64,000 bases of DNA from Rebecca billardiae RCC1528 (lineage: Eukaryota; Protista; Haptophyta), in assembly GCA_965240325.2 (NCBI GenBank), contig OZ251254.1, positions 124,001-188,000 of the forward strand. The letters run 5' to 3'. Shown in pieces: positions 1-64,000 of this stretch; positions within the stretch are counted from its first letter, which is position 1; each line of letters begins with the position of its first letter. Below the pieces are notes generated by a model that was not told the DNA's origin, did no database searches, and saw nothing but the letters and a program-made list of their open reading frames with translations. The translations under genes were made by a program, and so were the position numbers.

Positions 1-1860
1 GCCCGCCGCCACCGCCGCCGCCAGCCCCGCCGCCGAGCCCTCCGCCGCCGCCTCCGTCGCCGCTGTCGGGCCAGCAGCCGCAGCCTCCGCCGAGTCCGCC
101 ACCACCCAACCCGCCCCCGCCTCCGCCGCCGTCGCCGCCACCGAGCCCGCCGCCATCGCCACCGCCACCGAGCCCGCCGCCACCGCCGCCGCCAGCCCCG
201 CCGCCGAGCCCTCCGCCACCGCCTCCGTCGCCGCTGTCGGGCCAGCAGCCGCAGCCTCCGCCGAGTCCGCCGCCACCCAACCCGCCCCCGCCTCCGCCGC
301 CGTCGCCGCCACCGAGCCCGCCGCCATCGCCACCGCCACCGAGCCCGCCGCCGAGCTCGCCGCCACCGCCACCACCATCCCCGCCGCCAAGCTCGCCACC
401 GCCACCGCCACCGAGCCCGCCACCCAGCTCGCCGCCACCGCCGCCGCCATCACCGCCGCCAAGCTCACCACCGCCGCCGCCGCCGAGCCCGCCGCCTAGC
501 TCGCCGCCGCCGCCGCCGCCGAGCCCGCCGCCGAGTTCGCCGCCGCCGCCGCCACCGAGCCCGCCACCAAGCTCGCCACCACCGCCGCCGCCAAGCCCGC
601 CACCCAGCTCGCCACCGCCACCACCGCCGAGCCCGCCACCCAGCTCGCCGCCGCCGCCACCGCCGAGCCCGCCGCCGAGCTCGCCACCACCGCCGCCGCC
701 GAGCCCGCCGCCGAGCTCGCCGCCGCCGCCACCGCCGAGCCCGCCACCCAGCTCGCCACCGCCGCCACCACCGAGCCCGCCACCGAGCTCGCCGCCGCCG
801 CCGCCGCCGAGCCCGCCACCCAGCTCGCCACCGCCACCACCGCCGAGCCCGCCACCCAGCTCGCCGCCGCCGCCGCCGCCGAGCCCTCCTCCAAGCTCGC
901 CACCACCGCCGCCGCCGAGCCCGCCACCCAGCTCGCCACCACCGCCGCCGCCAAGTCCACCGCCGAGCTCGCCACCGCCGCCGCCGCCAAGTCCACCGCC
1001 GAGCTCGCCACCGCCGCCGCCGCCAAGCCCGCCACCCAGCTTGCCACCGCCGCCGCCACCGAGCCCGCCGCCGAGCTCGCCACCGCCGCCGCCGCCGAGC
1101 CCGCCGCCGAGCTCGCCGCCGCCGCCACCGCCGAGCCCGCCACCCAGCTCGCCGCCGCCGCCACCACCGAGCCCGCCACCGAGCTCGCCGCCGCCGCCGC
1201 CGCCGAGCCCGCCACCCAGCTCGCCACCGCCACCACCGCCGAGCCCGCCACCCAGCTCGCCACCGCCGCCGCCACCGAGCCCACCGCCCAGCTCGCCACC
1301 GCCGCCGCCGCCGAGCCCGCCGCCGAGCTCGCCGCCGCCGCCGCCGCCGAGCCCGCCACCCAGCTCGCCGCCGCCGCCGCCACCGAGCCCGCCGCCCAGC
1401 TCGCCACCGCCGCCGCCGCCGAGCCCGCCGCCGAGCTCGCCGCCGCCGCCACCGCCGAGCCCGCCGCCCAGCTCGCCACCGCCGCCGCCGCCGAGCCCGC
1501 CGCCGAGCTCGCCGCCGCCGCCACCGCCGAGCCCGCCACCCAGCTCGCCGCCGCCGCCACCACCGAGCCCGCCGCCGCCGCCGAGCCCACCACCAGCCTT
1601 GCCGCCTCCGCCGCGAGTCGATCCGCTCCCGCCACCCTCGCCGCCTTCGCCACCTCCGAGCCCGCCGCCCCCGAGCTCGCCGCCGCCGCCGCCACCACCG
1701 AGCCCGCCGCCATCACTGCCACCGAGCTCGCCGCCGCCGCCGCCACCGAGCCCACCGCCCTCACCGCCGCCGAGCTCGCCGCCGCCACCGCCGCCAAGCC
1801 CATCTCCAAGCTCGCCACCACCGCCTCCGCCGAGCCCGCCGCCGAGCCCGCCACCCCCGC
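1..1860 (+). repeat. Coding tandem repeat encoding (SPPPSSPPPPPP)n; second Pro-rich block at 4515-5045
   Basis: Degenerate ~36-bp units of the type gagcccgccgccgagctcgccgccgccgccgccgcc. Confidence 0.9.
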
Positions 1861-4800
1861 GCATGGGCTGCACCGACCCGTCCGCCGACAACTACGACTC
1901 GCTTGCCGTCGTGCTCGCGCCGGGCGAGTGCTTCTACGCCGTCCTGGGCTGCACCGACTCGACCGCCAAGAACTACCGCGCGGCCGCCAACACGGACGAC
2001 GGCTCGTGCGTGTCCTTCGTCCGCGGCTGCACGGCGAGCCGCGCGACCAACTACGACGTGTCTGCGAACACGGACGACGGCAGCTGCACGTACGCCATCC
2101 TCGGCTGCACCGACTCGACCGCGCTCAACTTCAACTCGGTCGCCAACACGGACGACGGCAGCTGCGTCCAGCCCGTCCCGGGCTGCACCGCCGCGGTCGC
2201 GCTCAACTTCCTCTCCACGGCCAACGTGGAGGACGGCAGCTGCGTGTACCCGGTGCTCGGCTGCACCGACTCGAGCGCGATCAACTACAACGCGGCGGCG
2301 AACTCGGATGACGGCGGCTGCATCCCCACCGTGCCCGGCTGCACGGCCGTGAGCGCGCTCAACTACAACTCGGCCGCGACGCTCGACGACGGCGGCTGCG
2401 TCTTCGCGGTGCTCGGCTGCACCGACCCGCTCAGCCCGAGCTACTCGCCCTCGGCGAACACGGACGACGGCAGCTGCGAGTACCCCGGCTGCACCAACTC
2501 CGAGGCCGTCAACTTCGACCCGACCGCCACGCGCACCGACTTCTCGTGCGTCGCGCACGTCGACGGCTGCGTCGACTCGACCGCCGTCAACTACATCGCC
2601 CCGGCCACGCGCCAGCCGGCCACTGTCAGCTGCCAGTACGCGGGCTGCACCAACAGCCTCGCCGTGAACTACGACCCGAGCGCGACGCTGCTCGACTCGA
2701 GCTGCACGTTCACGCGCGCCTCGGGCCGCGCGTTCGTGCTCGGCTACCTCGGCGGCTGCGACGCGCTCGCCGACGCCGAGGTGCGCGACACGACGAGCGA
2801 CAACGGCGCGTACTCGCTCACGTACACGACCACCGCCTCCTTCGAGCTGCGCGCGGGCGCGGGCTGCACGGACCGGTACACGGACGAGGCGCTCGCGTTC
2901 GAGTTGAGCGCGCCCGCTGGCTCGACCGTGATCACGCCGCTCACCACCGTGCTCACGGCCATGGTCGAGGTGCACGGCCTCGGCACCGCCGCGGGCGCGA
3001 GCGGCGCGCGAGCGCGGCGCGCGAGCGAGCTCGAGAGTGCTGACCTCAGCGCTGCGAGCGAGCGCGCGCGCCGCGTGTTCCTCAACGGCGTCGACCCGGC
3101 GGTCGAGGTGGACGTGACCACGTACAACGCGATGGCCGGGCTGATCGCCGGCGAGGAGCTCGCCGCGCACGTGCTCGCCGCGCACAACGCCATCGGCAAC
3201 GCCGTCGCTGCTGTCACCTCCACGCTCGGCGGCGCGACGGCAGAGTCGACGATCGTCGCGCTCGGCGCGCTCACCGCCGCGGATGCAGTGTACGACGCGT
3301 CGCAGCTCGAGGCGCTGATGGCGGGCATGCTCACGGCGGATCCGGGGCTGGCTGACCCCGGGGCCGCCGCGCGAGCGAGCGCCGCGAGCGACGCCGTCGC
3401 CACGAGCGCAGTCTTCCGCACCGCGGTGGTGGACGGCACGCGCGAGCCGGACACGCCGAGCCGCAGCAAAGGCGTGAGTGCCGCGCAGTCCGGCCTCGGC
3501 GCGCTCGAGGCGGCGACGGGCGTGCCCGCACCGCTCGGCTGCACGGACGCGAGCGCGAGCAACTTCGACTCGTCGGCGGTGGTGGACGACGGCACGTGCG
3601 CCGTCGAGGGGTGCACCGCCTCGAGCGCCACGAACTACAACGTCAAGGCCACCGTCGACGACGGCTCGTGCGTCTTCCCCGTCCCCGGCTGCACCGTCTC
3701 GGCCGCGGCCAACTACGACTCGGGCGCCGAGCTGGACGACGGCAGCTGCACGTTCGACGTGGTCGGCTGCACGAGCAGCACGGCGATCAACTACCTCTCG
3801 GCGGCGAACGTGGACAGCGGCGAATGCATCGAGCCCGTGGCCGGCTGCACCTCGCCCAGCGCGAACAACTTCGACTCGGGCGCCACCGTTGACGACAGCA
3901 GCTGCGCGTTCGACGTCTCGGGCTGCACCGACACGGCGGCGGAGAACTTCAACGCCGCCGCGACGCTCGACGACGGCTCGTGCGTGTACGCGGGCTGCAC
4001 CAAGACGGCCGCGGAGAACTACGACTCGACGGCGGGGCTGAACAAGCCGGGCAGCTGCGTCTTCGCCGTGCGCGGCTGCATGAGCTCGGCCGCGGCCAAC
4101 TACCTCTCCGCCGCGACCGTGGACGACGGCACCTGCGTGTACCAGGGCTGCACGGACACGGCCGCGACCAACTTCAACCCGACGGCCACCTCGAACGACG
4201 GCACGTGCACCTACCCGCGCCCCGGCTGCACCAGCTCGTACGCGACCAACTTCGTGCCCAACGCGGACACGGACGACGGCACGTGCGTCTTCCCCGGCTG
4301 CACGGACACGGCCGCGACCAACTACGACTCGAGCGCCAACACGGACGACTTCAGCTGCGTGCTCCCCATCGTCGGCTGCACGGCGACGGACGCGCTCAAC
4401 TACGACTCGGAGGCGGACGTGGACAGCGGCACGTGCGTGGTCCCCGGCTGCACGGACAGCATCGCGACCAACTACAACTCGCGCGCCACGCTGGACAGCT
4501 CGGACTGCACCTACCCGCCGCCGCCCAGCCCGCCGCCCCTTCCGCCACCGAGCCCGCCGCCGCCGAGTCCGCCGCCGCCCAGCCCGCCGTCACCGCCGCC
4601 GCCCTCGTCGCCACCTTCGAGCCCGCCGCCGCCGCCACCGCCCTCGCCGCCGCCACCGCCGCTGCCACCGCCGCCCTCGCCGCCGCCAAGCCCGCCGCCG
4701 CCAAGCCCGCCGCCGCCCAGCCCGCCGCCCAGCCCGCCGCCCAGCCCGCTGCCGCCGAGCCCGCCGCCGAGCGGGCCACCCAGCCCGCCACCCAGCCCGC

Positions 4801-5821
4801 CACCGCCACCCTCGCCGCCGCCACCACCACCGCCCTCGCCGCCGCCGCCGCCGCCGCCATCGCCGCCGCCGCCGCCGCCCAGCCCGCCGCCCCCGCCGCC
4901 GCCTTCACCGCCGCCGCCGCCGCCCTCGCCGCCGCCGCCGCCCTCGCCACCACCGCCCTCCTTGCCTCCGCCTCCGAGCCCGCCTCCGCCGCCCTCGCCG
5001 CCGCCCTCGCCACCCTCGCCGCCGCCACCCTCGCCCTCGCCACCACTCGACGCCGCTACCGCGAGCACGAGCAGCACCGGTGGCTCGGGCACGTCCGACG
5101 GCGACGACGACAACAGCGGCAGTGGCGACAGTGGCAGAGGTGAAGCCTCGCCGACGGCCGACGGCTCGGCGGTTGGGGTAGTCGGCCGCTCGCTTGTCAT
5201 CGGCATCGGCGTGGCGGCGGGCACTGCGGTGCTCATGCTGTTCTGCGTCGGCATGTGCGTCTTTGTCCGGTCGATGTACTGGGTGCGTCGTGCGTGCCCA
5301 CTCCGCGCGAATGCCTGCGCGCGCGGGCTCGAGCTCGCACTCACCTGATCCCCGCGCCCGCCCCCGCGCGCGCCGTGCATCCGCAGGCGGACAAGCGGAA
5401 AGAAGAGCTCGCGGCTGCGCGGATCCAGGCCGCCCTACGTGGCCACATGGTGCGCCAGAACTCGCGCCGCACGGACACCAGCGCGTCGCTGTACGCCCAG
5501 AACTCGATCTTAGGGGCCATGGCGAGCTCGCTGCTCGGAAACGGCGGTGCGCCGCCGCAGGAGCGGCTGCGGCCACCATCGTCGCCCGAGGCGACGTCGA
5601 GCAGGCGCGAGACGCCGCCGCAGCCGTCAGTCTTTGATAGCGTGGCCGACGCCTTCGCCACGCCCTTCCGCCTCTTCTCCGGCGCCGGAGGCTCGAGCGC
5701 CCCGAGCAGAGGCGCCGCGCGCCCTTACGCGTCGCCGTACGGCGGCGCCGGCGACATGAACACGATCATGCCGTCGCGCGCAGGCGCCCGCCTGCCGAGC
5801 GGCGCTGGCGCTGCCGTGTAG
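1..5821 (+). CDS. 3' part of a giant type-I membrane surface protein: extensin-like Ser-Pro repeats, ~30 GCTDxxAxNYxxxAxxDDGSC repeats, TM helix, cytoplasmic IQ motif; 5' end lies outside the window
   Basis: The frame of ORF 1041..5348 appears open from position 3. TM segment LVIGIGVAAGTAVLMLFCVGMCVFV. A GT-AG intron at 5283-5386 joins YW to ADKRKEELAAARIQAALRGHMVRQ (IQ motif). Stop at 5821. Confidence 0.8.
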
Positions 5822-5945
5822 CTAGTCGTAGTCGTGACGACACGCTGCTGCTGCGTTGACGATATGCAGCCGTGTGTGTATTGAATAATTGAATATATGT
5901 GATATACGACGTCTAATAACTGCTATCGCATCTGCTGATCAGATA

Positions 5946-7811
5946 CCAGGTGGCCGCACGCCCTGCCTGAACCGGCAGCCGCGCTTTAGGGAAACACCAT
6001 CCGGGGGGCCGCCTTTCACTTAAGGACACGCGGGTGGGTGATTACTCGGAACACGTGAACCATGTCCTTTTCGGACATACGCACACGCAAGATCTTGGGT
6101 ACGCAGTCATACTATCTGAATCCTGAGCGCCCACGAGCCCTCTTGGGTCCATGATAATCTGCCTCGTCAGCGAGCGTCCAAAAGCGAATCCGCCGAAAGT
6201 TTTTGATTGAAAGCGAGCGCTTTCTCCAGACGAGACGGATTCCATTCTGGTCCGCTCGTTCCGAACCAAAAGGTCATGGATGCCGTTCCACGGCGCGCGC
6301 GCGGTTGGGGCGGGCGGCGAAGCGGTTTTGTCGGTGGGGTACGGTACAGTCTGTGGCGGGCCGGCGGTGGGTGAGCTACCTATGCAGTTTAGTTGCGCAC
6401 GCTCGCTCGACGGCAGACCGGCCATAATCATGCAAGTAGCAATAGCATCAAGCTGTATGGGTCCGCCACTCCGCCAAGTCAAGAAGTGCTAGTCCCTACT
6501 TAGTTACGCCGGCGGCCGGCGGGCACATATCATTCACTAGAGACGGCACCCTCGACGCCACTATTGGCCTTCCGTACCCCGCCCGCCGCAAGCCCGCCGC
6601 ACATCCGTGTATGATCGTGAGCGTTTCAGACGACAAGTGGACTAGGGCAGCAGCTGGCAAAACGCAGCGTCGATGGCTCACACGATCGCGTACCCGGTGG
6701 TGGTCGGAGTGCCGGTTGGGTTCACCATGCCCAACGGTCTCCCTTCGGGCCAGTCGGCCCGCACGAATGCGCCGCGACCAGCGCCATTCGCCTCGCAACC
6801 ATCGGCAGCATCGTTGCGCAACCGGGGCGGTCGCATTTGCCGGCGCAACATCTACCTGACCATCTCTGCAGTGCCCAACAACCATCCTCTCCTTTCCAAC
6901 CTTCCTGCAGTGGCGACACACTTGCTGGCGCCATTGAGGGGCAAACAGAAGGAGTTCGTCGTCTGCAAGGAGCCGCACGAGCACCCCAACGACCCTAGCC
7001 GCGCTTGGCACTTCCACGCCGTCATCGGATCGGAGATGAAGACGGACTGCCTGGTCACAGCCTTTGACCTCCCCCTCCAGGGCTGGGGCACGCTGCGAGC
7101 GTACCACGAGCCGATGGGCCCGACGAAGCGTGACCTGGCGAAGTGCATCCACTACTGCCAGAAGGAGGGGCCGTCCAACTTCATCATCAGCGCCAACTGG
7201 GCAACCATCCCAGAGCCGCTCGACGTGTGCGGCGTCGACTGGGCGCGCGCGCTGCACGCAGCACAGTCTGCAGACGAGGCAGCGGACATCTTGCAGTGCG
7301 AGCACCCGTCGATCTACTACCGCTACGGCCATGCCGTGCTCGCCATGATCCGCCACCGACACGGCAGCGGCGTCACGCCGCGCTTCGCCATGAGCTCGTT
7401 TGCGCGACTGCCGCTCGACCTCTCTGATGGGATGGCTGTCGTGCTCGCAGGTGGATCCGGCCACGGCAAGACGGAGTTCGGGCTGTCGCACTTCGAGAAC
7501 CCTCTTCTCGTGTCCGAGATGGACGACCTGAAGGATTTGACGGCTCGCAACGACGGTATCGTCTTCGACGACATGGATTTCACGCACATGACGGCCAAGG
7601 CAGTGATCAAGATGCTCGACCCCAACTACGAGCGATCGGTGCACACGCGCTACACGAATGCCAAGATCCCCGCAGACATGCCACGCGTGTTCACGACAAA
7701 TCTGGCCATGCAGTACCCCTACGAGCACATCTTCCCGCCCGGTCGCAACCTCGAGCAGCAGCGTGCGCTCAACCGCCGCTTCAAAGTCGTGACGGTCGAT
7801 GCCGACCTCTT
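5946..7811 (+). mobile_element. Rep-encoding element, copy 1 (right end missing)
   Basis: Starts TA|CCAGGTGG; matches copy 3 up to gccgacctctt, then jumps to host sequence. Confidence 0.7.
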
Positions 7812-7842
7812 ACAGCGGCAGTGGCGACAGTGGCAGAGGTGA
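6673..7842 (+). CDS. rep: CRESS-DNA-virus-type Rep (HUH endonuclease + SF3 helicase), copy 1; C-terminal tail replaced by host-derived sequence
   Basis: Motif I IYLTIS, motif II WHFHAVI, motif III HYCQKEG, Walker A GGSGHGKT, Walker B IVFDDM, motif C FTTN, Arg finger ALNRRF. Confidence 0.93.
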   Translation: MAHTIAYPVVVGVPVGFTMPNGLPSGQSARTNAPRPAPFASQPSAASLRNRGGRICRRNIYLTISAVPNNHPLLSNLPAVATHLLAPLRGKQKEFVVCKEPHEHPNDPSRAWHFHAVIGSEMKTDCLVTAFDLPLQGWGTLRAYHEPMGPTKRDLAKCIHYCQKEGPSNFIISANWATIPEPLDVCGVDWARALHAAQSADEAADILQCEHPSIYYRYGHAVLAMIRHRHGSGVTPRFAMSSFARLPLDLSDGMAVVLAGGSGHGKTEFGLSHFENPLLVSEMDDLKDLTARNDGIVFDDMDFTHMTAKAVIKMLDPNYERSVHTRYTNAKIPADMPRVFTTNLAMQYPYEHIFPPGRNLEQQRALNRRFKVVTVDADLLQRQWRQWQR

Positions 7843-8134
7843 AGCCTCGCCGACGGCCGACGGCTCGGCGGTTGGGGTAGTCGGCCGCTCGCTTGTCATC
7901 GGCATCGGCGTGGCGGCGGGCACTGCGGTGCTCATGCTGTTCTGCGTCGGCATGTGCGTCTTTGTCCGGTCGATGTACTGGGTGCGTCGTGCGTGCCCAC
8001 TCCGCGCGAATGCCTGCGCGCGCGGGCTCGAGCTCGCACTCACCTGATCCCCGCGCCCGCCCCCGCGCGCGCCGTGCATCCGCAGGCGGACAAGCGGAAA
8101 GAAGAGCTCGCGGCTGCGCGGATCCAGGCCGCCC

Positions 8135-8283
<149 letters not shown>

Positions 8284-9157
8284 CAGCACCGGTGGCTCGG
8301 GCACGTCCGACGGCGACGACGACAACAGCGGCAGTGGCGACAGTGGCAGAGGTGAAGCCTCGCCGACGGCCGACGGCTCGGCGGTTGGGGTAGTCGGCCG
8401 CTCGCTTGTCATCGGCATCGGCGTGGCGGCGGGCACTGCGGTGCTCATGCTGTTCTGCGTCGGCATGTGCGTCTTTGTCCGGTCGATGTACTGGGTGCGT
8501 CGTGCGTGCCCACTCCGCGCGAATGCCTGCGCGCGCGGGCTCGAGCTCGCACTCACCTGATCCCCGCGCCCGCCCCCGCGCGCGCCGTGCATCCGCAGGC
8601 GGACAAGCGGAAAGAAGAGCTCGCGGCTGCGCGGATCCAGGCCGCCCTACGTGGCCACATGGTGCGCCAGAACTCGCGCCGCACGGACACCAGCGCGTCG
8701 CTGTACGCCCAGAACTCGATCTTAGGGGCCATGGCGAGCTCGCTGCTCGGAAACGGCGGTGCGCCGCCGCAGGAGCGGCTGCGGCCACCATCGTCGCCCG
8801 AGGCGACGTCGAGCAGGCGCGAGACGCCGCCGCAGCCGTCAGTCTTTGATAGCGTGGCCGACGCCTTCGCCACGCCCTTCCGCCTCTTCTCCGGCGCCGG
8901 AGGCTCGAGCGCCCCGAGCAGAGGCGCCGCGCGCCCTTACGCGTCGCCGTACGGCGGCGCCGGCGACATGAACACGATCATGCCGTCGCGCGCAGGCGCC
9001 CGCCTGCCGAGCGGCGCTGGCGCTGCCGTGTAGCTAGTCGTAGTCGTGACGACACGCTGCTGCTGCGTTGACGATATGCAGCCGTGTGTGTATTGAATAA
9101 TTGAATATATGTGATATACGACGTCTAATAACTGCTATCGCATCTGCTGATCAGATA

Positions 9158-11023
9158 CCAGGTGGCCGCACGCCCTGCCTGAACCGGCAGCCGCGCTTTA
9201 GGGAAACACCATCCGGGGGGCCGCCTTTCACTTAAGGACACGCGGGTGGGTGATTACTCGGAACACGTGAACCATGTCCTTTTCGGACATACGCACACGC
9301 AAGATCTTGGGTACGCAGTCATACTATCTGAATCCTGAGCGCCCACGAGCCCTCTTGGGTCCATGATAATCTGCCTCGTCAGCGAGCGTCCAAAAGCGAA
9401 TCCGCCGAAAGTTTTTGATTGAAAGCGAGCGCTTTCTCCAGACGAGACGGATTCCATTCTGGTCCGCTCGTTCCGAACCAAAAGGTCATGGATGCCGTTC
9501 CACGGCGCGCGCGCGGTTGGGGCGGGCGGCGAAGCGGTTTTGTCGGTGGGGTACGGTACAGTCTGTGGCGGGCCGGCGGTGGGTGAGCTACCTATGCAGT
9601 TTAGTTGCGCACGCTCGCTCGACGGCAGACCGGCCATAATCATGCAAGTAGCAATAGCATCAAGCTGTATGGGTCCGCCACTCCGCCAAGTCAAGAAGTG
9701 CTAGTCCCTACTTAGTTACGCCGGCGGCCGGCGGGCACATATCATTCACTAGAGACGGCACCCTCGACGCCACTATTGGCCTTCCGTACCCCGCCCGCCG
9801 CAAGCCCGCCGCACATCCGTGTATGATCGTGAGCGTTTCAGACGACAAGTGGACTAGGGCAGCAGCTGGCAAAACGCAGCGTCGATGGCTCACACGATCG
9901 CGTACCCGGTGGTGGTCGGAGTGCCGGTTGGGTTCACCATGCCCAACGGTCTCCCTTCGGGCCAGTCGGCCCGCACGAATGCGCCGCGACCAGCGCCATT
10001 CGCCTCGCAACCATCGGCAGCATCGTTGCGCAACCGGGGCGGTCGCATTTGCCGGCGCAACATCTACCTGACCATCTCTGCAGTGCCCAACAACCATCCT
10101 CTCCTTTCCAACCTTCCTGCAGTGGCGACACACTTGCTGGCGCCATTGAGGGGCAAACAGAAGGAGTTCGTCGTCTGCAAGGAGCCGCACGAGCACCCCA
10201 ACGACCCTAGCCGCGCTTGGCACTTCCACGCCGTCATCGGATCGGAGATGAAGACGGACTGCCTGGTCACAGCCTTTGACCTCCCCCTCCAGGGCTGGGG
10301 CACGCTGCGAGCGTACCACGAGCCGATGGGCCCGACGAAGCGTGACCTGGCGAAGTGCATCCACTACTGCCAGAAGGAGGGGCCGTCCAACTTCATCATC
10401 AGCGCCAACTGGGCAACCATCCCAGAGCCGCTCGACGTGTGCGGCGTCGACTGGGCGCGCGCGCTGCACGCAGCACAGTCTGCAGACGAGGCAGCGGACA
10501 TCTTGCAGTGCGAGCACCCGTCGATCTACTACCGCTACGGCCATGCCGTGCTCGCCATGATCCGCCACCGACACGGCAGCGGCGTCACGCCGCGCTTCGC
10601 CATGAGCTCGTTTGCGCGACTGCCGCTCGACCTCTCTGATGGGATGGCTGTCGTGCTCGCAGGTGGATCCGGCCACGGCAAGACGGAGTTCGGGCTGTCG
10701 CACTTCGAGAACCCTCTTCTCGTGTCCGAGATGGACGACCTGAAGGATTTGACGGCTCGCAACGACGGTATCGTCTTCGACGACATGGATTTCACGCACA
10801 TGACGGCCAAGGCAGTGATCAAGATGCTCGACCCCAACTACGAGCGATCGGTGCACACGCGCTACACGAATGCCAAGATCCCCGCAGACATGCCACGCGT
10901 GTTCACGACAAATCTGGCCATGCAGTACCCCTACGAGCACATCTTCCCGCCCGGTCGCAACCTCGAGCAGCAGCGTGCGCTCAACCGCCGCTTCAAAGTC
11001 GTGACGGTCGATGCCGACCTCTT
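9158..11023 (+). mobile_element. Rep-encoding element, copy 2 (right end missing)
   Basis: Matches copy 1 at offset 3212. Confidence 0.7.
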
Positions 11024-11054
11024 ACAGCGGCAGTGGCGACAGTGGCAGAGGTGA
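9885..11054 (+). CDS. rep: CRESS-type Rep, copy 2
   Basis: Translation identical to copy 1. Confidence 0.93.
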   Translation: MAHTIAYPVVVGVPVGFTMPNGLPSGQSARTNAPRPAPFASQPSAASLRNRGGRICRRNIYLTISAVPNNHPLLSNLPAVATHLLAPLRGKQKEFVVCKEPHEHPNDPSRAWHFHAVIGSEMKTDCLVTAFDLPLQGWGTLRAYHEPMGPTKRDLAKCIHYCQKEGPSNFIISANWATIPEPLDVCGVDWARALHAAQSADEAADILQCEHPSIYYRYGHAVLAMIRHRHGSGVTPRFAMSSFARLPLDLSDGMAVVLAGGSGHGKTEFGLSHFENPLLVSEMDDLKDLTARNDGIVFDDMDFTHMTAKAVIKMLDPNYERSVHTRYTNAKIPADMPRVFTTNLAMQYPYEHIFPPGRNLEQQRALNRRFKVVTVDADLLQRQWRQWQR

Positions 11055-11346
11055 AGCCTCGCCGACGGCCGACGGCTCGGCGGTTGGGGTAGTCGGCCGC
11101 TCGCTTGTCATCGGCATCGGCGTGGCGGCGGGCACTGCGGTGCTCATGCTGTTCTGCGTCGGCATGTGCGTCTTTGTCCGGTCGATGTACTGGGTGCGTC
11201 GTGCGTGCCCACTCCGCGCGAATGCCTGCGCGCGCGGGCTCGAGCTCGCACTCACCTGATCCCCGCGCCCGCCCCCGCGCGCGCCGTGCATCCGCAGGCG
11301 GACAAGCGGAAAGAAGAGCTCGCGGCTGCGCGGATCCAGGCCGCCC

Positions 11347-11561
<215 letters not shown>

Positions 11562-12435
11562 CAGCACCGGTGGCTCGGGCACGTCCGACGGCGACGACGA
11601 CAACAGCGGCAGTGGCGACAGTGGCAGAGGTGAAGCCTCGCCGACGGCCGACGGCTCGGCGGTTGGGGTAGTCGGCCGCTCGCTTGTCATCGGCATCGGC
11701 GTGGCGGCGGGCACTGCGGTGCTCATGCTGTTCTGCGTCGGCATGTGCGTCTTTGTCCGGTCGATGTACTGGGTGCGTCGTGCGTGCCCACTCCGCGCGA
11801 ATGCCTGCGCGCGCGGGCTCGAGCTCGCACTCACCTGATCCCCGCGCCCGCCCCCGCGCGCGCCGTGCATCCGCAGGCGGACAAGCGGAAAGAAGAGCTC
11901 GCGGCTGCGCGGATCCAGGCCGCCCTACGTGGCCACATGGTGCGCCAGAACTCGCGCCGCACGGACACCAGCGCGTCGCTGTACGCCCAGAACTCGATCT
12001 TAGGGGCCATGGCGAGCTCGCTGCTCGGAAACGGCGGTGCGCCGCCGCAGGAGCGGCTGCGGCCACCATCGTCGCCCGAGGCGACGTCGAGCAGGCGCGA
12101 GACGCCGCCGCAGCCGTCAGTCTTTGATAGCGTGGCCGACGCCTTCGCCACGCCCTTCCGCCTCTTCTCCGGCGCCGGAGGCTCGAGCGCCCCGAGCAGA
12201 GGCGCCGCGCGCCCTTACGCGTCGCCGTACGGCGGCGCCGGCGACATGAACACGATCATGCCGTCGCGCGCAGGCGCCCGCCTGCCGAGCGGCGCTGGCG
12301 CTGCCGTGTAGCTAGTCGTAGTCGTGACGACACGCTGCTGCTGCGTTGACGATATGCAGCCGTGTGTGTATTGAATAATTGAATATATGTGATATACGAC
12401 GTCTAATAACTGCTATCGCATCTGCTGATCAGATA

Positions 12436-14927
12436 CCAGGTGGCCGCACGCCCTGCCTGAACCGGCAGCCGCGCTTTAGGGAAACACCATCCGGGGGGCC
12501 GCCTTTCACTTAAGGACACGCGGGTGGGTGATTACTCGGAACACGTGAACCATGTCCTTTTCGGACATACGCACACGCAAGATCTTGGGTACGCAGTCAT
12601 ACTATCTGAATCCTGAGCGCCCACGAGCCCTCTTGGGTCCATGATAATCTGCCTCGTCAGCGAGCGTCCAAAAGCGAATCCGCCGAAAGTTTTTGATTGA
12701 AAGCGAGCGCTTTCTCCAGACGAGACGGATTCCATTCTGGTCCGCTCGTTCCGAACCAAAAGGTCATGGATGCCGTTCCACGGCGCGCGCGCGGTTGGGG
12801 CGGGCGGCGAAGCGGTTTTGTCGGTGGGGTACGGTACAGTCTGTGGCGGGCCGGCGGTGGGTGAGCTACCTATGCAGTTTAGTTGCGCACGCTCGCTCGA
12901 CGGCAGACCGGCCATAATCATGCAAGTAGCAATAGCATCAAGCTGTATGGGTCCGCCACTCCGCCAAGTCAAGAAGTGCTAGTCCCTACTTAGTTACGCC
13001 GGCGGCCGGCGGGCACATATCATTCACTAGAGACGGCACCCTCGACGCCACTATTGGCCTTCCGTACCCCGCCCGCCGCAAGCCCGCCGCACATCCGTGT
13101 ATGATCGTGAGCGTTTCAGACGACAAGTGGACTAGGGCAGCAGCTGGCAAAACGCAGCGTCGATGGCTCACACGATCGCGTACCCGGTGGTGGTCGGAGT
13201 GCCGGTTGGGTTCACCATGCCCAACGGTCTCCCTTCGGGCCAGTCGGCCCGCACGAATGCGCCGCGACCAGCGCCATTCGCCTCGCAACCATCGGCAGCA
13301 TCGTTGCGCAACCGGGGCGGTCGCATTTGCCGGCGCAACATCTACCTGACCATCTCTGCAGTGCCCAACAACCATCCTCTCCTTTCCAACCTTCCTGCAG
13401 TGGCGACACACTTGCTGGCGCCATTGAGGGGCAAACAGAAGGAGTTCGTCGTCTGCAAGGAGCCGCACGAGCACCCCAACGACCCTAGCCGCGCTTGGCA
13501 CTTCCACGCCGTCATCGGATCGGAGATGAAGACGGACTGCCTGGTCACAGCCTTTGACCTCCCCCTCCAGGGCTGGGGCACGCTGCGAGCGTACCACGAG
13601 CCGATGGGCCCGACGAAGCGTGACCTGGCGAAGTGCATCCACTACTGCCAGAAGGAGGGGCCGTCCAACTTCATCATCAGCGCCAACTGGGCAACCATCC
13701 CAGAGCCGCTCGACGTGTGCGGCGTCGACTGGGCGCGCGCGCTGCACGCAGCACAGTCTGCAGACGAGGCAGCGGACATCTTGCAGTGCGAGCACCCGTC
13801 GATCTACTACCGCTACGGCCATGCCGTGCTCGCCATGATCCGCCACCGACACGGCAGCGGCGTCACGCCGCGCTTCGCCATGAGCTCGTTTGCGCGACTG
13901 CCGCTCGACCTCTCTGATGGGATGGCTGTCGTGCTCGCAGGTGGATCCGGCCACGGCAAGACGGAGTTCGGGCTGTCGCACTTCGAGAACCCTCTTCTCG
14001 TGTCCGAGATGGACGACCTGAAGGATTTGACGGCTCGCAACGACGGTATCGTCTTCGACGACATGGATTTCACGCACATGACGGCCAAGGCCGTGATCAA
14101 GATGCTCGACCCCAACTACGAGCGATCGGTGCACACGCGCTACACGAATGCCAAGATCCCCGCAGACATGCCACGCGTGTTCACGACAAATCTGGCCATG
14201 CAGTACCCCTACGAGCACATCTTCCCGCCCGGTCGCAACCTCGAGCAGCAGCGTGCGCTCAACCGCCGCTTCAAAGTCGTGACGGTCGATGCCGACCTCT
14301 TTGCGGCGGCTCCCGCCGCCGGCGCGTCAGCGGCTGCCGTGCAGACGTGAGCCATCAGCAAGCGTGCGTCGGTGCATAGCCGCAAGATGCCCTGCTCAGC
14401 CCAGCTGAGCTGCTCAGACTGGCTTGACCCTCACGCTAGTGCCAGGCGGCCTGGCGGTGAGGCGCCGCGGCAGCGGGCCGCCTTTTCGTCAGCGGACTCA
14501 GCTGCGGCCCCGCCCTCTCTCGAGCGGCTTGCGGCGAGGGCGAGAACAGCGGTGAAACTGAAAACATGGGTTTCCTCGGGCCAATCAGGTTAGCGCAAAC
14601 ACACCGCGCAGCCTGAATGCGTTGAGAGGAGCTAGTACACCGACCCTGAATAGCCCTATGGACGAACTCGTTTTGCGGATGATGGAGGCCCCCAAGATTC
14701 CGCCGATGATTCGGCACGATTAGGGAAGCATGCAAGCGTCCAACCGGTACAACATAAGAAGCCGCTGAGAAGTCTAGGCTCAAAAATGACCATAAGCCCC
14801 AATCGCGGGGCGTACGGTTGCGTGTGTTCGACAACTTGACCCTGAAATCAATTGGAGACCGGGTAGAGCGGTCTAAGGCGCGGCCGGCGTCAGACCGCCG
14901 ACTCACGCACATGACTTCTCCACCTGG
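12436..14927 (+). mobile_element. Complete Rep-encoding element, copy 3 (2492 bp, short imperfect TIRs, TA on both sides)
   Basis: TA|CCAGGTGG at 12434-12443 and CCACCTGG|TA at 14920-14929. Shared subterminal CTGA..CCGG..CCGCGC(T/C)TTAG in inverted orientation. AT-rich flanks on both sides. Confidence 0.65.
13163..14350 (+). CDS. rep: CRESS-type Rep, copy 3 (full length, 395 aa)
   Basis: All HUH and SF3 motifs intact; native C-terminus FAAAPAAGASAAAVQT. Confidence 0.94.
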   Translation: MAHTIAYPVVVGVPVGFTMPNGLPSGQSARTNAPRPAPFASQPSAASLRNRGGRICRRNIYLTISAVPNNHPLLSNLPAVATHLLAPLRGKQKEFVVCKEPHEHPNDPSRAWHFHAVIGSEMKTDCLVTAFDLPLQGWGTLRAYHEPMGPTKRDLAKCIHYCQKEGPSNFIISANWATIPEPLDVCGVDWARALHAAQSADEAADILQCEHPSIYYRYGHAVLAMIRHRHGSGVTPRFAMSSFARLPLDLSDGMAVVLAGGSGHGKTEFGLSHFENPLLVSEMDDLKDLTARNDGIVFDDMDFTHMTAKAVIKMLDPNYERSVHTRYTNAKIPADMPRVFTTNLAMQYPYEHIFPPGRNLEQQRALNRRFKVVTVDADLFAAAPAAGASAAAVQT

Positions 14928-15825
14928 TAATATAGAATATGACGATGCGATGCTCATATATATATATATGAACAGCTGATATATGATGATGATTATTTAC
15001 ATCATATATATATATATATATTATTTACTCACAATATACCATGAAAAGTCGACGGGGTAGCCGTTACCGAATCGGAGGCGCTCCAATAGGAGGCGTAGGG
15101 TGTTCACCCGCCGTGAGCGCACTAATAAGCGATATGACGATGCGATGCTCATGGCGCACGCCCCCCCCGAAAGGTCTGAGCGTGAGCGAAAGCCGGGGGG
15201 GGCGGCGCACGTGCTCCGCAAAATCAAAAAAGAGGATGCGCGCAGGATTTGGGGGGATTTTTGTAGGTGGATTTAGGTGTGAAACCGAGCATTTGAGTCC
15301 ATTTCGCTGCTCATGATTGCGTTTGTATGGTGCGCCAGAACTCGCGCCGCACGGACACCAGCGCGTCGCTGTACGCCCAGAACTCGATCTTAGGGGCCAT
15401 GGCGAGCTCGCTGCTCGGAAACGGCGGTGCGCCGCCGCAGGAGCGGCTGCGGCCACCATCGTCGCCCGAGGCGACGTCGAGCAGGCGCGAGACGCCGCCG
15501 CAGCCGTCAGTCTTTGATAGCGTGGCCGACGCCTTCGCCACGCCCTTCCGCCTCTTCTCCGGCGCCGGAGGCTCGAGCGCCCCGAGCAGAGGCGCCGCGC
15601 GCCCTTACGCGTCGCCGTACGGCGGCGCCGGCGACATGAACACGATCATGCCGTCGCGCGCAGGCGCCCGCCTGCCGAGCGGCGCTGGCGCTGCCGTGTA
15701 GCTAGTCGTAGTCGTGACGACACGCTGCTGCTGCGTTGACGATATGCAGCCGTGTGTGTATTGAATAATTGAATATATGTGATATACGACGTCTAATAAC
15801 TGCTATCGCATCTGCTGATCAGATA

Positions 15826-18317
15826 CCAGGTGGCCGCACGCCCTGCCTGAACCGGCAGCCGCGCTTTAGGGAAACACCATCCGGGGGGCCGCCTTTCACT
15901 TAAGGACACGCGGGTGGGTGATTACTCGGAACACGTGAACCATGTCCTTTTCGGACATACGCACACGCAAGATCTTGGGTACGCAGTCATACTATCTGAA
16001 TCCTGAGCGCCCACGAGCCCTCTTGGGTCCATGATAATCTGCCTCGTCAGCGAGCGTCCAAAAGCGAATCCGCCGAAAGTTTTTGATTGAAAGCGAGCGC
16101 TTTCTCCAGACGAGACGGATTCCATTCTGGTCCGCTCGTTCCGAACCAAAAGGTCATGGATGCCGTTCCACGGCGCGCGCGCGGTTGGGGCGGGCGGCGA
16201 AGCGGTTTTGTCGGTGGGGTACGGTACAGTCTGTGGCGGGCCGGCGGTGGGTGAGCTACCTATGCAGTTTAGTTGCGCACGCTCGCTCGACGGCAGACCG
16301 GCCATAATCATGCAAGTAGCAATAGCATCAAGCTGTATGGGTCCGCCACTCCGCCAAGTCAAGAAGTGCTAGTCCCTACTTAGTTACGCCGGCGGCCGGC
16401 GGGCACATATCATTCACTAGAGACGGCACCCTCGACGCCACTATTGGCCTTCCGTACCCCGCCCGCCGCAAGCCCGCCGCACATCCGTGTATGATCGTGA
16501 GCGTTTCAGACGACAAGTGGACTAGGGCAGCAGCTGGCAAAACGCAGCGTCGATGGCTCACACGATCGCGTACCCGGTGGTGGTCGGAGTGCCGGTTGGG
16601 TTCACCATGCCCAACGGTCTCCCTTCGGGCCAGTCGGCCCGCACGAATGCGCCGCGACCAGCGCCATTCGCCTCGCAACCATCGGCAGCATCGTTGCGCA
16701 ACCGGGGCGGTCGCATTTGCCGGCGCAACATCTACCTGACCATCTCTGCAGTGCCCAACAACCATCCTCTCCTTTCCAACCTTCCTGCAGTGGCGACACA
16801 CTTGCTGGCGCCATTGAGGGGCAAACAGAAGGAGTTCGTCGTCTGCAAGGAGCCGCACGAGCACCCCAACGACCCTAGCCGCGCTTGGCACTTCCACGCC
16901 GTCATCGGATCGGAGATGAAGACGGACTGCCTGGTCACAGCCTTTGACCTCCCCCTCCAGGGCTGGGGCACGCTGCGAGCGTACCACGAGCCGATGGGCC
17001 CGACGAAGCGTGACCTGGCGAAGTGCATCCACTACTGCCAGAAGGAGGGGCCGTCCAACTTCATCATCAGCGCCAACTGGGCAACCATCCCAGAGCCGCT
17101 CGACGTGTGCGGCGTCGACTGGGCGCGCGCGCTGCACGCAGCACAGTCTGCAGACGAGGCAGCGGACATCTTGCAGTGCGAGCACCCGTCGATCTACTAC
17201 CGCTACGGCCATGCCGTGCTCGCCATGATCCGCCACCGACACGGCAGCGGCGTCACGCCGCGCTTCGCCATGAGCTCGTTTGCGCGACTGCCGCTCGACC
17301 TCTCTGATGGGATGGCTGTCGTGCTCGCAGGTGGATCCGGCCACGGCAAGACGGAGTTCGGGCTGTCGCACTTCGAGAACCCTCTTCTCGTGTCCGAGAT
17401 GGACGACCTGAAGGATTTGACGGCTCGCAACGACGGTATCGTCTTCGACGACATGGATTTCACGCACATGACGGCCAAGGCCGTGATCAAGATGCTCGAC
17501 CCCAACTACGAGCGATCGGTGCACACGCGCTACACGAATGCCAAGATCCCCGCAGACATGCCACGCGTGTTCACGACAAATCTGGCCATGCAGTACCCCT
17601 ACGAGCACATCTTCCCGCCCGGTCGCAACCTCGAGCAGCAGCGTGCGCTCAACCGCCGCTTCAAAGTCGTGACGGTCGATGCCGACCTCTTTGCGGCGGC
17701 TCCCGCCGCCGGCGCGTCAGCGGCTGCCGTGCAGACGTGAGCCATCAGCAAGCGTGCGTCGGTGCATAGCCGCAAGATGCCCTGCTCAGCCCAGCTGAGC
17801 TGCTCAGACTGGCTTGACCCTCACGCTAGTGCCAGGCGGCCTGGCGGTGAGGCGCCGCGGCAGCGGGCCGCCTTTTCGTCAGCGGACTCAGCTGCGGCCC
17901 CGCCCTCTCTCGAGCGGCTTGCGGCGAGGGCGAGAACAGCGGTGAAACTGAAAACATGGGTTTCCTCGGGCCAATCAGGTTAGCGCAAACACACCGCGCA
18001 GCCTGAATGCGTTGAGAGGAGCTAGTACACCGACCCTGAATAGCCCTATGGACGAACTCGTTTTGCGGATGATGGAGGCCCCCAAGATTCCGCCGATGAT
18101 TCGGCACGATTAGGGAAGCATGCAAGCGTCCAACCGGTACAACATAAGAAGCCGCTGAGAAGTCTAGGCTCAAAAATGACCATAAGCCCCAATCGCGGGG
18201 CGTACGGTTGCGTGTGTTCGACAACTTGACCCTGAAATCAATTGGAGACCGGGTAGAGCGGTCTAAGGCGCGGCCGGCGTCAGACCGCCGACTCACGCAC
18301 ATGACTTCTCCACCTGG
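15826..18317 (+). mobile_element. Complete Rep-encoding element, copy 4
   Basis: Matches copy 3 at offset 3390. Confidence 0.65.
16553..17740 (+). CDS. rep: CRESS-type Rep, copy 4 (full length)
   Basis: Translation identical to copy 3. Confidence 0.94.
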   Translation: MAHTIAYPVVVGVPVGFTMPNGLPSGQSARTNAPRPAPFASQPSAASLRNRGGRICRRNIYLTISAVPNNHPLLSNLPAVATHLLAPLRGKQKEFVVCKEPHEHPNDPSRAWHFHAVIGSEMKTDCLVTAFDLPLQGWGTLRAYHEPMGPTKRDLAKCIHYCQKEGPSNFIISANWATIPEPLDVCGVDWARALHAAQSADEAADILQCEHPSIYYRYGHAVLAMIRHRHGSGVTPRFAMSSFARLPLDLSDGMAVVLAGGSGHGKTEFGLSHFENPLLVSEMDDLKDLTARNDGIVFDDMDFTHMTAKAVIKMLDPNYERSVHTRYTNAKIPADMPRVFTTNLAMQYPYEHIFPPGRNLEQQRALNRRFKVVTVDADLFAAAPAAGASAAAVQT

Positions 18318-18612
18318 TAATATAGAATATGACGATGCGATGCTCATATATATATATATGAACAGCTGATATATGATGATGATTATTTACATCATATATA
18401 TATATATATTATTTACTCACAATATACCATGAAAAGTCGACGGGGTAGCCGTTACCGAATCGGAGGCGCTCCAATAGGAGGCGTAGGGTGTTCACCCGCC
18501 GTGAGCGCACTAATAAGCGATATGACGATGCGATGCTCATGGCGCACGCCCCCCCCGAAAGGTCTGAGCGTGAGCGAAAGCCGGGGGGGGGCGGCGCACG
18601 TGCTCCGCAAAA

Positions 18613-19178
18613 TGTTGAGCTGACGCGGCCTGGGGCGCGCATCTCAGCAGATGGCGTCGCCGCTGGGACGTCAGGGCCGGCGCCGCACCAGGCGGGCCGG
18701 CGTCATCAGCTACGGAGCAGTGGCTGGCTGGCGGCGCGCGCGCGCGGCGCGCGCGGCGGCAGGAGCGCGGACGCGGCAGCGCGGACGCGGAGCGACACGG
18801 ACGCGGCGCGTGCGCGGGCGGTACGGCCCGGCGCAGCGCGACACGGTGACGTCGCACGGGCATGGCCCGGACGCCATCGTGGGAGTCCATCCGGATTTCC
18901 ACTTTCGGAAAAGTGGGAATCCGGCTGAGGGTGGACGGACGAGGACGTCCGGGAGTTACGTCGGGACGGGCGGTTTTCGGGAAGGTAACGCATTCCCCGG
19001 AGCCGGCCGCGACGTGGTCACCCCGCGACCAAAAGGTCGGCGGGAGGTTAGCTTGTCTTCGTAAAAGAGCGAAGGGAAGGAGGTTGCCTCTCGTGGTCAA
19101 CATTGACGACGCGCCCGAGGACGCGCCGGTGAGCTTTTAGCAGGGCTCGGGACGCTCGGAGCTCGCGTTTACCCAATA
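18613..19178 (+). repeat. 5' LTR
   Basis: TGTTGAGCTG...TTTACCCAATA; appears identical to the 3' LTR. Confidence 0.95.
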
Positions 19179-21799
19179 TGCATGCAGCGATCGGGAGGGA
19201 TCGTACGCGCGGCGCTTTCTCATCGATCGCGCCGATGGGCACGAGCGGCCGGTACTACGGCTCGGTGGACGTTGGGATGCTGAACGACAAGGGCAATCAG
19301 CAGCGCTGGCTCGCGCAATCGGCGAGCAGGCTGGCGGCGCTACCGGCGGGGCAAGGTGCTACGATGTCCGCACTGAACGGCATCATCGTGACGCACGGCC
19401 CGAACGCGGAGCACCGCATCAACACGCTCGAGGAGTACAACTCGACGTGGGAGACATTCAACCCATCCGCGGCGAAGATGATCAAGGTCAGTGCCGAGCG
19501 GATGGACCTGGCGCGTGAGAACTACGCGCTGCAGCAGCGGCTGCTCGACCATCGCCACGAGCACGAGCGCCGCGAGCACGCCGAGCGCCGGGCCGCGGCG
19601 GAACGCGCGGCGGCGGCGGCGGCGGGGGCGAGGCAGGCGCCAAGCTACGCGCAGGCTGCCTCGGCGGGCGCGGGGAGTGGTTTAGCCACTCCGGGCGGCC
19701 CGACGGCGACCGGACCGGGTTCAGGTCCGGCGGCGGGCGGCGGATCCGGAATTTCTCCGGGTCCGGCGGCCGGCACACCCAGTCCGGGTGTGGGCACAGG
19801 CGGCGCTGCAGGTGCGCCGGCTGGGACTGACGGCGCGACGCCTATGGGCGGTGCCGGCGTCGGCGCGGCGCCTACGGGCGGCGCCGGCGGGATGGGTGGC
19901 GCGGCGCCCGCGGGCGGCGCTGCCGTGACGCTCGATCCGCGCGCGCGTGAGCTCTACCGCCGCGAGCGCGAGACCGAGGATCAGATGCATGAGCGGCAGG
20001 CGAGCGAGCACGCCATGCTGGACATCAAACTCCGACAGAGCGTGTTGGAGGCAGCGCCGGACGGCGACGAGGCGGACCCCGCCAAGTACGCCGGGGCGCA
20101 GTACGAGAAAGGGACGGCTTTCTTACGCACCGAGCTGCGGTCGTGGGTGACGGAGGCTGCGTGGCAGCACATCAACCGCCTCATGGAGACGCAGCCGGAG
20201 GTGCAGGAGGAGCGCGCGCGCCGGGGCGCACTTACGCCGGGGCGCGAGTTTCTGTACCTGTGGAAGACGATCCTGCGCATGCGCAAGCCCGACGACATGC
20301 GGAAGTACATGTCGGTGCGGGCACGCTGGCATCGGACGGTCCTGCCGGACTGCGGCAAGGACGGCGTCGGCGCCCTCGAGCTCTTCCAGGTGCTACAGCA
20401 CAACCACGTGCTGCTGCAGGAGCTGAGTGACGCAGCGCCAGCGGCGGAGATGCTTGCGCGGCTCATCGAGTTCATTCCGTCGGTGGGCGCGGGCATCGAG
20501 ATGCGGACGCGGTACGAGTCGAAGGACTACAGGACCGTGACGAACTTCGACGTGCAGGAGCTCGTGCACGAGCTCAACGGCAAGTTCGAGGACTGGGACT
20601 TCTCCAAGGGCAAGCGGGTTGACCGCGGCGGCCCTGGGCGCCCAGGGGCGGGTGGCCGCACGCCAGGAGGCGGCGGCGCTACCCGCGCGCACCCAATCGA
20701 CGGGCTCCGCCTGGCGCAGGCGGCGGCGGCGTCGGCGGGTGGCGGCGGCGGCGACACGAAGTCGCCGGCTGGCCGTGGTGGCGGCGGCGGAGGTCGTGGC
20801 GGTGGCGGCGGCGGCACTGGCCGCGGCGCCGGCCGCGGAGGCCAGGACGACTCCGACGACGCGCACGGGCCGCGCTGCTACAAGTGCGGCGCCGTGGGGC
20901 ATATCAAGCGTTACTGCCCGCAGGTGACGCAGGCTGATCGCGACTCGAACGCTGGCGATGACGCGGCGTCGACGCGGTCGGATCGCAGCCGTGGCTCACA
21001 TCGGAGCGGCGGTGGCGGTGGCGGCGGCGGTGGCGGGGGCAGCACCCGCGCCGTGGTCGGTAATGGCAACGGCGGCGGCACGGTCCGCACGCAGGTCGCG
21101 TTCGCTCCCGAGCAGGGGGACGAGCCAGACGGCGCCGTTGGTGGCGACGGTGACGCTGACGCCGGAGACGGCGGCGGCGCCGGCGCCAGACTCGGCTTGG
21201 CGCCTATTGGCGCGGCTATCGGCGGCAGGGCGCAGCGCGACGAGGACATCGAGATCGTCGCGGCGCGGGCGGCCGAGGCACGCGGGGCGCCGCCGGAGGA
21301 CAACACGCGGGCGTTGGTGTTTGACACTGGCGCACGGAAGAACATCGCCATGGCCGAGGATTTGACGAATCTTACCCCGGTGGACGGCGCATGTCAGATC
21401 GAGTGGGGGAACGGTGCGCGGGAGCGGGTCACTCACCGCGGGACCCTGGTGGTCAAGCTTGCGGCGGACGACGACAGCGACAAGGTCCTCACGCTCGAGA
21501 TCGAGGCGTGGGCGTCGCGGCGCGTCACGGCGCCGCTGCTGTCGGTCGAGCACTGCGCAGACGCAGGCATCGAGTTCCACTACTCGCAGCGCGGCAACAC
21601 TGCGGACTTTACGGCGCTGGGAGGCGGCGTCGTGCAGCTGCCGCGCGATTCCACGCTGCGCGCCGAGATCGTACGGCGCCAGGTGGGGCCAGACGTCGGC
21701 GATGCGCCGGCGGAGGCGCGCGCACGGCGCAGGGCGCCAGTGCGGCGCGTGGGCGCGGGGCGGGGGCGCATTGGCGCTGCGCCGCCCCCAAACGCCTAA
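19178..21799 (+). CDS. gag: Copia Gag-protease
   Basis: Zinc knuckle CYKCGAVGHIKRYC; aspartic protease motif LVFDTGA. Confidence 0.9.
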   Translation: MHAAIGRDRTRGAFSSIAPMGTSGRYYGSVDVGMLNDKGNQQRWLAQSASRLAALPAGQGATMSALNGIIVTHGPNAEHRINTLEEYNSTWETFNPSAAKMIKVSAERMDLARENYALQQRLLDHRHEHERREHAERRAAAERAAAAAAGARQAPSYAQAASAGAGSGLATPGGPTATGPGSGPAAGGGSGISPGPAAGTPSPGVGTGGAAGAPAGTDGATPMGGAGVGAAPTGGAGGMGGAAPAGGAAVTLDPRARELYRRERETEDQMHERQASEHAMLDIKLRQSVLEAAPDGDEADPAKYAGAQYEKGTAFLRTELRSWVTEAAWQHINRLMETQPEVQEERARRGALTPGREFLYLWKTILRMRKPDDMRKYMSVRARWHRTVLPDCGKDGVGALELFQVLQHNHVLLQELSDAAPAAEMLARLIEFIPSVGAGIEMRTRYESKDYRTVTNFDVQELVHELNGKFEDWDFSKGKRVDRGGPGRPGAGGRTPGGGGATRAHPIDGLRLAQAAAASAGGGGGDTKSPAGRGGGGGGRGGGGGGTGRGAGRGGQDDSDDAHGPRCYKCGAVGHIKRYCPQVTQADRDSNAGDDAASTRSDRSRGSHRSGGGGGGGGGGGSTRAVVGNGNGGGTVRTQVAFAPEQGDEPDGAVGGDGDADAGDGGGAGARLGLAPIGAAIGGRAQRDEDIEIVAARAAEARGAPPEDNTRALVFDTGARKNIAMAEDLTNLTPVDGACQIEWGNGARERVTHRGTLVVKLAADDDSDKVLTLEIEAWASRRVTAPLLSVEHCADAGIEFHYSQRGNTADFTALGGGVVQLPRDSTLRAEIVRRQVGPDVGDAPAEARARRRAPVRRVGAGRGRIGAAPPPNA

Positions 21800-24700
21800 G
21801 CCCGGAACCCGCGCAGGTGCGAACCACAAACACTACGGAGGCGGCGCGAGGCGCTGATCCGGCGTGGTTGCGCACTTGGTCGGTTCGAACGGGCACCAAT
21901 GACCAACGTCTACTCGAGCGCACGCGACGCGTGGCCGAGGGGATGGAGGGGGCGAACGCGCGGCGTGAGTCGCTCGACGAGCAGTCGGCGGCGGGCATGA
22001 CGCGGCGGCCGTTCGCGGACGCAATGCCGACGGCGCACTACCCTGGGCAGGTGACGCACGTCGACATCTTCTCCATGGCACGCATCGACTTACCAGTTGG
22101 GGCCGATGGCGCGCGTGGAGGGTATCCTCATGGGATCATATTCATCGATGGGCATTCACGTCGATGGCAAGTGTACGCGCTACGCAGCTTGGATGACGCC
22201 GAGGTTGGTCGGGCATTCCGCTGGTACGCGCAGTTGCTTGGAACAGGGGCCATGCACATGTCGCATTGGGTCCTGGCGTCGGGGTGTACTATGGCGCGAC
22301 GCCATATTCACACCGACGGTGGCTCGACGTTGCTGAGTACGTACGTCGAGGGTGAGCTGGCGAAGCTTGGGTTCTCGTCGACGGTCACGTCGGCGCCCGA
22401 CTCGCCGAGCTCGAATGGCGTGGCGGAACGCGCTATCCGCACGCTGAAGTCGAGACTGCGCGCCACGGTCGTTGCGCGTGGAGTCTCGCGGGTCGATTGG
22501 CACTACGCGGCGTGGCACGCATGCGCGTCGCGCAATCGACTGGCGTCACGTGGTATCATTCGTGACGATGGAGACATCGAGTGGCTCACGCCGGATGAGC
22601 TGTTCTTTGGCAAACGTCCGACGTGGAAGCATCACGTGGCGTTTGGCGCGCGCTGCCGCGTGCTGATGCTGGGCGCACGGCGCAATGCATTGGGGCAGCT
22701 CAAGCAGCGCGCACTACCCGGACGTGTCTATCTCTGGGGTGGGCACGGCGTGCAGTGGCGCGGTACATGGCGCTACGTGCTTGGGTACGTATGTCGTTTA
22801 GACGACGGACGTCTCGTTCACTCACGTGACGTACGCATCGACGAGACCGACCTGGTCGAGGGGGGGCACTCGTCGCTGGGCGCACCTGACGGTGGCGCGT
22901 ACGTGGGTGATGGTGACGGCGCCGCAGTAAGCGGCGGACATCGTCCAGTCGGCGGTGATGCCGACGGTGAGGACGAGGACGGTGACGGCGGCGAGACGCC
23001 AGCCGACGCCGGGAATGACGACGCGACAGAGTTCGACGTCGGGTACGACGACGACGCAGATGCGTCAACGTCGGGGCGCGGGCGCAGCAGCGTGGACGCG
23101 GGACAACGCGGGTGCAGCAGCGCGGGCGCACAGCCGTCGACGCCGACGCCGCAGGGCGGGCGTGGCGGGGCAGGCGCGTCGATGACGCAGCCGGGTCGGC
23201 AGGATCAGATACCGCCGACGGAATCACGGCGCGGGGCCGCAGCAGGTGCTGGCGGGCCGCCGCGCGGCGCAGACGGTGACGACGGCGTGATCGAGGACGC
23301 GCCGCCGCCCGGTCTGGATATGGGACACGATCCGCTTCGCAGGGATCGGACGTCACGCCGACGGCCGCAGCTGCTTACTGCCGTCGTCAGCGCCGCGTCG
23401 GTGTTCCAGAAGATCAACGTGAAGGTGCCGACGAACTATCGCGAGGCGATGCGGTCGGCGGAGGCGCCCCAGTGGCAGGGCGCCATGCTCGAGCACTTGG
23501 AAGGTCACAAGTTGCTCGGCACCTCGGAAGAGGTGGTGGTTCCGGAGGGCACGCGGGTGTTGCCGAGCCAATGGGTCTTTGACGTCAAGTCGAACCCGGA
23601 GGGCGAGGTGACGCGCTTCAAGGCGCGGTCGGTGCTACTGGGGAACCTACAGCGGCCGGGGATCGACTTTCAGGAGGTCTTTGCTCCGACGATCCGGCCG
23701 GAACAAGTGCGACTACTCGTTGCGATCGCCGCTCAGCAGGCGGGCGCGAGGGTCGACTTGGGAGCAGCGTCGGTTGCGGCGCTGGGCATACTGTCGAAGG
23801 GCGACGTCAAGGACGCGTACCTCAACTCGGAGTTGAAGCCGGATGAGCGGCCTCTCTTCTCATTCCCGCCGGGCTACGTGCCGAGCACGCAGGCGCCGCC
23901 GGGGTACAAAGTCGTGGGCCGGAGCCTCAAGGCGTATCCGGGTCTACGCCAGTCTGGGCGCGCGTGGCATCGCACGCACCGCACCCAGCTGCTCGCGCGC
24001 GGCTTCTCGGAGTGTCCGAGTGCGCCGTGCATCTACGTCAAGGAGTCGGCGCCGGGCGAGTTCATCATCGCGGGCGGCTTTGTCGACGACTTGCTGTTTC
24101 TCAACCTGACGCGCGACGCGCGCGCGGTGGAGAAGCTGGCGGCTGACCTGAAGGAGCATTACGAGATCAAGCTGAGTGAGCGGCTCGATAAGTTCCTGGG
24201 CGCCGTGTTTGAAGTTCATGACGACGGCATCCTGATGCATCTGGGGCCGTACGTCGAGAGCGTGCTTCAGCGGTTCGGTTTGAACGCGAGCACGCCGGCG
24301 CGCACGCCGGAGCCGGCGGCGCGGGCGCAGCTGAGCGACGACGACGAGGCGTTGCTGCAGCGCGCGGAGATTGAGAACTACCAGGCGATGGTGGGATGTC
24401 TCATGTTTGCGATGGTCACGGCGCGGCCGGACATCGCGCACGCGGTGAACATGCTGACGCGACGCATGTCACGTCCGCGGGCGGTGGATCTGGTAAGTGC
24501 GAAGCGCGTGCTGCGCTACTTACGCGGATGCCCGCGATTGGGAATCTTGTTCAAGTTTGCGACAGATTCCGAGCACCCCGACCTACTTGCTTTCGCTGAC
24601 TCCGATTGGGCAAGCAATCCGGTGGAGACCAAGGGCAGGTCGACGGGTGGATACATTGTGTTCTACAATGGTGCGCCGGTGTCGTGGCACAGCGGGCTGC

Positions 24701-25071
24701 AAGGTACAGTCTCGCTGAGCTCGACGGAGGCGGAGTACGTCGCGCTGAGCGATTGCTGCCGCGAGGTGAGCTACTTGCGGAGCATACTCGAGTCCATGCG
24801 GCAGCCGCCGCGGGGCGCGACGGAGGTGCGAGAGGACAACAAGGGGGCAATCGACCTCGTGGAGAATCCTGTGCACCACAAGCGCTCGAAGCACATCGAG
24901 ATCAAGCATCACTATGTGCGTGACGCGCAGGAGGGTGGCAAGGTGAAGGTGGTCAAGGTACACACCTCACTCAACCACTCTGACATCATGACGAAGGCGA
25001 CGGACGGTGCGACGTTCAAGCGGCACGTCGACGCCATCATGGTGGACCGACACCCGACGCGCGCGCGGTAA
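21787..25071 (+). CDS. pol: Copia Pol (integrase, RT, RNase H) in the -1 frame relative to gag
   Basis: IN: HVDIF / HTDGG / NGVAER. RT: DVKDAYL, GLRQSGRAW, FVDDLL. RNase H: FADSDWA, STEAEY, EDNKGA, KHIEIKHH. Confidence 0.92.
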   Translation, partial: PKRLSPEPAQVRTTNTTEAARGADPAWLRTWSVRTGTNDQRLLERTRRVAEGMEGANARRESLDEQSAAGMTRRPFADAMPTAHYPGQVTHVDIFSMARIDLPVGADGARGGYPHGIIFIDGHSRRWQVYALRSLDDAEVGRAFRWYAQLLGTGAMHMSHWVLASGCTMARRHIHTDGGSTLLSTYVEGELAKLGFSSTVTSAPDSPSSNGVAERAIRTLKSRLRATVVARGVSRVDWHYAAWHACASRNRLASRGIIRDDGDIEWLTPDELFFGKRPTWKHHVAFGARCRVLMLGARRNALGQLKQRALPGRVYLWGGHGVQWRGTWRYVLGYVCRLDDGRLVHSRDVRIDETDLVEGGHSSLGAPDGGAYVGDGDGAAVSGGHRPVGGDADGEDEDGDGGETPADAGNDDATEFDVGYDDDADASTSGRGRSSVDAGQRGCSSAGAQPSTPTPQGGRGGAGASMTQPGRQDQIPPTESRRGAAAGAGGPPRGADGDDGVIEDAPPPGLDMGHDPLRRDRTSRRRPQLLTAVVSAASVFQKINVKVPTNYREAMRSAEAPQWQGAMLEHLEGHKLLGTSEEVVVPEGTRVLPSQWVFDVKSNPEGEVTRFKARSVLLGNLQRPGIDFQEVFAPTIRPEQVRLLVAIAAQQAGARVDLGAASVAALGILSKGDVKDAYLNSELKPDERPLFSFPPGYVPSTQAPPGYKVVGRSLKAYPGLRQSGRAWHRTHRTQLLARGFSECPSAPCIYVKESAPGEFIIAGGFVDDLLFLNLTRDARAVEKLAADLKEHYEIKLSERLDKFLGAVFEVHDDGILMHLGPYVESVLQRFGLNASTPARTPEPAARAQLSDDDEALLQRAEIENYQAMVGCLMFAMVTARPDIAHAVNMLTRRMSRPRAVDLVSAKRVLRYLRGCPRLGILFKFATDSEHPDLLAFADSDWASNPVETKGRSTGGYIVFYNGAPVSWHSGLQGTVSLSSTEAEYVALSDCCREVSYLRSILESMRQPPRGATEVREDNKGAIDLVENPVHHKRSKHIEIKHHYVRDAQEGGKVKVVKVHTSLNHSDIMTKATDGATFKRHVDAIMVDRHPTRAR

Positions 25072-25107
25072 GCGGCGCAGCTCGCGGCTATGGCTGTCGA
25101 GGGGGGG

Positions 25108-25673
25108 TGTTGAGCTGACGCGGCCTGGGGCGCGCATCTCAGCAGATGGCGTCGCCGCTGGGACGTCAGGGCCGGCGCCGCACCAGGCGGGCCGGCGTCA
25201 TCAGCTACGGAGCAGTGGCTGGCTGGCGGCGCGCGCGCGCGGCGCGCGCGGCGGCAGGAGCGCGGACGCGGCAGCGCGGACGCGGAGCGACACGGACGCG
25301 GCGCGTGCGCGGGCGGTACGGCCCGGCGCAGCGCGACACGGTGACGTCGCACGGGCATGGCCCGGACGCCATCGTGGGAGTCCATCCGGATTTCCACTTT
25401 CGGAAAAGTGGGAATCCGGCTGAGGGTGGACGGACGAGGACGTCCGGGAGTTACGTCGGGACGGGCGGTTTTCGGGAAGGTAACGCATTCCCCGGAGCCG
25501 GCCGCGACGTGGTCACCCCGCGACCAAAAGGTCGGCGGGAGGTTAGCTTGTCTTCGTAAAAGAGCGAAGGGAAGGAGGTTGCCTCTCGTGGTCAACATTG
25601 ACGACGCGCCCGAGGACGCGCCGGTGAGCTTTTAGCAGGGCTCGGGACGCTCGGAGCTCGCGTTTACCCAATA
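25108..25673 (+). repeat. 3' LTR
   Basis: Direct repeat of 18613-19178. Confidence 0.95.
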
Positions 25674-27643
25674 CAAAATCAAAAAAGAGGATGCGCGCAG
25701 GATTTGGGGGGATTTTTGTAGGTGGATTTAGGTGTGAAACCGAGCATTTGAGTCCATTTCGCTGCTCATGATTGCGTTTGTACTGCTCCTTAATCCTTGG
25801 ATAGTAAGTAATAGAAGAAATCGGAAGCAAATAGGACGAAGTCATCTGTTATTGGCTTCTTGGCCCAATGCGGGTGGGATTCGAAATCTTTATCTGCGAG
25901 GATTAAGAGCTCTCTGATGAAAGAAGTGTAGTGAGTGTGTCCTAGACAGCCTGAGCGGAAGGGCAATTATTGCGATTGTCATTCAAGATTCCTCACCCCT
26001 TATTGCAAACTGATTCCGAAGCCAATGCGGGTGTGATCGAAAATAAGACTACCAGCATAAGTCGCGTGACGATTCAGATCGCGAGGCGTCATGTTCCGTC
26101 GGTGCCGCCCGGTGCGCACGTGCCGCCCCGTGCGCGCGCGCGGCGGCGTGGCGCGCGGCCGAGCGCCGGGGAGCCTGGGCGGCGGCAGGCGCGCGGCGGG
26201 GCATGCGCTGCCCGAGAAGCTGGCGCACTCGCCCAGCGCCGCCGCGCACACCGCCGCCGACCTCGCGCGCACGCCCTCCGTCAACTCCTCGGCGTCCCGT
26301 CAGTCAGCGCAGGGGCGGAGCCGGAGGGCGCTAACCGGTCGGCGCACAGTGCCGCCGTCGCGGCGACGACGGCGACGACGGCGGCGCACGCGGGCGGCAG
26401 ACGCTGTGCGAGCGCGCCACCGCCGACGCCGTCGCGCCGCCGCTGCCCTTGCCGCACCGTGCCGCCGTCGCAGACGGCAGAGGCCGCGCCGCCGTTGGTC
26501 AACGCGCGCGCACGCGCTGCCACGGCCGCCGCACCGCCGCCGTCGAGATTCAAGATCGGCGCGGGCGTACGCTGCGGCTCGCGCAACGCGCCGCCGCCGC
26601 CGCCGCCGCTCCTCCCGCCCCCGTCCGCCCTCCCGCCCGTCCCGCGCCTCGACGGCGCGCGCCTCCAAAATGTGTGCACCACCGTGCTCCGCGCCCTCGT
26701 GGCAGACGGCGGCGCACGCGGGGCTGCTGCCGTGTGGGCGACGGCGCGCGGCGCGCGACCCGACGTACGCGGCGGCGCTCGGCCGCACGTTCGAGGGGCC
26801 GCTGTGCGCGCTCGCCGCGCCGCCGCTGCCCGCCGCCGCCGCAAGCCGCAAGTCGCTCGCGCGCCGCGGCCGCGGCCGTGAGGAGGCGGGCGGGAGGTGG
26901 CGGCTCGGCGCGCGCTGCGGAGGCGCCGCTGCTGCCGCTGCGCGCGGCGCAGCGGCTTCTCGCGTAGTGGTCGGGCGCGGCGCTGAGTGGCTGCTCTGCG
27001 CGCAGCGCGGCTGCGCACACAACGCGCGTGCGAGCTCGCGTGCACCCCCGGCGCCGCCGCCCGGCTGTCGGACTCGCCAGTGACTCGGCTGCATTCGGCG
27101 CCGCATGGCACCGTCCGACCGTCCGACCGTGTCGTCACAAGCCGGCTGCTGCTCACATTCACAAGCTGCGTGATTCGTGACGAATAAGACAGAACGCGAC
27201 AACTAGCCACTATAGGGCCGTGCGCCGTCAACTTCGTTGTTCACTACCCGAAGATCGGCGTAGCCGATCATATATATATATATGAACAGCTGATATATGA
27301 TGATGATTATTTACATCATATATATATATATTATTTATTATTTGCAGCGCAGCATATTGCGCATGATGCCAGGCGATGATGATGATGACGATACTATTGA
27401 TGCATGATGATGCGACGACAATATATAACTTCGGCCGGGTGCACTGCGGCACGGCTCCGCCGAGTGGGGCCGGTCCGTCTCTGAGTCAAACTTGCTGGAC
27501 TGGCGGCACCATCAGCATCACTGCTGCTGTGATGATGTCAGCATATAGCCGCTGCTGCACGCGGGGCGCAGTCCGGCGAGTGGCAGCGGGGGCGGCCAGC
27601 GCGTCGTCGCCCAAGGCTGGCGCGATGAGCAAGCCAACCGCGC

Positions 27644-29344
27644 TCACGGTGTGGGCTGCGTGGTTGATGGGTGTGCAGTGGCAGCCGACGCGGATGCTTC
27701 CGTGGTGCTGACGTTGCTGCAGTTATTCGCGGCTCCTTCGAGCAGCCGCCAGCCGGTCGCTCTGCTGCCGTCTGCGGCGTCGTACTCGCGAGCGAACGGG
27801 CGGAAGGGGCGCTGGGGGCAGGGCGAGTTCTCCTCCTCGTATGCCGACACGTCTGGCTGCTTGATGCGCTTGCACTTGCCCGGCGCGATGATCTGGATGA
27901 CGATGGCGTCGCGCTGCACAGGGTCCTCCCAGGCGAGCCTGTGCAGGCCATTGGGATCGAAGATGAAGCCGCCGCCGCGCAGGCCCGACATGCGCGCGAT
28001 CCGTGCCGACGGGAACTTCTGCTTCACCCAGGTGTCGCTCAGCCGCGTGTCGACGTCGCACGCGCTCGAGTAGTAGTTGGTGTTGTGCGTGCCCTTCACG
28101 ATGCGCGTCGCGCGCCCAAAGAATTCGGGCACGTCGTGCAGGTAGAGGTAGAGCTTGAGCTGCCGGCCGGCGCCGTCGTGGTGGTAGAAGCTGTCGAGCG
28201 CCTGCTGCTCCGAGGTGAGATGCGCGCCGACGCGGTACGCGCTCCAGTAGAAGTCGTCCTCCAGCCGCAGCGGCGTGTCGAGGTGCGGCGCGAGGTACGC
28301 GCCGAGCGCTCGGTTGAGGCTCTCGTCGCCAAAGAGCGCGCGGAGAGGGGCATCCAGGGTCTGCGGCGCGGCGTGCCAGATACGCCGGTCGCCGTCGCGC
28401 TCCACCTGCGTGTTGAGTGCGTCCATCGCTAGCGCCTCAATCTCCGCCATAGCCTCGTCGCTCACGCCCTTGAACTGGTCGATCTTCACAAAGCCGTCGC
28501 GCCGGAGCAACGCGTACACCTGCGCCGCACGCTCGTCCCCACAGAGCGCCGAGTGCACCTGCTCGCGCGAAGGCACTCGCGCGGGCATGTCCTCCTCGAA
28601 GAAGCGTCGGTTGAACTCGGCCGTGTGCAGCATGCCCGCGGTGCAGGGCCCCGACTGCGGCATCGCCTCCGCGGCGTCCCAGTCCGTCGCACCGAGGTAG
28701 AGCGCGCGCGTGGCTTGCACGCGCAGGTCCGCGCTGAGCGCGCCCACAGCAGCGTTTGGCAGCGCCCGCCTCAGGCCGTCGAGCAGCACTGACATGTCGA
28801 GCCCGTACGGGCGCAGCTGCACGCCGTGGTTCAGCGCTTGCACGCCGATGCGACCGAGCTCTGGGCTCTCGTTCAGCACAGTGCACAGCGTGCGCCTTCG
28901 CTCGACGATCACGCGGCGCATCACCTCGCGGTTGGGCACTGGCGGCGGGGGCAAGCGCGGGTCCTGCACAGGGGCACCGCCGTTGTTCATGACATTGAAG
29001 ATGCGCCTCAAGCCTCGCGGCCCGGGCTCGTTCGCAGCCCCCGGCGGGAAGCTTTCCGTGCCATCGACGGGCGTCGTCCTCTCGGGGAACGCACCCGCCC
29101 CCGCGTCCGCGAACGCATCCATGATCAGGCGCGTGAAGTTCCTCGCCCCCAGAAGCTGCGAGCAGAGGATGTCGGCCGGCTTCGCGACGACGAGTGCTGG
29201 CGCGGTGCGCTGTGCGCGGCTCGGGCGATTCCGTCGGGGTGGCGGCTGCCGGCGCGGCGCGGGTGGCTGCTGCGCCTGCTCCTGCTTCGCCTTGCTGATG
29301 GCAGCCGGGAGACGGCGAAGGGCGTCGGCCAAGATCGTCTGCCC

Positions 29345-29381
<37 letters not shown>

Positions 29382-29680
29382 ACGCCAGCGCCAGCGAGCA
29401 GTGCGAGTGCGGGGTTGTTCTGCTTGTTGGTACTGCCGCCCATCATGGCAGGCCCGAGGAGCGCCCCGGCCCCACCGCCCATGACGAATCCGGCCGCGTC
29501 GTTCGCCACCGGCGACTTCTTGCTCTCTGCCTTGTTGAAGAAGTAGGCCAGCGCCCCGCCCGGGTTCTGCTGCTGCTGCGCGTCAGCTCGGCCGAGAAAG
29601 GCGAGGAGTAGAACGAGCGCACCGAATGCTCCGCCGACAGCCGTACGCGCGGGCCACCGCCGAGAGGAGGCGGGCGCCAT
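27644..29680 (-). CDS. Secreted or membrane-anchored protein with a C-terminal phytanoyl-CoA dioxygenase-like (PhyH, 2OG-Fe(II)) domain
   Basis: Hydrophobic N-terminus; LRRDGFVKID, FYHHDG (HxD), LKLYLYLHDV, TRIVKGTH, FIFDPNGLHR (distal His). Confidence 0.75.
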
Positions 29681-30177
29681 GGGTGCTCGTCGCAGCCAGC
29701 AAGCGACGCTCGACAGGCGATGGGAGCGCGGTCACAGCCGCCACGACACTGTGCTGCCTCGCACCCCGGATTGGCGGACGCGCCGAAAGCAGCGAGCGAC
29801 CGCGAGGCGGCTCGCGCTGGATCCAGCCGAGGGGGCGTCATTCTCGTAACCAATCTCGCGCCGCGTGGCGCCTGCAGTCCCTTAATTGAAGTGCTGCGCT
29901 GCGCCGGCCTCGTTTGACGTTTCCGCTGCTCACGTATTGTCAGCAGGATACCCGTCCGCATACTTCACCGTACCGGTAGTCGTCGTCGCCCAACAACCCC
30001 GCGAGCCAAAAGCGCAACAGTACCAGTATTACCCTCATCCCGCACGCGTACGGTGATCAGTACTAGTCGTAGTGGCAGCGCTACCGCAGACTGCATGCAT
30101 CAGAATACAAGCAGTCCGGACAAGCAAGCACTGGCGCACCCTCGACCGGCAGAGCCAGAGGCGGCAGCTTTGCCCTA

Positions 30178-30728
30178 CAGGCAATTGCGGGCAATAAGGA
30201 GCTGTCACGTTAAGAAACTGGGGCTTGCTATCTGCGGATCTGGCCTAGAAACTGAGACTAGCGATTGGCTGGTTCATCGCTATACGCATAGTCACACTAA
30301 GAAACCGGGACTACGTCGTACGCGGCCGATGAGTGGTCCGCCGAGGGCCCGAGGCGCAGTGCCCGTGGGACGCGGCCGCACGCGGCCCGACTACGACGGT
30401 ACACGGGCCAAGTCCCGACTGAGTCTCCTTATGACTGACTCCTGGCCAGTGACACCGCAGCATCCATGCAACATAATGCCACATTTGCTCCAAAATGGCC
30501 GCCCAAAATTTTCGTCGGCCTCGCCGGCCGGGCCTAAAGACTCAGCGGGGGGCTCTGCCCCCCTGTGGCGAGCCTGTGCCCGGCCCCGCGCCTGCGCGCC
30601 GCGCGGCGGGCCGGGACCTAGCGCTAAGAAACTGAGACTCCGTAGGCGCTCGGGCTACCGAACGGCTAAGAAACCGAGAATAGCCGTACGTGAGATTACT
30701 CTGACTTCTTATTGCCCGCGATTGCCTG
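30178..30728. mobile_element. Tc1/mariner/pogo-type MITE, 551 bp
   Basis: TA|CAGGCAATTGCGGGCAATAAG ... CTTATTGCCCGCGATTGCCTG|TA; second copy inverted at 38906-40714. Confidence 0.85.
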
Positions 30729-31280
30729 TACTACTTCCGTTGCCTTACATAATATATTGGCGCCTGGCGCACCTGTGCTCAGCTGCGGCGCAGCTTGCCG
30801 ACGAGACCTGCCCGACTCCTGCCCGTCTGCCACCTCCGTCGGTGCGGCAACTGTCACACAGTCGTAGTATACCTACTTACGCTACCTTCTGATGCTGACG
30901 ATGAAAGGCCGACCGATGCGGCACCCTGCGGCCATCCGATGATCGTCGCGTCAGCAGCAGTCGGGCTGCCGCTTCTTATCAGAAACTTAATATAATCCGC
31001 CGACTACGGCCGAAGTATAATCTGACGATACGATGAACATATCTGAGTCAGCAGCGCGTCGTGAGTCTCAGTCTTCGAGTTCGACGTCTAAGCCTCGGCC
31101 CGTCAGGGCCGGCTCACAGCCTCACTCAGGACTCAAGGAGTCAGGGGCCAGTCAGTGAGGCCGGCGAGTCGCGCGTAGATATCATCATTATTATGCTGCT
31201 GCATCACTATCTGAAGTGGCGTGGCGTCAGCATCATGATGCTGTGAACGGCGGACGATATATATATATATAATAGCACTA

Positions 31281-32138
31281 GACCCGTTGCACGCGTGAGC
31301 GCCGAAAAAACGACACTTTGGCAGTGATAGTCATCAGCACCGTCGCCGCATCGTGGGCATGCCGCTGCCGCCGCCGGCGGCGGCAGCGGGAGCGTGGCAG
31401 CAGATCTACCACCTTCCGCGTTACGCGCTGCGTCGTGCGCGCCAGGTGGCAGGTTTCCCAGGTCCGCCGCGCGGAAGGCAGCGTGAGCGGTCGGCGAGCG
31501 CACGGAGATGAGAAGTAAGCGCGCATCGTGAGAGCTTCAGCAGCTTGCCCACGCGCTTCACGAAGGCGGTGTGGTTGCGTGCGCACGCCTTCTGTACCCG
31601 TACCCGCGATCAAAGCGTGAGCCACTCCCTAGGTCTTGCCTGCGCATCGCGGGCCGCGCCTCGTCTCCTGAATCCTCGTTCACGAGGACAGCACGTGTAT
31701 CCGTGTACGCGCTCGCGGCCGATGGCGGCTCCCCGCGTCGAGAGCCGTTTGGCTGGAGCCGCATCCAAGGGCATGTATCCTCACGGCCCCACCCGATGCT
31801 GACGCTGAGGTGGCGTGCTTGCCGAAGGTAGCCGCATTGGCTGATCTCTCTGCCTTTGGGCAACCCTTTGCAACCGCGCCGGCTCACGCTGCCAGCGCGC
31901 GCGCGGCGTGGCTTCGTGGTGGACACCTGCCCTGGGTTTTGTCGTTCGTTCTCAGCGACGGTTGGGTCGATTGACATGCGGATTGGATTGGTGCATTGCG
32001 AATCGGCTTCGCAATGCACCATTGCGCTCGGATCGGCGCGGACGTCAGCCATGCGGCAGCGCGAGCGACAAAACCGCGAGATTTCATACGCTTGTCGTTT
32101 TTTCATACGCTCACGGTTACTCACCCGTGCAACGGGTC
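31281..32138. mobile_element. Non-autonomous TIR element, 858 bp
   Basis: TIR GACCCGTTGCACG(C/G)GTGAG...GAAAAAACGACA at both ends; 4-bp direct repeat ACTA on both flanks. Confidence 0.7.
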
Positions 32139-32677
32139 ACTATAGCGCAGACGTGAAGTACAGTATAGCATTAGCAGCATCGTCATCAGATCTAATCAAT
32201 AATATATCAACCGGATCCCTCTCGGGAGACTACTGACCAGGTCCGGCGCACTCTGACGTACTGATGACTCGGGCCACGCACCGGCGGTCCGACTCCGTGC
32301 GACAGACCGTGCCGCCCGGTGCGTACTGCATGACTATACTCGGACCGCGCACTTACTGTCACGGGCTCCGACGGCCGTGCCAGTGCCGGTCGGTCGATCC
32401 GTTAGTGGTATCAGCACCGCCCCTCATATTCCGGCCATACGCAGGCGCGTTAGTGCTCCGTTCCGCGAGACGATCAGTGACCATGCGCACTACGTCGAGC
32501 CGTCGCTGCGAGATCGCGCTGCATCGTACGTGCGTCAGACTCGGCGGAGGGATCGTGACTTCGGCTGGCCGCTGCGCCCGCCGCGACACCCCGATCGACG
32601 AGCACCCGATGATCGGCGGGCATACATGCTGCGAACGGTGAAATCCCATTCGGAGCTGGTTCACGGCCGCTGCCGCC

Positions 32678-33088
32678 TCACTCGTCGCCGAAGAGGAAGG
32701 CCTCCTGCTGGTGCGTTTCCACAACCAGGTCTGACAGCGGGTACGCGACACACGTGCACACCCAGCCGGCTGCCTGCTGGTCCTCGTCGACGACGGTGGC
32801 CTCAGACTGGTCGACTTTGCCGGACACGACCTTCCCGACGCAGCTGTTGCATGCGCCACCGCGGCACGAGTACGGGATCTCGATGCCCTGCGCCTCGGCG
32901 ACGTCAAGGATCGTCTCGTCCTCCGGCACCTCGATCGTCTTCGTCTCGCCGTCCGGGAGGTTGAAGGTGACCTGGTGCATGGCCACGGCGACGCGGGGGC
33001 TCAGAGTCGGGTGTGGCCGTGCGAAGGCGGACGGTGAGCTCCATGCGCTGGACAGGAGCGCGGTGGCGGTGAGGACGGCGGCGAGCAT
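32678..33088 (-). CDS. petF: Plant-type [2Fe-2S] ferredoxin, nuclear-encoded, bipartite plastid-targeting leader
   Basis: PYSCRGGACNSCVGK...CTCVAYP; signal peptide followed by SAF and a transit-like segment. Confidence 0.92.
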   Translation of the reverse strand: MLAAVLTATALLSSAWSSPSAFARPHPTLSPRVAVAMHQVTFNLPDGETKTIEVPEDETILDVAEAQGIEIPYSCRGGACNSCVGKVVSGKVDQSEATVVDEDQQAAGWVCTCVAYPLSDLVVETHQQEAFLFGDE

Positions 33089-33604
33089 CGCGATGCGGCT
33101 GTCGGACGGTCGGCGGCGCGAGCGGACGCACGGTCCCGTCCAGGACCGTCAGGCCGAAAAGGGGCCGCGAAGCGGTGCTCGGCTGCTCGCCAACTCGCGC
33201 TCGCGCAATTCTGATTGGCCCCTGCGTGGGCGCGCGAGGGCCCTGATTCTCAGTAGTTTGGAAGTCGACAAACCTGCGCGAGTGGGCGCCGCGACCGGTT
33301 GTCCGCGGACATGCTTTGGCCGACATGCGTTGGCGATCGTCGAGATTGATTTCTGAGTGATGATTGCTCGTCATTTCAAAACGCGCACGGCGACGAGGGC
33401 CATGACGGAGCCTGGTGGCATCGTCGCCCCGCCACACACCGAGCGCATCGCCCGTGCCCACGCCGCGCCAGCTCTCTGACGACGCTCGCGTAGCCTGCGC
33501 TTCGCCGCCTCAGACCAGCTGAGCGTCCGCCGGGCGCGCAGAGTCGGAAGAGTCGACGGCGGCCCCGGCGGCGCTGGGCGGCTGGGCGCGCGGCGACGGC
33601 CACG

Positions 33605-34780
33605 TCAGCGCCGCACGAGGGGCTCGCGCTCGTGCGCGCCGTGCGCGGCCGGCGGCGCCGGCCTCGCCTCCACCGCGCCCGGCGCGGGCGGCGCCTCGAG
33701 GAACGCCGCCCAGTTAGCGCGCACGGCGCGCGCGCACGCGGGCGGCGCGGGCAGCGGGTACGGCAGCCGCGCGCGGTGCCTGAGCTCATAGGAGGTGGCG
33801 CCGCGGCTGACGAGGCGGAGGTGGTGGAGGAGGAGCGCGCCGACGGCGAGGAGGACGAGGAGCATGTACGCCAGCATCGCCAGGTCGAGGCTCGACCGCC
33901 CGGCGCGCACCTCCGCCCACGCGCAGCGCGCGAGCGCGCGCGGCGCGCCCTCCTCGGGCGCGCGCGGCGCCGCGTGCGCGCGAGCGGCGCACGCGTGCCG
34001 GTGCAGCGCCGCGGCCGCGTGCAGCGCGTTGGCGCCGGCCGCGCACCAGATGGCGAGGACGAAGGCAAGGTACGCGCGTGCGTTGCCCAGCCCGATCGGC
34101 GCGTCGACCCACGCGCAGTAGTGGTCGTACCGCGCGACCAGCAGCCCGCTCACGCCGCAGCGGTGCGCGCGCCACGCCGCGCGCGCCGCGTCGCTCGACT
34201 CGGCAGGCAGCGTGCGCGGCGGCGCGTGCGCGCCGCCGAGCGCGAGCACGGCGGCGGCGACGGCGGCGGCGGTGAGCGCGTTGGCGCCGTCGGGCGCGAG
34301 CGGCGCGTACCGCCACAGCCCGTGCGCCGAGCACAGCGCGACCGAGTGCAGCGTCCACGCGAAGAAGAAGCCCGAGCGACGGCGCAGCCGCAGCAGTCGC
34401 TGGTACGCGCGCAGCGCGAGCGCGGGCGTGGCGAGGGTGGCGAGCGCGAGGCCCGCGGCGGAGCGCGCCGCGACGAGCGCGGCGCACACGAGCACGACGG
34501 GCGGCGCGAGGCCCGCCAGCCCGAGGTGCACCGCGCCGCCGCCGAACGGCCACGCGAACCGGATGCGGCCGTCGACGTCGGCGAGCACGCGATCCCACGC
34601 GTCCGCGTCGGCGCCGCGCCCGCGCAGCAGCGCGTCGCACCAGCGGTCGAGCTCGTCGCACTCGCAGCAGAGCTGCAGCATGTGCACAACCTCGCCCTTC
34701 GCGTTCACGTACTCGCAGCAGCACAGCGCCGCCGCCGCGTCGGCGGCGGGCGCGGCCGCGCACGTGCCGCCGGCCGCCAT
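33605..34780 (-). CDS. ZDHHC23: DHHC-family palmitoyltransferase (DHYC variant), ZDHHC23-like
   Basis: RYDHYCAWVDAPIGLGNARAY; several TM helices; N-terminal LCCCEYVN..GE..H....CCECDELD..CD as recalled for animal ZDHHC23. Confidence 0.75.
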   Translation of the reverse strand: MAAGGTCAAAPAADAAAALCCCEYVNAKGEVVHMLQLCCECDELDRWCDALLRGRGADADAWDRVLADVDGRIRFAWPFGGGAVHLGLAGLAPPVVLVCAALVAARSAAGLALATLATPALALRAYQRLLRLRRRSGFFFAWTLHSVALCSAHGLWRYAPLAPDGANALTAAAVAAAVLALGGAHAPPRTLPAESSDAARAAWRAHRCGVSGLLVARYDHYCAWVDAPIGLGNARAYLAFVLAIWCAAGANALHAAAALHRHACAARAHAAPRAPEEGAPRALARCAWAEVRAGRSSLDLAMLAYMLLVLLAVGALLLHHLRLVSRGATSYELRHRARLPYPLPAPPACARAVRANWAAFLEAPPAPGAVEARPAPPAAHGAHEREPLVRR

Positions 34781-35330
34781 CGCTTAGGCGACTTGCTGGG
34801 TCATCATCACGATGGCGCCCGAGCAAGGTGCGTGCATGACTCAAGACTTGCTTGCTGTGAGCAGGCCCATCGAGCTCACGCGGAGGGCGCCCGCGGCGCC
34901 TTATTCGGGCATATCATCAAAGCGTGTGCGCCGAATGGCGTCGTCCTAGGGCCTGCTGATGAACAGTCCACAGGGCGGTACGCCCGCCTCAAGAAGATCA
35001 GACATCAGCTGATGACCAGTCCGAACAGCCGGGCCTTCGCCGCGACGCGCCCGACGAACCGCCGCGTGCAGAACACAGTGCGCGGCCGCGAAGTTGAGTG
35101 CACGCTGAGCGTGCGAGAGCGGCGCCTCCGCCGCAGCAGCTGTGGGCCGCGCCGCCGCGATGCCCCTGGCACATCGGCCGCGCCTGGGCCCGAGCGCAGC
35201 GCCTGCACACCCGCCGAGCGCGGCAGGCAGCCCCGGCGCGCCGCGGCCCGCCGCGCCCACACCGAGCAAGCCGCGCGCGCCCCCGCCAGCCCCTCCTCGG
35301 CCCCACGCCCCGCCGGGCTCCTCGGCGCCC

Positions 35331-37701
35331 TCAGAGGTGCGCGAACTGCTGCTTGAGCTGCCGCACCAGCTCGTGCGAGTCGTGGTGCTCGGGGAACGCC
35401 GCGAGCGCCTTGTTTACGAGCTCGTGCGCCTCCTGGAAGTCGCCGAGTTTGAACGCCAGCAGCGCGCCGTTGAAGAAGGGCTCGAACATGTACGGCGCGA
35501 GCTCCTGCGTCGTGCCAAAGTTGGCGCGCGCCGCGTCCACGTTGCCCTTGCGCAGCTCGAGCACGCCCTGCGTGCCACGCGCGCGCGCGCGCGCGCGCGG
35601 CGCCGGCCTCTGCTCAGAGGGCGGCAGGCAAGCAAGCGCCTCGGGCGCCGCACGCCGCGCCGCGCCGCCGCCGCGCGCTCGTCCGCCGCGGCCGCGGCCG
35701 CGGCCGCGGCCACGCGCACGCACCAGGTTCGCGTACGACTCGACGTGGTTGGCGTCGACCGAGATCGCAATCTTGAACGCCTGGTACGCCAGCCCGAGGT
35801 CGCCGATGCCGATGGCGACCTGTCCGACGTTGAACCACACGTCCCCCGCCTGCCCGTCCGAGGCGAGGGTGAGGGCGCGCTCGAACGCGGTGAGGCACAG
35901 GTCGTACTGCGAGGCGTAGAAGCAGCACAGGCCGAGGTTGTTCCACACCTACGGCCCACCCAAAGGAGGGGTGCGCGTGCGCGCGGGGGGGGCGGTGGGC
36001 GCGCCGGGGGCGGCGGGGGCGGGGACGGCGGCCGCGCGCGCGAGGGCCGCGCGCGCGCCGAGCGCGCGCCCGCTCCCCGCCGCCGCTCTCGGCGCCCCGC
36101 TCCCGCACGCACGCACCTCCGTCGAGTGCACGCCCAGCTGCAGCAGCCGGCGGTAGAACCGCAGCGCCAGCTCCGGCTGGTCCGTGTAGAAGTGGTGCGC
36201 GGCCAGCGACGCGATCGCCTCGGCGTGCGTCGCGTCGAGCTGCAGCACGCGCTTGTACGCGGACACGGCGCGCGTCGCGTCGTTGAGCGCGTCGCACGTG
36301 CGCGCCTGGCCGACGAGGAGGGCGACCTCGCCGGGGAAGGACTCGGCCGCCTTGGCGTACACCTCGAGCGCGGCGTTGGGCTGGTGGCAGCCCGCCGAGC
36401 GCGCGCACAGTGCGCGCGGGCGGGCGGAGGGGCGGAGGGGCGGCGCGCGCTGAGCGAGCGCGCGCGCGGCCCGCCGCGCCCCGGCCCCCCGCCCGCGCGC
36501 ACCCGCCTGACCGAGGCGCACGCACCGCCCCCCGCCCCGCCCCGCGCGTGCGCCCACCTGGTCGAGGCGCAGGTACACGCGCGCCAGCTCGAGCTGGCAG
36601 AGCACCGTCTCCTGCAGGCCGAGCGCGGACCGAAACTGCTTCTCCGCGTCCCGATACAGCCCGAGCTGGAAGTAGCACTTGCCCAGCCTGCGGGGGAGGG
36701 AGGGCGTGAGCGCGCGCGCGCAGCCGCGCGCCGCACCGCGCGCGCGCCACCCGCGCGCGGGGACAGCCCGCGGCAGCGCCGGCAGGCGCGCGCACGGCGC
36801 ACACACCGCGCGCGCACGGCACGACACGGCGGCCGCGCGCGCAGCCGCGCACCGCTCCTTCCACCACCAGTCGGTGTAGTCGTTGGCGACGGTCGCGTGC
36901 GCGGCGAGCTCGAGCGCCTTCTTCGGGTTGTGGTCGTGGTACCTGCGCGGCGCCGCGCGGCGGCAGCGCGCGCGGACGCGCGCCCACACGTCGCTCGCGC
37001 GAGGCGAGCGCGCCGCATCGCGCCGCATTGCCGCATTGCGCCGCATCGCGCCGCATCGCGCCGCGCGCGCACATGATGTACTCGAAGAGCGCGCGGGCGA
37101 GCGCGGGCCGCTCGGCGTACTTGCGCAGGTCGAGCTTGTCCACCACGATGAACGGCCCGCCGCCCACGCCGCCCATCGCGCTCGCGAGCGACGCGGTGCC
37201 GAGCCGGACGAGGCGGCCGAACGACGTCATCGGGCGCGAGGTGCCGGGGCGCGCGCCGGCCATGGCGGCGGCGACGCCGGCGCTGGTGCCGCCGCGCGAG
37301 GCGGAGGAGCCGGGGCGCGCGCTCCCCGTCCCCGGCCGCGCGAACCCCGTCGTCGGCCGGCCGGACGCGGACGTCGGCCGCACGCTCGCGCTCAGCCCGC
37401 CGCCGGCCGCGCCCGTCATCGGCCGCGAGAGCGACGTGCCCGGCCGGGGCATGGAGGCGGTGGCGTTGTCGTCGAGCAGCACGTCGGCGACGCCCTCCTC
37501 GTCCACCTCCACGTCGTCCACCCAGTTGAGCAGCGTGAGCGCGCGCGTCTTGAGGTACCACGCCGCCTGGTCGTACGGCTGCGCCTCGAGCAGCTGCGAG
37601 CACAGCGCGGCGGTCGCGGCGTAGTCGCGCCGGTTGAAGCGGGTGAGCGCGATGAAGAGCGGGTCCACGCCGGGCGGCACCCGCGGCGGCTCCGCCATCA
37701 T
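35331..37701 (-). CDS. BBS8: BBSome TPR subunit BBS8/TTC8, 6 exons (37701-37073, 36942-36853, 36687-36558, 36380-36117, 35948-35724, 35567-35331)
   Basis: PYDQAAWYLK, RPGTSL, RLVRLGTAS, DWWWK-RLGKCY, QPELALRFYRRLLQLG, WNNLGLCCFYASQYD; all introns GT-AG and frame-consistent. Confidence 0.95.
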
Positions 37702-38905
37702 CCCCCGCCCGCGCGCGCCGCCGCACGCGCCGCCACCACACGCCGCGCGGCCCCGCGCTGCTGGGCTTGCTTGGCCCGCGCGTGCAACGGCGCTCTCAAG
37801 GGGCCGCCCGCGCGCACCCGGTCGATCAGTAGGTTTTTTGTTGTTGTTTTCAGCAGGCGCTGCAGCGAATACAGTTTACTAAGAATAAGAGACGCTATAT
37901 CTCTTTGTTGGCCGCGGGGAAGATACGCTAGCGTCAAGGGCCCTTGCTAGCGTATCTTCGATGGCACCCCGGCGCGCGTGAGCTCTGACGGCGCGTAGGA
38001 GGCGCGCGCGAGGGCGGCCGCGGGCGCGATTGATGCCTGGGACCTCAACGACAACTCACATGACGAGACCTTCTCTTCTGATGCCGACAACGGCCCTCCA
38101 GAGGCGACCGCGCTCGACGACGGTCGTGATTTGGACGACTGCGGCGCTGCGCGGCGTGAGGCGGAGGAAAGCGGCGCGGCGCAGGGCTTCGAGCGGGCTG
38201 TGGCGATGGAGCAACTTATCATCGTCAACGCCATCGCCCCGAGTGCCACCGCGCTGCCGCACGCCACTCCAGTTGCGCCAGTGCAAGCTACGCGCGGCCG
38301 CTGCGGCACGAGCCGTGGGCGTGGCCAGCAGCGCGGTGGCCGCGGTGCCTGAGCAGGGCGTTGCAGGTGCGACCAGCGCGCCGCTGCCACCGCGCGCTCG
38401 CCAACGGTTGATGGAGTCGCGAATGCCGTACGTCCCGCCGACTAGCCCGCCCTGTGTGCTGTCGCCATGACCCCTCAGTGCTGTTGGTCGTCCAACGACG
38501 AGCCGCCGACGCCGGGCCGCCGAGCGCGTCACTTAGCGTGTCACTCACTAATCCGGCATCTGGGTCAACCAGGTCCCCTGACTGAGTCAGCTGCGCTGCC
38601 CATCTCAAATGGGCCTCAACGGCGCCGCTGACGTGGCTGTCAGCCAATCAACCATATCACTTATCCAACTGCTAATCAGATGATCAGCATATGGAATAGA
38701 GATGATGAGTTATTGAGCAGACCCTATGCCTTGCCTCACCAGCAGCCTTCGGTGTTTATCGCACCAGAACGTCAGTCGTGGAGCTCTCTGACGTGCGCGG
38801 CGCTTGCTGCCCATTAAGTCAATCATGTTGCTGGGCACCTCCTGGGGCACCTCTGGCTGAAGTCGTAGCCTCTGAGGTCTCGAACATATAGCCGGCGCTA
38901 GCGTA

Positions 38906-40714
38906 CAGGCATTGGCAAGGCTTCGCGCGGGCAATATGTTAGATATAATAAGTGTCGAAGGGAATGAAGAGCCCGAAACGACTGAGCTAAATCGGTTGGC
39001 GCGAACCGATTTAGCTCAGTCGTTTCGGGCTCTTCATTCCCTTCGACATAACCGTAAGTCTCCTGTGGGACACCCCGCGAGGGGCTGTAGTCCCGTCCAG
39101 TGTTCTGACGGATTTGTTGTCGAGGTTTTTCTCTCCCCGCCTGGTCTTTCCCAGGTGTTCCACCCTGCGTGCTCGTCTGCTCTGTGGCTTTGTAGAGACT
39201 CCGTCTTTTGTGGGCGGTGAGCCCTTCTTTGCTGCTGTGGCTTTGTGAGGCTCTTTTTGTGTCTTTGTTGTTCACCCGGGCGACTGTACCCGGAGGTTGC
39301 GCGTCGCGGACCGTGCTCGTTTTTTTTTTTTGTCGTCGTCTTTCTTTGTCGGTCATCTTCTTCGTGCTCCCCTCTTTCGTTCGTCTTTTTGCCGACTCCT
39401 CGCTTTTCATTCCCCCCCGGAGCCGCGAGGCTCTCGCGAGGTCGAAAGCGCTTCGCGTGAAAGGCCAAGAGTTGCCCGCGTCGGTCGGTCGCTGGATTCG
39501 AACAGGTGACTTTACGGTTGTGTCGAAGGGAATGAAGAGCCCGAAACGACTGAGCTAAATCGGTTCGCGCGAACCGATTTAGCTCAGTCGTTTCGGGCTC
39601 TTCATTCCCTCGGACATAACCGTAAAGTCACCTGTTCGAATCCAGCGACCGACCGACGCGGGCAACTCTTGGCCTTTCACGCGAAGCGCTTTCGACCTCG
39701 CGAGAGCCTCGCGGCTCCGGGGGGGAATGAAAAGCGAGGAGTCGGCAAAAAGACGAACGAGAAAAAGAGGGGAGCACGAAGAAGATGACCGACAAAGAAA
39801 GACGACGACAAAAAAAAAAAACGAGCACGGTCCGCGACGCGCAATCTCCGGGTACAGTCGCCCGGGTGAACAACAAAGACACAAAAAGAGCCTCACAAAG
39901 CCACAGCAGCAAAGAAGGGCTCACCGCCCACAAAAGACGGAGTCTCTACGAAGCCAGAGAGCAGACGAGCACGCAGGGTGGAACACCTGGGAAAGACCAG
40001 GCGGGGAGAGAAAAACCTCGACAACAAATCCGTCAGAACACTGGACGGGACTACAGCCCCTCGCGGGGTGTCCCACAGGAGACTTACGGTTATGTCCGAG
40101 GGAATGAAGAGCCCGAAACGACTGAGCTAAATCGGTTCGCGCCAACCGATTTAGCTCAGTCGTTTCGGGCTCTTCATTCCCTTCGACAATAAGTCAGACA
40201 ATTTACTCATCACGCGGCTAGTCTACGACTCCGGGTTTCGTCTTATAGCCGTTCGGTAGCCCGAGCGCCTACAGCAGAGTCGTCTCAGTTTCTTATAGCT
40301 AGGTCCGCCCGCCGCGCTGGCGCGGGGGGCGCAGCCTGGGGGCACAGCCCCCCGCTGAGTCTTTAGGCCCGGCCGGCGAGGCCGAAGAAAACTTTGGGCA
40401 ATTTTGGAGCAAATCTGGCATGATGTTGCATGGATGCTGCGGTGCACTGGGCAGGAGTCAGTCATCAGGAGACTCAGTCGGGACTTGGCCTGTACCGTCG
40501 TAGTCGGGCCGCGCGCCGCGTCCCACGGGCACTGCGCCTCGGGCCCTCGGCGGACCACTCATCGGCCGCGGGCGACGTAGCAGTCCCGGTTTCTTAGTGT
40601 GACTATGCGTATAGCGAACCAACCAATCGCTAGTCTCAGTTTCTAGGCCAGATCTGCAGATAGCAAGCCCCAGTTTCTTAACGTGACAGGTTCTTACTTG
40701 CCCGCGATTGCCTG
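38906..40714. mobile_element. Second (inverted, diverged) copy of the 551-bp MITE, interrupted in its TIR by the palindromic element
   Basis: 40194-40714 is the reverse complement of the 30178-30728 body; remnant TIR TA|CAGGCA...CGCGGGCAATA at 38904-38936. Confidence 0.8.
38953..40188. mobile_element. 1236-bp palindromic non-coding element: hairpin-arm-hairpin-inverted arm-hairpin
   Basis: 96-bp hairpins at 38953-39048, 39521-39616, 40093-40188; TG...CA ends; TSD ATAAG at 38948-38952 and 40189-40193. Confidence 0.9.
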
Positions 40715-40987
40715 TACTACCGGCACCTGACTGAATCAAAAGTGAAAAGGACGAAGATATATACGCTAGCGTCCTTGGACTTTTATTGGACGGTTCCGGC
40801 GGTCGGACGGTCGCCTACGGCACCTGACGCCCAAACCCGAGGCGGGTCCCAAGGTTTTCGAGGTCGCTGAACGCATTTGCCGCTGGGGCCGAGGTCTGAA
40901 AACCAAGCGCGATTGCGCGGCGCGTTATTTTTCGTCGCGATTTTGTGCAGTCGGAAGGACGCTGCTAGTGACGGTATCTTCGGCCAA

Positions 40988-41127
<140 letters not shown>

Positions 41128-41131
41128 ATAT

Positions 41132-41414
41132 TGTCGAAGGAGTTGAAGAGCCCGAAACGACTGAGCTAAATTGGTTCGCGCGAACCGATTTAGCTCAGTC
41201 GTTTCGGGCTCTTCATTCCCTTCGACATAATAACCGTAAGTCTCCTGTGGGACACCCCGCGAGGGGCTGTAGTCCCGTCCAGTGTTCTGACGGATTTGTT
41301 GTCGAGGTTTTTCTCTCCCCGCCTGGTCTCTCCCAGGTGTTCCACCCTGCGTGCTCGTCTGCTCTGCTCTGGCTTCGTAGAGACTCCGTCTTTTGTGGGC
41401 GGTGAGCCCTTCTT
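41132..41414 (+). mobile_element. Truncated, diverged copy of the hairpin element (one hairpin plus part of an arm)
   Basis: Matches 38953-39230 with a few substitutions and small insertions. Confidence 0.88.
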
Positions 41415-42167
41415 GTTTTGTGTGATCGGCTCATGTTTCGTTCATTTCAGAACCATCTCGAATATGCTTCGAGATGCAGCCGCCAGCCATGCTGTCCTGC
41501 TGTATTTTTGGATGAGGTTCAGGTTGATTTTGGATGATTTTGTGCGAGCGCCGCCGCAGCGGTCGCGCCGCCACTGTGTGACTGCGAGTAAAATGTCGTT
41601 GGATTGGAAATTGGAAATCACTGTAGATTGGCGATTCCTTTGACACATATTAGTTTCAGTGCTGCTGCCTCCTGCGCTCGTCTCGCTGATCGGCCGACGA
41701 TGACGATGTCGCCGGATGCACAGACACACGCTCTGGTGTCCATCCGCGTGCCCTCGACGGTCAGTCGGTGTCTCCGTGTCTGGGACTCCGTGGATCCGCG
41801 CGATGAGACCGATGATCGGATGCCCACTCATGGCCCGGCCGTGTTCGTTCCGCGACGGGACTACCGCGGTCCGTGACCGGCCGGGTACGGCTAGACCGAG
41901 TAGACCGGATAAAGAGTGCACTTGCGCATGTTAATCGAGAGTGCCGATCGGACTACGTACACACTCGGTCAACACTGAACACAGCGCACGTTCACCACGT
42001 ACGTCAGCACAGCTCGCACGCCTGCGCACGGGCTGATGACAGCGGCCAGCGGGCCTCGGGCTCGGTGCCTGATGGCATCACTTGGCTGTTGGCAGCGAGG
42101 CCCGTCGTAGTAGACTGAACGTAATAAGTGTAAGGACGGCAGCGGCACGCAGTCGCACGCGACGCAC

Positions 42168-43604
42168 TCACAAGCCTGCGCGCGAGCAGCGCACCCGCCA
42201 CGGGCCGGTTGCTGAGCACGGCCCAAAGCGCATCAGGGACGGCAGCTGCGCCACGCGCTGCGGCGTCGGGAGCGATCCGAGATCGTCGCCCCGCCCCAGC
42301 ACGCCCGAATCGCGTGCGCCGCACGCATGCGCACCGCCATCCGCTGTGACGTACAGGGCGTGCGATCCGCCGAAAGCGCAGTCGAGCACGCGCGCATGCG
42401 CGAGGCCCTCCACCCGTTCGGGCAGCGCGCGATCGTCTCGGTCCCCCAGCCCCAGCTGGCCGTGGTCGTTGTACCCGAACGTGTGCACGCTGCCGTCCGC
42501 GCACACCACCGCGCTGCTGCCTGGGCCGGCGCACACACGCACGGCGCGCACGCCCGCAAGTGCTTCGATGCGTGTGGGCCTCAAGCGAGGGGCGACGTCA
42601 CCATGCGCCGCGTCACCGAGGCCAAGCACGCCATCGCAAGGGCCTCCGAAGGAGTGCACGCCGCCCGCTGCGTCCACCACCAGGCTGTGCCGTCGGCCCG
42701 CGCTCACGTGCACGGCGCGCACGCCCGCGAGCGCGTCGACGCGCCGCGGCGTGCGCTGGTCCAACGTGTCGCCGTGGCCGAGGCGGCCGCGATTGCCGTC
42801 GCCGCACGAGTACACGGCGCCGCACGCCGAGAGCAGCAGCGTGTGACTCCAGCCCGCGGCCACGCCGCCCACGCGCACGCCGTCCAGCGCCGCGATGCGC
42901 TTCGGCTCCAGCGGGTGCCCGTTGTCGTCGTGACCGAGCTGGCCACAGTCGTCGAAGCCGCAGCTGTACGCTGAGCCCGCAGCCGTGAGCGCCAGGCTGT
43001 GGCGCCCACCAGCAGCAACGCCGACGATGAGCTCCGCACCCAGCGCCGCCACCTGCACGAACGCCCGTCGCTCAGCCCTGTCGCCCACGCCCAGCTGGCC
43101 GTGGTCGTTGCCGCCGCACGCGTACACGGCGCCCGCCTCGCTCAGCGCGAGCAGATGGTCACCACCGGCTGCCACTGCACGCACGCGCACCGTCTCCAGC
43201 GAGCCAATGCGCGTCGGCACGCGCACGCGCGTCGGCCTGTTGAGGTCGGGATGGCCCAGCGGTGCGCCGCACGTGAGCACGCCGCCGTCCGCGGCGACAA
43301 AGGCGGAACATTGGCCGGCGCCGACGACGTTCATGTGCGCGTGCGCGAGCTCGATCACGCGCTCGCGCGCGAAAAGCTCCTCCGCCCACGTGCGCGCGCC
43401 CGCCGGGAGGGTCGCCGGCAGCGCGGCCTCATGCCCGCGCACACGCGCGCGCTCGCGCAGCGCGTGCTCGAGCGGCGCGCCGCGGAAGAGGCGCGCGGCG
43501 GCGTTGGCGATAGCGAGGTCACGCACGCTATCGAGGTGGGCGAGGATGCGCGCAATCAGCTCGGGCGGCACGTCAGTGAGCCGCGCCTCGGCGCGCGGCG
43601 GCAT
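42168..43604 (-). CDS. F-box + RCC1-repeat (UVR8/HERC-like beta-propeller) protein
   Basis: F-box-like LTDVPPELIARILAHLDSVRDL; repeated VAAGGxHSLAL...VYxCGxNxxGQLG units; probable start MPPRAE at 43604. Confidence 0.88.
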   Translation of the reverse strand: MPPRAEARLTDVPPELIARILAHLDSVRDLAIANAAARLFRGAPLEHALRERARVRGHEAALPATLPAGARTWAEELFARERVIELAHAHMNVVGAGQCSAFVAADGGVLTCGAPLGHPDLNRPTRVRVPTRIGSLETVRVRAVAAGGDHLLALSEAGAVYACGGNDHGQLGVGDRAERRAFVQVAALGAELIVGVAAGGRHSLALTAAGSAYSCGFDDCGQLGHDDNGHPLEPKRIAALDGVRVGGVAAGWSHTLLLSACGAVYSCGDGNRGRLGHGDTLDQRTPRRVDALAGVRAVHVSAGRRHSLVVDAAGGVHSFGGPCDGVLGLGDAAHGDVAPRLRPTRIEALAGVRAVRVCAGPGSSAVVCADGSVHTFGYNDHGQLGLGDRDDRALPERVEGLAHARVLDCAFGGSHALYVTADGGAHACGARDSGVLGRGDDLGSLPTPQRVAQLPSLMRFGPCSATGPWRVRCSRAGL

Positions 43605-43640
43605 CGATCGTCGAGTTAGGATGAGGGCGGGCGAAAGCGT

Positions 43641-43795
43641 ACTGTCTGTGGCCGAGTGGGAGTACTGGCGTGCTCTTGCGTCTGAGGTCATGGGTTCAAA
43701 CCCCCAGTTTCCAGGTCTCTCTTCGGAGAGCGTGCGATGAAGGATGGCGCGGCAACCTGCCACCGTGAGCCTTACGCACGTTAAAACAAATAAAC
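43641..43795 (+). mobile_element. tRNA-derived SINE-like element or degenerate tRNA
   Basis: A-box TGGCCGAGTGG (43649), B-box GGTTCAAACCC (43693), structured 3' part, A-rich tail; the cloverleaf does not close. Confidence 0.5.
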
Positions 43796-45223
43796 TGTAA
43801 GCGAACGACGGTTGGCGAGCCGCGGTGCCGCGAGCGCCGAGCGGCGGCGGGGCCGGCCCGGGCGGGTGGGTCCGGCCGGGGCGGTCCGGCTGGCTCACGC
43901 ACGGCGCACCTGGCTTGTCCCCTACACCCCTGGCTCGGGGGACGGCTGCCGTGGCGGCGGTGGGTGCGTGCTCGCCGAGCGTCCTAGCGGTCGATTGCGG
44001 GGCGTTCCGTGGCGGCACGCTGGGCGGGGCGGGCCCCAAGACGTAGGGGAACGTCGACAAACCAGCCCGCTGATGTCTCTCGTCGCTCGTCGCCCTTGCG
44101 GTTGGCGCGCGCAACCACTTGCGGGCTTGACCTTGTGCGAGCGGTCACTTCCTGCCAGCCGACTCGACATTTGGGGAGCCTGGGCGCGATGAGATGGCTC
44201 GGGGAGGTGGGGGTATGTATGTGCAATGTATACGTACACGCGCGCTGGACGTCCGACCCCGCACGCCGCCTGAAAGAGGTCACGTTTGGCACGCGCCGCG
44301 CTCTTGCATTTCAAACGCGTTGTGCCGCACGACATTCCAGAGGCACAGATCACTGATCGAACTGCTTTTCTGGTCGCCGATAGCACATATCAGCCTACCC
44401 GACTAGCCCCATGCGTCACGGCCGGGTCTTGAGTGCTACGGCACCACTTGTAGCAGCTTCTTGCACGCTAGGCACTGCCACAAGCGCCGCGAGCCAGCTT
44501 CGTGAGCATTTGAACGCAGACACAAGGTGCCGAGGCAGTCTTCCGGGCGAGGCAATGGCATGGGAGTCAGCGCCTGGTGTTGTACAAGCAAGGTGACGGC
44601 GCGCACACGCGCGACTACGTGCCACAAGGTCTGCGATACCCGCGGGCCGCCACGCTCGCGCGCCCGTCGCTCCTCCAGCCGCCGCTTGGCGACGCAGCCC
44701 GGACTCACCGCGGCACTGGTCGTCGCCGCCCGGACAATGAGGGGGGGGGGGACCTCGTTGACGAAACCCAGGGGTTTAGGAGACAAGCACCTGGGCAGAC
44801 TGGGCTTTGCTCCTCCACTGCTCCAGCCTGGCAGTCCTGCCGATGTTCCGATGCACACCGGTGACCGTCCCCGCGGCGGGCCGGCCGCCAGCGAGCAGCG
44901 TCATCATCCGATATACCGTGAGTACTAGCGCTACCGTATAGCAGCTGCTAGTCCGATCGTCCACCATACGCGCATGCCATGCTCATCGTCGGATATACAG
45001 TAGTGTCCGTGCTGCCACGCACCATTGCCCGTCTGGCACGGCGCCGGGCGCCGCGGGCGCGGAATCAGTCAGTCCGCCCGGCCATCCCGCCGGATCCAGC
45101 CAGCCAGTCGGAGCCCGAGAGGTGCCGCACTGGCACCGCAGGACTCGTCAGTCGGCGCCCGTTCCGCGCACAGGCCACGGTGGCCGTGCGGCTCTCGGCG
45201 CGCGACACCGCCCGAGTGGCTGG

Positions 45224-48770
<3,547 letters not shown>

Positions 48771-49658
48771 CGGGCGTGAGGACACCAACGTGTCTGTCTG
48801 GCTGGTGCGCGCGGGCCTGTAGGGTGGGCTCGTGCGCTCGGTGGGTCGATCTGTCGCCCAAGCGGCGGCCCAGGAGTTTGTTGAGAACGAAGGCAAAGAC
48901 ACAAAGCGTTTGCGGGCGAAGCTCCGAGGGAGAAGGAGGGTGAGGAGGGTTTCCACGGCCTGCCCGCGGGGGCGCAGCTGCGCGGCAGCGGGTGGCGTGA
49001 GCCCCGGATGGGAGGAGTGCGCAGAGGGCCTCTGTGCGAAAACCTTGGCGAACAATAGTGAACGTTCGCCGCGAATGGCCCGATTTTTTTCGGAGTTCTG
49101 CGCGCGACTCGATGCGAATCTTTGCTCGACTTCTCTTATGCGTCAGGCACGTTTACGCTTCGTCGCACGCGCGGCCCCGAGCGCAGCTGCGATCTGCGCA
49201 GGCGAGCGCCTCGAGATTGTGAGCTGGGCCCTGGAGCGAATCGGGCACAAGAACGGCGAACCATCGCAAAACCTGGCGAACATCGAATATGTACGGATGA
49301 CGACGTTCCGAGATGATGATCGACGCATATGACCGACAAGAGTCGACGAGTTGGTTCGGAACGACCTACTGGCCTCATATTGACGCAGCAAGCGAATCGG
49401 CGTTATCTGCCTTCCCCTTTACACGCCTTGCGAATACGCGTCGCGCAGAATGATCTACGGAATGCTGCGTACACAGCGAGAATAGGACGAGCGAACCGAC
49501 GCTTAAACACGCGGCGTCTGGGGACAACGCCGTGAGTACAAAGCGTCAAAGCCCGTCACGATGACGATATAGGGGTACCTTGGGGAGTCGTCGTCGTACC
49601 CAGTCCGGCGTTCTTCCGGACAAGGATGCGGAACGACCGGCGACTAGATGAATGACGA

Positions 49659-50076
49659 TCAGTCCATGCCCGGCGGCGCCGCGCCCAGCCAGTCGATGCG
49701 CGCGTCGGGCCAGCGCGTGCGCAGCACCTGCGCGCGGCGGCGCGGCGGGCGGGCGCGGGCGCGGGCGGGCGTGAGCGCGCCGCCAGCCACCCGCCGCGCG
49801 CCCGCGCCGCGCGCCCCCCTCCGCACCTCCTCGAGCGCGCGCGACGAGTCGGCGCCGCCGCCCGCGCCGCCGCCGCCGCCGAGCGCGCCGTCCGCGCCCG
49901 CGCCGAGCGCGGGCGTGAGGCGGAAGGGCGTGAGGTGCCGCCGGCCGTTGGTCGCGGCGCCGTCCAGCCCGTTGTAGTGGTACAGCTGCAGCGCCGCCGC
50001 GCCGCCGCCGCCGCCGCCGCCCTCGGGCGCGTCGGCGGCGGCGCCAGACTCGGCGACGTCCGCGCCCGCCGCCGCC

Positions 50077-50113
<37 letters not shown>

Positions 50114-50396
50114 GCGGCGCGGTGGAGGCGGCGCTGCTGCAGTCGGGCGGCATCTGCGCGCCGCCGCCCTCGCCCTCGCCCAGCACGATCGTCGGCGCCG
50201 CCGGCCGCGCGGCGCACGTCGGCGTGGCCGCGGCGGGGCGCAGGACGAGCGCCGTCGACCCGCCCGCCGCAGCGCCGGTGCCGCCGGTGCCGCCGCCGCC
50301 GCCGCCGCCGAGCGAGCCGGCGGCCTCCGCGTCCCACTCGGCCTGCAGCCGGCGCGCCATCGCCTCGTCGTCCTCGAGCTGGCTGCCCGCGCCGCC

Positions 50397-50427
<31 letters not shown>

Positions 50428-50702
50428 CTCGCGCCGCCGCTCCCGCCGCTCCCGCCGCTCCCGCCGCCGCCGCTCGCGCCGCCGCCCGCGCCGGGCGCGC
50501 CGCTGAGCACCTCCGACAAGGGCCGCCCCGCCAGCAGCGGTGCGCACGCGCGCCAAAAGTCGTCCCAGACGATGACGCCGGTGCCGGGCAGCTCGAGGCG
50601 CGCCTGCAGCCGGCGCAGCCCGTCCGCGCCGCACGCCGCCACCGCCTCCTCCAGCCCGAGCGCGCGCAGCACCGCCGGCAGCTGCGCCGCGCCGATCAGT
50701 GA

Positions 50703-50770
<68 letters not shown>

Positions 50771-50772
50771 CC

Positions 50773-50809
<37 letters not shown>

Positions 50810-51581
50810 CCGCGCCGCCGCCGTCCGCGGCGGCGCCGCCGGTGGCGGCGGCGTCGGCGGCGGCGCCACCGGCGGCGCTGGCGAAGGCGCGCCTCGCCCT
50901 GTCCAGCGCGCGCTCCGCCGCGCTCGCCCTCGCCGCGCCCGCGTCCGCGCCGAACACGATCGAGAAGTGGCTCGCGCTGCCCACCAGCCACAGCGGCGCG
51001 CGCGGACGTTTCAGGAAACTTCCGACCTCGCACAGCCGGAACGCCTCGAGGTGGGTGAGGTAGCCGACGTGCGGGCGGGCGGAGACGCCGCGCAGCTCGA
51101 GGCCCGGCGCGAGCCGCACCGCCCCGTCGAACACGTTCGACGTGCCGCGCCCCGTCAGCGCCAGGTTCACCAGCTCCTGGCTGCAGTGCCCAAACTGCGC
51201 GGCCATGCGCACCTCTGCGCCCGCGTCCACGTCCGCGGCCACGCCGGCGGGCGTGCGCGTGCGGAGGAGGGAGAGGAGGAAGCAGAGCACGCCGGGCCCG
51301 CGGGACCAGTGCGCGAGCAGCGCGCCGCGCAGCGCGCGCCGCGCCGCGCCCAGCCCCGCCGCGTCAGCCGCGCCGTACGCCGCCGCGGCGAAGCCGCACG
51401 AGCCGCCGCCGAGCGCCGCGGGGCGCAGCCGCGCGCCCGCGGGCTCGGGCGCGTGCACGAGGCTGATCGCGGGCGCCGACGGGTCGGCGGCGAGCGCGGC
51501 GCGGCGGAGCACGATGAGCAGCGCCTCGGCCAGCGCGTCGTCGCGCTCCGCCGCCGTGGGCGACGGCAGCGCGCGCGGCGC

Positions 51582-51616
<35 letters not shown>

Positions 51617-51926
51617 CGCCGCCGTCGTCGTCGCCGTCGCCGCCCGAGGGCGGCGGCTCGTCGGCCGACGCGCCGAAGAGGAGGACGCGGAGCAGCTCCG
51701 CGTTCACCACCGCGAGCACGCCGCACGGCCCGCCCGCCGCCTGCCGCAGCCCGAACGGCACCTCGTCGCGGAAGGCGAAGCCCTCCGCGTGCCAGCGCTG
51801 CACGTCCTCCGCCTGCACGCACGCGTCGGCGAAGACGAGCGAGGCGAGCTCGGCGAGCTCGGCGGGGGTGAGCGGCGTGCTCGGCAGCCCGCCGCCCGGC
51901 CCGCCCGCCGGCGCGTCGCCCAGCAT
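49659..51926 (-). CDS. MINDY3: MINDY3/4-family (FAM188) deubiquitinase; one intron ~49825-49729
   Basis: GLRQAAGGPCGVLAVV (catalytic Cys), GHCSQELVNLALTGRGTSNVFDG, PLWLVGSASHFSIVF (His), LYHYNGL, VLRTRWP; MIU-like DDEAMARRLQAEWD. Confidence 0.88.
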
Positions 51927-52031
51927 CGCGCGCGCGCGCTGATTGGCCGGGGCGATCGCCGAGCCGACGGCGCCGAGCAAGCAGCAGCCCGACCGACGAG
52001 CTGGGCTGGCTCCGCAGCCCACCGCTTCAAG

Positions 52032-53560
52032 TTCATGCTCGGAAGTCCCACAGCGGGACTTCCCCGAGCTTACAGGATCGCCAGTGAAGACCTCCCGCGC
52101 CCCTCGAGATCATACGGAGTTGGCGGCGAGATCGCGCTCTTGCGGCGGCGGCGGGCGGGAGCGCGCGCCGGCGCTCGCTCGCGCGCTCGCTGCCCGCAGC
52201 GCGCGCGTCAGGTCGTCGCGAGCGCTCGCGCACCGGCGCTAGGGCGCGTGCCACCTGCGCACGCCGCTCGTTCGCGCCTGCGCGCTCCGCTCCGCCGCTG
52301 CGGCCCTTGCGAGCGCTCGCCGTGTCCTGCGCCGGTGCTGGGCCGCGTCGAAAGCCTGGTTGTGCGGCCAGCCAAGTGTGGCGTTTGCGGCTTGGCGCGC
52401 GAGCGCGCGACGCAGCGGATGGCGCGTGTAAGCCGCCCAGCCAGCGTCACTCGCCTCGTGCGCCGCGCGCCGACCGCGTGCCCCAGATTCGACGCCGAGC
52501 GCTGCTCGGTCACAGTGAGACGGGTCGGCGCTCCGCATCGCAGAGCCGCGCGTGGTCGCGCAGAAGAGGCCGCGCGTGGCCGGCGCGGCCGCTGTGTGCC
52601 ATGGTCCAGACTTCAATCGCGTCCGCGGCAGGTGAGAACGCTCGCCTCGCCCAAGCAGTCACAAATCTTTTGCCCGTACACAGACACGTGAGGTGGATTC
52701 AGAACGGGTGTCTCGAGGTCACGCCGTCACCGATCGTAGCCACATAAGCCATTGCATGGAAGAGCTGCGCTCACGGAGATCGCGCGCGTGTCATCAGCGC
52801 ACTACTAGACCATGACCATCGAGTTCTTGAAGCCGTCGACCAATGGAGTAGGATGGATTTGTTCGAGCCCACTGCTGGCGGCATGAGATACGGCCCGGCA
52901 CGCAGGGTCAGGTCAAGTCGCCCACTCGTGAGTGCGGCGTGACCACTTGGGCAAGGCAAGCAACTGAGGACGCGATTGAGGTCTGGGCCACGGCACACAG
53001 CGGCCGCGCCGGCCACGCGCGGCCTCTTCTGCGCGACCACGCGCGGCTCTGCGATGCGGAGCGCCGACCCGTCTCACCGTGACCGAGCAGCGCTCGGCGT
53101 CGAATCTGGGGCGTGCGGTCGGCGCGCGGCGCACGAGGCGAGTGACGCTGGCTGGGCGGCTCACACGCGCCATCCGCTGCGTCGCGCGCTCGCGCGCCAA
53201 GCCGCAAACGCCACACTTGGCTGGCCGCACAACCAGGCTTTCGACGCGGCCCAGCACCGGCGCAGGACACGGCGAGCGCTCGCAAGGGCCGCAGCGGCGG
53301 AGCGGAGCGCGCAGGCGCGAACGAGCGGCGTGCGCAGGTGGCACGCGCCCTAGCGCCGGTGCGCGAGCGCTCGCGACGACCTGACGCGCGCGCTGCGGGC
53401 AGCGAGCGCGCGAGCGAGCGCCGGCGCGCGCTCCCGCCCGCCGCCGCCGCAAGAGCGCGATCTCGCCGCCAACTCCGTATGATCTCGAGGGGCGCGGGAG
53501 GTCTTCACTGGCGATCCTGTAAGCTCGGAGAAGTCCCGCTGTGGGACTTCCGAGCATGAA
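52032..53560. mobile_element. Foldback element: 593-bp inverted arms, 343-bp spacer
   Basis: 52032-52624 is the near-perfect reverse complement of 52968-53560; AAGTT occurs at both borders. Confidence 0.85.
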
Positions 53561-53625
53561 AGTTGTGCGCGCAGTCTCGCCGCTCGAGCTCGTCACAAGG
53601 CGGCACGTCCGGGCCGCGATCAGCA

Positions 53626-53941
53626 ATGGCGCCGCCGCGCGGCGCGCTCGGCGCGCGCGCAAGGACAGCCGTGCTCGCGGCGCTCGCGGCGCACGCGGCG
53701 TCGGCCGAGCACGCGCGCGCGCGCTCCCTGCCGTGCGTGTGGCACGCGCCCGGTGGCCGCGTCTACGACCTCACCCCGCTGCGCGACGCCACCGCCGAGC
53801 GCCGCGCGCGCGTCTTCACGTCGGGCGCGGGCGGGCGCGGCCAGTTCGAGTACGAGCTCTCGGTGTGCGCGGAGCACGCGCGCGCGTGCGGCTCGGGCGC
53901 GCCGGCGCTCGCCGTGCGCCGCGGCGCGCGCGCCGCGCCGC

Positions 53942-53980
<39 letters not shown>

Positions 53981-54804
53981 CCGCGGCCAACTCGAGCGCG
54001 CCGGCCGCGCGCGACGGCGCGCCCGCCGCCGAGTGCGTCTCGCTCGGCGCGCTCTCGACGCAGGCGTTCGCGGCGCTGCCGCGCGCGCCCGAGGGCGGCG
54101 GCGTGGTGCTCACGTACTCGGGCGGCGCGCCGTGCGCCGCCAACGCCTCGCGCACCCACGCCCTCCAGCTCCAGCTGCCGTGCGCGCCCAGCGCGGCGGT
54201 GGGCGCGCCGCGCACCATCAACGCGGCCGCGCGCGACGGCTGCGTCGCCGTCGTGTACTGGCCGAGCGCGGCGGGGTGCTGGCGCGCGGCGCCGGTGTGG
54301 GTGGGCCGCGCGCGGCTCGGCGCCGCCCTCGCCGCCGCCCTCGCCGCCGCGTACTGCGCCCTCGGCGCGTGGTGGAAGGCGCGCTTCCTGGGCGTGCGCG
54401 GCCTCGAGGCGATGCCGCACGTGGGCGCGGTGCGCGCGGCGGGCGCGCGCGCGGCCGCCGCGCGCGCGGCGCTCGCGCGGCGGTGCCTGCCGCGCGCGCG
54501 GCGGCGCGCGGGGTACGCGGCGGTGGCGCGCGCGCGCGCGCCGCCAGCCGCGCACGCACAGCCCGCCGACGACGACGCGCCGGCGCGCGGCGCGCGAGCC
54601 GCGCCGGGCGGCGCGCGCCGCGCCGACGGCGCCGCCGACGGCGACGGCGGCGGCGAGTACGACGGGCGCGCGGGCAGCAGCGACGCGGGCGGCTCGGCCG
54701 GCGACGCGAGTGGCGGCGCGCCGACGGCGCGCTTCGACAGCATCGAGCTCGGCATCCTCAACGGCGCGGGCAGGCGCACCGACCACGAGAGTCGCGCGGC
54801 ATAG
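53626..54804 (+). CDS. Mannose-6-phosphate receptor homology (MRH) membrane protein, CD-M6PR/ATG27-like
   Basis: Signal peptide; C...VYDLTPL...YELSVC...LTYSGGAPC...C..YWPSAAGC; TM followed by GVRGLEAMPH. Confidence 0.8.
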
Positions 54805-55309
54805 CTGAGCCGCTCCCCGGGCGCGGCGAGTCACCGGCCGCGCGACTGCCGGCCGGGATACATCAATTACATGATGATGCATGCTACTACTATGATGATG
54901 GGCTCTGGCTTCGGTTGACCCCTGCCAGCGACGGGCACTGTGAGCTCCTTCATGAAGTCACTCGAGTGAAAACTGCACAGGAGGACCTCAATGGATGCCT
55001 ACTGATATAGATGATGATGACTTCTAAATAATCTATATAATGTCACTGTGTATAAGAGGCGATACGACTCATCATCGCGTCCGTCCGATCATCACTATTA
55101 TATATATAAGTACCACAGCAACGACTTCTTTTTTAAAGCGGCCGTTAGCGTGTCCATCGGCCGGACCATTCAGGCGGGCATTGCCGGGTTGCACCCGGCA
55201 ATGCTGCATTCACCCCGGTCCTACCGGAATGCAGGGCTCGCCCCGCTGGCCTACAGCTCTGTGACCGTCAGCGCCGCGCGCCACATACCAGGCCACCACG
55301 ACTTCATCA

Positions 55310-55670
55310 ATACTGCTGCACGCATGATGGTACCAGTAGTGACAGAGTACTGGCGGTACCGTGCTGCTCGCATGGTATGGTACTGCTGCGCGCATGGTAT
55401 GGTACTGCTGCGTGCATGATGGTATGGTACTGCTGCGCGCATGGTATGGTACTGCTGTGCGCATGGTAGTATGGTACTCTGCTGCACGCATGATCAGGAG
55501 TATGTACTGCTGCTGCGCGCATGGTATGGTACTGCCGCGTGCATGGTATGGTACTGCTGCACGCATGATGGTATGGTACTGGCGGTACTGCTGCGCGCAT
55601 GGTATGGCACTGCTGTGCGCATGGTATGGTACTGCTGCGTGCATGGTATGCCGTACTGCTGCACGCAAGA
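55310..55670. repeat. Degenerate ~22-bp minisatellite (GCATGGTATGGTACTGCTGCGC)n
   Basis: About a dozen imperfect tandem units. Confidence 0.85.
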
Positions 55671-56245
55671 CTACAAGCGCGCAGGTGGTGGGAGCCGCAA
55701 GCAGAAGCAAGCGCGCAGGTGGTGGGAGTGCTCGCAGGTGGTGGGAGAAGCAAGAAGCAGCAGCTCGAAGCAGCAGGCACTCCGATGCGGCACCTCCCGA
55801 AGCTGCTGCATCCTTCTGACCGCCCGCGGTTTGCGGACCGGAAGCGTCCGCGACTGCGAGCCGCACGCGCACGCGGTGCGCGCAGCGGTCATGGCGCTGG
55901 GTCCGGCGAGCAGCCGGGGTGAGGTTCAGGTACGAGGGGCACACACTATTCCGCATGCGCCTTGGCACCGACCACGCGCCGCATCCACTGGGAGATCTGC
56001 GGCCGCAAGAAGCGCGCGCCTTGGCGAGGGCGAAGCATCGTAGACCCGCCTGCGCGCAGTGCTTCCGCACCGCCGGCCGGGGCGGTCCGGCACTGCTTGC
56101 TTGGTGTTTGTCCGGCTTCCTCAGCATCATGACATCATCACAGTCCTCACTCCTTCACCGATCACTGTGCACCGATCTCTTGAAGGGAGCGAGCAACGGC
56201 GGAGGACGAAGCTGAAGCAGTGTGCTCTTGCCGAACCGCGTGGTC

Positions 56246-58270
<2,025 letters not shown>

Positions 58271-58573
58271 GGGGAGTCGACTGCTGACAGATTGCACGAA
58301 AAACCGTTGGCCCCAATTGGGATCTGACTAAACTGTATTCCTCGGGATACCTATTGGAAGGCCATCAACTTTGTAAGAATCACCGGACTTCGCGTGTCCT
58401 ACCGGAAAACTCGCTCCGCTCGCATGCTTGTTCTGACAGAACAACCAATGCGAGCGGGGCTCGCGATTATTTTACGGAAAATTACTATGCGCTGCGCGCG
58501 CGCGCCCAGCGGGCGGCGCGCGCGCGCGACTAGTCCCCCCTGCATGCCCTAACCGTCAGCTGCCTGATTCCCG

Positions 58574-61500
58574 CTACCCAGCCCCGCTGCCGTCGCGCGC
58601 GACATCCGCGCCGTCGCTCACCGTCGCCGAGGCCGAGCGCGCCGCCGCCCTCAATTTGCTCTTGAGTGCCGACAAGTCCTCCTCCGGAAGCCCAGCCTCC
58701 TCGCGCACGAGCTTGCGCGCCGCGATGTACTCGTCGACCAGGTCGTGCGCGCCGGCCTTCGCCTTGCGCTGCCATTCGCGCTGCCGCTTGCCCTCCTTCT
58801 TCAGCCAGAGCCGCCGCACCTTGTCGCCGAACTCCTCCTCCGCCCACGTCGCAAGCGACACGCGGCGCAGGAGCTGCGCGGCCGTCGAGATGTGCGGCTG
58901 CACCGTCGACTTCTTCCCCTCGGCATACTCGCGGACGAACGAGTCGAGCGACTTGCGCGCGTTCACGAGCGGCATCGCCCGCTTGGTCACCTGCACGAAG
59001 TGCTCCTGCACCTGCTCGTCCGCGAGCTGCACGAGGTGGCCCCACCGCCTGATCAGCAGAGGCAAGACGAACCGCGCGATCGTCTTGTACTGCGAGGTGA
59101 CCGGCTTGAGGACGAACAGGTCGAGCGCCTCGACCCACGCCGTCGCGGCTGCCTCAACCTCGTCCGCACGCTTCGCGCGGCCATCGTCATCGTCCGTGTA
59201 GCCGCGCGAGGAGACGAGGTCGTGCAGCTGCCACGTGAGCATGAGCAGGCGGCAGAAGAGTGCCATGCGCGGCATGTCCGCGATCTCGGCCTTCAACTGC
59301 GCCTCGTCGTCAAAGCCGATCTCGTCCATCATCTCGCGCTCCTCCTCGTCCTGCATGTCCGAGATGCGCGCGTCCTCGTCGCCGCTGTCCGCCGCGCCCG
59401 CGCTGCTCGCGCCGTCGAGATCCGCGTCGATCTTCCACACGACCTGCACCAACGCCCAGAAGACCGCGTGCGTGCGCAGCAGCGAGATGCCGTCGCCGCG
59501 GAGGTCGGGCACGCCGATCTCGTTGGTGCGCGTGCGCCGCTTGGGCACTCGCACAGGCACGCCCGCGTTCTTGAACAGGACGATCAGGTCGTACTTGGTG
59601 AGCGGCGCGTCGCGGCCGTACAGCTCGTCCACCTCCCTCCACAGCGCCGACAGCACCGGCTTGAAAGTGTCGTGCTTGAAGTGCATGATGCCGGGGAAGT
59701 AGTTGACGTGCTCGAGCTCCAGCTGCGGTAGCAGCCACTGGTTCTCGTGCAGCTTCTGGTCGACGATGCGCTCGGCGTCCTTCGAGTCGTCGGCGAGAAG
59801 GCGGCGGCGCTTGGTCATCTCGGCGTCGCACTCGCCCTGGTCGGCAGGCGTGACCTTGCACGCAGGGCACGTCACGCCCGGGTCCGCGTGGCACAGCGCG
59901 CGCGCGCGCTTGTACGTGCGCAGCCGCCACTGAGGCGAGCCGCCGTCCGCGCCCGCCTCCTTGACCGCCCACACGTTGAAGCGGAGCGGCGAGACGTTGT
60001 GCGAGCCCTGGCCGGCGAGGCTGGCAAGGTTGACATAATCGCCGGTGTACGTGATGATGGCCTTCTGCTCCTCCGCGTAGTCGGCCGCCTCGCCGCCGCC
60101 GCCAAAACCGCCGCCGGCCGCGCCGCCCGCCGCGCCGGCAGCGCCGGCCGCGCCGGCCGCGCCGGCCGCGCCGGCCGCGCCGCCGGCCGCGGCGGCCGCG
60201 GCGGCCGCGGCGGCCGCGCCGCCGGCCGTGCCCGCGCTCGGGTTGCCAGCCGCGCTGCTCGCCGCGCCGCCGGCCGCGCCACCGGCCGCGCGGACGCCAG
60301 CGCCGGCGGTGCCGCCAGCCACGCCGCTGCCGCTGCCGCTGCCGCCCGCGCCGCCCGCGCCGCCCGCGCCGCCGCCAGCGCCCGCGCCCGCGTTACCAGC
60401 CGCGCCGCCGGCCGCGCCGCCGGCCGCGCGGACGCCAGCGCCGGCGGTGCCGCCAGCCACGCCGCTGCCGCTGCCGCCCGCGCCGCCCGCGCCGCCCGTG
60501 CCGCCGGCCGTGCCGCCGGCCGTGCCGCCGGCCGCGCCGCCGGCCGCGCCGCGGGCCTCGCCGCGGCCCGCGCCGCCGGCCGCGCCGGCTGTGACGGCCG
60601 CGGCCGCGCCGCCGGCCGCGCCGGCCACACGTGCGGTGGCGGCAGCAGGCGGCGTCGGTCGCGGCGGAAGCAGGCCGCTCCGGATCACGTCATTGATCGC
60701 GTCGGCGTGCGCACTCCATAACTCGGACATGTCCGAGTCCGGCCGCTCCGAGATGGCGATCGCCTCTGACGACGCGAGCGCGCCGTAGTTGACGCCCCAG
60801 CCGTTGCGCACGATGGCGATCGTGGCCGTGCGCGAGTGAGCCGTGTTGCCCGCGTCCGCCGAGAGGAGGAGGACGTGCGGCTGCCCGCGCGGGCGCGCGG
60901 ACTTGCCGTTGCGCTCCGAGCGATCCAGCACGGCGTGCACGGCCTGCGCCCACGGCCGCGCCGCCGACTCGCTGCCGATCATGAGCACGCCCGCGCCCGC
61001 GTGCTCGCGATCGCGCTGCGCGACCTCTCGAGAGCCAGCCGCCGGCGGCGGGATCGGGTGGCGGATCGGCTCGCGGCCGAAGCCGCCGCGGAAGACGGTG
61101 CGAGCCGAGTGCTCGCCCGTCACCGGGTGGATCTCCTTCCCCACCCACTCGCGCCACGTGTCGAACTGCGCGTCCGTGACGTTCTTCGAGACGAGGTAGC
61201 CGGCGACGTCGTGGTGCGTCTGATGAGATTGAATCTCGCGCACAACGCCCACTGCGCCGCGGCGCTGCTGGAGGTAGGCGTGCCTCGCCCACGGCTTGCG
61301 CGAGCCGTCGTCTGCGCCCTCGAGCATCTCGTGCAGCACGAGGTCCATCACGTCGTCGGGCGTGCCACGCAGGATGTGCTCGATATGGTCCGCCTCCCCC
61401 CGCCTGCGCTTGCGGCACGCGTTGCTCGAGACCGAGAGAGATGGGCGCTGAGCGCGCTGCCGATGAGCGCCGTCCAGCCCGTTCAGCTCGGCGAGGTGCT

Positions 61501-63310
61501 CGAACTTGCCGGCGGCTCGGTCGGCGCGCTTGCGCGCGGCGTCCTTGTCGCGCTTGAGCTCGACAAGCTGCGACTGCTGCTCGTCGCAGAGCGACTGGGC
61601 GTGCGCGCACTGCTGCTCGAGCAGCTGCTGCGCGTGCAGCGCAGCCGCGAGCTCGTGCTCGACGCCGCTCAGCGCGTCAGCGGCGATGTGCTCGGTCGCG
61701 GTGAGGCGGCGCTCCAACTCGAGGGCCCGATCGCGCTGCGCGTCGGCGGCGCGCTGCGCAGCTGCGGCCCGCGCGTTCGCCTCTTCGAGATCGCGCCGAA
61801 GCTTCGCCTGCGCCTGCTCCGCCTCGGCGTCGTGGCGGGTGCGCGCATCCGCGCTGTGCCCGGCGCGGTACCCGGCGAGCACAGCGCGCCTCTCCGCGGC
61901 AGCAGCGGCGGCGCGCGCGGCGGCGATCCGGTCGAGGGCCTCGCGCTCGATGTTCTCGCACTCGAGCTTGACGGCGGCGATCACCACGTCGAGAACCGGC
62001 TCGAGATCGACGGCGGCCGAGTTGACGATGTCCTCGCGCTGCCGCACCGCGTCGTCGCGCTCGCGCTCGAGCTCGCCGTTGAAGTGCTCGAGCTCGGTCA
62101 CACGTGTGCGCAGCGAGGTGAGCTCGAGCTCGGAAGGGACGCTGCGCGTGCTGTGCGAGCGCCGCAACTGCTGCTCGAGCTCGGCCACGTGCTGCAGCTC
62201 GGCCATGCGCCTTCGACCCCGTGCTGTCTGCTCGTCCGCCTCTGCCTCGGGCGTCGGCGCCACGCTGCCAGCCGAGCGCGTGAGAGGCCGCTGGCGGGTG
62301 GGCGCGGCCGAGAGCAGCACGGCAGGCGGCGGCGACATGAAGGCGGGCGAGGCGACGGCAGGTGACCTCGGCGGCAGCAGCTCTTCCGCCGACCCACCGA
62401 CGAACGACTGCGCCGCCGCGCCAGCGAGGAGGAGTGGCGGCGCGGGCTGGCGGGAGGCGCTGCGCGTGACCGCGGGCGACGGCGCAGCGGCAGCAGGAAA
62501 GCTCAAGGCGGAGGAGGCGTTGGTAGTGGCGGGCGAGAAGACGAGGTGGTCGGCGTGAGCGGGAAGAGACGAGAAGCGGGCAGCGACGACGGCGGGAGAC
62601 AAATCGGCGGCGGCGGCGGCGGCTGATGCCGCCGCCTCGCCGCCATCAGCTCGAAGGAGAGCGAGCGCGCGCGCGGTCGGTGGACGGGCGGCATCATGCG
62701 GCGAGGACAGCGGCTGCGGCTGCGGCCGCGGCCGCGGCCGCGGCCGCGGCTGCGGCGGCTGCACGAGCGGCGGAGGCAGGTGCGGAGGCGCCGACGGCAG
62801 CTGCGGCGGTGGCGGAAGCGACGGCAGCGGCGGCGGCCCCAACGGAGGCAGCGGCTGGGTGTCCGCGACCGCGTAGGGCATCACGGCGGCGGACGATGGA
62901 TCGGATGGCGCGTCGGCGCAGAGGCCGGGCGTGAGACCGAGGACTGGAACATGCGAGAGAGGCTGAGAATGAGAATGCAGATGGGCATGCGTGGGATCGA
63001 GGGCAGAGAGATCGAGGGGGGGATGCGGCGCGACCGCGCCGTCACCAGCTGGCGCGCGACGCCATCGGGCGCTGCTCGCTGCTCGGCGAGTGGCGGTCAG
63101 CTGCTCGCGCTGCGCGCGGCGCGCTCTCCAGTCCGCGCGCTTGCGCCGTGAGACGTCGGACTCGGGCGGCGCCGCCGGTGCCGCCGCGGCGGGCGCCGCG
63201 GCAGGCGCTGCCGGCGGCGCGCCCGTGAGCTCCGACGGGCCCTTCGTCACAGACGGCGTGCGCCGCCAGCCCCGCCTCCGCCGCGGCGCATCGAGACGCC
63301 CTGCGCGCAC
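58574..63310 (-). CDS. Putative DDE transposase, Transib/RAG1/Chapaev-like core with long low-complexity/coiled-coil N-terminus; true start uncertain
   Basis: LLLSADAG (D1), YTGDYVNLASLAGQGS (D2), CPAC, PGIMHFKHD, QYKTIARFVLPLLIRRWGHLVQLADEQVQEH (E), in the order recalled for RAG1/Transib cores. Confidence 0.55.
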   Translation of the reverse strand: MRAGRLDAPRRRRGWRRTPSVTKGPSELTGAPPAAPAAAPAAAAPAAPPESDVSRRKRADWRARRAQREQLTATRRAASSARWRRAPAGDGAVAPHPPLDLSALDPTHAHLHSHSQPLSHVPVLGLTPGLCADAPSDPSSAAVMPYAVADTQPLPPLGPPPLPSLPPPPQLPSAPPHLPPPLVQPPQPRPRPRPRPQPQPLSSPHDAARPPTARALALLRADGGEAAASAAAAAADLSPAVVAARFSSLPAHADHLVFSPATTNASSALSFPAAAAPSPAVTRSASRQPAPPLLLAGAAAQSFVGGSAEELLPPRSPAVASPAFMSPPPAVLLSAAPTRQRPLTRSAGSVAPTPEAEADEQTARGRRRMAELQHVAELEQQLRRSHSTRSVPSELELTSLRTRVTELEHFNGELERERDDAVRQREDIVNSAAVDLEPVLDVVIAAVKLECENIEREALDRIAAARAAAAAAERRAVLAGYRAGHSADARTRHDAEAEQAQAKLRRDLEEANARAAAAQRAADAQRDRALELERRLTATEHIAADALSGVEHELAAALHAQQLLEQQCAHAQSLCDEQQSQLVELKRDKDAARKRADRAAGKFEHLAELNGLDGAHRQRAQRPSLSVSSNACRKRRRGEADHIEHILRGTPDDVMDLVLHEMLEGADDGSRKPWARHAYLQQRRGAVGVVREIQSHQTHHDVAGYLVSKNVTDAQFDTWREWVGKEIHPVTGEHSARTVFRGGFGREPIRHPIPPPAAGSREVAQRDREHAGAGVLMIGSESAARPWAQAVHAVLDRSERNGKSARPRGQPHVLLLSADAGNTAHSRTATIAIVRNGWGVNYGALASSEAIAISERPDSDMSELWSAHADAINDVIRSGLLPPRPTPPAAATARVAGAAGGAAAAVTAGAAGGAGRGEARGAAGGAAGGTAGGTAGGTGGAGGAGGSGSGVAGGTAGAGVRAAGGAAGGAAGNAGAGAGGGAGGAGGAGGSGSGSGVAGGTAGAGVRAAGGAAGGAASSAAGNPSAGTAGGAAAAAAAAAAAGGAAGAAGAAGAAGAAGAAGGAAGGGFGGGGEAADYAEEQKAIITYTGDYVNLASLAGQGSHNVSPLRFNVWAVKEAGADGGSPQWRLRTYKRARALCHADPGVTCPACKVTPADQGECDAEMTKRRRLLADDSKDAERIVDQKLHENQWLLPQLELEHVNYFPGIMHFKHDTFKPVLSALWREVDELYGRDAPLTKYDLIVLFKNAGVPVRVPKRRTRTNEIGVPDLRGDGISLLRTHAVFWALVQVVWKIDADLDGASSAGAADSGDEDARISDMQDEEEREMMDEIGFDDEAQLKAEIADMPRMALFCRLLMLTWQLHDLVSSRGYTDDDDGRAKRADEVEAAATAWVEALDLFVLKPVTSQYKTIARFVLPLLIRRWGHLVQLADEQVQEHFVQVTKRAMPLVNARKSLDSFVREYAEGKKSTVQPHISTAAQLLRRVSLATWAEEEFGDKVRRLWLKKEGKRQREWQRKAKAGAHDLVDEYIAARKLVREEAGLPEEDLSALKSKLRAAARSASATVSDGADVARDGSGAG

Positions 63311-63987
63311 ACCTTGAGCAGCTCGCCGCTCACGTCAGCGCGCCCCTTCTCCTTCTTGAAGCGCCATGGCTGCATCAGCGCGTAGCGCTCGGCGTCGACG
63401 CTCACGCCGCCCTGCGCGTCCTGTGGCGCGTGCAGGCCGCCCTGCGCGTTGAGCGAGATCACGCCCACGCGCACGTGCGCGAACTGCTGGTACGCGCCGT
63501 CCGGATCGAGCCGATGCATCTCGGTGTGCTCGATCGAGAGCGAGTGCACCGTGTTGATCGCCGAGAGGTGCCGGTCCGTGCGCGCGCCGCCGAGCGCGTT
63601 CGCCCGCAGCGGCTTCGGGACGCGGCGCATGCCCAGGTTGAGCCACGTCGAGATGCGCTCGGGCTGGTACGAGCTCACGGTGCGCCGCGTGCGGTCCTTC
63701 TCTCGCGTCTCGTGCACGACGCCCTGGTCGTCGAGCGAGGTGAACATCGGCGAGTAGAGGGCGTCACGCGGGAACAGCGCCAGCTTGGCCTTGCGCAGCA
63801 GGTTGCCCTTCTTCCGGCTGCCCTTGATGGCGACGAAGTTGTTGACCTTGCGCTTGACCTCCGCCAGGTAGTTCTCGTTCGGCATGATCGAGTGGTCCAC
63901 CTCGCTCGCCGCCTCGCGCGCGCGCAGCATGAGCGTCTCGTGCTCAGCCGCCTTCTCCGCGGCCGCCGCGGCCATGCGCCGCCGCAC
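63247..63987 (-). CDS. Hypothetical protein or upstream exon of the transposase-like gene
   Basis: Coding-like composition; possible donor AAG|GTGTGC at 63312; may extend beyond the window. Confidence 0.55.
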   Translation of the reverse strand: MRRRMAAAAAEKAAEHETLMLRAREAASEVDHSIMPNENYLAEVKRKVNNFVAIKGSRKKGNLLRKAKLALFPRDALYSPMFTSLDDQGVVHETREKDRTRRTVSSYQPERISTWLNLGMRRVPKPLRANALGGARTDRHLSAINTVHSLSIEHTEMHRLDPDGAYQQFAHVRVGVISLNAQGGLHAPQDAQGGVSVDAERYALMQPWRFKKEKGRADVSGELLKVCAQGVSMRRGGGGAGGARRL

Positions 63988-64000
63988 AGATGCGGCAGAG

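Follow-up and report, generated by a model that had tools for sequence, protein, structure and literature searches.

The window, by which we mean the whole 64-kb stretch of DNA analysed here, is entered from its left edge by a host gene whose long exon encodes Pro-rich arrays, Cys repeats of about 26 aa and, close to the exon end, a TM helix, and matches no Pfam family. The last exon, separated from it by a proposed intron, encodes a weak IQ motif (Pfam E=0.0025, 17.9 bits, under the 20.3 cut-off). A gene for a replication initiator protein (Rep) lies on the same strand, starting 851 bp 3' of the host stop codon, and the segment containing it has been multiplied into a tandem array. Besides Rep, its units contain the TM and weak IQ exons from the 3' end of that upstream gene, whose first copy remains whole. 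The chromosome that carries the array is GC-rich and that of a protist or alga; among RCC1 relatives the best reach 50% identity, those bearing a name belong to stramenopiles and a cryptophyte, and no result pointed to a human contig. The positions of all features are collected in Table 1.

Table 1. Features of the Rep array and its surroundings (positions are those of the window)
Feature	Position	Strand	Description
Host gene, long exon	1–5282	+	Enters from left window edge; ORF 1041–5348; GT donor, phase 0
Proposed intron	5283–5386	+	104 bp, GT..AG, phase 0; placed from frames of ORFs 1041–5348 and 5255–5821; splice model only
Host gene, last exon	5387–5821	+	Weak IQ motif, then low-complexity tail and stop; GC3 0.87
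Segment A	5067–5112		
Segment B	5113–5436		
Segment C	5437–5446		
Segment D	5447–7811		
Segment E	14302–15223		
Segment G1	15224–15326		
Unit 1	5067–8278	+	3212 bp; [A B C D][B][(TG)71.5]; B insert 7812–8135
Unit 2	8279–11556	+	3278 bp; [A B C D][B][(TG)104.5]; B insert 11024–11347
Unit 3	11557–15326	+	[A B C D E G1]; uninterrupted Copia target site CAAAA at 15219–15223
Unit 4	15327–18612	+	[D E]; stops at Copia target-site duplication
(TG)n fillers	8136–8278; 11348–11556		Pure TG
Rep copy 1	6673–7842	+	389-aa ORF; 3'-truncated by rearrangement junction; conserved core complete
Rep copy 2	9885–11054	+	389-aa ORF; condition as copy 1
Rep copy 3	13163–14350	+	Intact 395-aa ORF; HUH one-tyrosine endonuclease and SF3 helicase
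Rep copy 4	16553–17740	+	Intact 395-aa ORF, identical to copy 3
Hairpin/repeat-rich non-coding part of E	14928–15208		Candidate origin only; again in unit 4 at about 18318–18597; 30-nt direct repeats 14928–14957 and 15123–15152; AT hairpin 14979–15009; G/C hairpin 15154–15208
Second AT-hairpin module	27268–27343	+	95% identical copy, outside array
Copia-type LTR retrotransposon	18613–25673	+	Interrupts right edge of array; LTRs 18613–19178 and 25108–25673
Copia target-site duplication	18608–18612; 25674–25678		CAAAA
Parental G1	25679–25782	+	Downstream flank copied into unit 3; 100% over 109 bp including target site

The array spans positions 5067–18612 (13.5 kb) and consists of four units that are 99.96–100% identical; because the repeats are so long at such identity the array is far beyond chance, and it is confirmed as a genuine four-unit tandem array in the assembled sequence. 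Self-BLAST and direct reading agree on this, bearing out the tandem amplification, with host TM-IQ 3' exons copied along with Rep, that the initial annotation had described at these positions. The unit starts proposed there (5067, 5113 and 5447) are correct as positions. As to the unit ends, in units 1 and 2 the right limit lies within the tail of the Rep ORF, and in unit 3 it lies 976 bp beyond the Rep stop. The break at 5113 is real, but what starts there is a 324-bp insert and not a full unit. This insert is templated, being a copy of segment B present in units 1 and 2, and neither it nor the pure TG fillers of 143–209 bp figured in the initial annotation. Across the four copies of segment D there is a single substitution in 2365 bp, a synonymous third-position change (GCA/GCC) with A at 7602 and 10814 and C at 14092 and 17482, which groups copies 1 and 2 against copies 3 and 4 as previously noted. 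TG length is the only difference between units 1 and 2, and units 3 and 4 are distinguished by indels of one TA unit and of one G in a G-run. The 64-kb window contains no Ns.

The identification of the multiplied ORF as a Rep was also upheld. Copies 1 and 2 are free of stops and frameshifts, and Walker A, Walker B, motif C and the arginine finger are kept in all four copies along with the HUH and YxxK motifs. In an alignment of nine sequences the nuclease-domain residues H113 (HUH motif II) and Y161 and K164 (YxxK motif III) are invariant, as are the SF3 helicase residues G260, G265-K266-T267, G295-D300, N343 and R368-R369. The profile of this alignment matched Rep nuclease domains in PDB (E 6e-15 to 1e-7), and in Foldseek searches the AF2 model matched the geminivirus Rep nuclease domain (TM 0.71) and full-length vientovirus Rep (E 7e-9), as well as AAV Rep, E1 and PCV2 Rep. 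Named Reps were reached solely by alignment profile and fold search: a Pfam search with the Rep ORF of the window alone gave no match at E<=0.1, Viral_Rep and Gemini_AL1 included, a PDB sequence search with the single ORF gave none, and curated Pfam Rep families were found only in more distant relatives, P0004-6 (PF02407) and P0008 (PF00799). The ORF is a genuine CRESS-DNA-virus-type Rep with all catalytic motifs present, and the analysis demonstrates its identity and intactness as well as the anatomy of the array in which it lies. Its closest relatives, at 52% identity, are on contigs no longer than about 2.5 kb; about 30 relatives are on contigs of 0.5–2.5 kb and one further relative is on a contig of 4348 bp, close to twice 2170. 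The GC3 of Rep (0.82) resembles that of host genes. By tblastn, Rep had no further remnants in the 64-kb window and no match in bacterial plasmids, so nothing points to a plasmid as its source. Exact database look-ups with five proteins of the window returned no record, and two metagenome scans with 22–24-mers from the window returned no match.

No capsid gene lies beside Rep, and no coding periodicity was found outside Rep and the host exons. ORFs of 146 and 173 aa have a GC3 of about 0.6; the 173-aa antisense ORF was considered as a capsid gene and dropped for lack of any homologue or coding bias. The begomovirus origin nonamer (as printed in PMC5014472) had no match within one mismatch in the 64-kb window, Rfam and tRNA scans of the same 64 kb gave no matches, and no terminal direct repeats were found bracketing Rep. 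Two significant hairpins occur downstream of Rep, and the AT hairpin holds a repeated 9-mer ending in TAC. The hairpin-rich stretch of E to which they belong is the only one of its kind, and units 1 and 2 are without it.

The Copia-type element that interrupts the right edge of the array has LTRs of 566 bp that are 100% identical to each other, and it gave RVT_2 and zf-CCHC matches. Its empty site is preserved in unit 3; both the element and the empty site are missing from the initial annotation. Since unit 3 retains the empty target site, the duplication is demonstrably earlier than the Copia insertion. Explaining the array takes at least three duplication events, in agreement with the earlier view of a very recent local amplification in more than one round. 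Further recent structural changes, together with pure microsatellites of great length, occur in the same window, and the genome is therefore structurally dynamic.

Three junctions in the array are novel (D↓B, (TG)n↓A and G1↓D, the arrow marking the join). Their microhomology amounts to 0, 0 and 1 bp, within the 0–1 bp reported initially. All three join T to A (T↓A), two of them as T↓AC; under random breakpoints such uniformity has P ~3e-4, or ~1.3e-2 for any shared dinucleotide, for a pattern of n=3 that was noticed post hoc. T↓A is the scissile dinucleotide at canonical CRESS origins, and topoisomerase I likewise favours T at position -1. The six parental break contexts (donors T↓T, T↓A and T↓A; acceptors C↓A, A↓A and C↓A) have no full motif in common, and the ends differ between events, with three left ends and three donor ends, none of them shared. 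Two breakpoints of independent events lie 10 bp apart within a small palindrome: the break at the end of B, of parental context T↓AC and predicted unpaired probability 0.97, and the start of D. The hairpin predicted at this hot spot is no better than those of shuffled sequences. Location of break sites in predicted loops gave a mixed picture, with high values on the + strand at three of the six (background mean 0.45). G-quadruplexes were considered as the cause of the left-end clustering and dropped as weak, with only three short motifs at 4514–4798. That the left ends fall within 380 bp of one another is itself weak evidence; two of the three stem from one complex event.

We consider the most likely explanation, to which we give about even credence, to be ordinary duplication by template switching or end joining followed by unequal exchange, in which Rep and the host exons were passengers. 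The starting point would have been an endogenous, intact, Rep-only gene of the CRESS-DNA-virus type, with host-like codons, beside a gene for a host membrane protein; the chromosome segment containing the last two exons of this gene together with Rep was then amplified in place, very recently. Event 1 would have been a plain 3390-bp tandem duplication of D-E-G1, joined via 1 bp of microhomology, and event 2 a complex duplication of A-D, at the junction of which the 324-bp templated copy of B and the TG filler would have been acquired. Such a junction is the expected product of template switching during replication or of filler-adding end joining. Event 3, an unequal exchange between the resulting repeats, would have given one extra 3.2-kb unit, after which the TG tracts may have drifted to 71 and 104 units; Copia inserted later at the right edge, and the full-length host gene is unaffected. 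We infer both the mechanism, whether repair or replication, and the order of events 1 and 2.

This explanation accommodates three different junction types with no shared end and next to no microhomology, as well as the insert and filler at the complex junction; that units 1 and 2 differ in TG length alone is what homologous unequal exchange predicts, and the empty Copia site makes the history internally consistent. It is favoured, too, by the lack of an origin nonamer within one mismatch and of a capsid-like coding signal in the unit, and by the dynamic structure of the genome. For multi-copy endogenous Reps with similar flanks, a single integration and later segmental duplication have already been invoked (Liu et al., 2011; PMC3198968). 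It sits less easily with T↓A at every novel junction, with independent breakpoints 10 bp apart in a small palindrome and with the presence of Rep in every unit, its full catalytic core kept in all four copies, and its evidence comes from one locus. Alternatively, an expressed chromosomal Rep could cut single-stranded DNA at a degenerate T↓A(C) in exposed loops and join the ends, and either 3.2–3.4-kb circles recombining back into the locus or local re-replication would yield tandem units that always contain Rep and, by position, the host exons; we regard this as possible, if unlikely. The intact catalytic residues and a predicted fold matching full-length Rep structures, the host-like GC3, the improbability of uniform T↓A junctions under random breakage, the exposed T↓AC context of the B-end break with the start of D beside it, and the AT hairpin 3' of Rep with its 9-mer ending in TAC would all suit it, and there are precedents in the host/virus hybrid circles made by a geminivirus (PMC6293997) and in the proposal that Rep catalyses its own excision and invasion (Liu et al., 2011; PMC3198968). 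However, no nick end is constant and no full motif unites the parental breaks, precise joining by Rep would not give a 324-bp insert with pure TG filler, the hairpin region is missing from units 1 and 2 and its AT module also occurs outside the array, the hairpin at the hot spot does not surpass shuffles, and the T↓A pattern consists of three junctions spotted post hoc, with a T(-1) preference that topoisomerase I shares. That an active endogenous Rep with loose T↓A(C) cutting and joining gave circles or re-replication products that returned as tandem units seems to us doubtful. Rep nicking as the driver of the amplification, which the initial annotation had proposed, is a possible but less likely reading.

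It is improbable that the cell has only one or two units and that the assembler expanded the repeat or stacked haplotypes. Identity of 99.96–100% can be resolved by long reads only, and units 3 and 4 differ by indels of a kind typical of read error (one TA-repeat unit, one base of a G-run); against this, the three distinct junctions join non-homologous points and therefore could not have been created by an overlap assembler, the two TG tracts are of unequal length, the substitution groups units 1 and 2 against 3 and 4, and empty and filled Copia sites occur in adjacent units of a sequence free of Ns. A rolling-circle transposon of Helitron or Replitron type, with host exons captured by read-through and copies that are now adjacent insertions, is highly improbable. 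The Rep would in that case be encoded by the element, and Replitron-1 takes along a variable stretch of its downstream flank when it inserts (PMC10288648), but an SF3 helicase with one tyrosine fits neither RepHel nor the Replitron transposase, which has no helicase; the copies share flanks and occur strictly in tandem, and around Rep there are no terminal direct repeats nor, within 64 kb, other Rep fragments.

Host assignment is the hardest question for Rep-encoding viruses of this kind, and the locus links a eukaryotic host genome to a clade of putative Rep replicons of about 2.2 kb known so far from metagenomes alone. The joint copying of an endogenous Rep and host exons is, moreover, unusually recent here and fully resolved, with units one substitution apart and the order of events recorded in an empty retrotransposon site. 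Should the T↓A signature recur at other loci or in other strains, it would point to an endogenised viral nuclease reshaping host genes; should it fail elsewhere, the array would be a clean instance of ordinary segmental duplication that happened to include a viral gene. If Rep did drive the amplification, exons and genes would here be duplicated by the action of an endogenised virus gene, in a way distinct from that of Helitrons and Replitrons and observed only a handful of mutations after its start.

Helitron RepHel proteins exceed 1000 aa and combine a two-tyrosine HUH nuclease with a Pif1-like SF1 helicase; Helitron copies are dispersed, have conserved termini and a 3' hairpin, and insert at AT. 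Helitron gene capture resembles the present case in that a Rep-encoding element and host exon fragments are copied together, yet the analogy drawn in the initial annotation is not supported: the 395-aa protein has one motif III tyrosine and an SF3 helicase, with no second tyrosine and no Pif1-like helicase, and no Helitron termini are visible. Nor does transduction describe the fate of the exons, as all copies are local and in tandem within 64 kb and nothing has moved to another site. Duplications of the FoSTeS/MMBIR type show microhomology of 0–1 bp, a nearby templated insert, filler DNA and later growth by unequal exchange. The array has the first three and probably grew in the same way, whereas a pure TG filler of 143–209 bp and T↓A at each of its three junctions would be unusual for them. 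Such duplications have no site specificity, and the uniform T↓A and the breakpoints 10 bp apart speak for some site preference. [quoted passage not shown] A curtovirus-like geminivirus forms minicircles that are hybrids of host and virus (Catoni et al., 2018; PMC6293997): replication of this single-stranded DNA virus takes chromosomal DNA into small circles that are extrachromosomal and always contain the viral origin, whereas the copies described here are chromosomal. The endogenous geminivirus-like arrays of Nicotiana (GRD) and yam (EGV1) are also Rep-bearing, head-to-tail chromosomal repeats, of about 2.6–3.4 kb, but their unit is viral sequence with an origin stem-loop (PMC5014472), in contrast to units with host exons in each, no canonical origin found and ends that vary by event. 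Endogenous CRESS Reps (Liu et al., 2011, PMC3198968; Kinsella et al., 2020, PMC7493932) share with the present locus a chromosomal HUH and SF3 Rep and the lack of a capsid gene; what sets this locus apart from them is the presence of four full catalytic cores, separated by one substitution, in one resolved array with mapped junctions.

The stretch 5067-18612 consists of four tandem units, each carrying a Rep ORF together with 3' exons of the upstream host gene, and here self-comparison of the window and direct reading both confirmed the initial annotation. Between-unit identity is 99.96-100%. A single substitution, the synonymous A/C difference already recognized, separates the copies of segment D, and units 3 and 4 are further set apart by a single TA unit and by one G within a homopolymer. 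The three starts originally proposed (5067, 5113 and 5447) hold, but the one at 5113 belongs to an insert of 324 bp and not to a complete unit. The insert lies at a complex junction, where pure TG (143 and 209 bp), overlooked at first, is also present.

Segments (building blocks) and units of the array, with neighbouring features (window positions)
Feature	Position	Description
Segment A	5067-5112	
Segment B	5113-5436	
Segment C	5437-5446	
Segment D	5447-7811	
Segment E	14302-15223	
Segment G1	15224-15326	
Unit 1		[ABCD][B][(TG)71.5]
Unit 2		[ABCD][B][(TG)104.5]
Unit 3		[ABCD-E-G1]
Unit 4		[D-E]
Proposed host intron	5283-5386	104 bp, GT..AG, phase 0; splice model read by eye from sequence
Hairpin- and repeat-rich stretch downstream of Rep	14928-15208	two 30-nt direct repeats, AT hairpin, G/C hairpin
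Copia-type LTR retrotransposon	18613-25673	566-bp LTRs 100% identical; TSD CAAAA (5 bp); RVT_2 and zinc-knuckle matches

The right limit of the array, likewise missed initially, is the 5' LTR of a Copia element in which the gag (zinc knuckle) and pol (RVT_2) ORFs overlap and whose insertion looks very recent. Segment G1 is identical to the DNA directly past this element (25679-25782); in unit 3, therefore, the target site is still empty (15219-15223), and the D-E-G1 duplication predates the Copia insertion. Because this history is internally consistent, and because every novel junction (D to B, TG to A and G1 to D) connects non-homologous points, our data argue that the array is real and not a product of assembly.

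The host gene enters from the left edge of the window, with an ORF from 1041, and encodes proline-rich arrays, a TM helix and a 26-aa cysteine repeat without a Pfam match. In its ectodomain (1-5060) the proline arrays are long and of PPSPPP type, and the cysteine-containing repeat, with a 78-bp period, occurs more than 25 times. Past the proposed intron, and with the exons searched separately, the last exon matched IQ below threshold (E 0.0025); it ends with a stop at 5821, and Rep, on the same strand, starts 851 bp farther downstream. The host gene is complete in its first copy, and its extra copies are 3' fragments that lack a promoter.

The Rep ORF had no match in Pfam or in a single-sequence PDB search. 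A word search recovered eight relatives, including two at 52% identity and one at 36%, and more distant relatives bear Pfam Viral_Rep or Gemini_AL1. No aligned sequence, the window's Rep included, departs from the HUH histidine, the tyrosine and lysine of YxxK, Walker A, Walker B, motif C or the arginine pair. A profile of this alignment matches solved Rep nuclease domains (E down to 6e-15), and an AlphaFold model (pLDDT 76.5) matches a full-length vientovirus Rep (E 7e-9), Reps of geminiviruses, circoviruses and parvoviruses, and the E1 helicase of papillomavirus. On the strength of these motifs and matches, the ORF encodes a genuine CRESS-type Rep with one catalytic tyrosine and an SF3 helicase. 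This combination rules out membership of the Helitrons, to which the locus had been likened, and the helicase rules out that of the Replitrons, which have none (PMC10288648).

Two of the four Rep copies are whole; the others have each lost the 3' end to a rearrangement junction by one truncation. The ORF is 395 aa in units 3 and 4 and 389 aa in units 1 and 2, the relatives align through the conserved core of all four copies, and none of the four contains a stop, frameshift or insertion. Third-position GC (0.82) resembles that of host genes, unlike adjacent non-coding DNA. No capsid-like coding region was found in the unit, and the element is therefore Rep-only. Contigs bearing Rep relatives are short (about 30 at ≤~2.5 kb and another at 4348 bp), from which we infer that the relatives may be small replicons of ~2.2 kb.

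At least three events were needed to form the array, in agreement with the earlier proposal of more than one duplication round. In event 1, D-E-G1 would have been duplicated in simple tandem (3390 bp, 1 bp microhomology); event 2 would be a complex duplication of A-D, its junction gaining a templated B copy and TG filler; and event 3 would have supplied an extra copy of the 3.2-kb unit, for which no new junction is required and unequal exchange fits, with TG tract lengths changing afterwards. The SNP is compatible with event 1 or event 2 having come first. The initial annotation had attributed amplification to nicking or rolling-circle run-through by Rep, with left ends falling within 380 bp. 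Such clustering exists, yet its value as evidence is weak because two of the three left ends come from one complex event. A site-specific nick at an origin would leave at least one constant end, and different events share none (left ends 5067, 5113 and 5447; donor ends 7811, 5436 and 15326); the templated insert and TG filler are also unlike precise Rep joining. Since no end is common to the events, the clustering is weak and the genome is visibly unstable (five pure microsatellites reach 50-150 units, and the window also has two large, young inverted duplications and an identical-LTR insertion), we consider the most likely reading, at about an even chance, to be that ordinary replication or repair error made the array and Rep was a passenger. 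Liu et al. (2011) took the same view of multi-copy Rep endogenous viral elements with similar flanks.

Amplification by Rep action, which we regard as rather unlikely, finds support in the breakpoints, with T↓A (arrow, breakpoint) at 3/3 novel junctions between unique sequences and T↓AC at 2/3. T↓A is the scissile step of canonical CRESS origins. The begomovirus nonamer, as given in PMC5014472, has no match in the window with up to one mismatch. If breakpoints are sampled at random within one contiguous stretch (11557-15326), T↓A at three junctions has P ~3e-4, or ~1.3e-2 for any shared dinucleotide, but the pattern comprises three junctions only and was spotted post hoc. Topoisomerase I likewise prefers T at position -1. 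A small last-exon palindrome holds two breakpoints of independent events, the B end and the D start, at a distance of 10 bp, and the parental context of the B end is T↓AC, with a predicted unpaired probability of 0.97; however, folding of the palindrome is no stronger than that of shuffled sequences and the six parental break contexts have no full motif in common. The hairpin-rich stretch downstream of Rep could be a candidate origin: its AT hairpin (z -2.8/-3.3) bears in the loop a 9-mer found twice per unit, and its G/C hairpin has z -3.1. Nevertheless, this stretch is missing from units 1 and 2, and the AT-hairpin module recurs beyond the array.

This AT-rich module (~75 bp) lies at 14954-15026, ~18344-18414 and 27268-27343, with 95% identity between array and outside. 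It contains the 9-mer ATTATTTAC, for which chance predicts no occurrence in the window, and may represent a copy of an origin, a MITE-like piece or a module of host intergenic DNA. Between the downstream flank of the array and the outside module is a block of 80-84% GC (26050-27150) in which frames of 300+ aa stay open on each strand. The window belongs to a eukaryotic nuclear contig that does not resemble human DNA, has a GC content of 56-83% and no Ns, and contains RCC1, DHHC and homeodomain genes besides the Copia retrotransposon. A (GCT)151 array of 97% purity (46111-46565) falls within a long minus-strand ORF that bears a homeodomain. At 56246-58267 there is a foldback-like structure of 810-bp inverted arms (99.4% identical, 284-bp spacer), mostly a 10-mer array of ~38-40 units per arm, adjoining (GT)53; another inverted pair (52032-53560) has 593-bp arms, 98.7% identical and 343 bp apart. 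A ~283-bp repeat occurs three times at 38953-41414, one copy inverted, and flanks (AG)67 (40991-41125), and a 490-bp piece (30176-30668) recurs inverted at 40246-40716 with 88% identity; these repeats probably make up a small family of non-autonomous transposons.

A geminivirus is documented to make host/virus circles, but a chromosomal Rep is not. Although its units, unlike those of the tandem geminivirus-like arrays of Nicotiana and yam, include host exons and have no recognizable origin, the array resembles them in unit size and head-to-tail order. The locus, where local duplication has multiplied an endogenous CRESS Rep, is of a known kind.

Follow-up and report, generated by a model that had tools for sequence, protein, structure and literature searches.

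A compact inverted-end element with a geminivirus-type Rep as its sole gene in a haptophyte genome may represent a previously undescribed type of transposon

Background

The Reps of small DNA viruses that are found in genomes are usually dead fossils. CRESS-DNA viruses and their endogenous copies have the same Rep architecture as the element described here, whose nuclease is nearest to that of geminivirus Rep. However, this element has no capsid gene, no circular form of it was seen and it lacks an internal origin stem-loop, while the elements of its family have defined ends and many insertion sites. Parvovirus and adeno-associated virus (AAV) replicons also carry an HUH+SF3 Rep on a linear unit within inverted terminal repeats. 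Their ends are long self-folding palindromes and they encode a capsid, whereas the ends here are 10 to 50 bp long and form at most small palindromes.

Among transposons, Replitrons are multi-copy elements of algae and protists with one protein, an HUH Rep that has a single tyrosine and is linked to the Reps of CRESS type (Craig 2023, PMC10288648). They have no helicase, are mostly HUQ and end in short direct repeats, in contrast to the full SF3 helicase and inverted ends found in the window (the whole 64-kb stretch of DNA analysed, from Rebecca billardiae RCC1528). Helitrons are eukaryotic transposons in which an HUH Rep is fused to a helicase, but they combine a two-tyrosine Rep with a Pif1-like SF1B helicase and have neither inverted ends nor site duplication (PMC10288648), whereas a single tyrosine, an SF3 helicase, inverted ends and TA or TTAA borders are found here.

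Liu et al. (2011) described a geminivirus-type Rep in a multi-copy transposon of Tuber melanosporum with 37-bp terminal inverted repeats (PMC3198968). It resembles the present element in having such a Rep inside terminal inverted repeats, but it contains two transposase ORFs, carries an interrupted Rep and showed no site duplication; the elements here are Rep-only, with Rep intact, in eight lineages. Non-autonomous mariner and piggyBac elements have TA or TTAA on both sides, as here, and the starts of their repeats, printed as CCAGGTG and CCYT, fit some of the lineages. In contrast, no transposase was found in any lineage here, several depart from the rules for ends and all carry one and the same conserved gene. 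Teratorn shows that a virus is able to live on transposon ends (PMC5601938). No published description of Rep-only inverted-repeat elements of this kind was found in the literature searched, the coverage of which was partial.

Results and discussion

An intact Rep of the geminivirus type

An intact HUH+SF3 Rep had been proposed in the first-pass annotation, and this was borne out by a 395-aa ORF, its motifs, structure prediction and fold searches (Table 1). The AlphaFold model (pLDDT 86.6, with low confidence in the first ~50 residues) confidently predicts an HUH nuclease joined to an SF3 helicase. Foldseek searches with this model matched CRESS and AAV Reps, the best match being a CRESS virus Rep (9pqq), with AAV2 Rep68 among the top fold matches. 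The nuclease domain matched the TYLCV Rep-DNA structure (TM 0.73) and the ATPase matched PCV2 Rep (TM 0.62).

The single Rep sequence gave no match in Pfam, PHROGs or PDB, and was named only by family profiles and fold search. The family profile identified geminivirus Rep nuclease in PDB (E 1e-13), and Pfam Gemini_AL1 was matched by 12 of 26 family members. An exact-protein look-up of the window Rep was negative, as was tblastn of bacterial plasmids. Pfam domains of the circovirus or geminivirus type were found in more distant homologues, which lie on ~2-kb contigs, and the extra matches from a scan of metagenome loci were helicase-only. A profile word search yielded no additional named hosts.

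Table 1. Features of the Rep-bearing element and its surroundings in the window (strand '.' where none applies)
Feature	Position	Strand	Details
Tandem array, four units	5067..18613	.	Spacings 3212, 3278 and 3390 bp; self-BLAST identity 99.9-100%
Element copy 1, 3'-shortened	5944..7842 (left end to Rep ORF stop)	+	Rep ORF 6673-7842, 389 aa
Element copy 2, identical to copy 1	9156..11054	+	Rep ORF 9885-11054
Left flank, repeated with element	11937..12433	+	End of host reading frame (stop 12311) and 122 bp AT-rich
Element copy 3, full length	12434..14929	+	2496 bp, TA to TA; all 2496 bp identical to copy 4
Left end	12434..12443	+	TA and 8-bp terminal inverted repeat, TA+CCAGGTGG
Left subterminal inverted block	12463..12479	+	Pairs with 14873..14889, 14/17 matching
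Rep gene, copy 3, intact	13163..14350	+	395 aa; HUH, YxxK, Walker A/B, motif C
HUH nuclease domain	13325..13687	+	Residues ~55-175; motif II HFH; motif III YCQK, single Tyr
SF3 helicase domain	13916..14290	+	Residues ~252-376; Walker A, Walker B, motif C
Right subterminal inverted block	14873..14889	-	Partner of 12463-12479
Right end	14920..14929	-	Reverse complement of the left-end 10 letters TA+CCAGGTGG
Right flank, repeated with element	14930..15326	+	AT-rich; ~1 bp microhomology at next-unit junction
Element copy 4, full length	15824..18319	+	Rep ORF 16553-17740
Ty1/copia LTR retrotransposon	18613..25675	+	In right flank of copy 4; neighbour, outside element

Extent and ends of the element

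The host genome is eukaryotic and GC-rich; an RCC1 gene gave matches of only 50%, stramenopile and cryptophyte names being among them. The element lies 122 bp beyond the point at which a host reading frame stops. It contains no capsid or transposase ORF, in agreement with the first-pass annotation, and its remaining ORFs have no Pfam match. The TA-bounded inverted ends that had been described are present to the letter, but the 10-bp match alone is not above chance: at least one such pair occurred in 74% of shuffles, and the Rep ORF is bracketed by four inverted 10-mer pairs in the window. Past the first 8 bp, the left and right ends pair poorly. The second shared subterminal motif was confirmed, and the ...CTTTAG part of its left block is similar to the terminal repeats of two related lineages (P0002 and P0003). 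The boundary at 12434/14929 is supported by this second, collinear inverted block and by the relatives described below. Because the window gives a single insertion event, the boundaries of its own element rest on analogy. A further inverted pair of 11 bp (13074/14526), a candidate for an inner boundary, consists of GC-rich low-complexity sequence and lacks TA.

No perfect stem of ≥ 7 bp with a loop of 4 to 15 nt was found in the non-coding parts of the element, which fits an origin located at the element ends. Subterminal hairpins are prominent only in lineage P0034 (z -3.7) and at the right end of the window element (z -2.3). The core of a nick site, reported earlier on the minus strand at the right end, did not hold up, as half of its letters come from the flank and it is present neither in the left end nor in any of the relatives. 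Scans for Rfam families and tRNAs were empty. An insertion nested within the element was also considered as a reading, and this is unsupported as the non-coding arms have no further copy in the window.

Related Rep-only elements in marine plankton

Seven related Rep lineages were recovered from marine metagenomes as near-identical Rep-only blocks of 1.6 to 2.1 kb within inverted repeats. In short-read contigs, in which pairs of flanks are shuffled by assembly, at least two differing flanks were found on at least one side in all seven, and six have a TA or TTAA border. Three lineages have ends of TA followed by TC (P0002, 1730 bp; P0003, ~1644 bp; P0034, ~1842 bp), and three have TTAA at both ends of all copies (P0186, 1828 bp; P0042, 2119 bp; P0040, ~1711 bp). 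In published accounts, piggyBac elements duplicate TTAA and have repeats of 12 to 19 bp that start with CCYT or C[C/A/T][C/A/T]. P0042 fits the CCYT rule and P0040 does so partly (CCCC start, 11 nt), while the repeat of P0186, for which at least six left flanks were found, starts with GGTG (TTAA+GG). The remaining lineage, P0001, has a 27-bp repeat without TA. Lineages that are sisters in Rep also have ends that are related, namely P0003 and P0034 on the one hand and P0042 and P0186 on the other.

A filled and an empty site occur together on one contig (L025). At the filled site there are two TTAA, and 2.4 kb further along the same flanks are joined across a single TTAA. No second gene or transposase was found inside the blocks of any lineage, the window included, Rep being the sole gene in all eight. 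By tblastx, the window element showed no similarity to its relatives outside Rep. None of the three related contigs tested for a circular form had a terminal overlap, and comparison of the contig sets showed no elements arranged end to end. The ends of four lineages were not found in the viral contig collection, and a contig encoding a DnaJ-Rep fusion (L043) had no clear ends. Synonymous to non-synonymous codon changes in P0002 were ~5:6 or fewer per pair, but within-lineage dN/dS carries no information since the copies were fetched by exact protein identity.

The unit in the window is thus a member of a family of capsid-less, Rep-only elements of 1.6 to 2.5 kb with inverted ends. The family's sole gene encodes a geminivirus-type Rep that combines a one-tyrosine HUH nuclease with an SF3 helicase. 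We conclude that the family is mobile and occupies many sites in the DNA of marine plankton. The first-pass annotation had allowed that the close homologues might prove to be capsid viruses, or not to share this style of boundary; as the seven lineages have sharp inverted ends, differing flanks and, in one case, an empty site, neither was found. Its broader proposal, a Rep-bearing mobile element with defined ends, stands on these same observations, whereas the solitary copy, unique flanks and nick site that formed part of it do not survive.

Mode of movement

Rep may be the element's own mobility and replication enzyme, a reading favoured here tentatively and put a little short of an even chance. 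Rep would recognise the inverted ends and would nick both strands in the palindromic border sequence, TA or TTAA. In such a palindromic target, nicks placed symmetrically on the two strands would give the observed duplication, and the element would spread via a DNA intermediate linked to Rep. In a circular form with abutted ends, a palindrome centred on TA or TTAA would be created, resembling an origin stem opened at its nick site.

This reading is favoured by an intact, well-folded Rep, by seven lineages with inverted ends and differing flanks, by the lack of a second gene or transposase and by the related ends of sister Reps. The catalytic residues are all invariant among 26 family members at 23 to 53% identity, and the family comprises many members (296 proteins at E ≤ 1e-30). 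Against it, we know of no Y1-HUH/SF3 Rep that transposes, and duplication of TA is a hallmark of mariner elements, as duplication of TTAA is of piggyBac. The four known groups of Rep transposons lack inverted ends and site duplication (PMC10288648). The mariner match of the window ends (CCAGGTG) and the adherence of P0042 to the piggyBac rule (TTAA+CCYT) also count against Rep as mover, as do the lack of a circular or end-to-end form and the small number of ends in which hairpins stand out.

Since the ends resemble those of mariner and piggyBac elements, both Rep and resident transposases are live as the mover. These were the two mechanisms offered in the first-pass annotation (Rep-driven, or Tc1/mariner-type and non-autonomous). 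In the second, the units would be non-autonomous cut-and-paste elements with mariner- or piggyBac-type ends moved by host-encoded transposases, and Rep would be cargo, perhaps copying excised DNA but not integrating it; this is a serious possibility, although on balance we doubt it. Compared by the letters printed in papers, the first seven letters of the window repeat (CCAGGTG) are those that start the Mos1 and Mboumar repeats, and the match ends there (PMC3419177, PMC7018970). TA flanks the window element on both sides, a possible target-site duplication of the mariner type, and the ends of P0042 and P0040 are of piggyBac type (TTAA+CCC). That the filled site has two TTAA and the empty site one also accords with movement by a transposase. 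There are precedents in the truffle transposon, which carries transposase ORFs along with its Rep (PMC3198968), and in Teratorn, in which a virus and a piggyBac element are fused (PMC5601938).

However, none of the eight lineages contains a transposase, the large ORFs of the window include no DDE domain and no transposase partner was found in the 64 kb. Passive cargo would not be expected to remain intact and keep every catalytic residue over such deep divergence. Host transposases would also require one Rep family to be placed on the ends of two unrelated superfamilies. P0186 (TTAA+GG), P0002, P0003 and P0034 (TA+TC) and P0001 (no TA) obey neither rule, and the window ends, beyond the 8 bp over which they pair well, match nothing in the printed mariner repeats.

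The element may belong to a kind of transposon not described before. If Rep is the mover, the four known groups of Rep (HUH) transposons could be joined by an independent fifth, the first in which an SF3 helicase, terminal inverted repeats and TA or TTAA borders occur. It would derive from a geminivirus-like replicon, the origin palindrome of which turned into the two element ends, and would be active and widespread in marine protists; this fuller proposal is held with more reserve, as possible rather than probable. Movement by Rep would amount to a new eukaryotic transposition chemistry, and the element would be a living intermediate linking transposons to circular Rep replicons and to linear replicons like those of parvoviruses. 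Movement by host transposases would instead reveal that a viral replication gene has repeatedly teamed up with transposon ends, much as in Teratorn but on a small scale. In both cases, a compact element that encodes nothing but an intact Rep and has clearly reached numerous sites in abundant ocean plankton bears on the long-standing question of how viruses, plasmids and transposons interconvert, and makes it approachable with existing plankton sequence data.

The tandem array

The first-pass annotation had described a solitary element of ~2.5 kb in host-like flanks taken as unique host DNA. Instead, the window holds four tandem copies, and the flanks belong to the repeat unit. The left end occurs four times (5944, 9156, 12434 and 15824), the right end twice and the Rep ORF four times. 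In copies 1 and 2 the single break in Rep is a 3' truncation with a foreign tail, and there are no stops or frameshifts. Each array unit (3.2 to 3.4 kb) consists of a host 3' gene segment, the element and flank. As the units include host flanks, one insertion was duplicated segmentally afterwards. The order of events is insertion, formation of four tandem units together with their flanks, and then landing of a copia retrotransposon in the last unit.

It is unlikely that the array is in part an assembly artefact, an over-expanded repeat with a true number of one or two copies. Identity of 99.9 to 100% between copies and the long (TG)n tracts at array junctions would suit such an artefact, but the units fall into two types that differ in their junctions, (TG)n lengths vary, and the copia insertion is in a single unit, which is more structure than simple mis-expansion would be expected to give. 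The question of an artefact touches copy number only and leaves the nature of the element unaffected.

It is very improbable that a circular virus or plasmid encoding Rep integrated here just once, perhaps as a concatemer, with the 10-bp match due to chance and the array made of rolling-circle multimers: the insignificance of that match on its own, the tandem copies and the distant homologues with viral-type Pfam domains on ~2-kb contigs would agree with it, but host coding sequence in the units and host-to-host junctions indicate segmental duplications and not replicon concatemers, there is no capsid ORF, and the nearest relatives are insertions bounded by inverted repeats with differing flanks rather than circles, the ends of four lineages being missing from the viral contig collection.

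Over the 300 nt compared, the LTRs of the copia element do not differ, and its site duplication is 4 to 5 bp. Beyond the retrotransposon, the flank of the fourth unit continues at 25674-25781.

The Rep protein

The Rep-encoding unit of Rebecca billardiae belongs to a family of mobile elements that have inverted ends and Rep as their only gene; the family is represented in the window by a single, later duplicated insertion. Direct reading of Rep from copy 3 identified HUH (HFH), single-tyrosine YxxK, Walker A (GKT), Walker B (FDD) and C motifs. As a single sequence, Rep had no match in Pfam, PHROGs or PDB sequences. An alignment with 25 relatives yielded a confident AlphaFold model (mean pLDDT 86.6; residues 1-50 poorly modelled), for which the top full-length Foldseek match was 9pqq, the double hexamer of a CRESS virus Rep (E 2e-9); AAV2 Rep68 came next. 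The nuclease domain matched TYLCV Rep-DNA (TM 0.73 on target) and the ATPase matched PCV2 Rep (TM 0.62). In addition, the family profile matched geminivirus Rep nuclease domains in the PDB (E 1e-13), and Pfam Gemini_AL1 was matched by 12 of 26 family members. Every catalytic residue is kept in the family, at 23-53% identity. The intact HUH+SF3 Rep proposed in the first-pass annotation is thus confirmed, and is of geminivirus-like type.

A duplicated insertion

The element is not solitary: four Rep ORFs lie in tandem (see table), together with four left element ends and two right ends. In a self-comparison the units, 99.9-100% identical, were spaced 3212, 3278 and 3390 bp apart, and copies 3 and 4 show no difference across all 2496 bp. 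Copies 1 and 2 are identical to each other. Neither has stops or frameshifts in Rep; the single break in each is a 3' truncation, with which the 3' part of the element is lost too. What lies beyond the truncation is a host segment, itself duplicated, and a (TG)n tract. Perfect (TG)71 (8136-8278) and (TG)104 (11348-11556) tracts stand exactly at the junctions behind the two truncated units, and their lengths account for the difference in unit spacing.

Each unit includes about 0.5-0.9 kb of host sequence. A host reading frame ends inside the unit (stop at 12311; 5821 in unit 1), 122 bp of AT-rich sequence separates this stop from the element, and a further 397 bp flank the 3' side. At the junction of units 3 and 4 two host flanks meet, sharing about 1 bp of microhomology, and only after 25781 does the genuine downstream host sequence continue. 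The identity of the units, their host content and the host-host junction show that a single insertion was recently copied by segmental duplication to give the array. Several separate transpositions were rejected as its origin because the repeated units include host sequence, as was a replicon concatemer in view of both host-to-host junctions and host sequence in the units.

The flank of unit 4 alone carries a young Ty1/copia LTR retrotransposon (18613-25675; zf-CCHC, RVT_2); its two LTRs do not differ in the 300 nt compared, and its site duplication is 4-5 bp. A self-complementary AT-rich repeat of ~75 bp, possibly a miniature element, lies beside the element (14954-15026 and 18344-18416) and again 12 kb away (27268-27343, 95% identity). 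Near the element it is bracketed by 30-bp direct repeats (14928-14957 and 15123-15152).

Element ends and metagenomic relatives

The proposed inverted ends, TA followed by CCAGGTGG and its reverse complement, are present at the limits of copy 3 (12434-14929) but mean little alone: four inverted 10-mer pairs bracket the Rep ORF, and at least one such pair occurs in 74% of composition-preserving shuffles. On sequence grounds, a second collinear inverted block (12463-12479/14873-14889, 14 of 17 matching) supports these boundaries, as do relatives. A CRESS nick-site core had also been read at the right end; this reading was set aside because it depends on letters of the flank at a single end and none of the relatives shows anything equivalent. 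Stem-loops with a perfectly paired stem of at least 7 bp are absent from the element's non-coding parts.

A profile search of 1.8 billion representatives returned 2521 proteins, of which 296 had E ≤ 1e-30. The match extends over the full length in about 25, while in many others only the helicase part is shared. All come from short contigs, mostly Tara Oceans, plus other marine or estuarine samples. Contigs were compared for seven Rep lineages (see table), and within each a block 98-100% identical has sharp ends, with differing flanks beyond and no space for a second gene. As one left flank was seen with different right flanks, short-read assembly has shuffled flank pairs, so flanks were compared one side at a time only.

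Rep ORFs of the window and element blocks of related Rep lineages (P) on metagenome contigs (L)
Feature	Location	Extent	Inverted ends	Border
Rep ORF, copy 1	6673-7842			
Rep ORF, copy 2	9885-11054			
Rep ORF, copy 3	13163-14350 (+)	395 aa		
Rep ORF, copy 4	16553-17740			
P0002	L002-L005	1730 bp	32 bp	TA
P0003	L006-L009	~1644 bp	16 bp	TA
P0034	L034-L041	~1842 bp	~50 bp, 24-nt palindrome in each	TA
P0186	L025-L033	1828 bp	13 bp	TTAA; at least 6 different left flanks
P0042	L017-L024	2119 bp	17/20 matching	TTAA
P0040	L044-L048	~1711 bp	15 bp	TTAA
P0001	L001, L042	~1869 bp between repeats, right boundary not fixed	27 bp	TA absent

Contig L025 carries a filled site and, downstream, an empty site, where the two flanks of the filled site meet across one TTAA. 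In P0034 the right flank is found again in an adjacent tandem unit, immediately behind TA. Lineages with sister Reps also resemble one another in their ends (P0003 and P0034; P0042 and P0186), and the window's subterminal ...CTTTAG block is similar to the P0002 and P0003 terminal repeats.

Several contigs show further features. L043 (269-2296) encodes P0067, a single 675-aa ORF in which a DnaJ (J) domain is fused to a full-length family Rep; clear inverted ends were not seen on this 2.5-kb contig. L044 has a solo 269-bp left end of the P0040 element (221-489), 328 bp upstream of a full copy, with the same TTAA+repeat start and a different flank. Upstream of Rep in the P0042 element are about nine tandem 9-bp units (L017, 40-121; also L019, 368-440), which look like iterons and differ in copy number from contig to contig. 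In L004, 123-bp inverted repeats (203-324/2339-2461; 92% identical) surround a ~2.26-kb unit without long ORFs, ending 30 bp from the Rep element.

Mobilization

We tentatively favour Rep itself as the mover, at a little below even probability, as it is the sole gene present and its catalytic residues all persist despite such divergence. Rep would nick at the TA or TTAA borders; since each is a palindrome, strand-specific nicking could take place on both strands and would produce the duplication seen. If abutted, the element ends would form an origin-like palindrome with the nick site at its centre, which agrees with the absence of an internal stem-loop.

Movement by transposases acting in trans is a strong rival, with a probability somewhat above one-third. 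Mariner and piggyBac are characterized by TA and TTAA duplications, the window repeat opens with the same seven letters as the Mos1 and Mboumar repeats printed in PMC3419177 and PMC7018970, and P0042, with TTAA and a repeat starting CCYT, conforms to the piggyBac rule. However, several lineages break both end rules, no lineage has a transposase, a single Rep family would need the ends of two superfamilies, and merely passive cargo would be expected to decay. A one-off viral integration is very improbable, being contradicted by the host-containing tandem units and by relatives' blocks with differing flanks.

None of four described groups of Rep transposons has an SF3 helicase or inverted ends (Craig 2023, PMC10288648), both of which are found in the present family. 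A truffle transposon likewise has a geminivirus-type Rep within inverted repeats (37 bp), but it has transposase ORFs and its Rep is broken (Liu et al. 2011, PMC3198968). A literature search, with Repbase and subscription journals outside its scope, did not turn up any published account of an element with inverted ends and Rep alone. The family is real and probably undescribed; the first-pass observation is confirmed, and its interpretation supported, in part.

Other features of the window

Genes for a DHHC palmitoyltransferase, MINDY-3/4, a homeodomain protein and RCC1 show the window to be eukaryotic nuclear DNA. A long open frame (1-5348), very rich in GC (up to 84%) and without a Pfam match, contains proline-rich tandem repeats of 36/72/108 bp and cysteine-bearing ones of 78 bp; the host segment copied in the array is the 3' end of this frame. 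The homeodomain-bearing open frame (45984-49055, minus strand) includes a (GCT)151 tract (46111-46565). Two near-perfect arrays of 10-bp units (56246-56632 and 57763-58167; about 39 and 40 copies) are mutual reverse complements and enclose about 1.1 kb.
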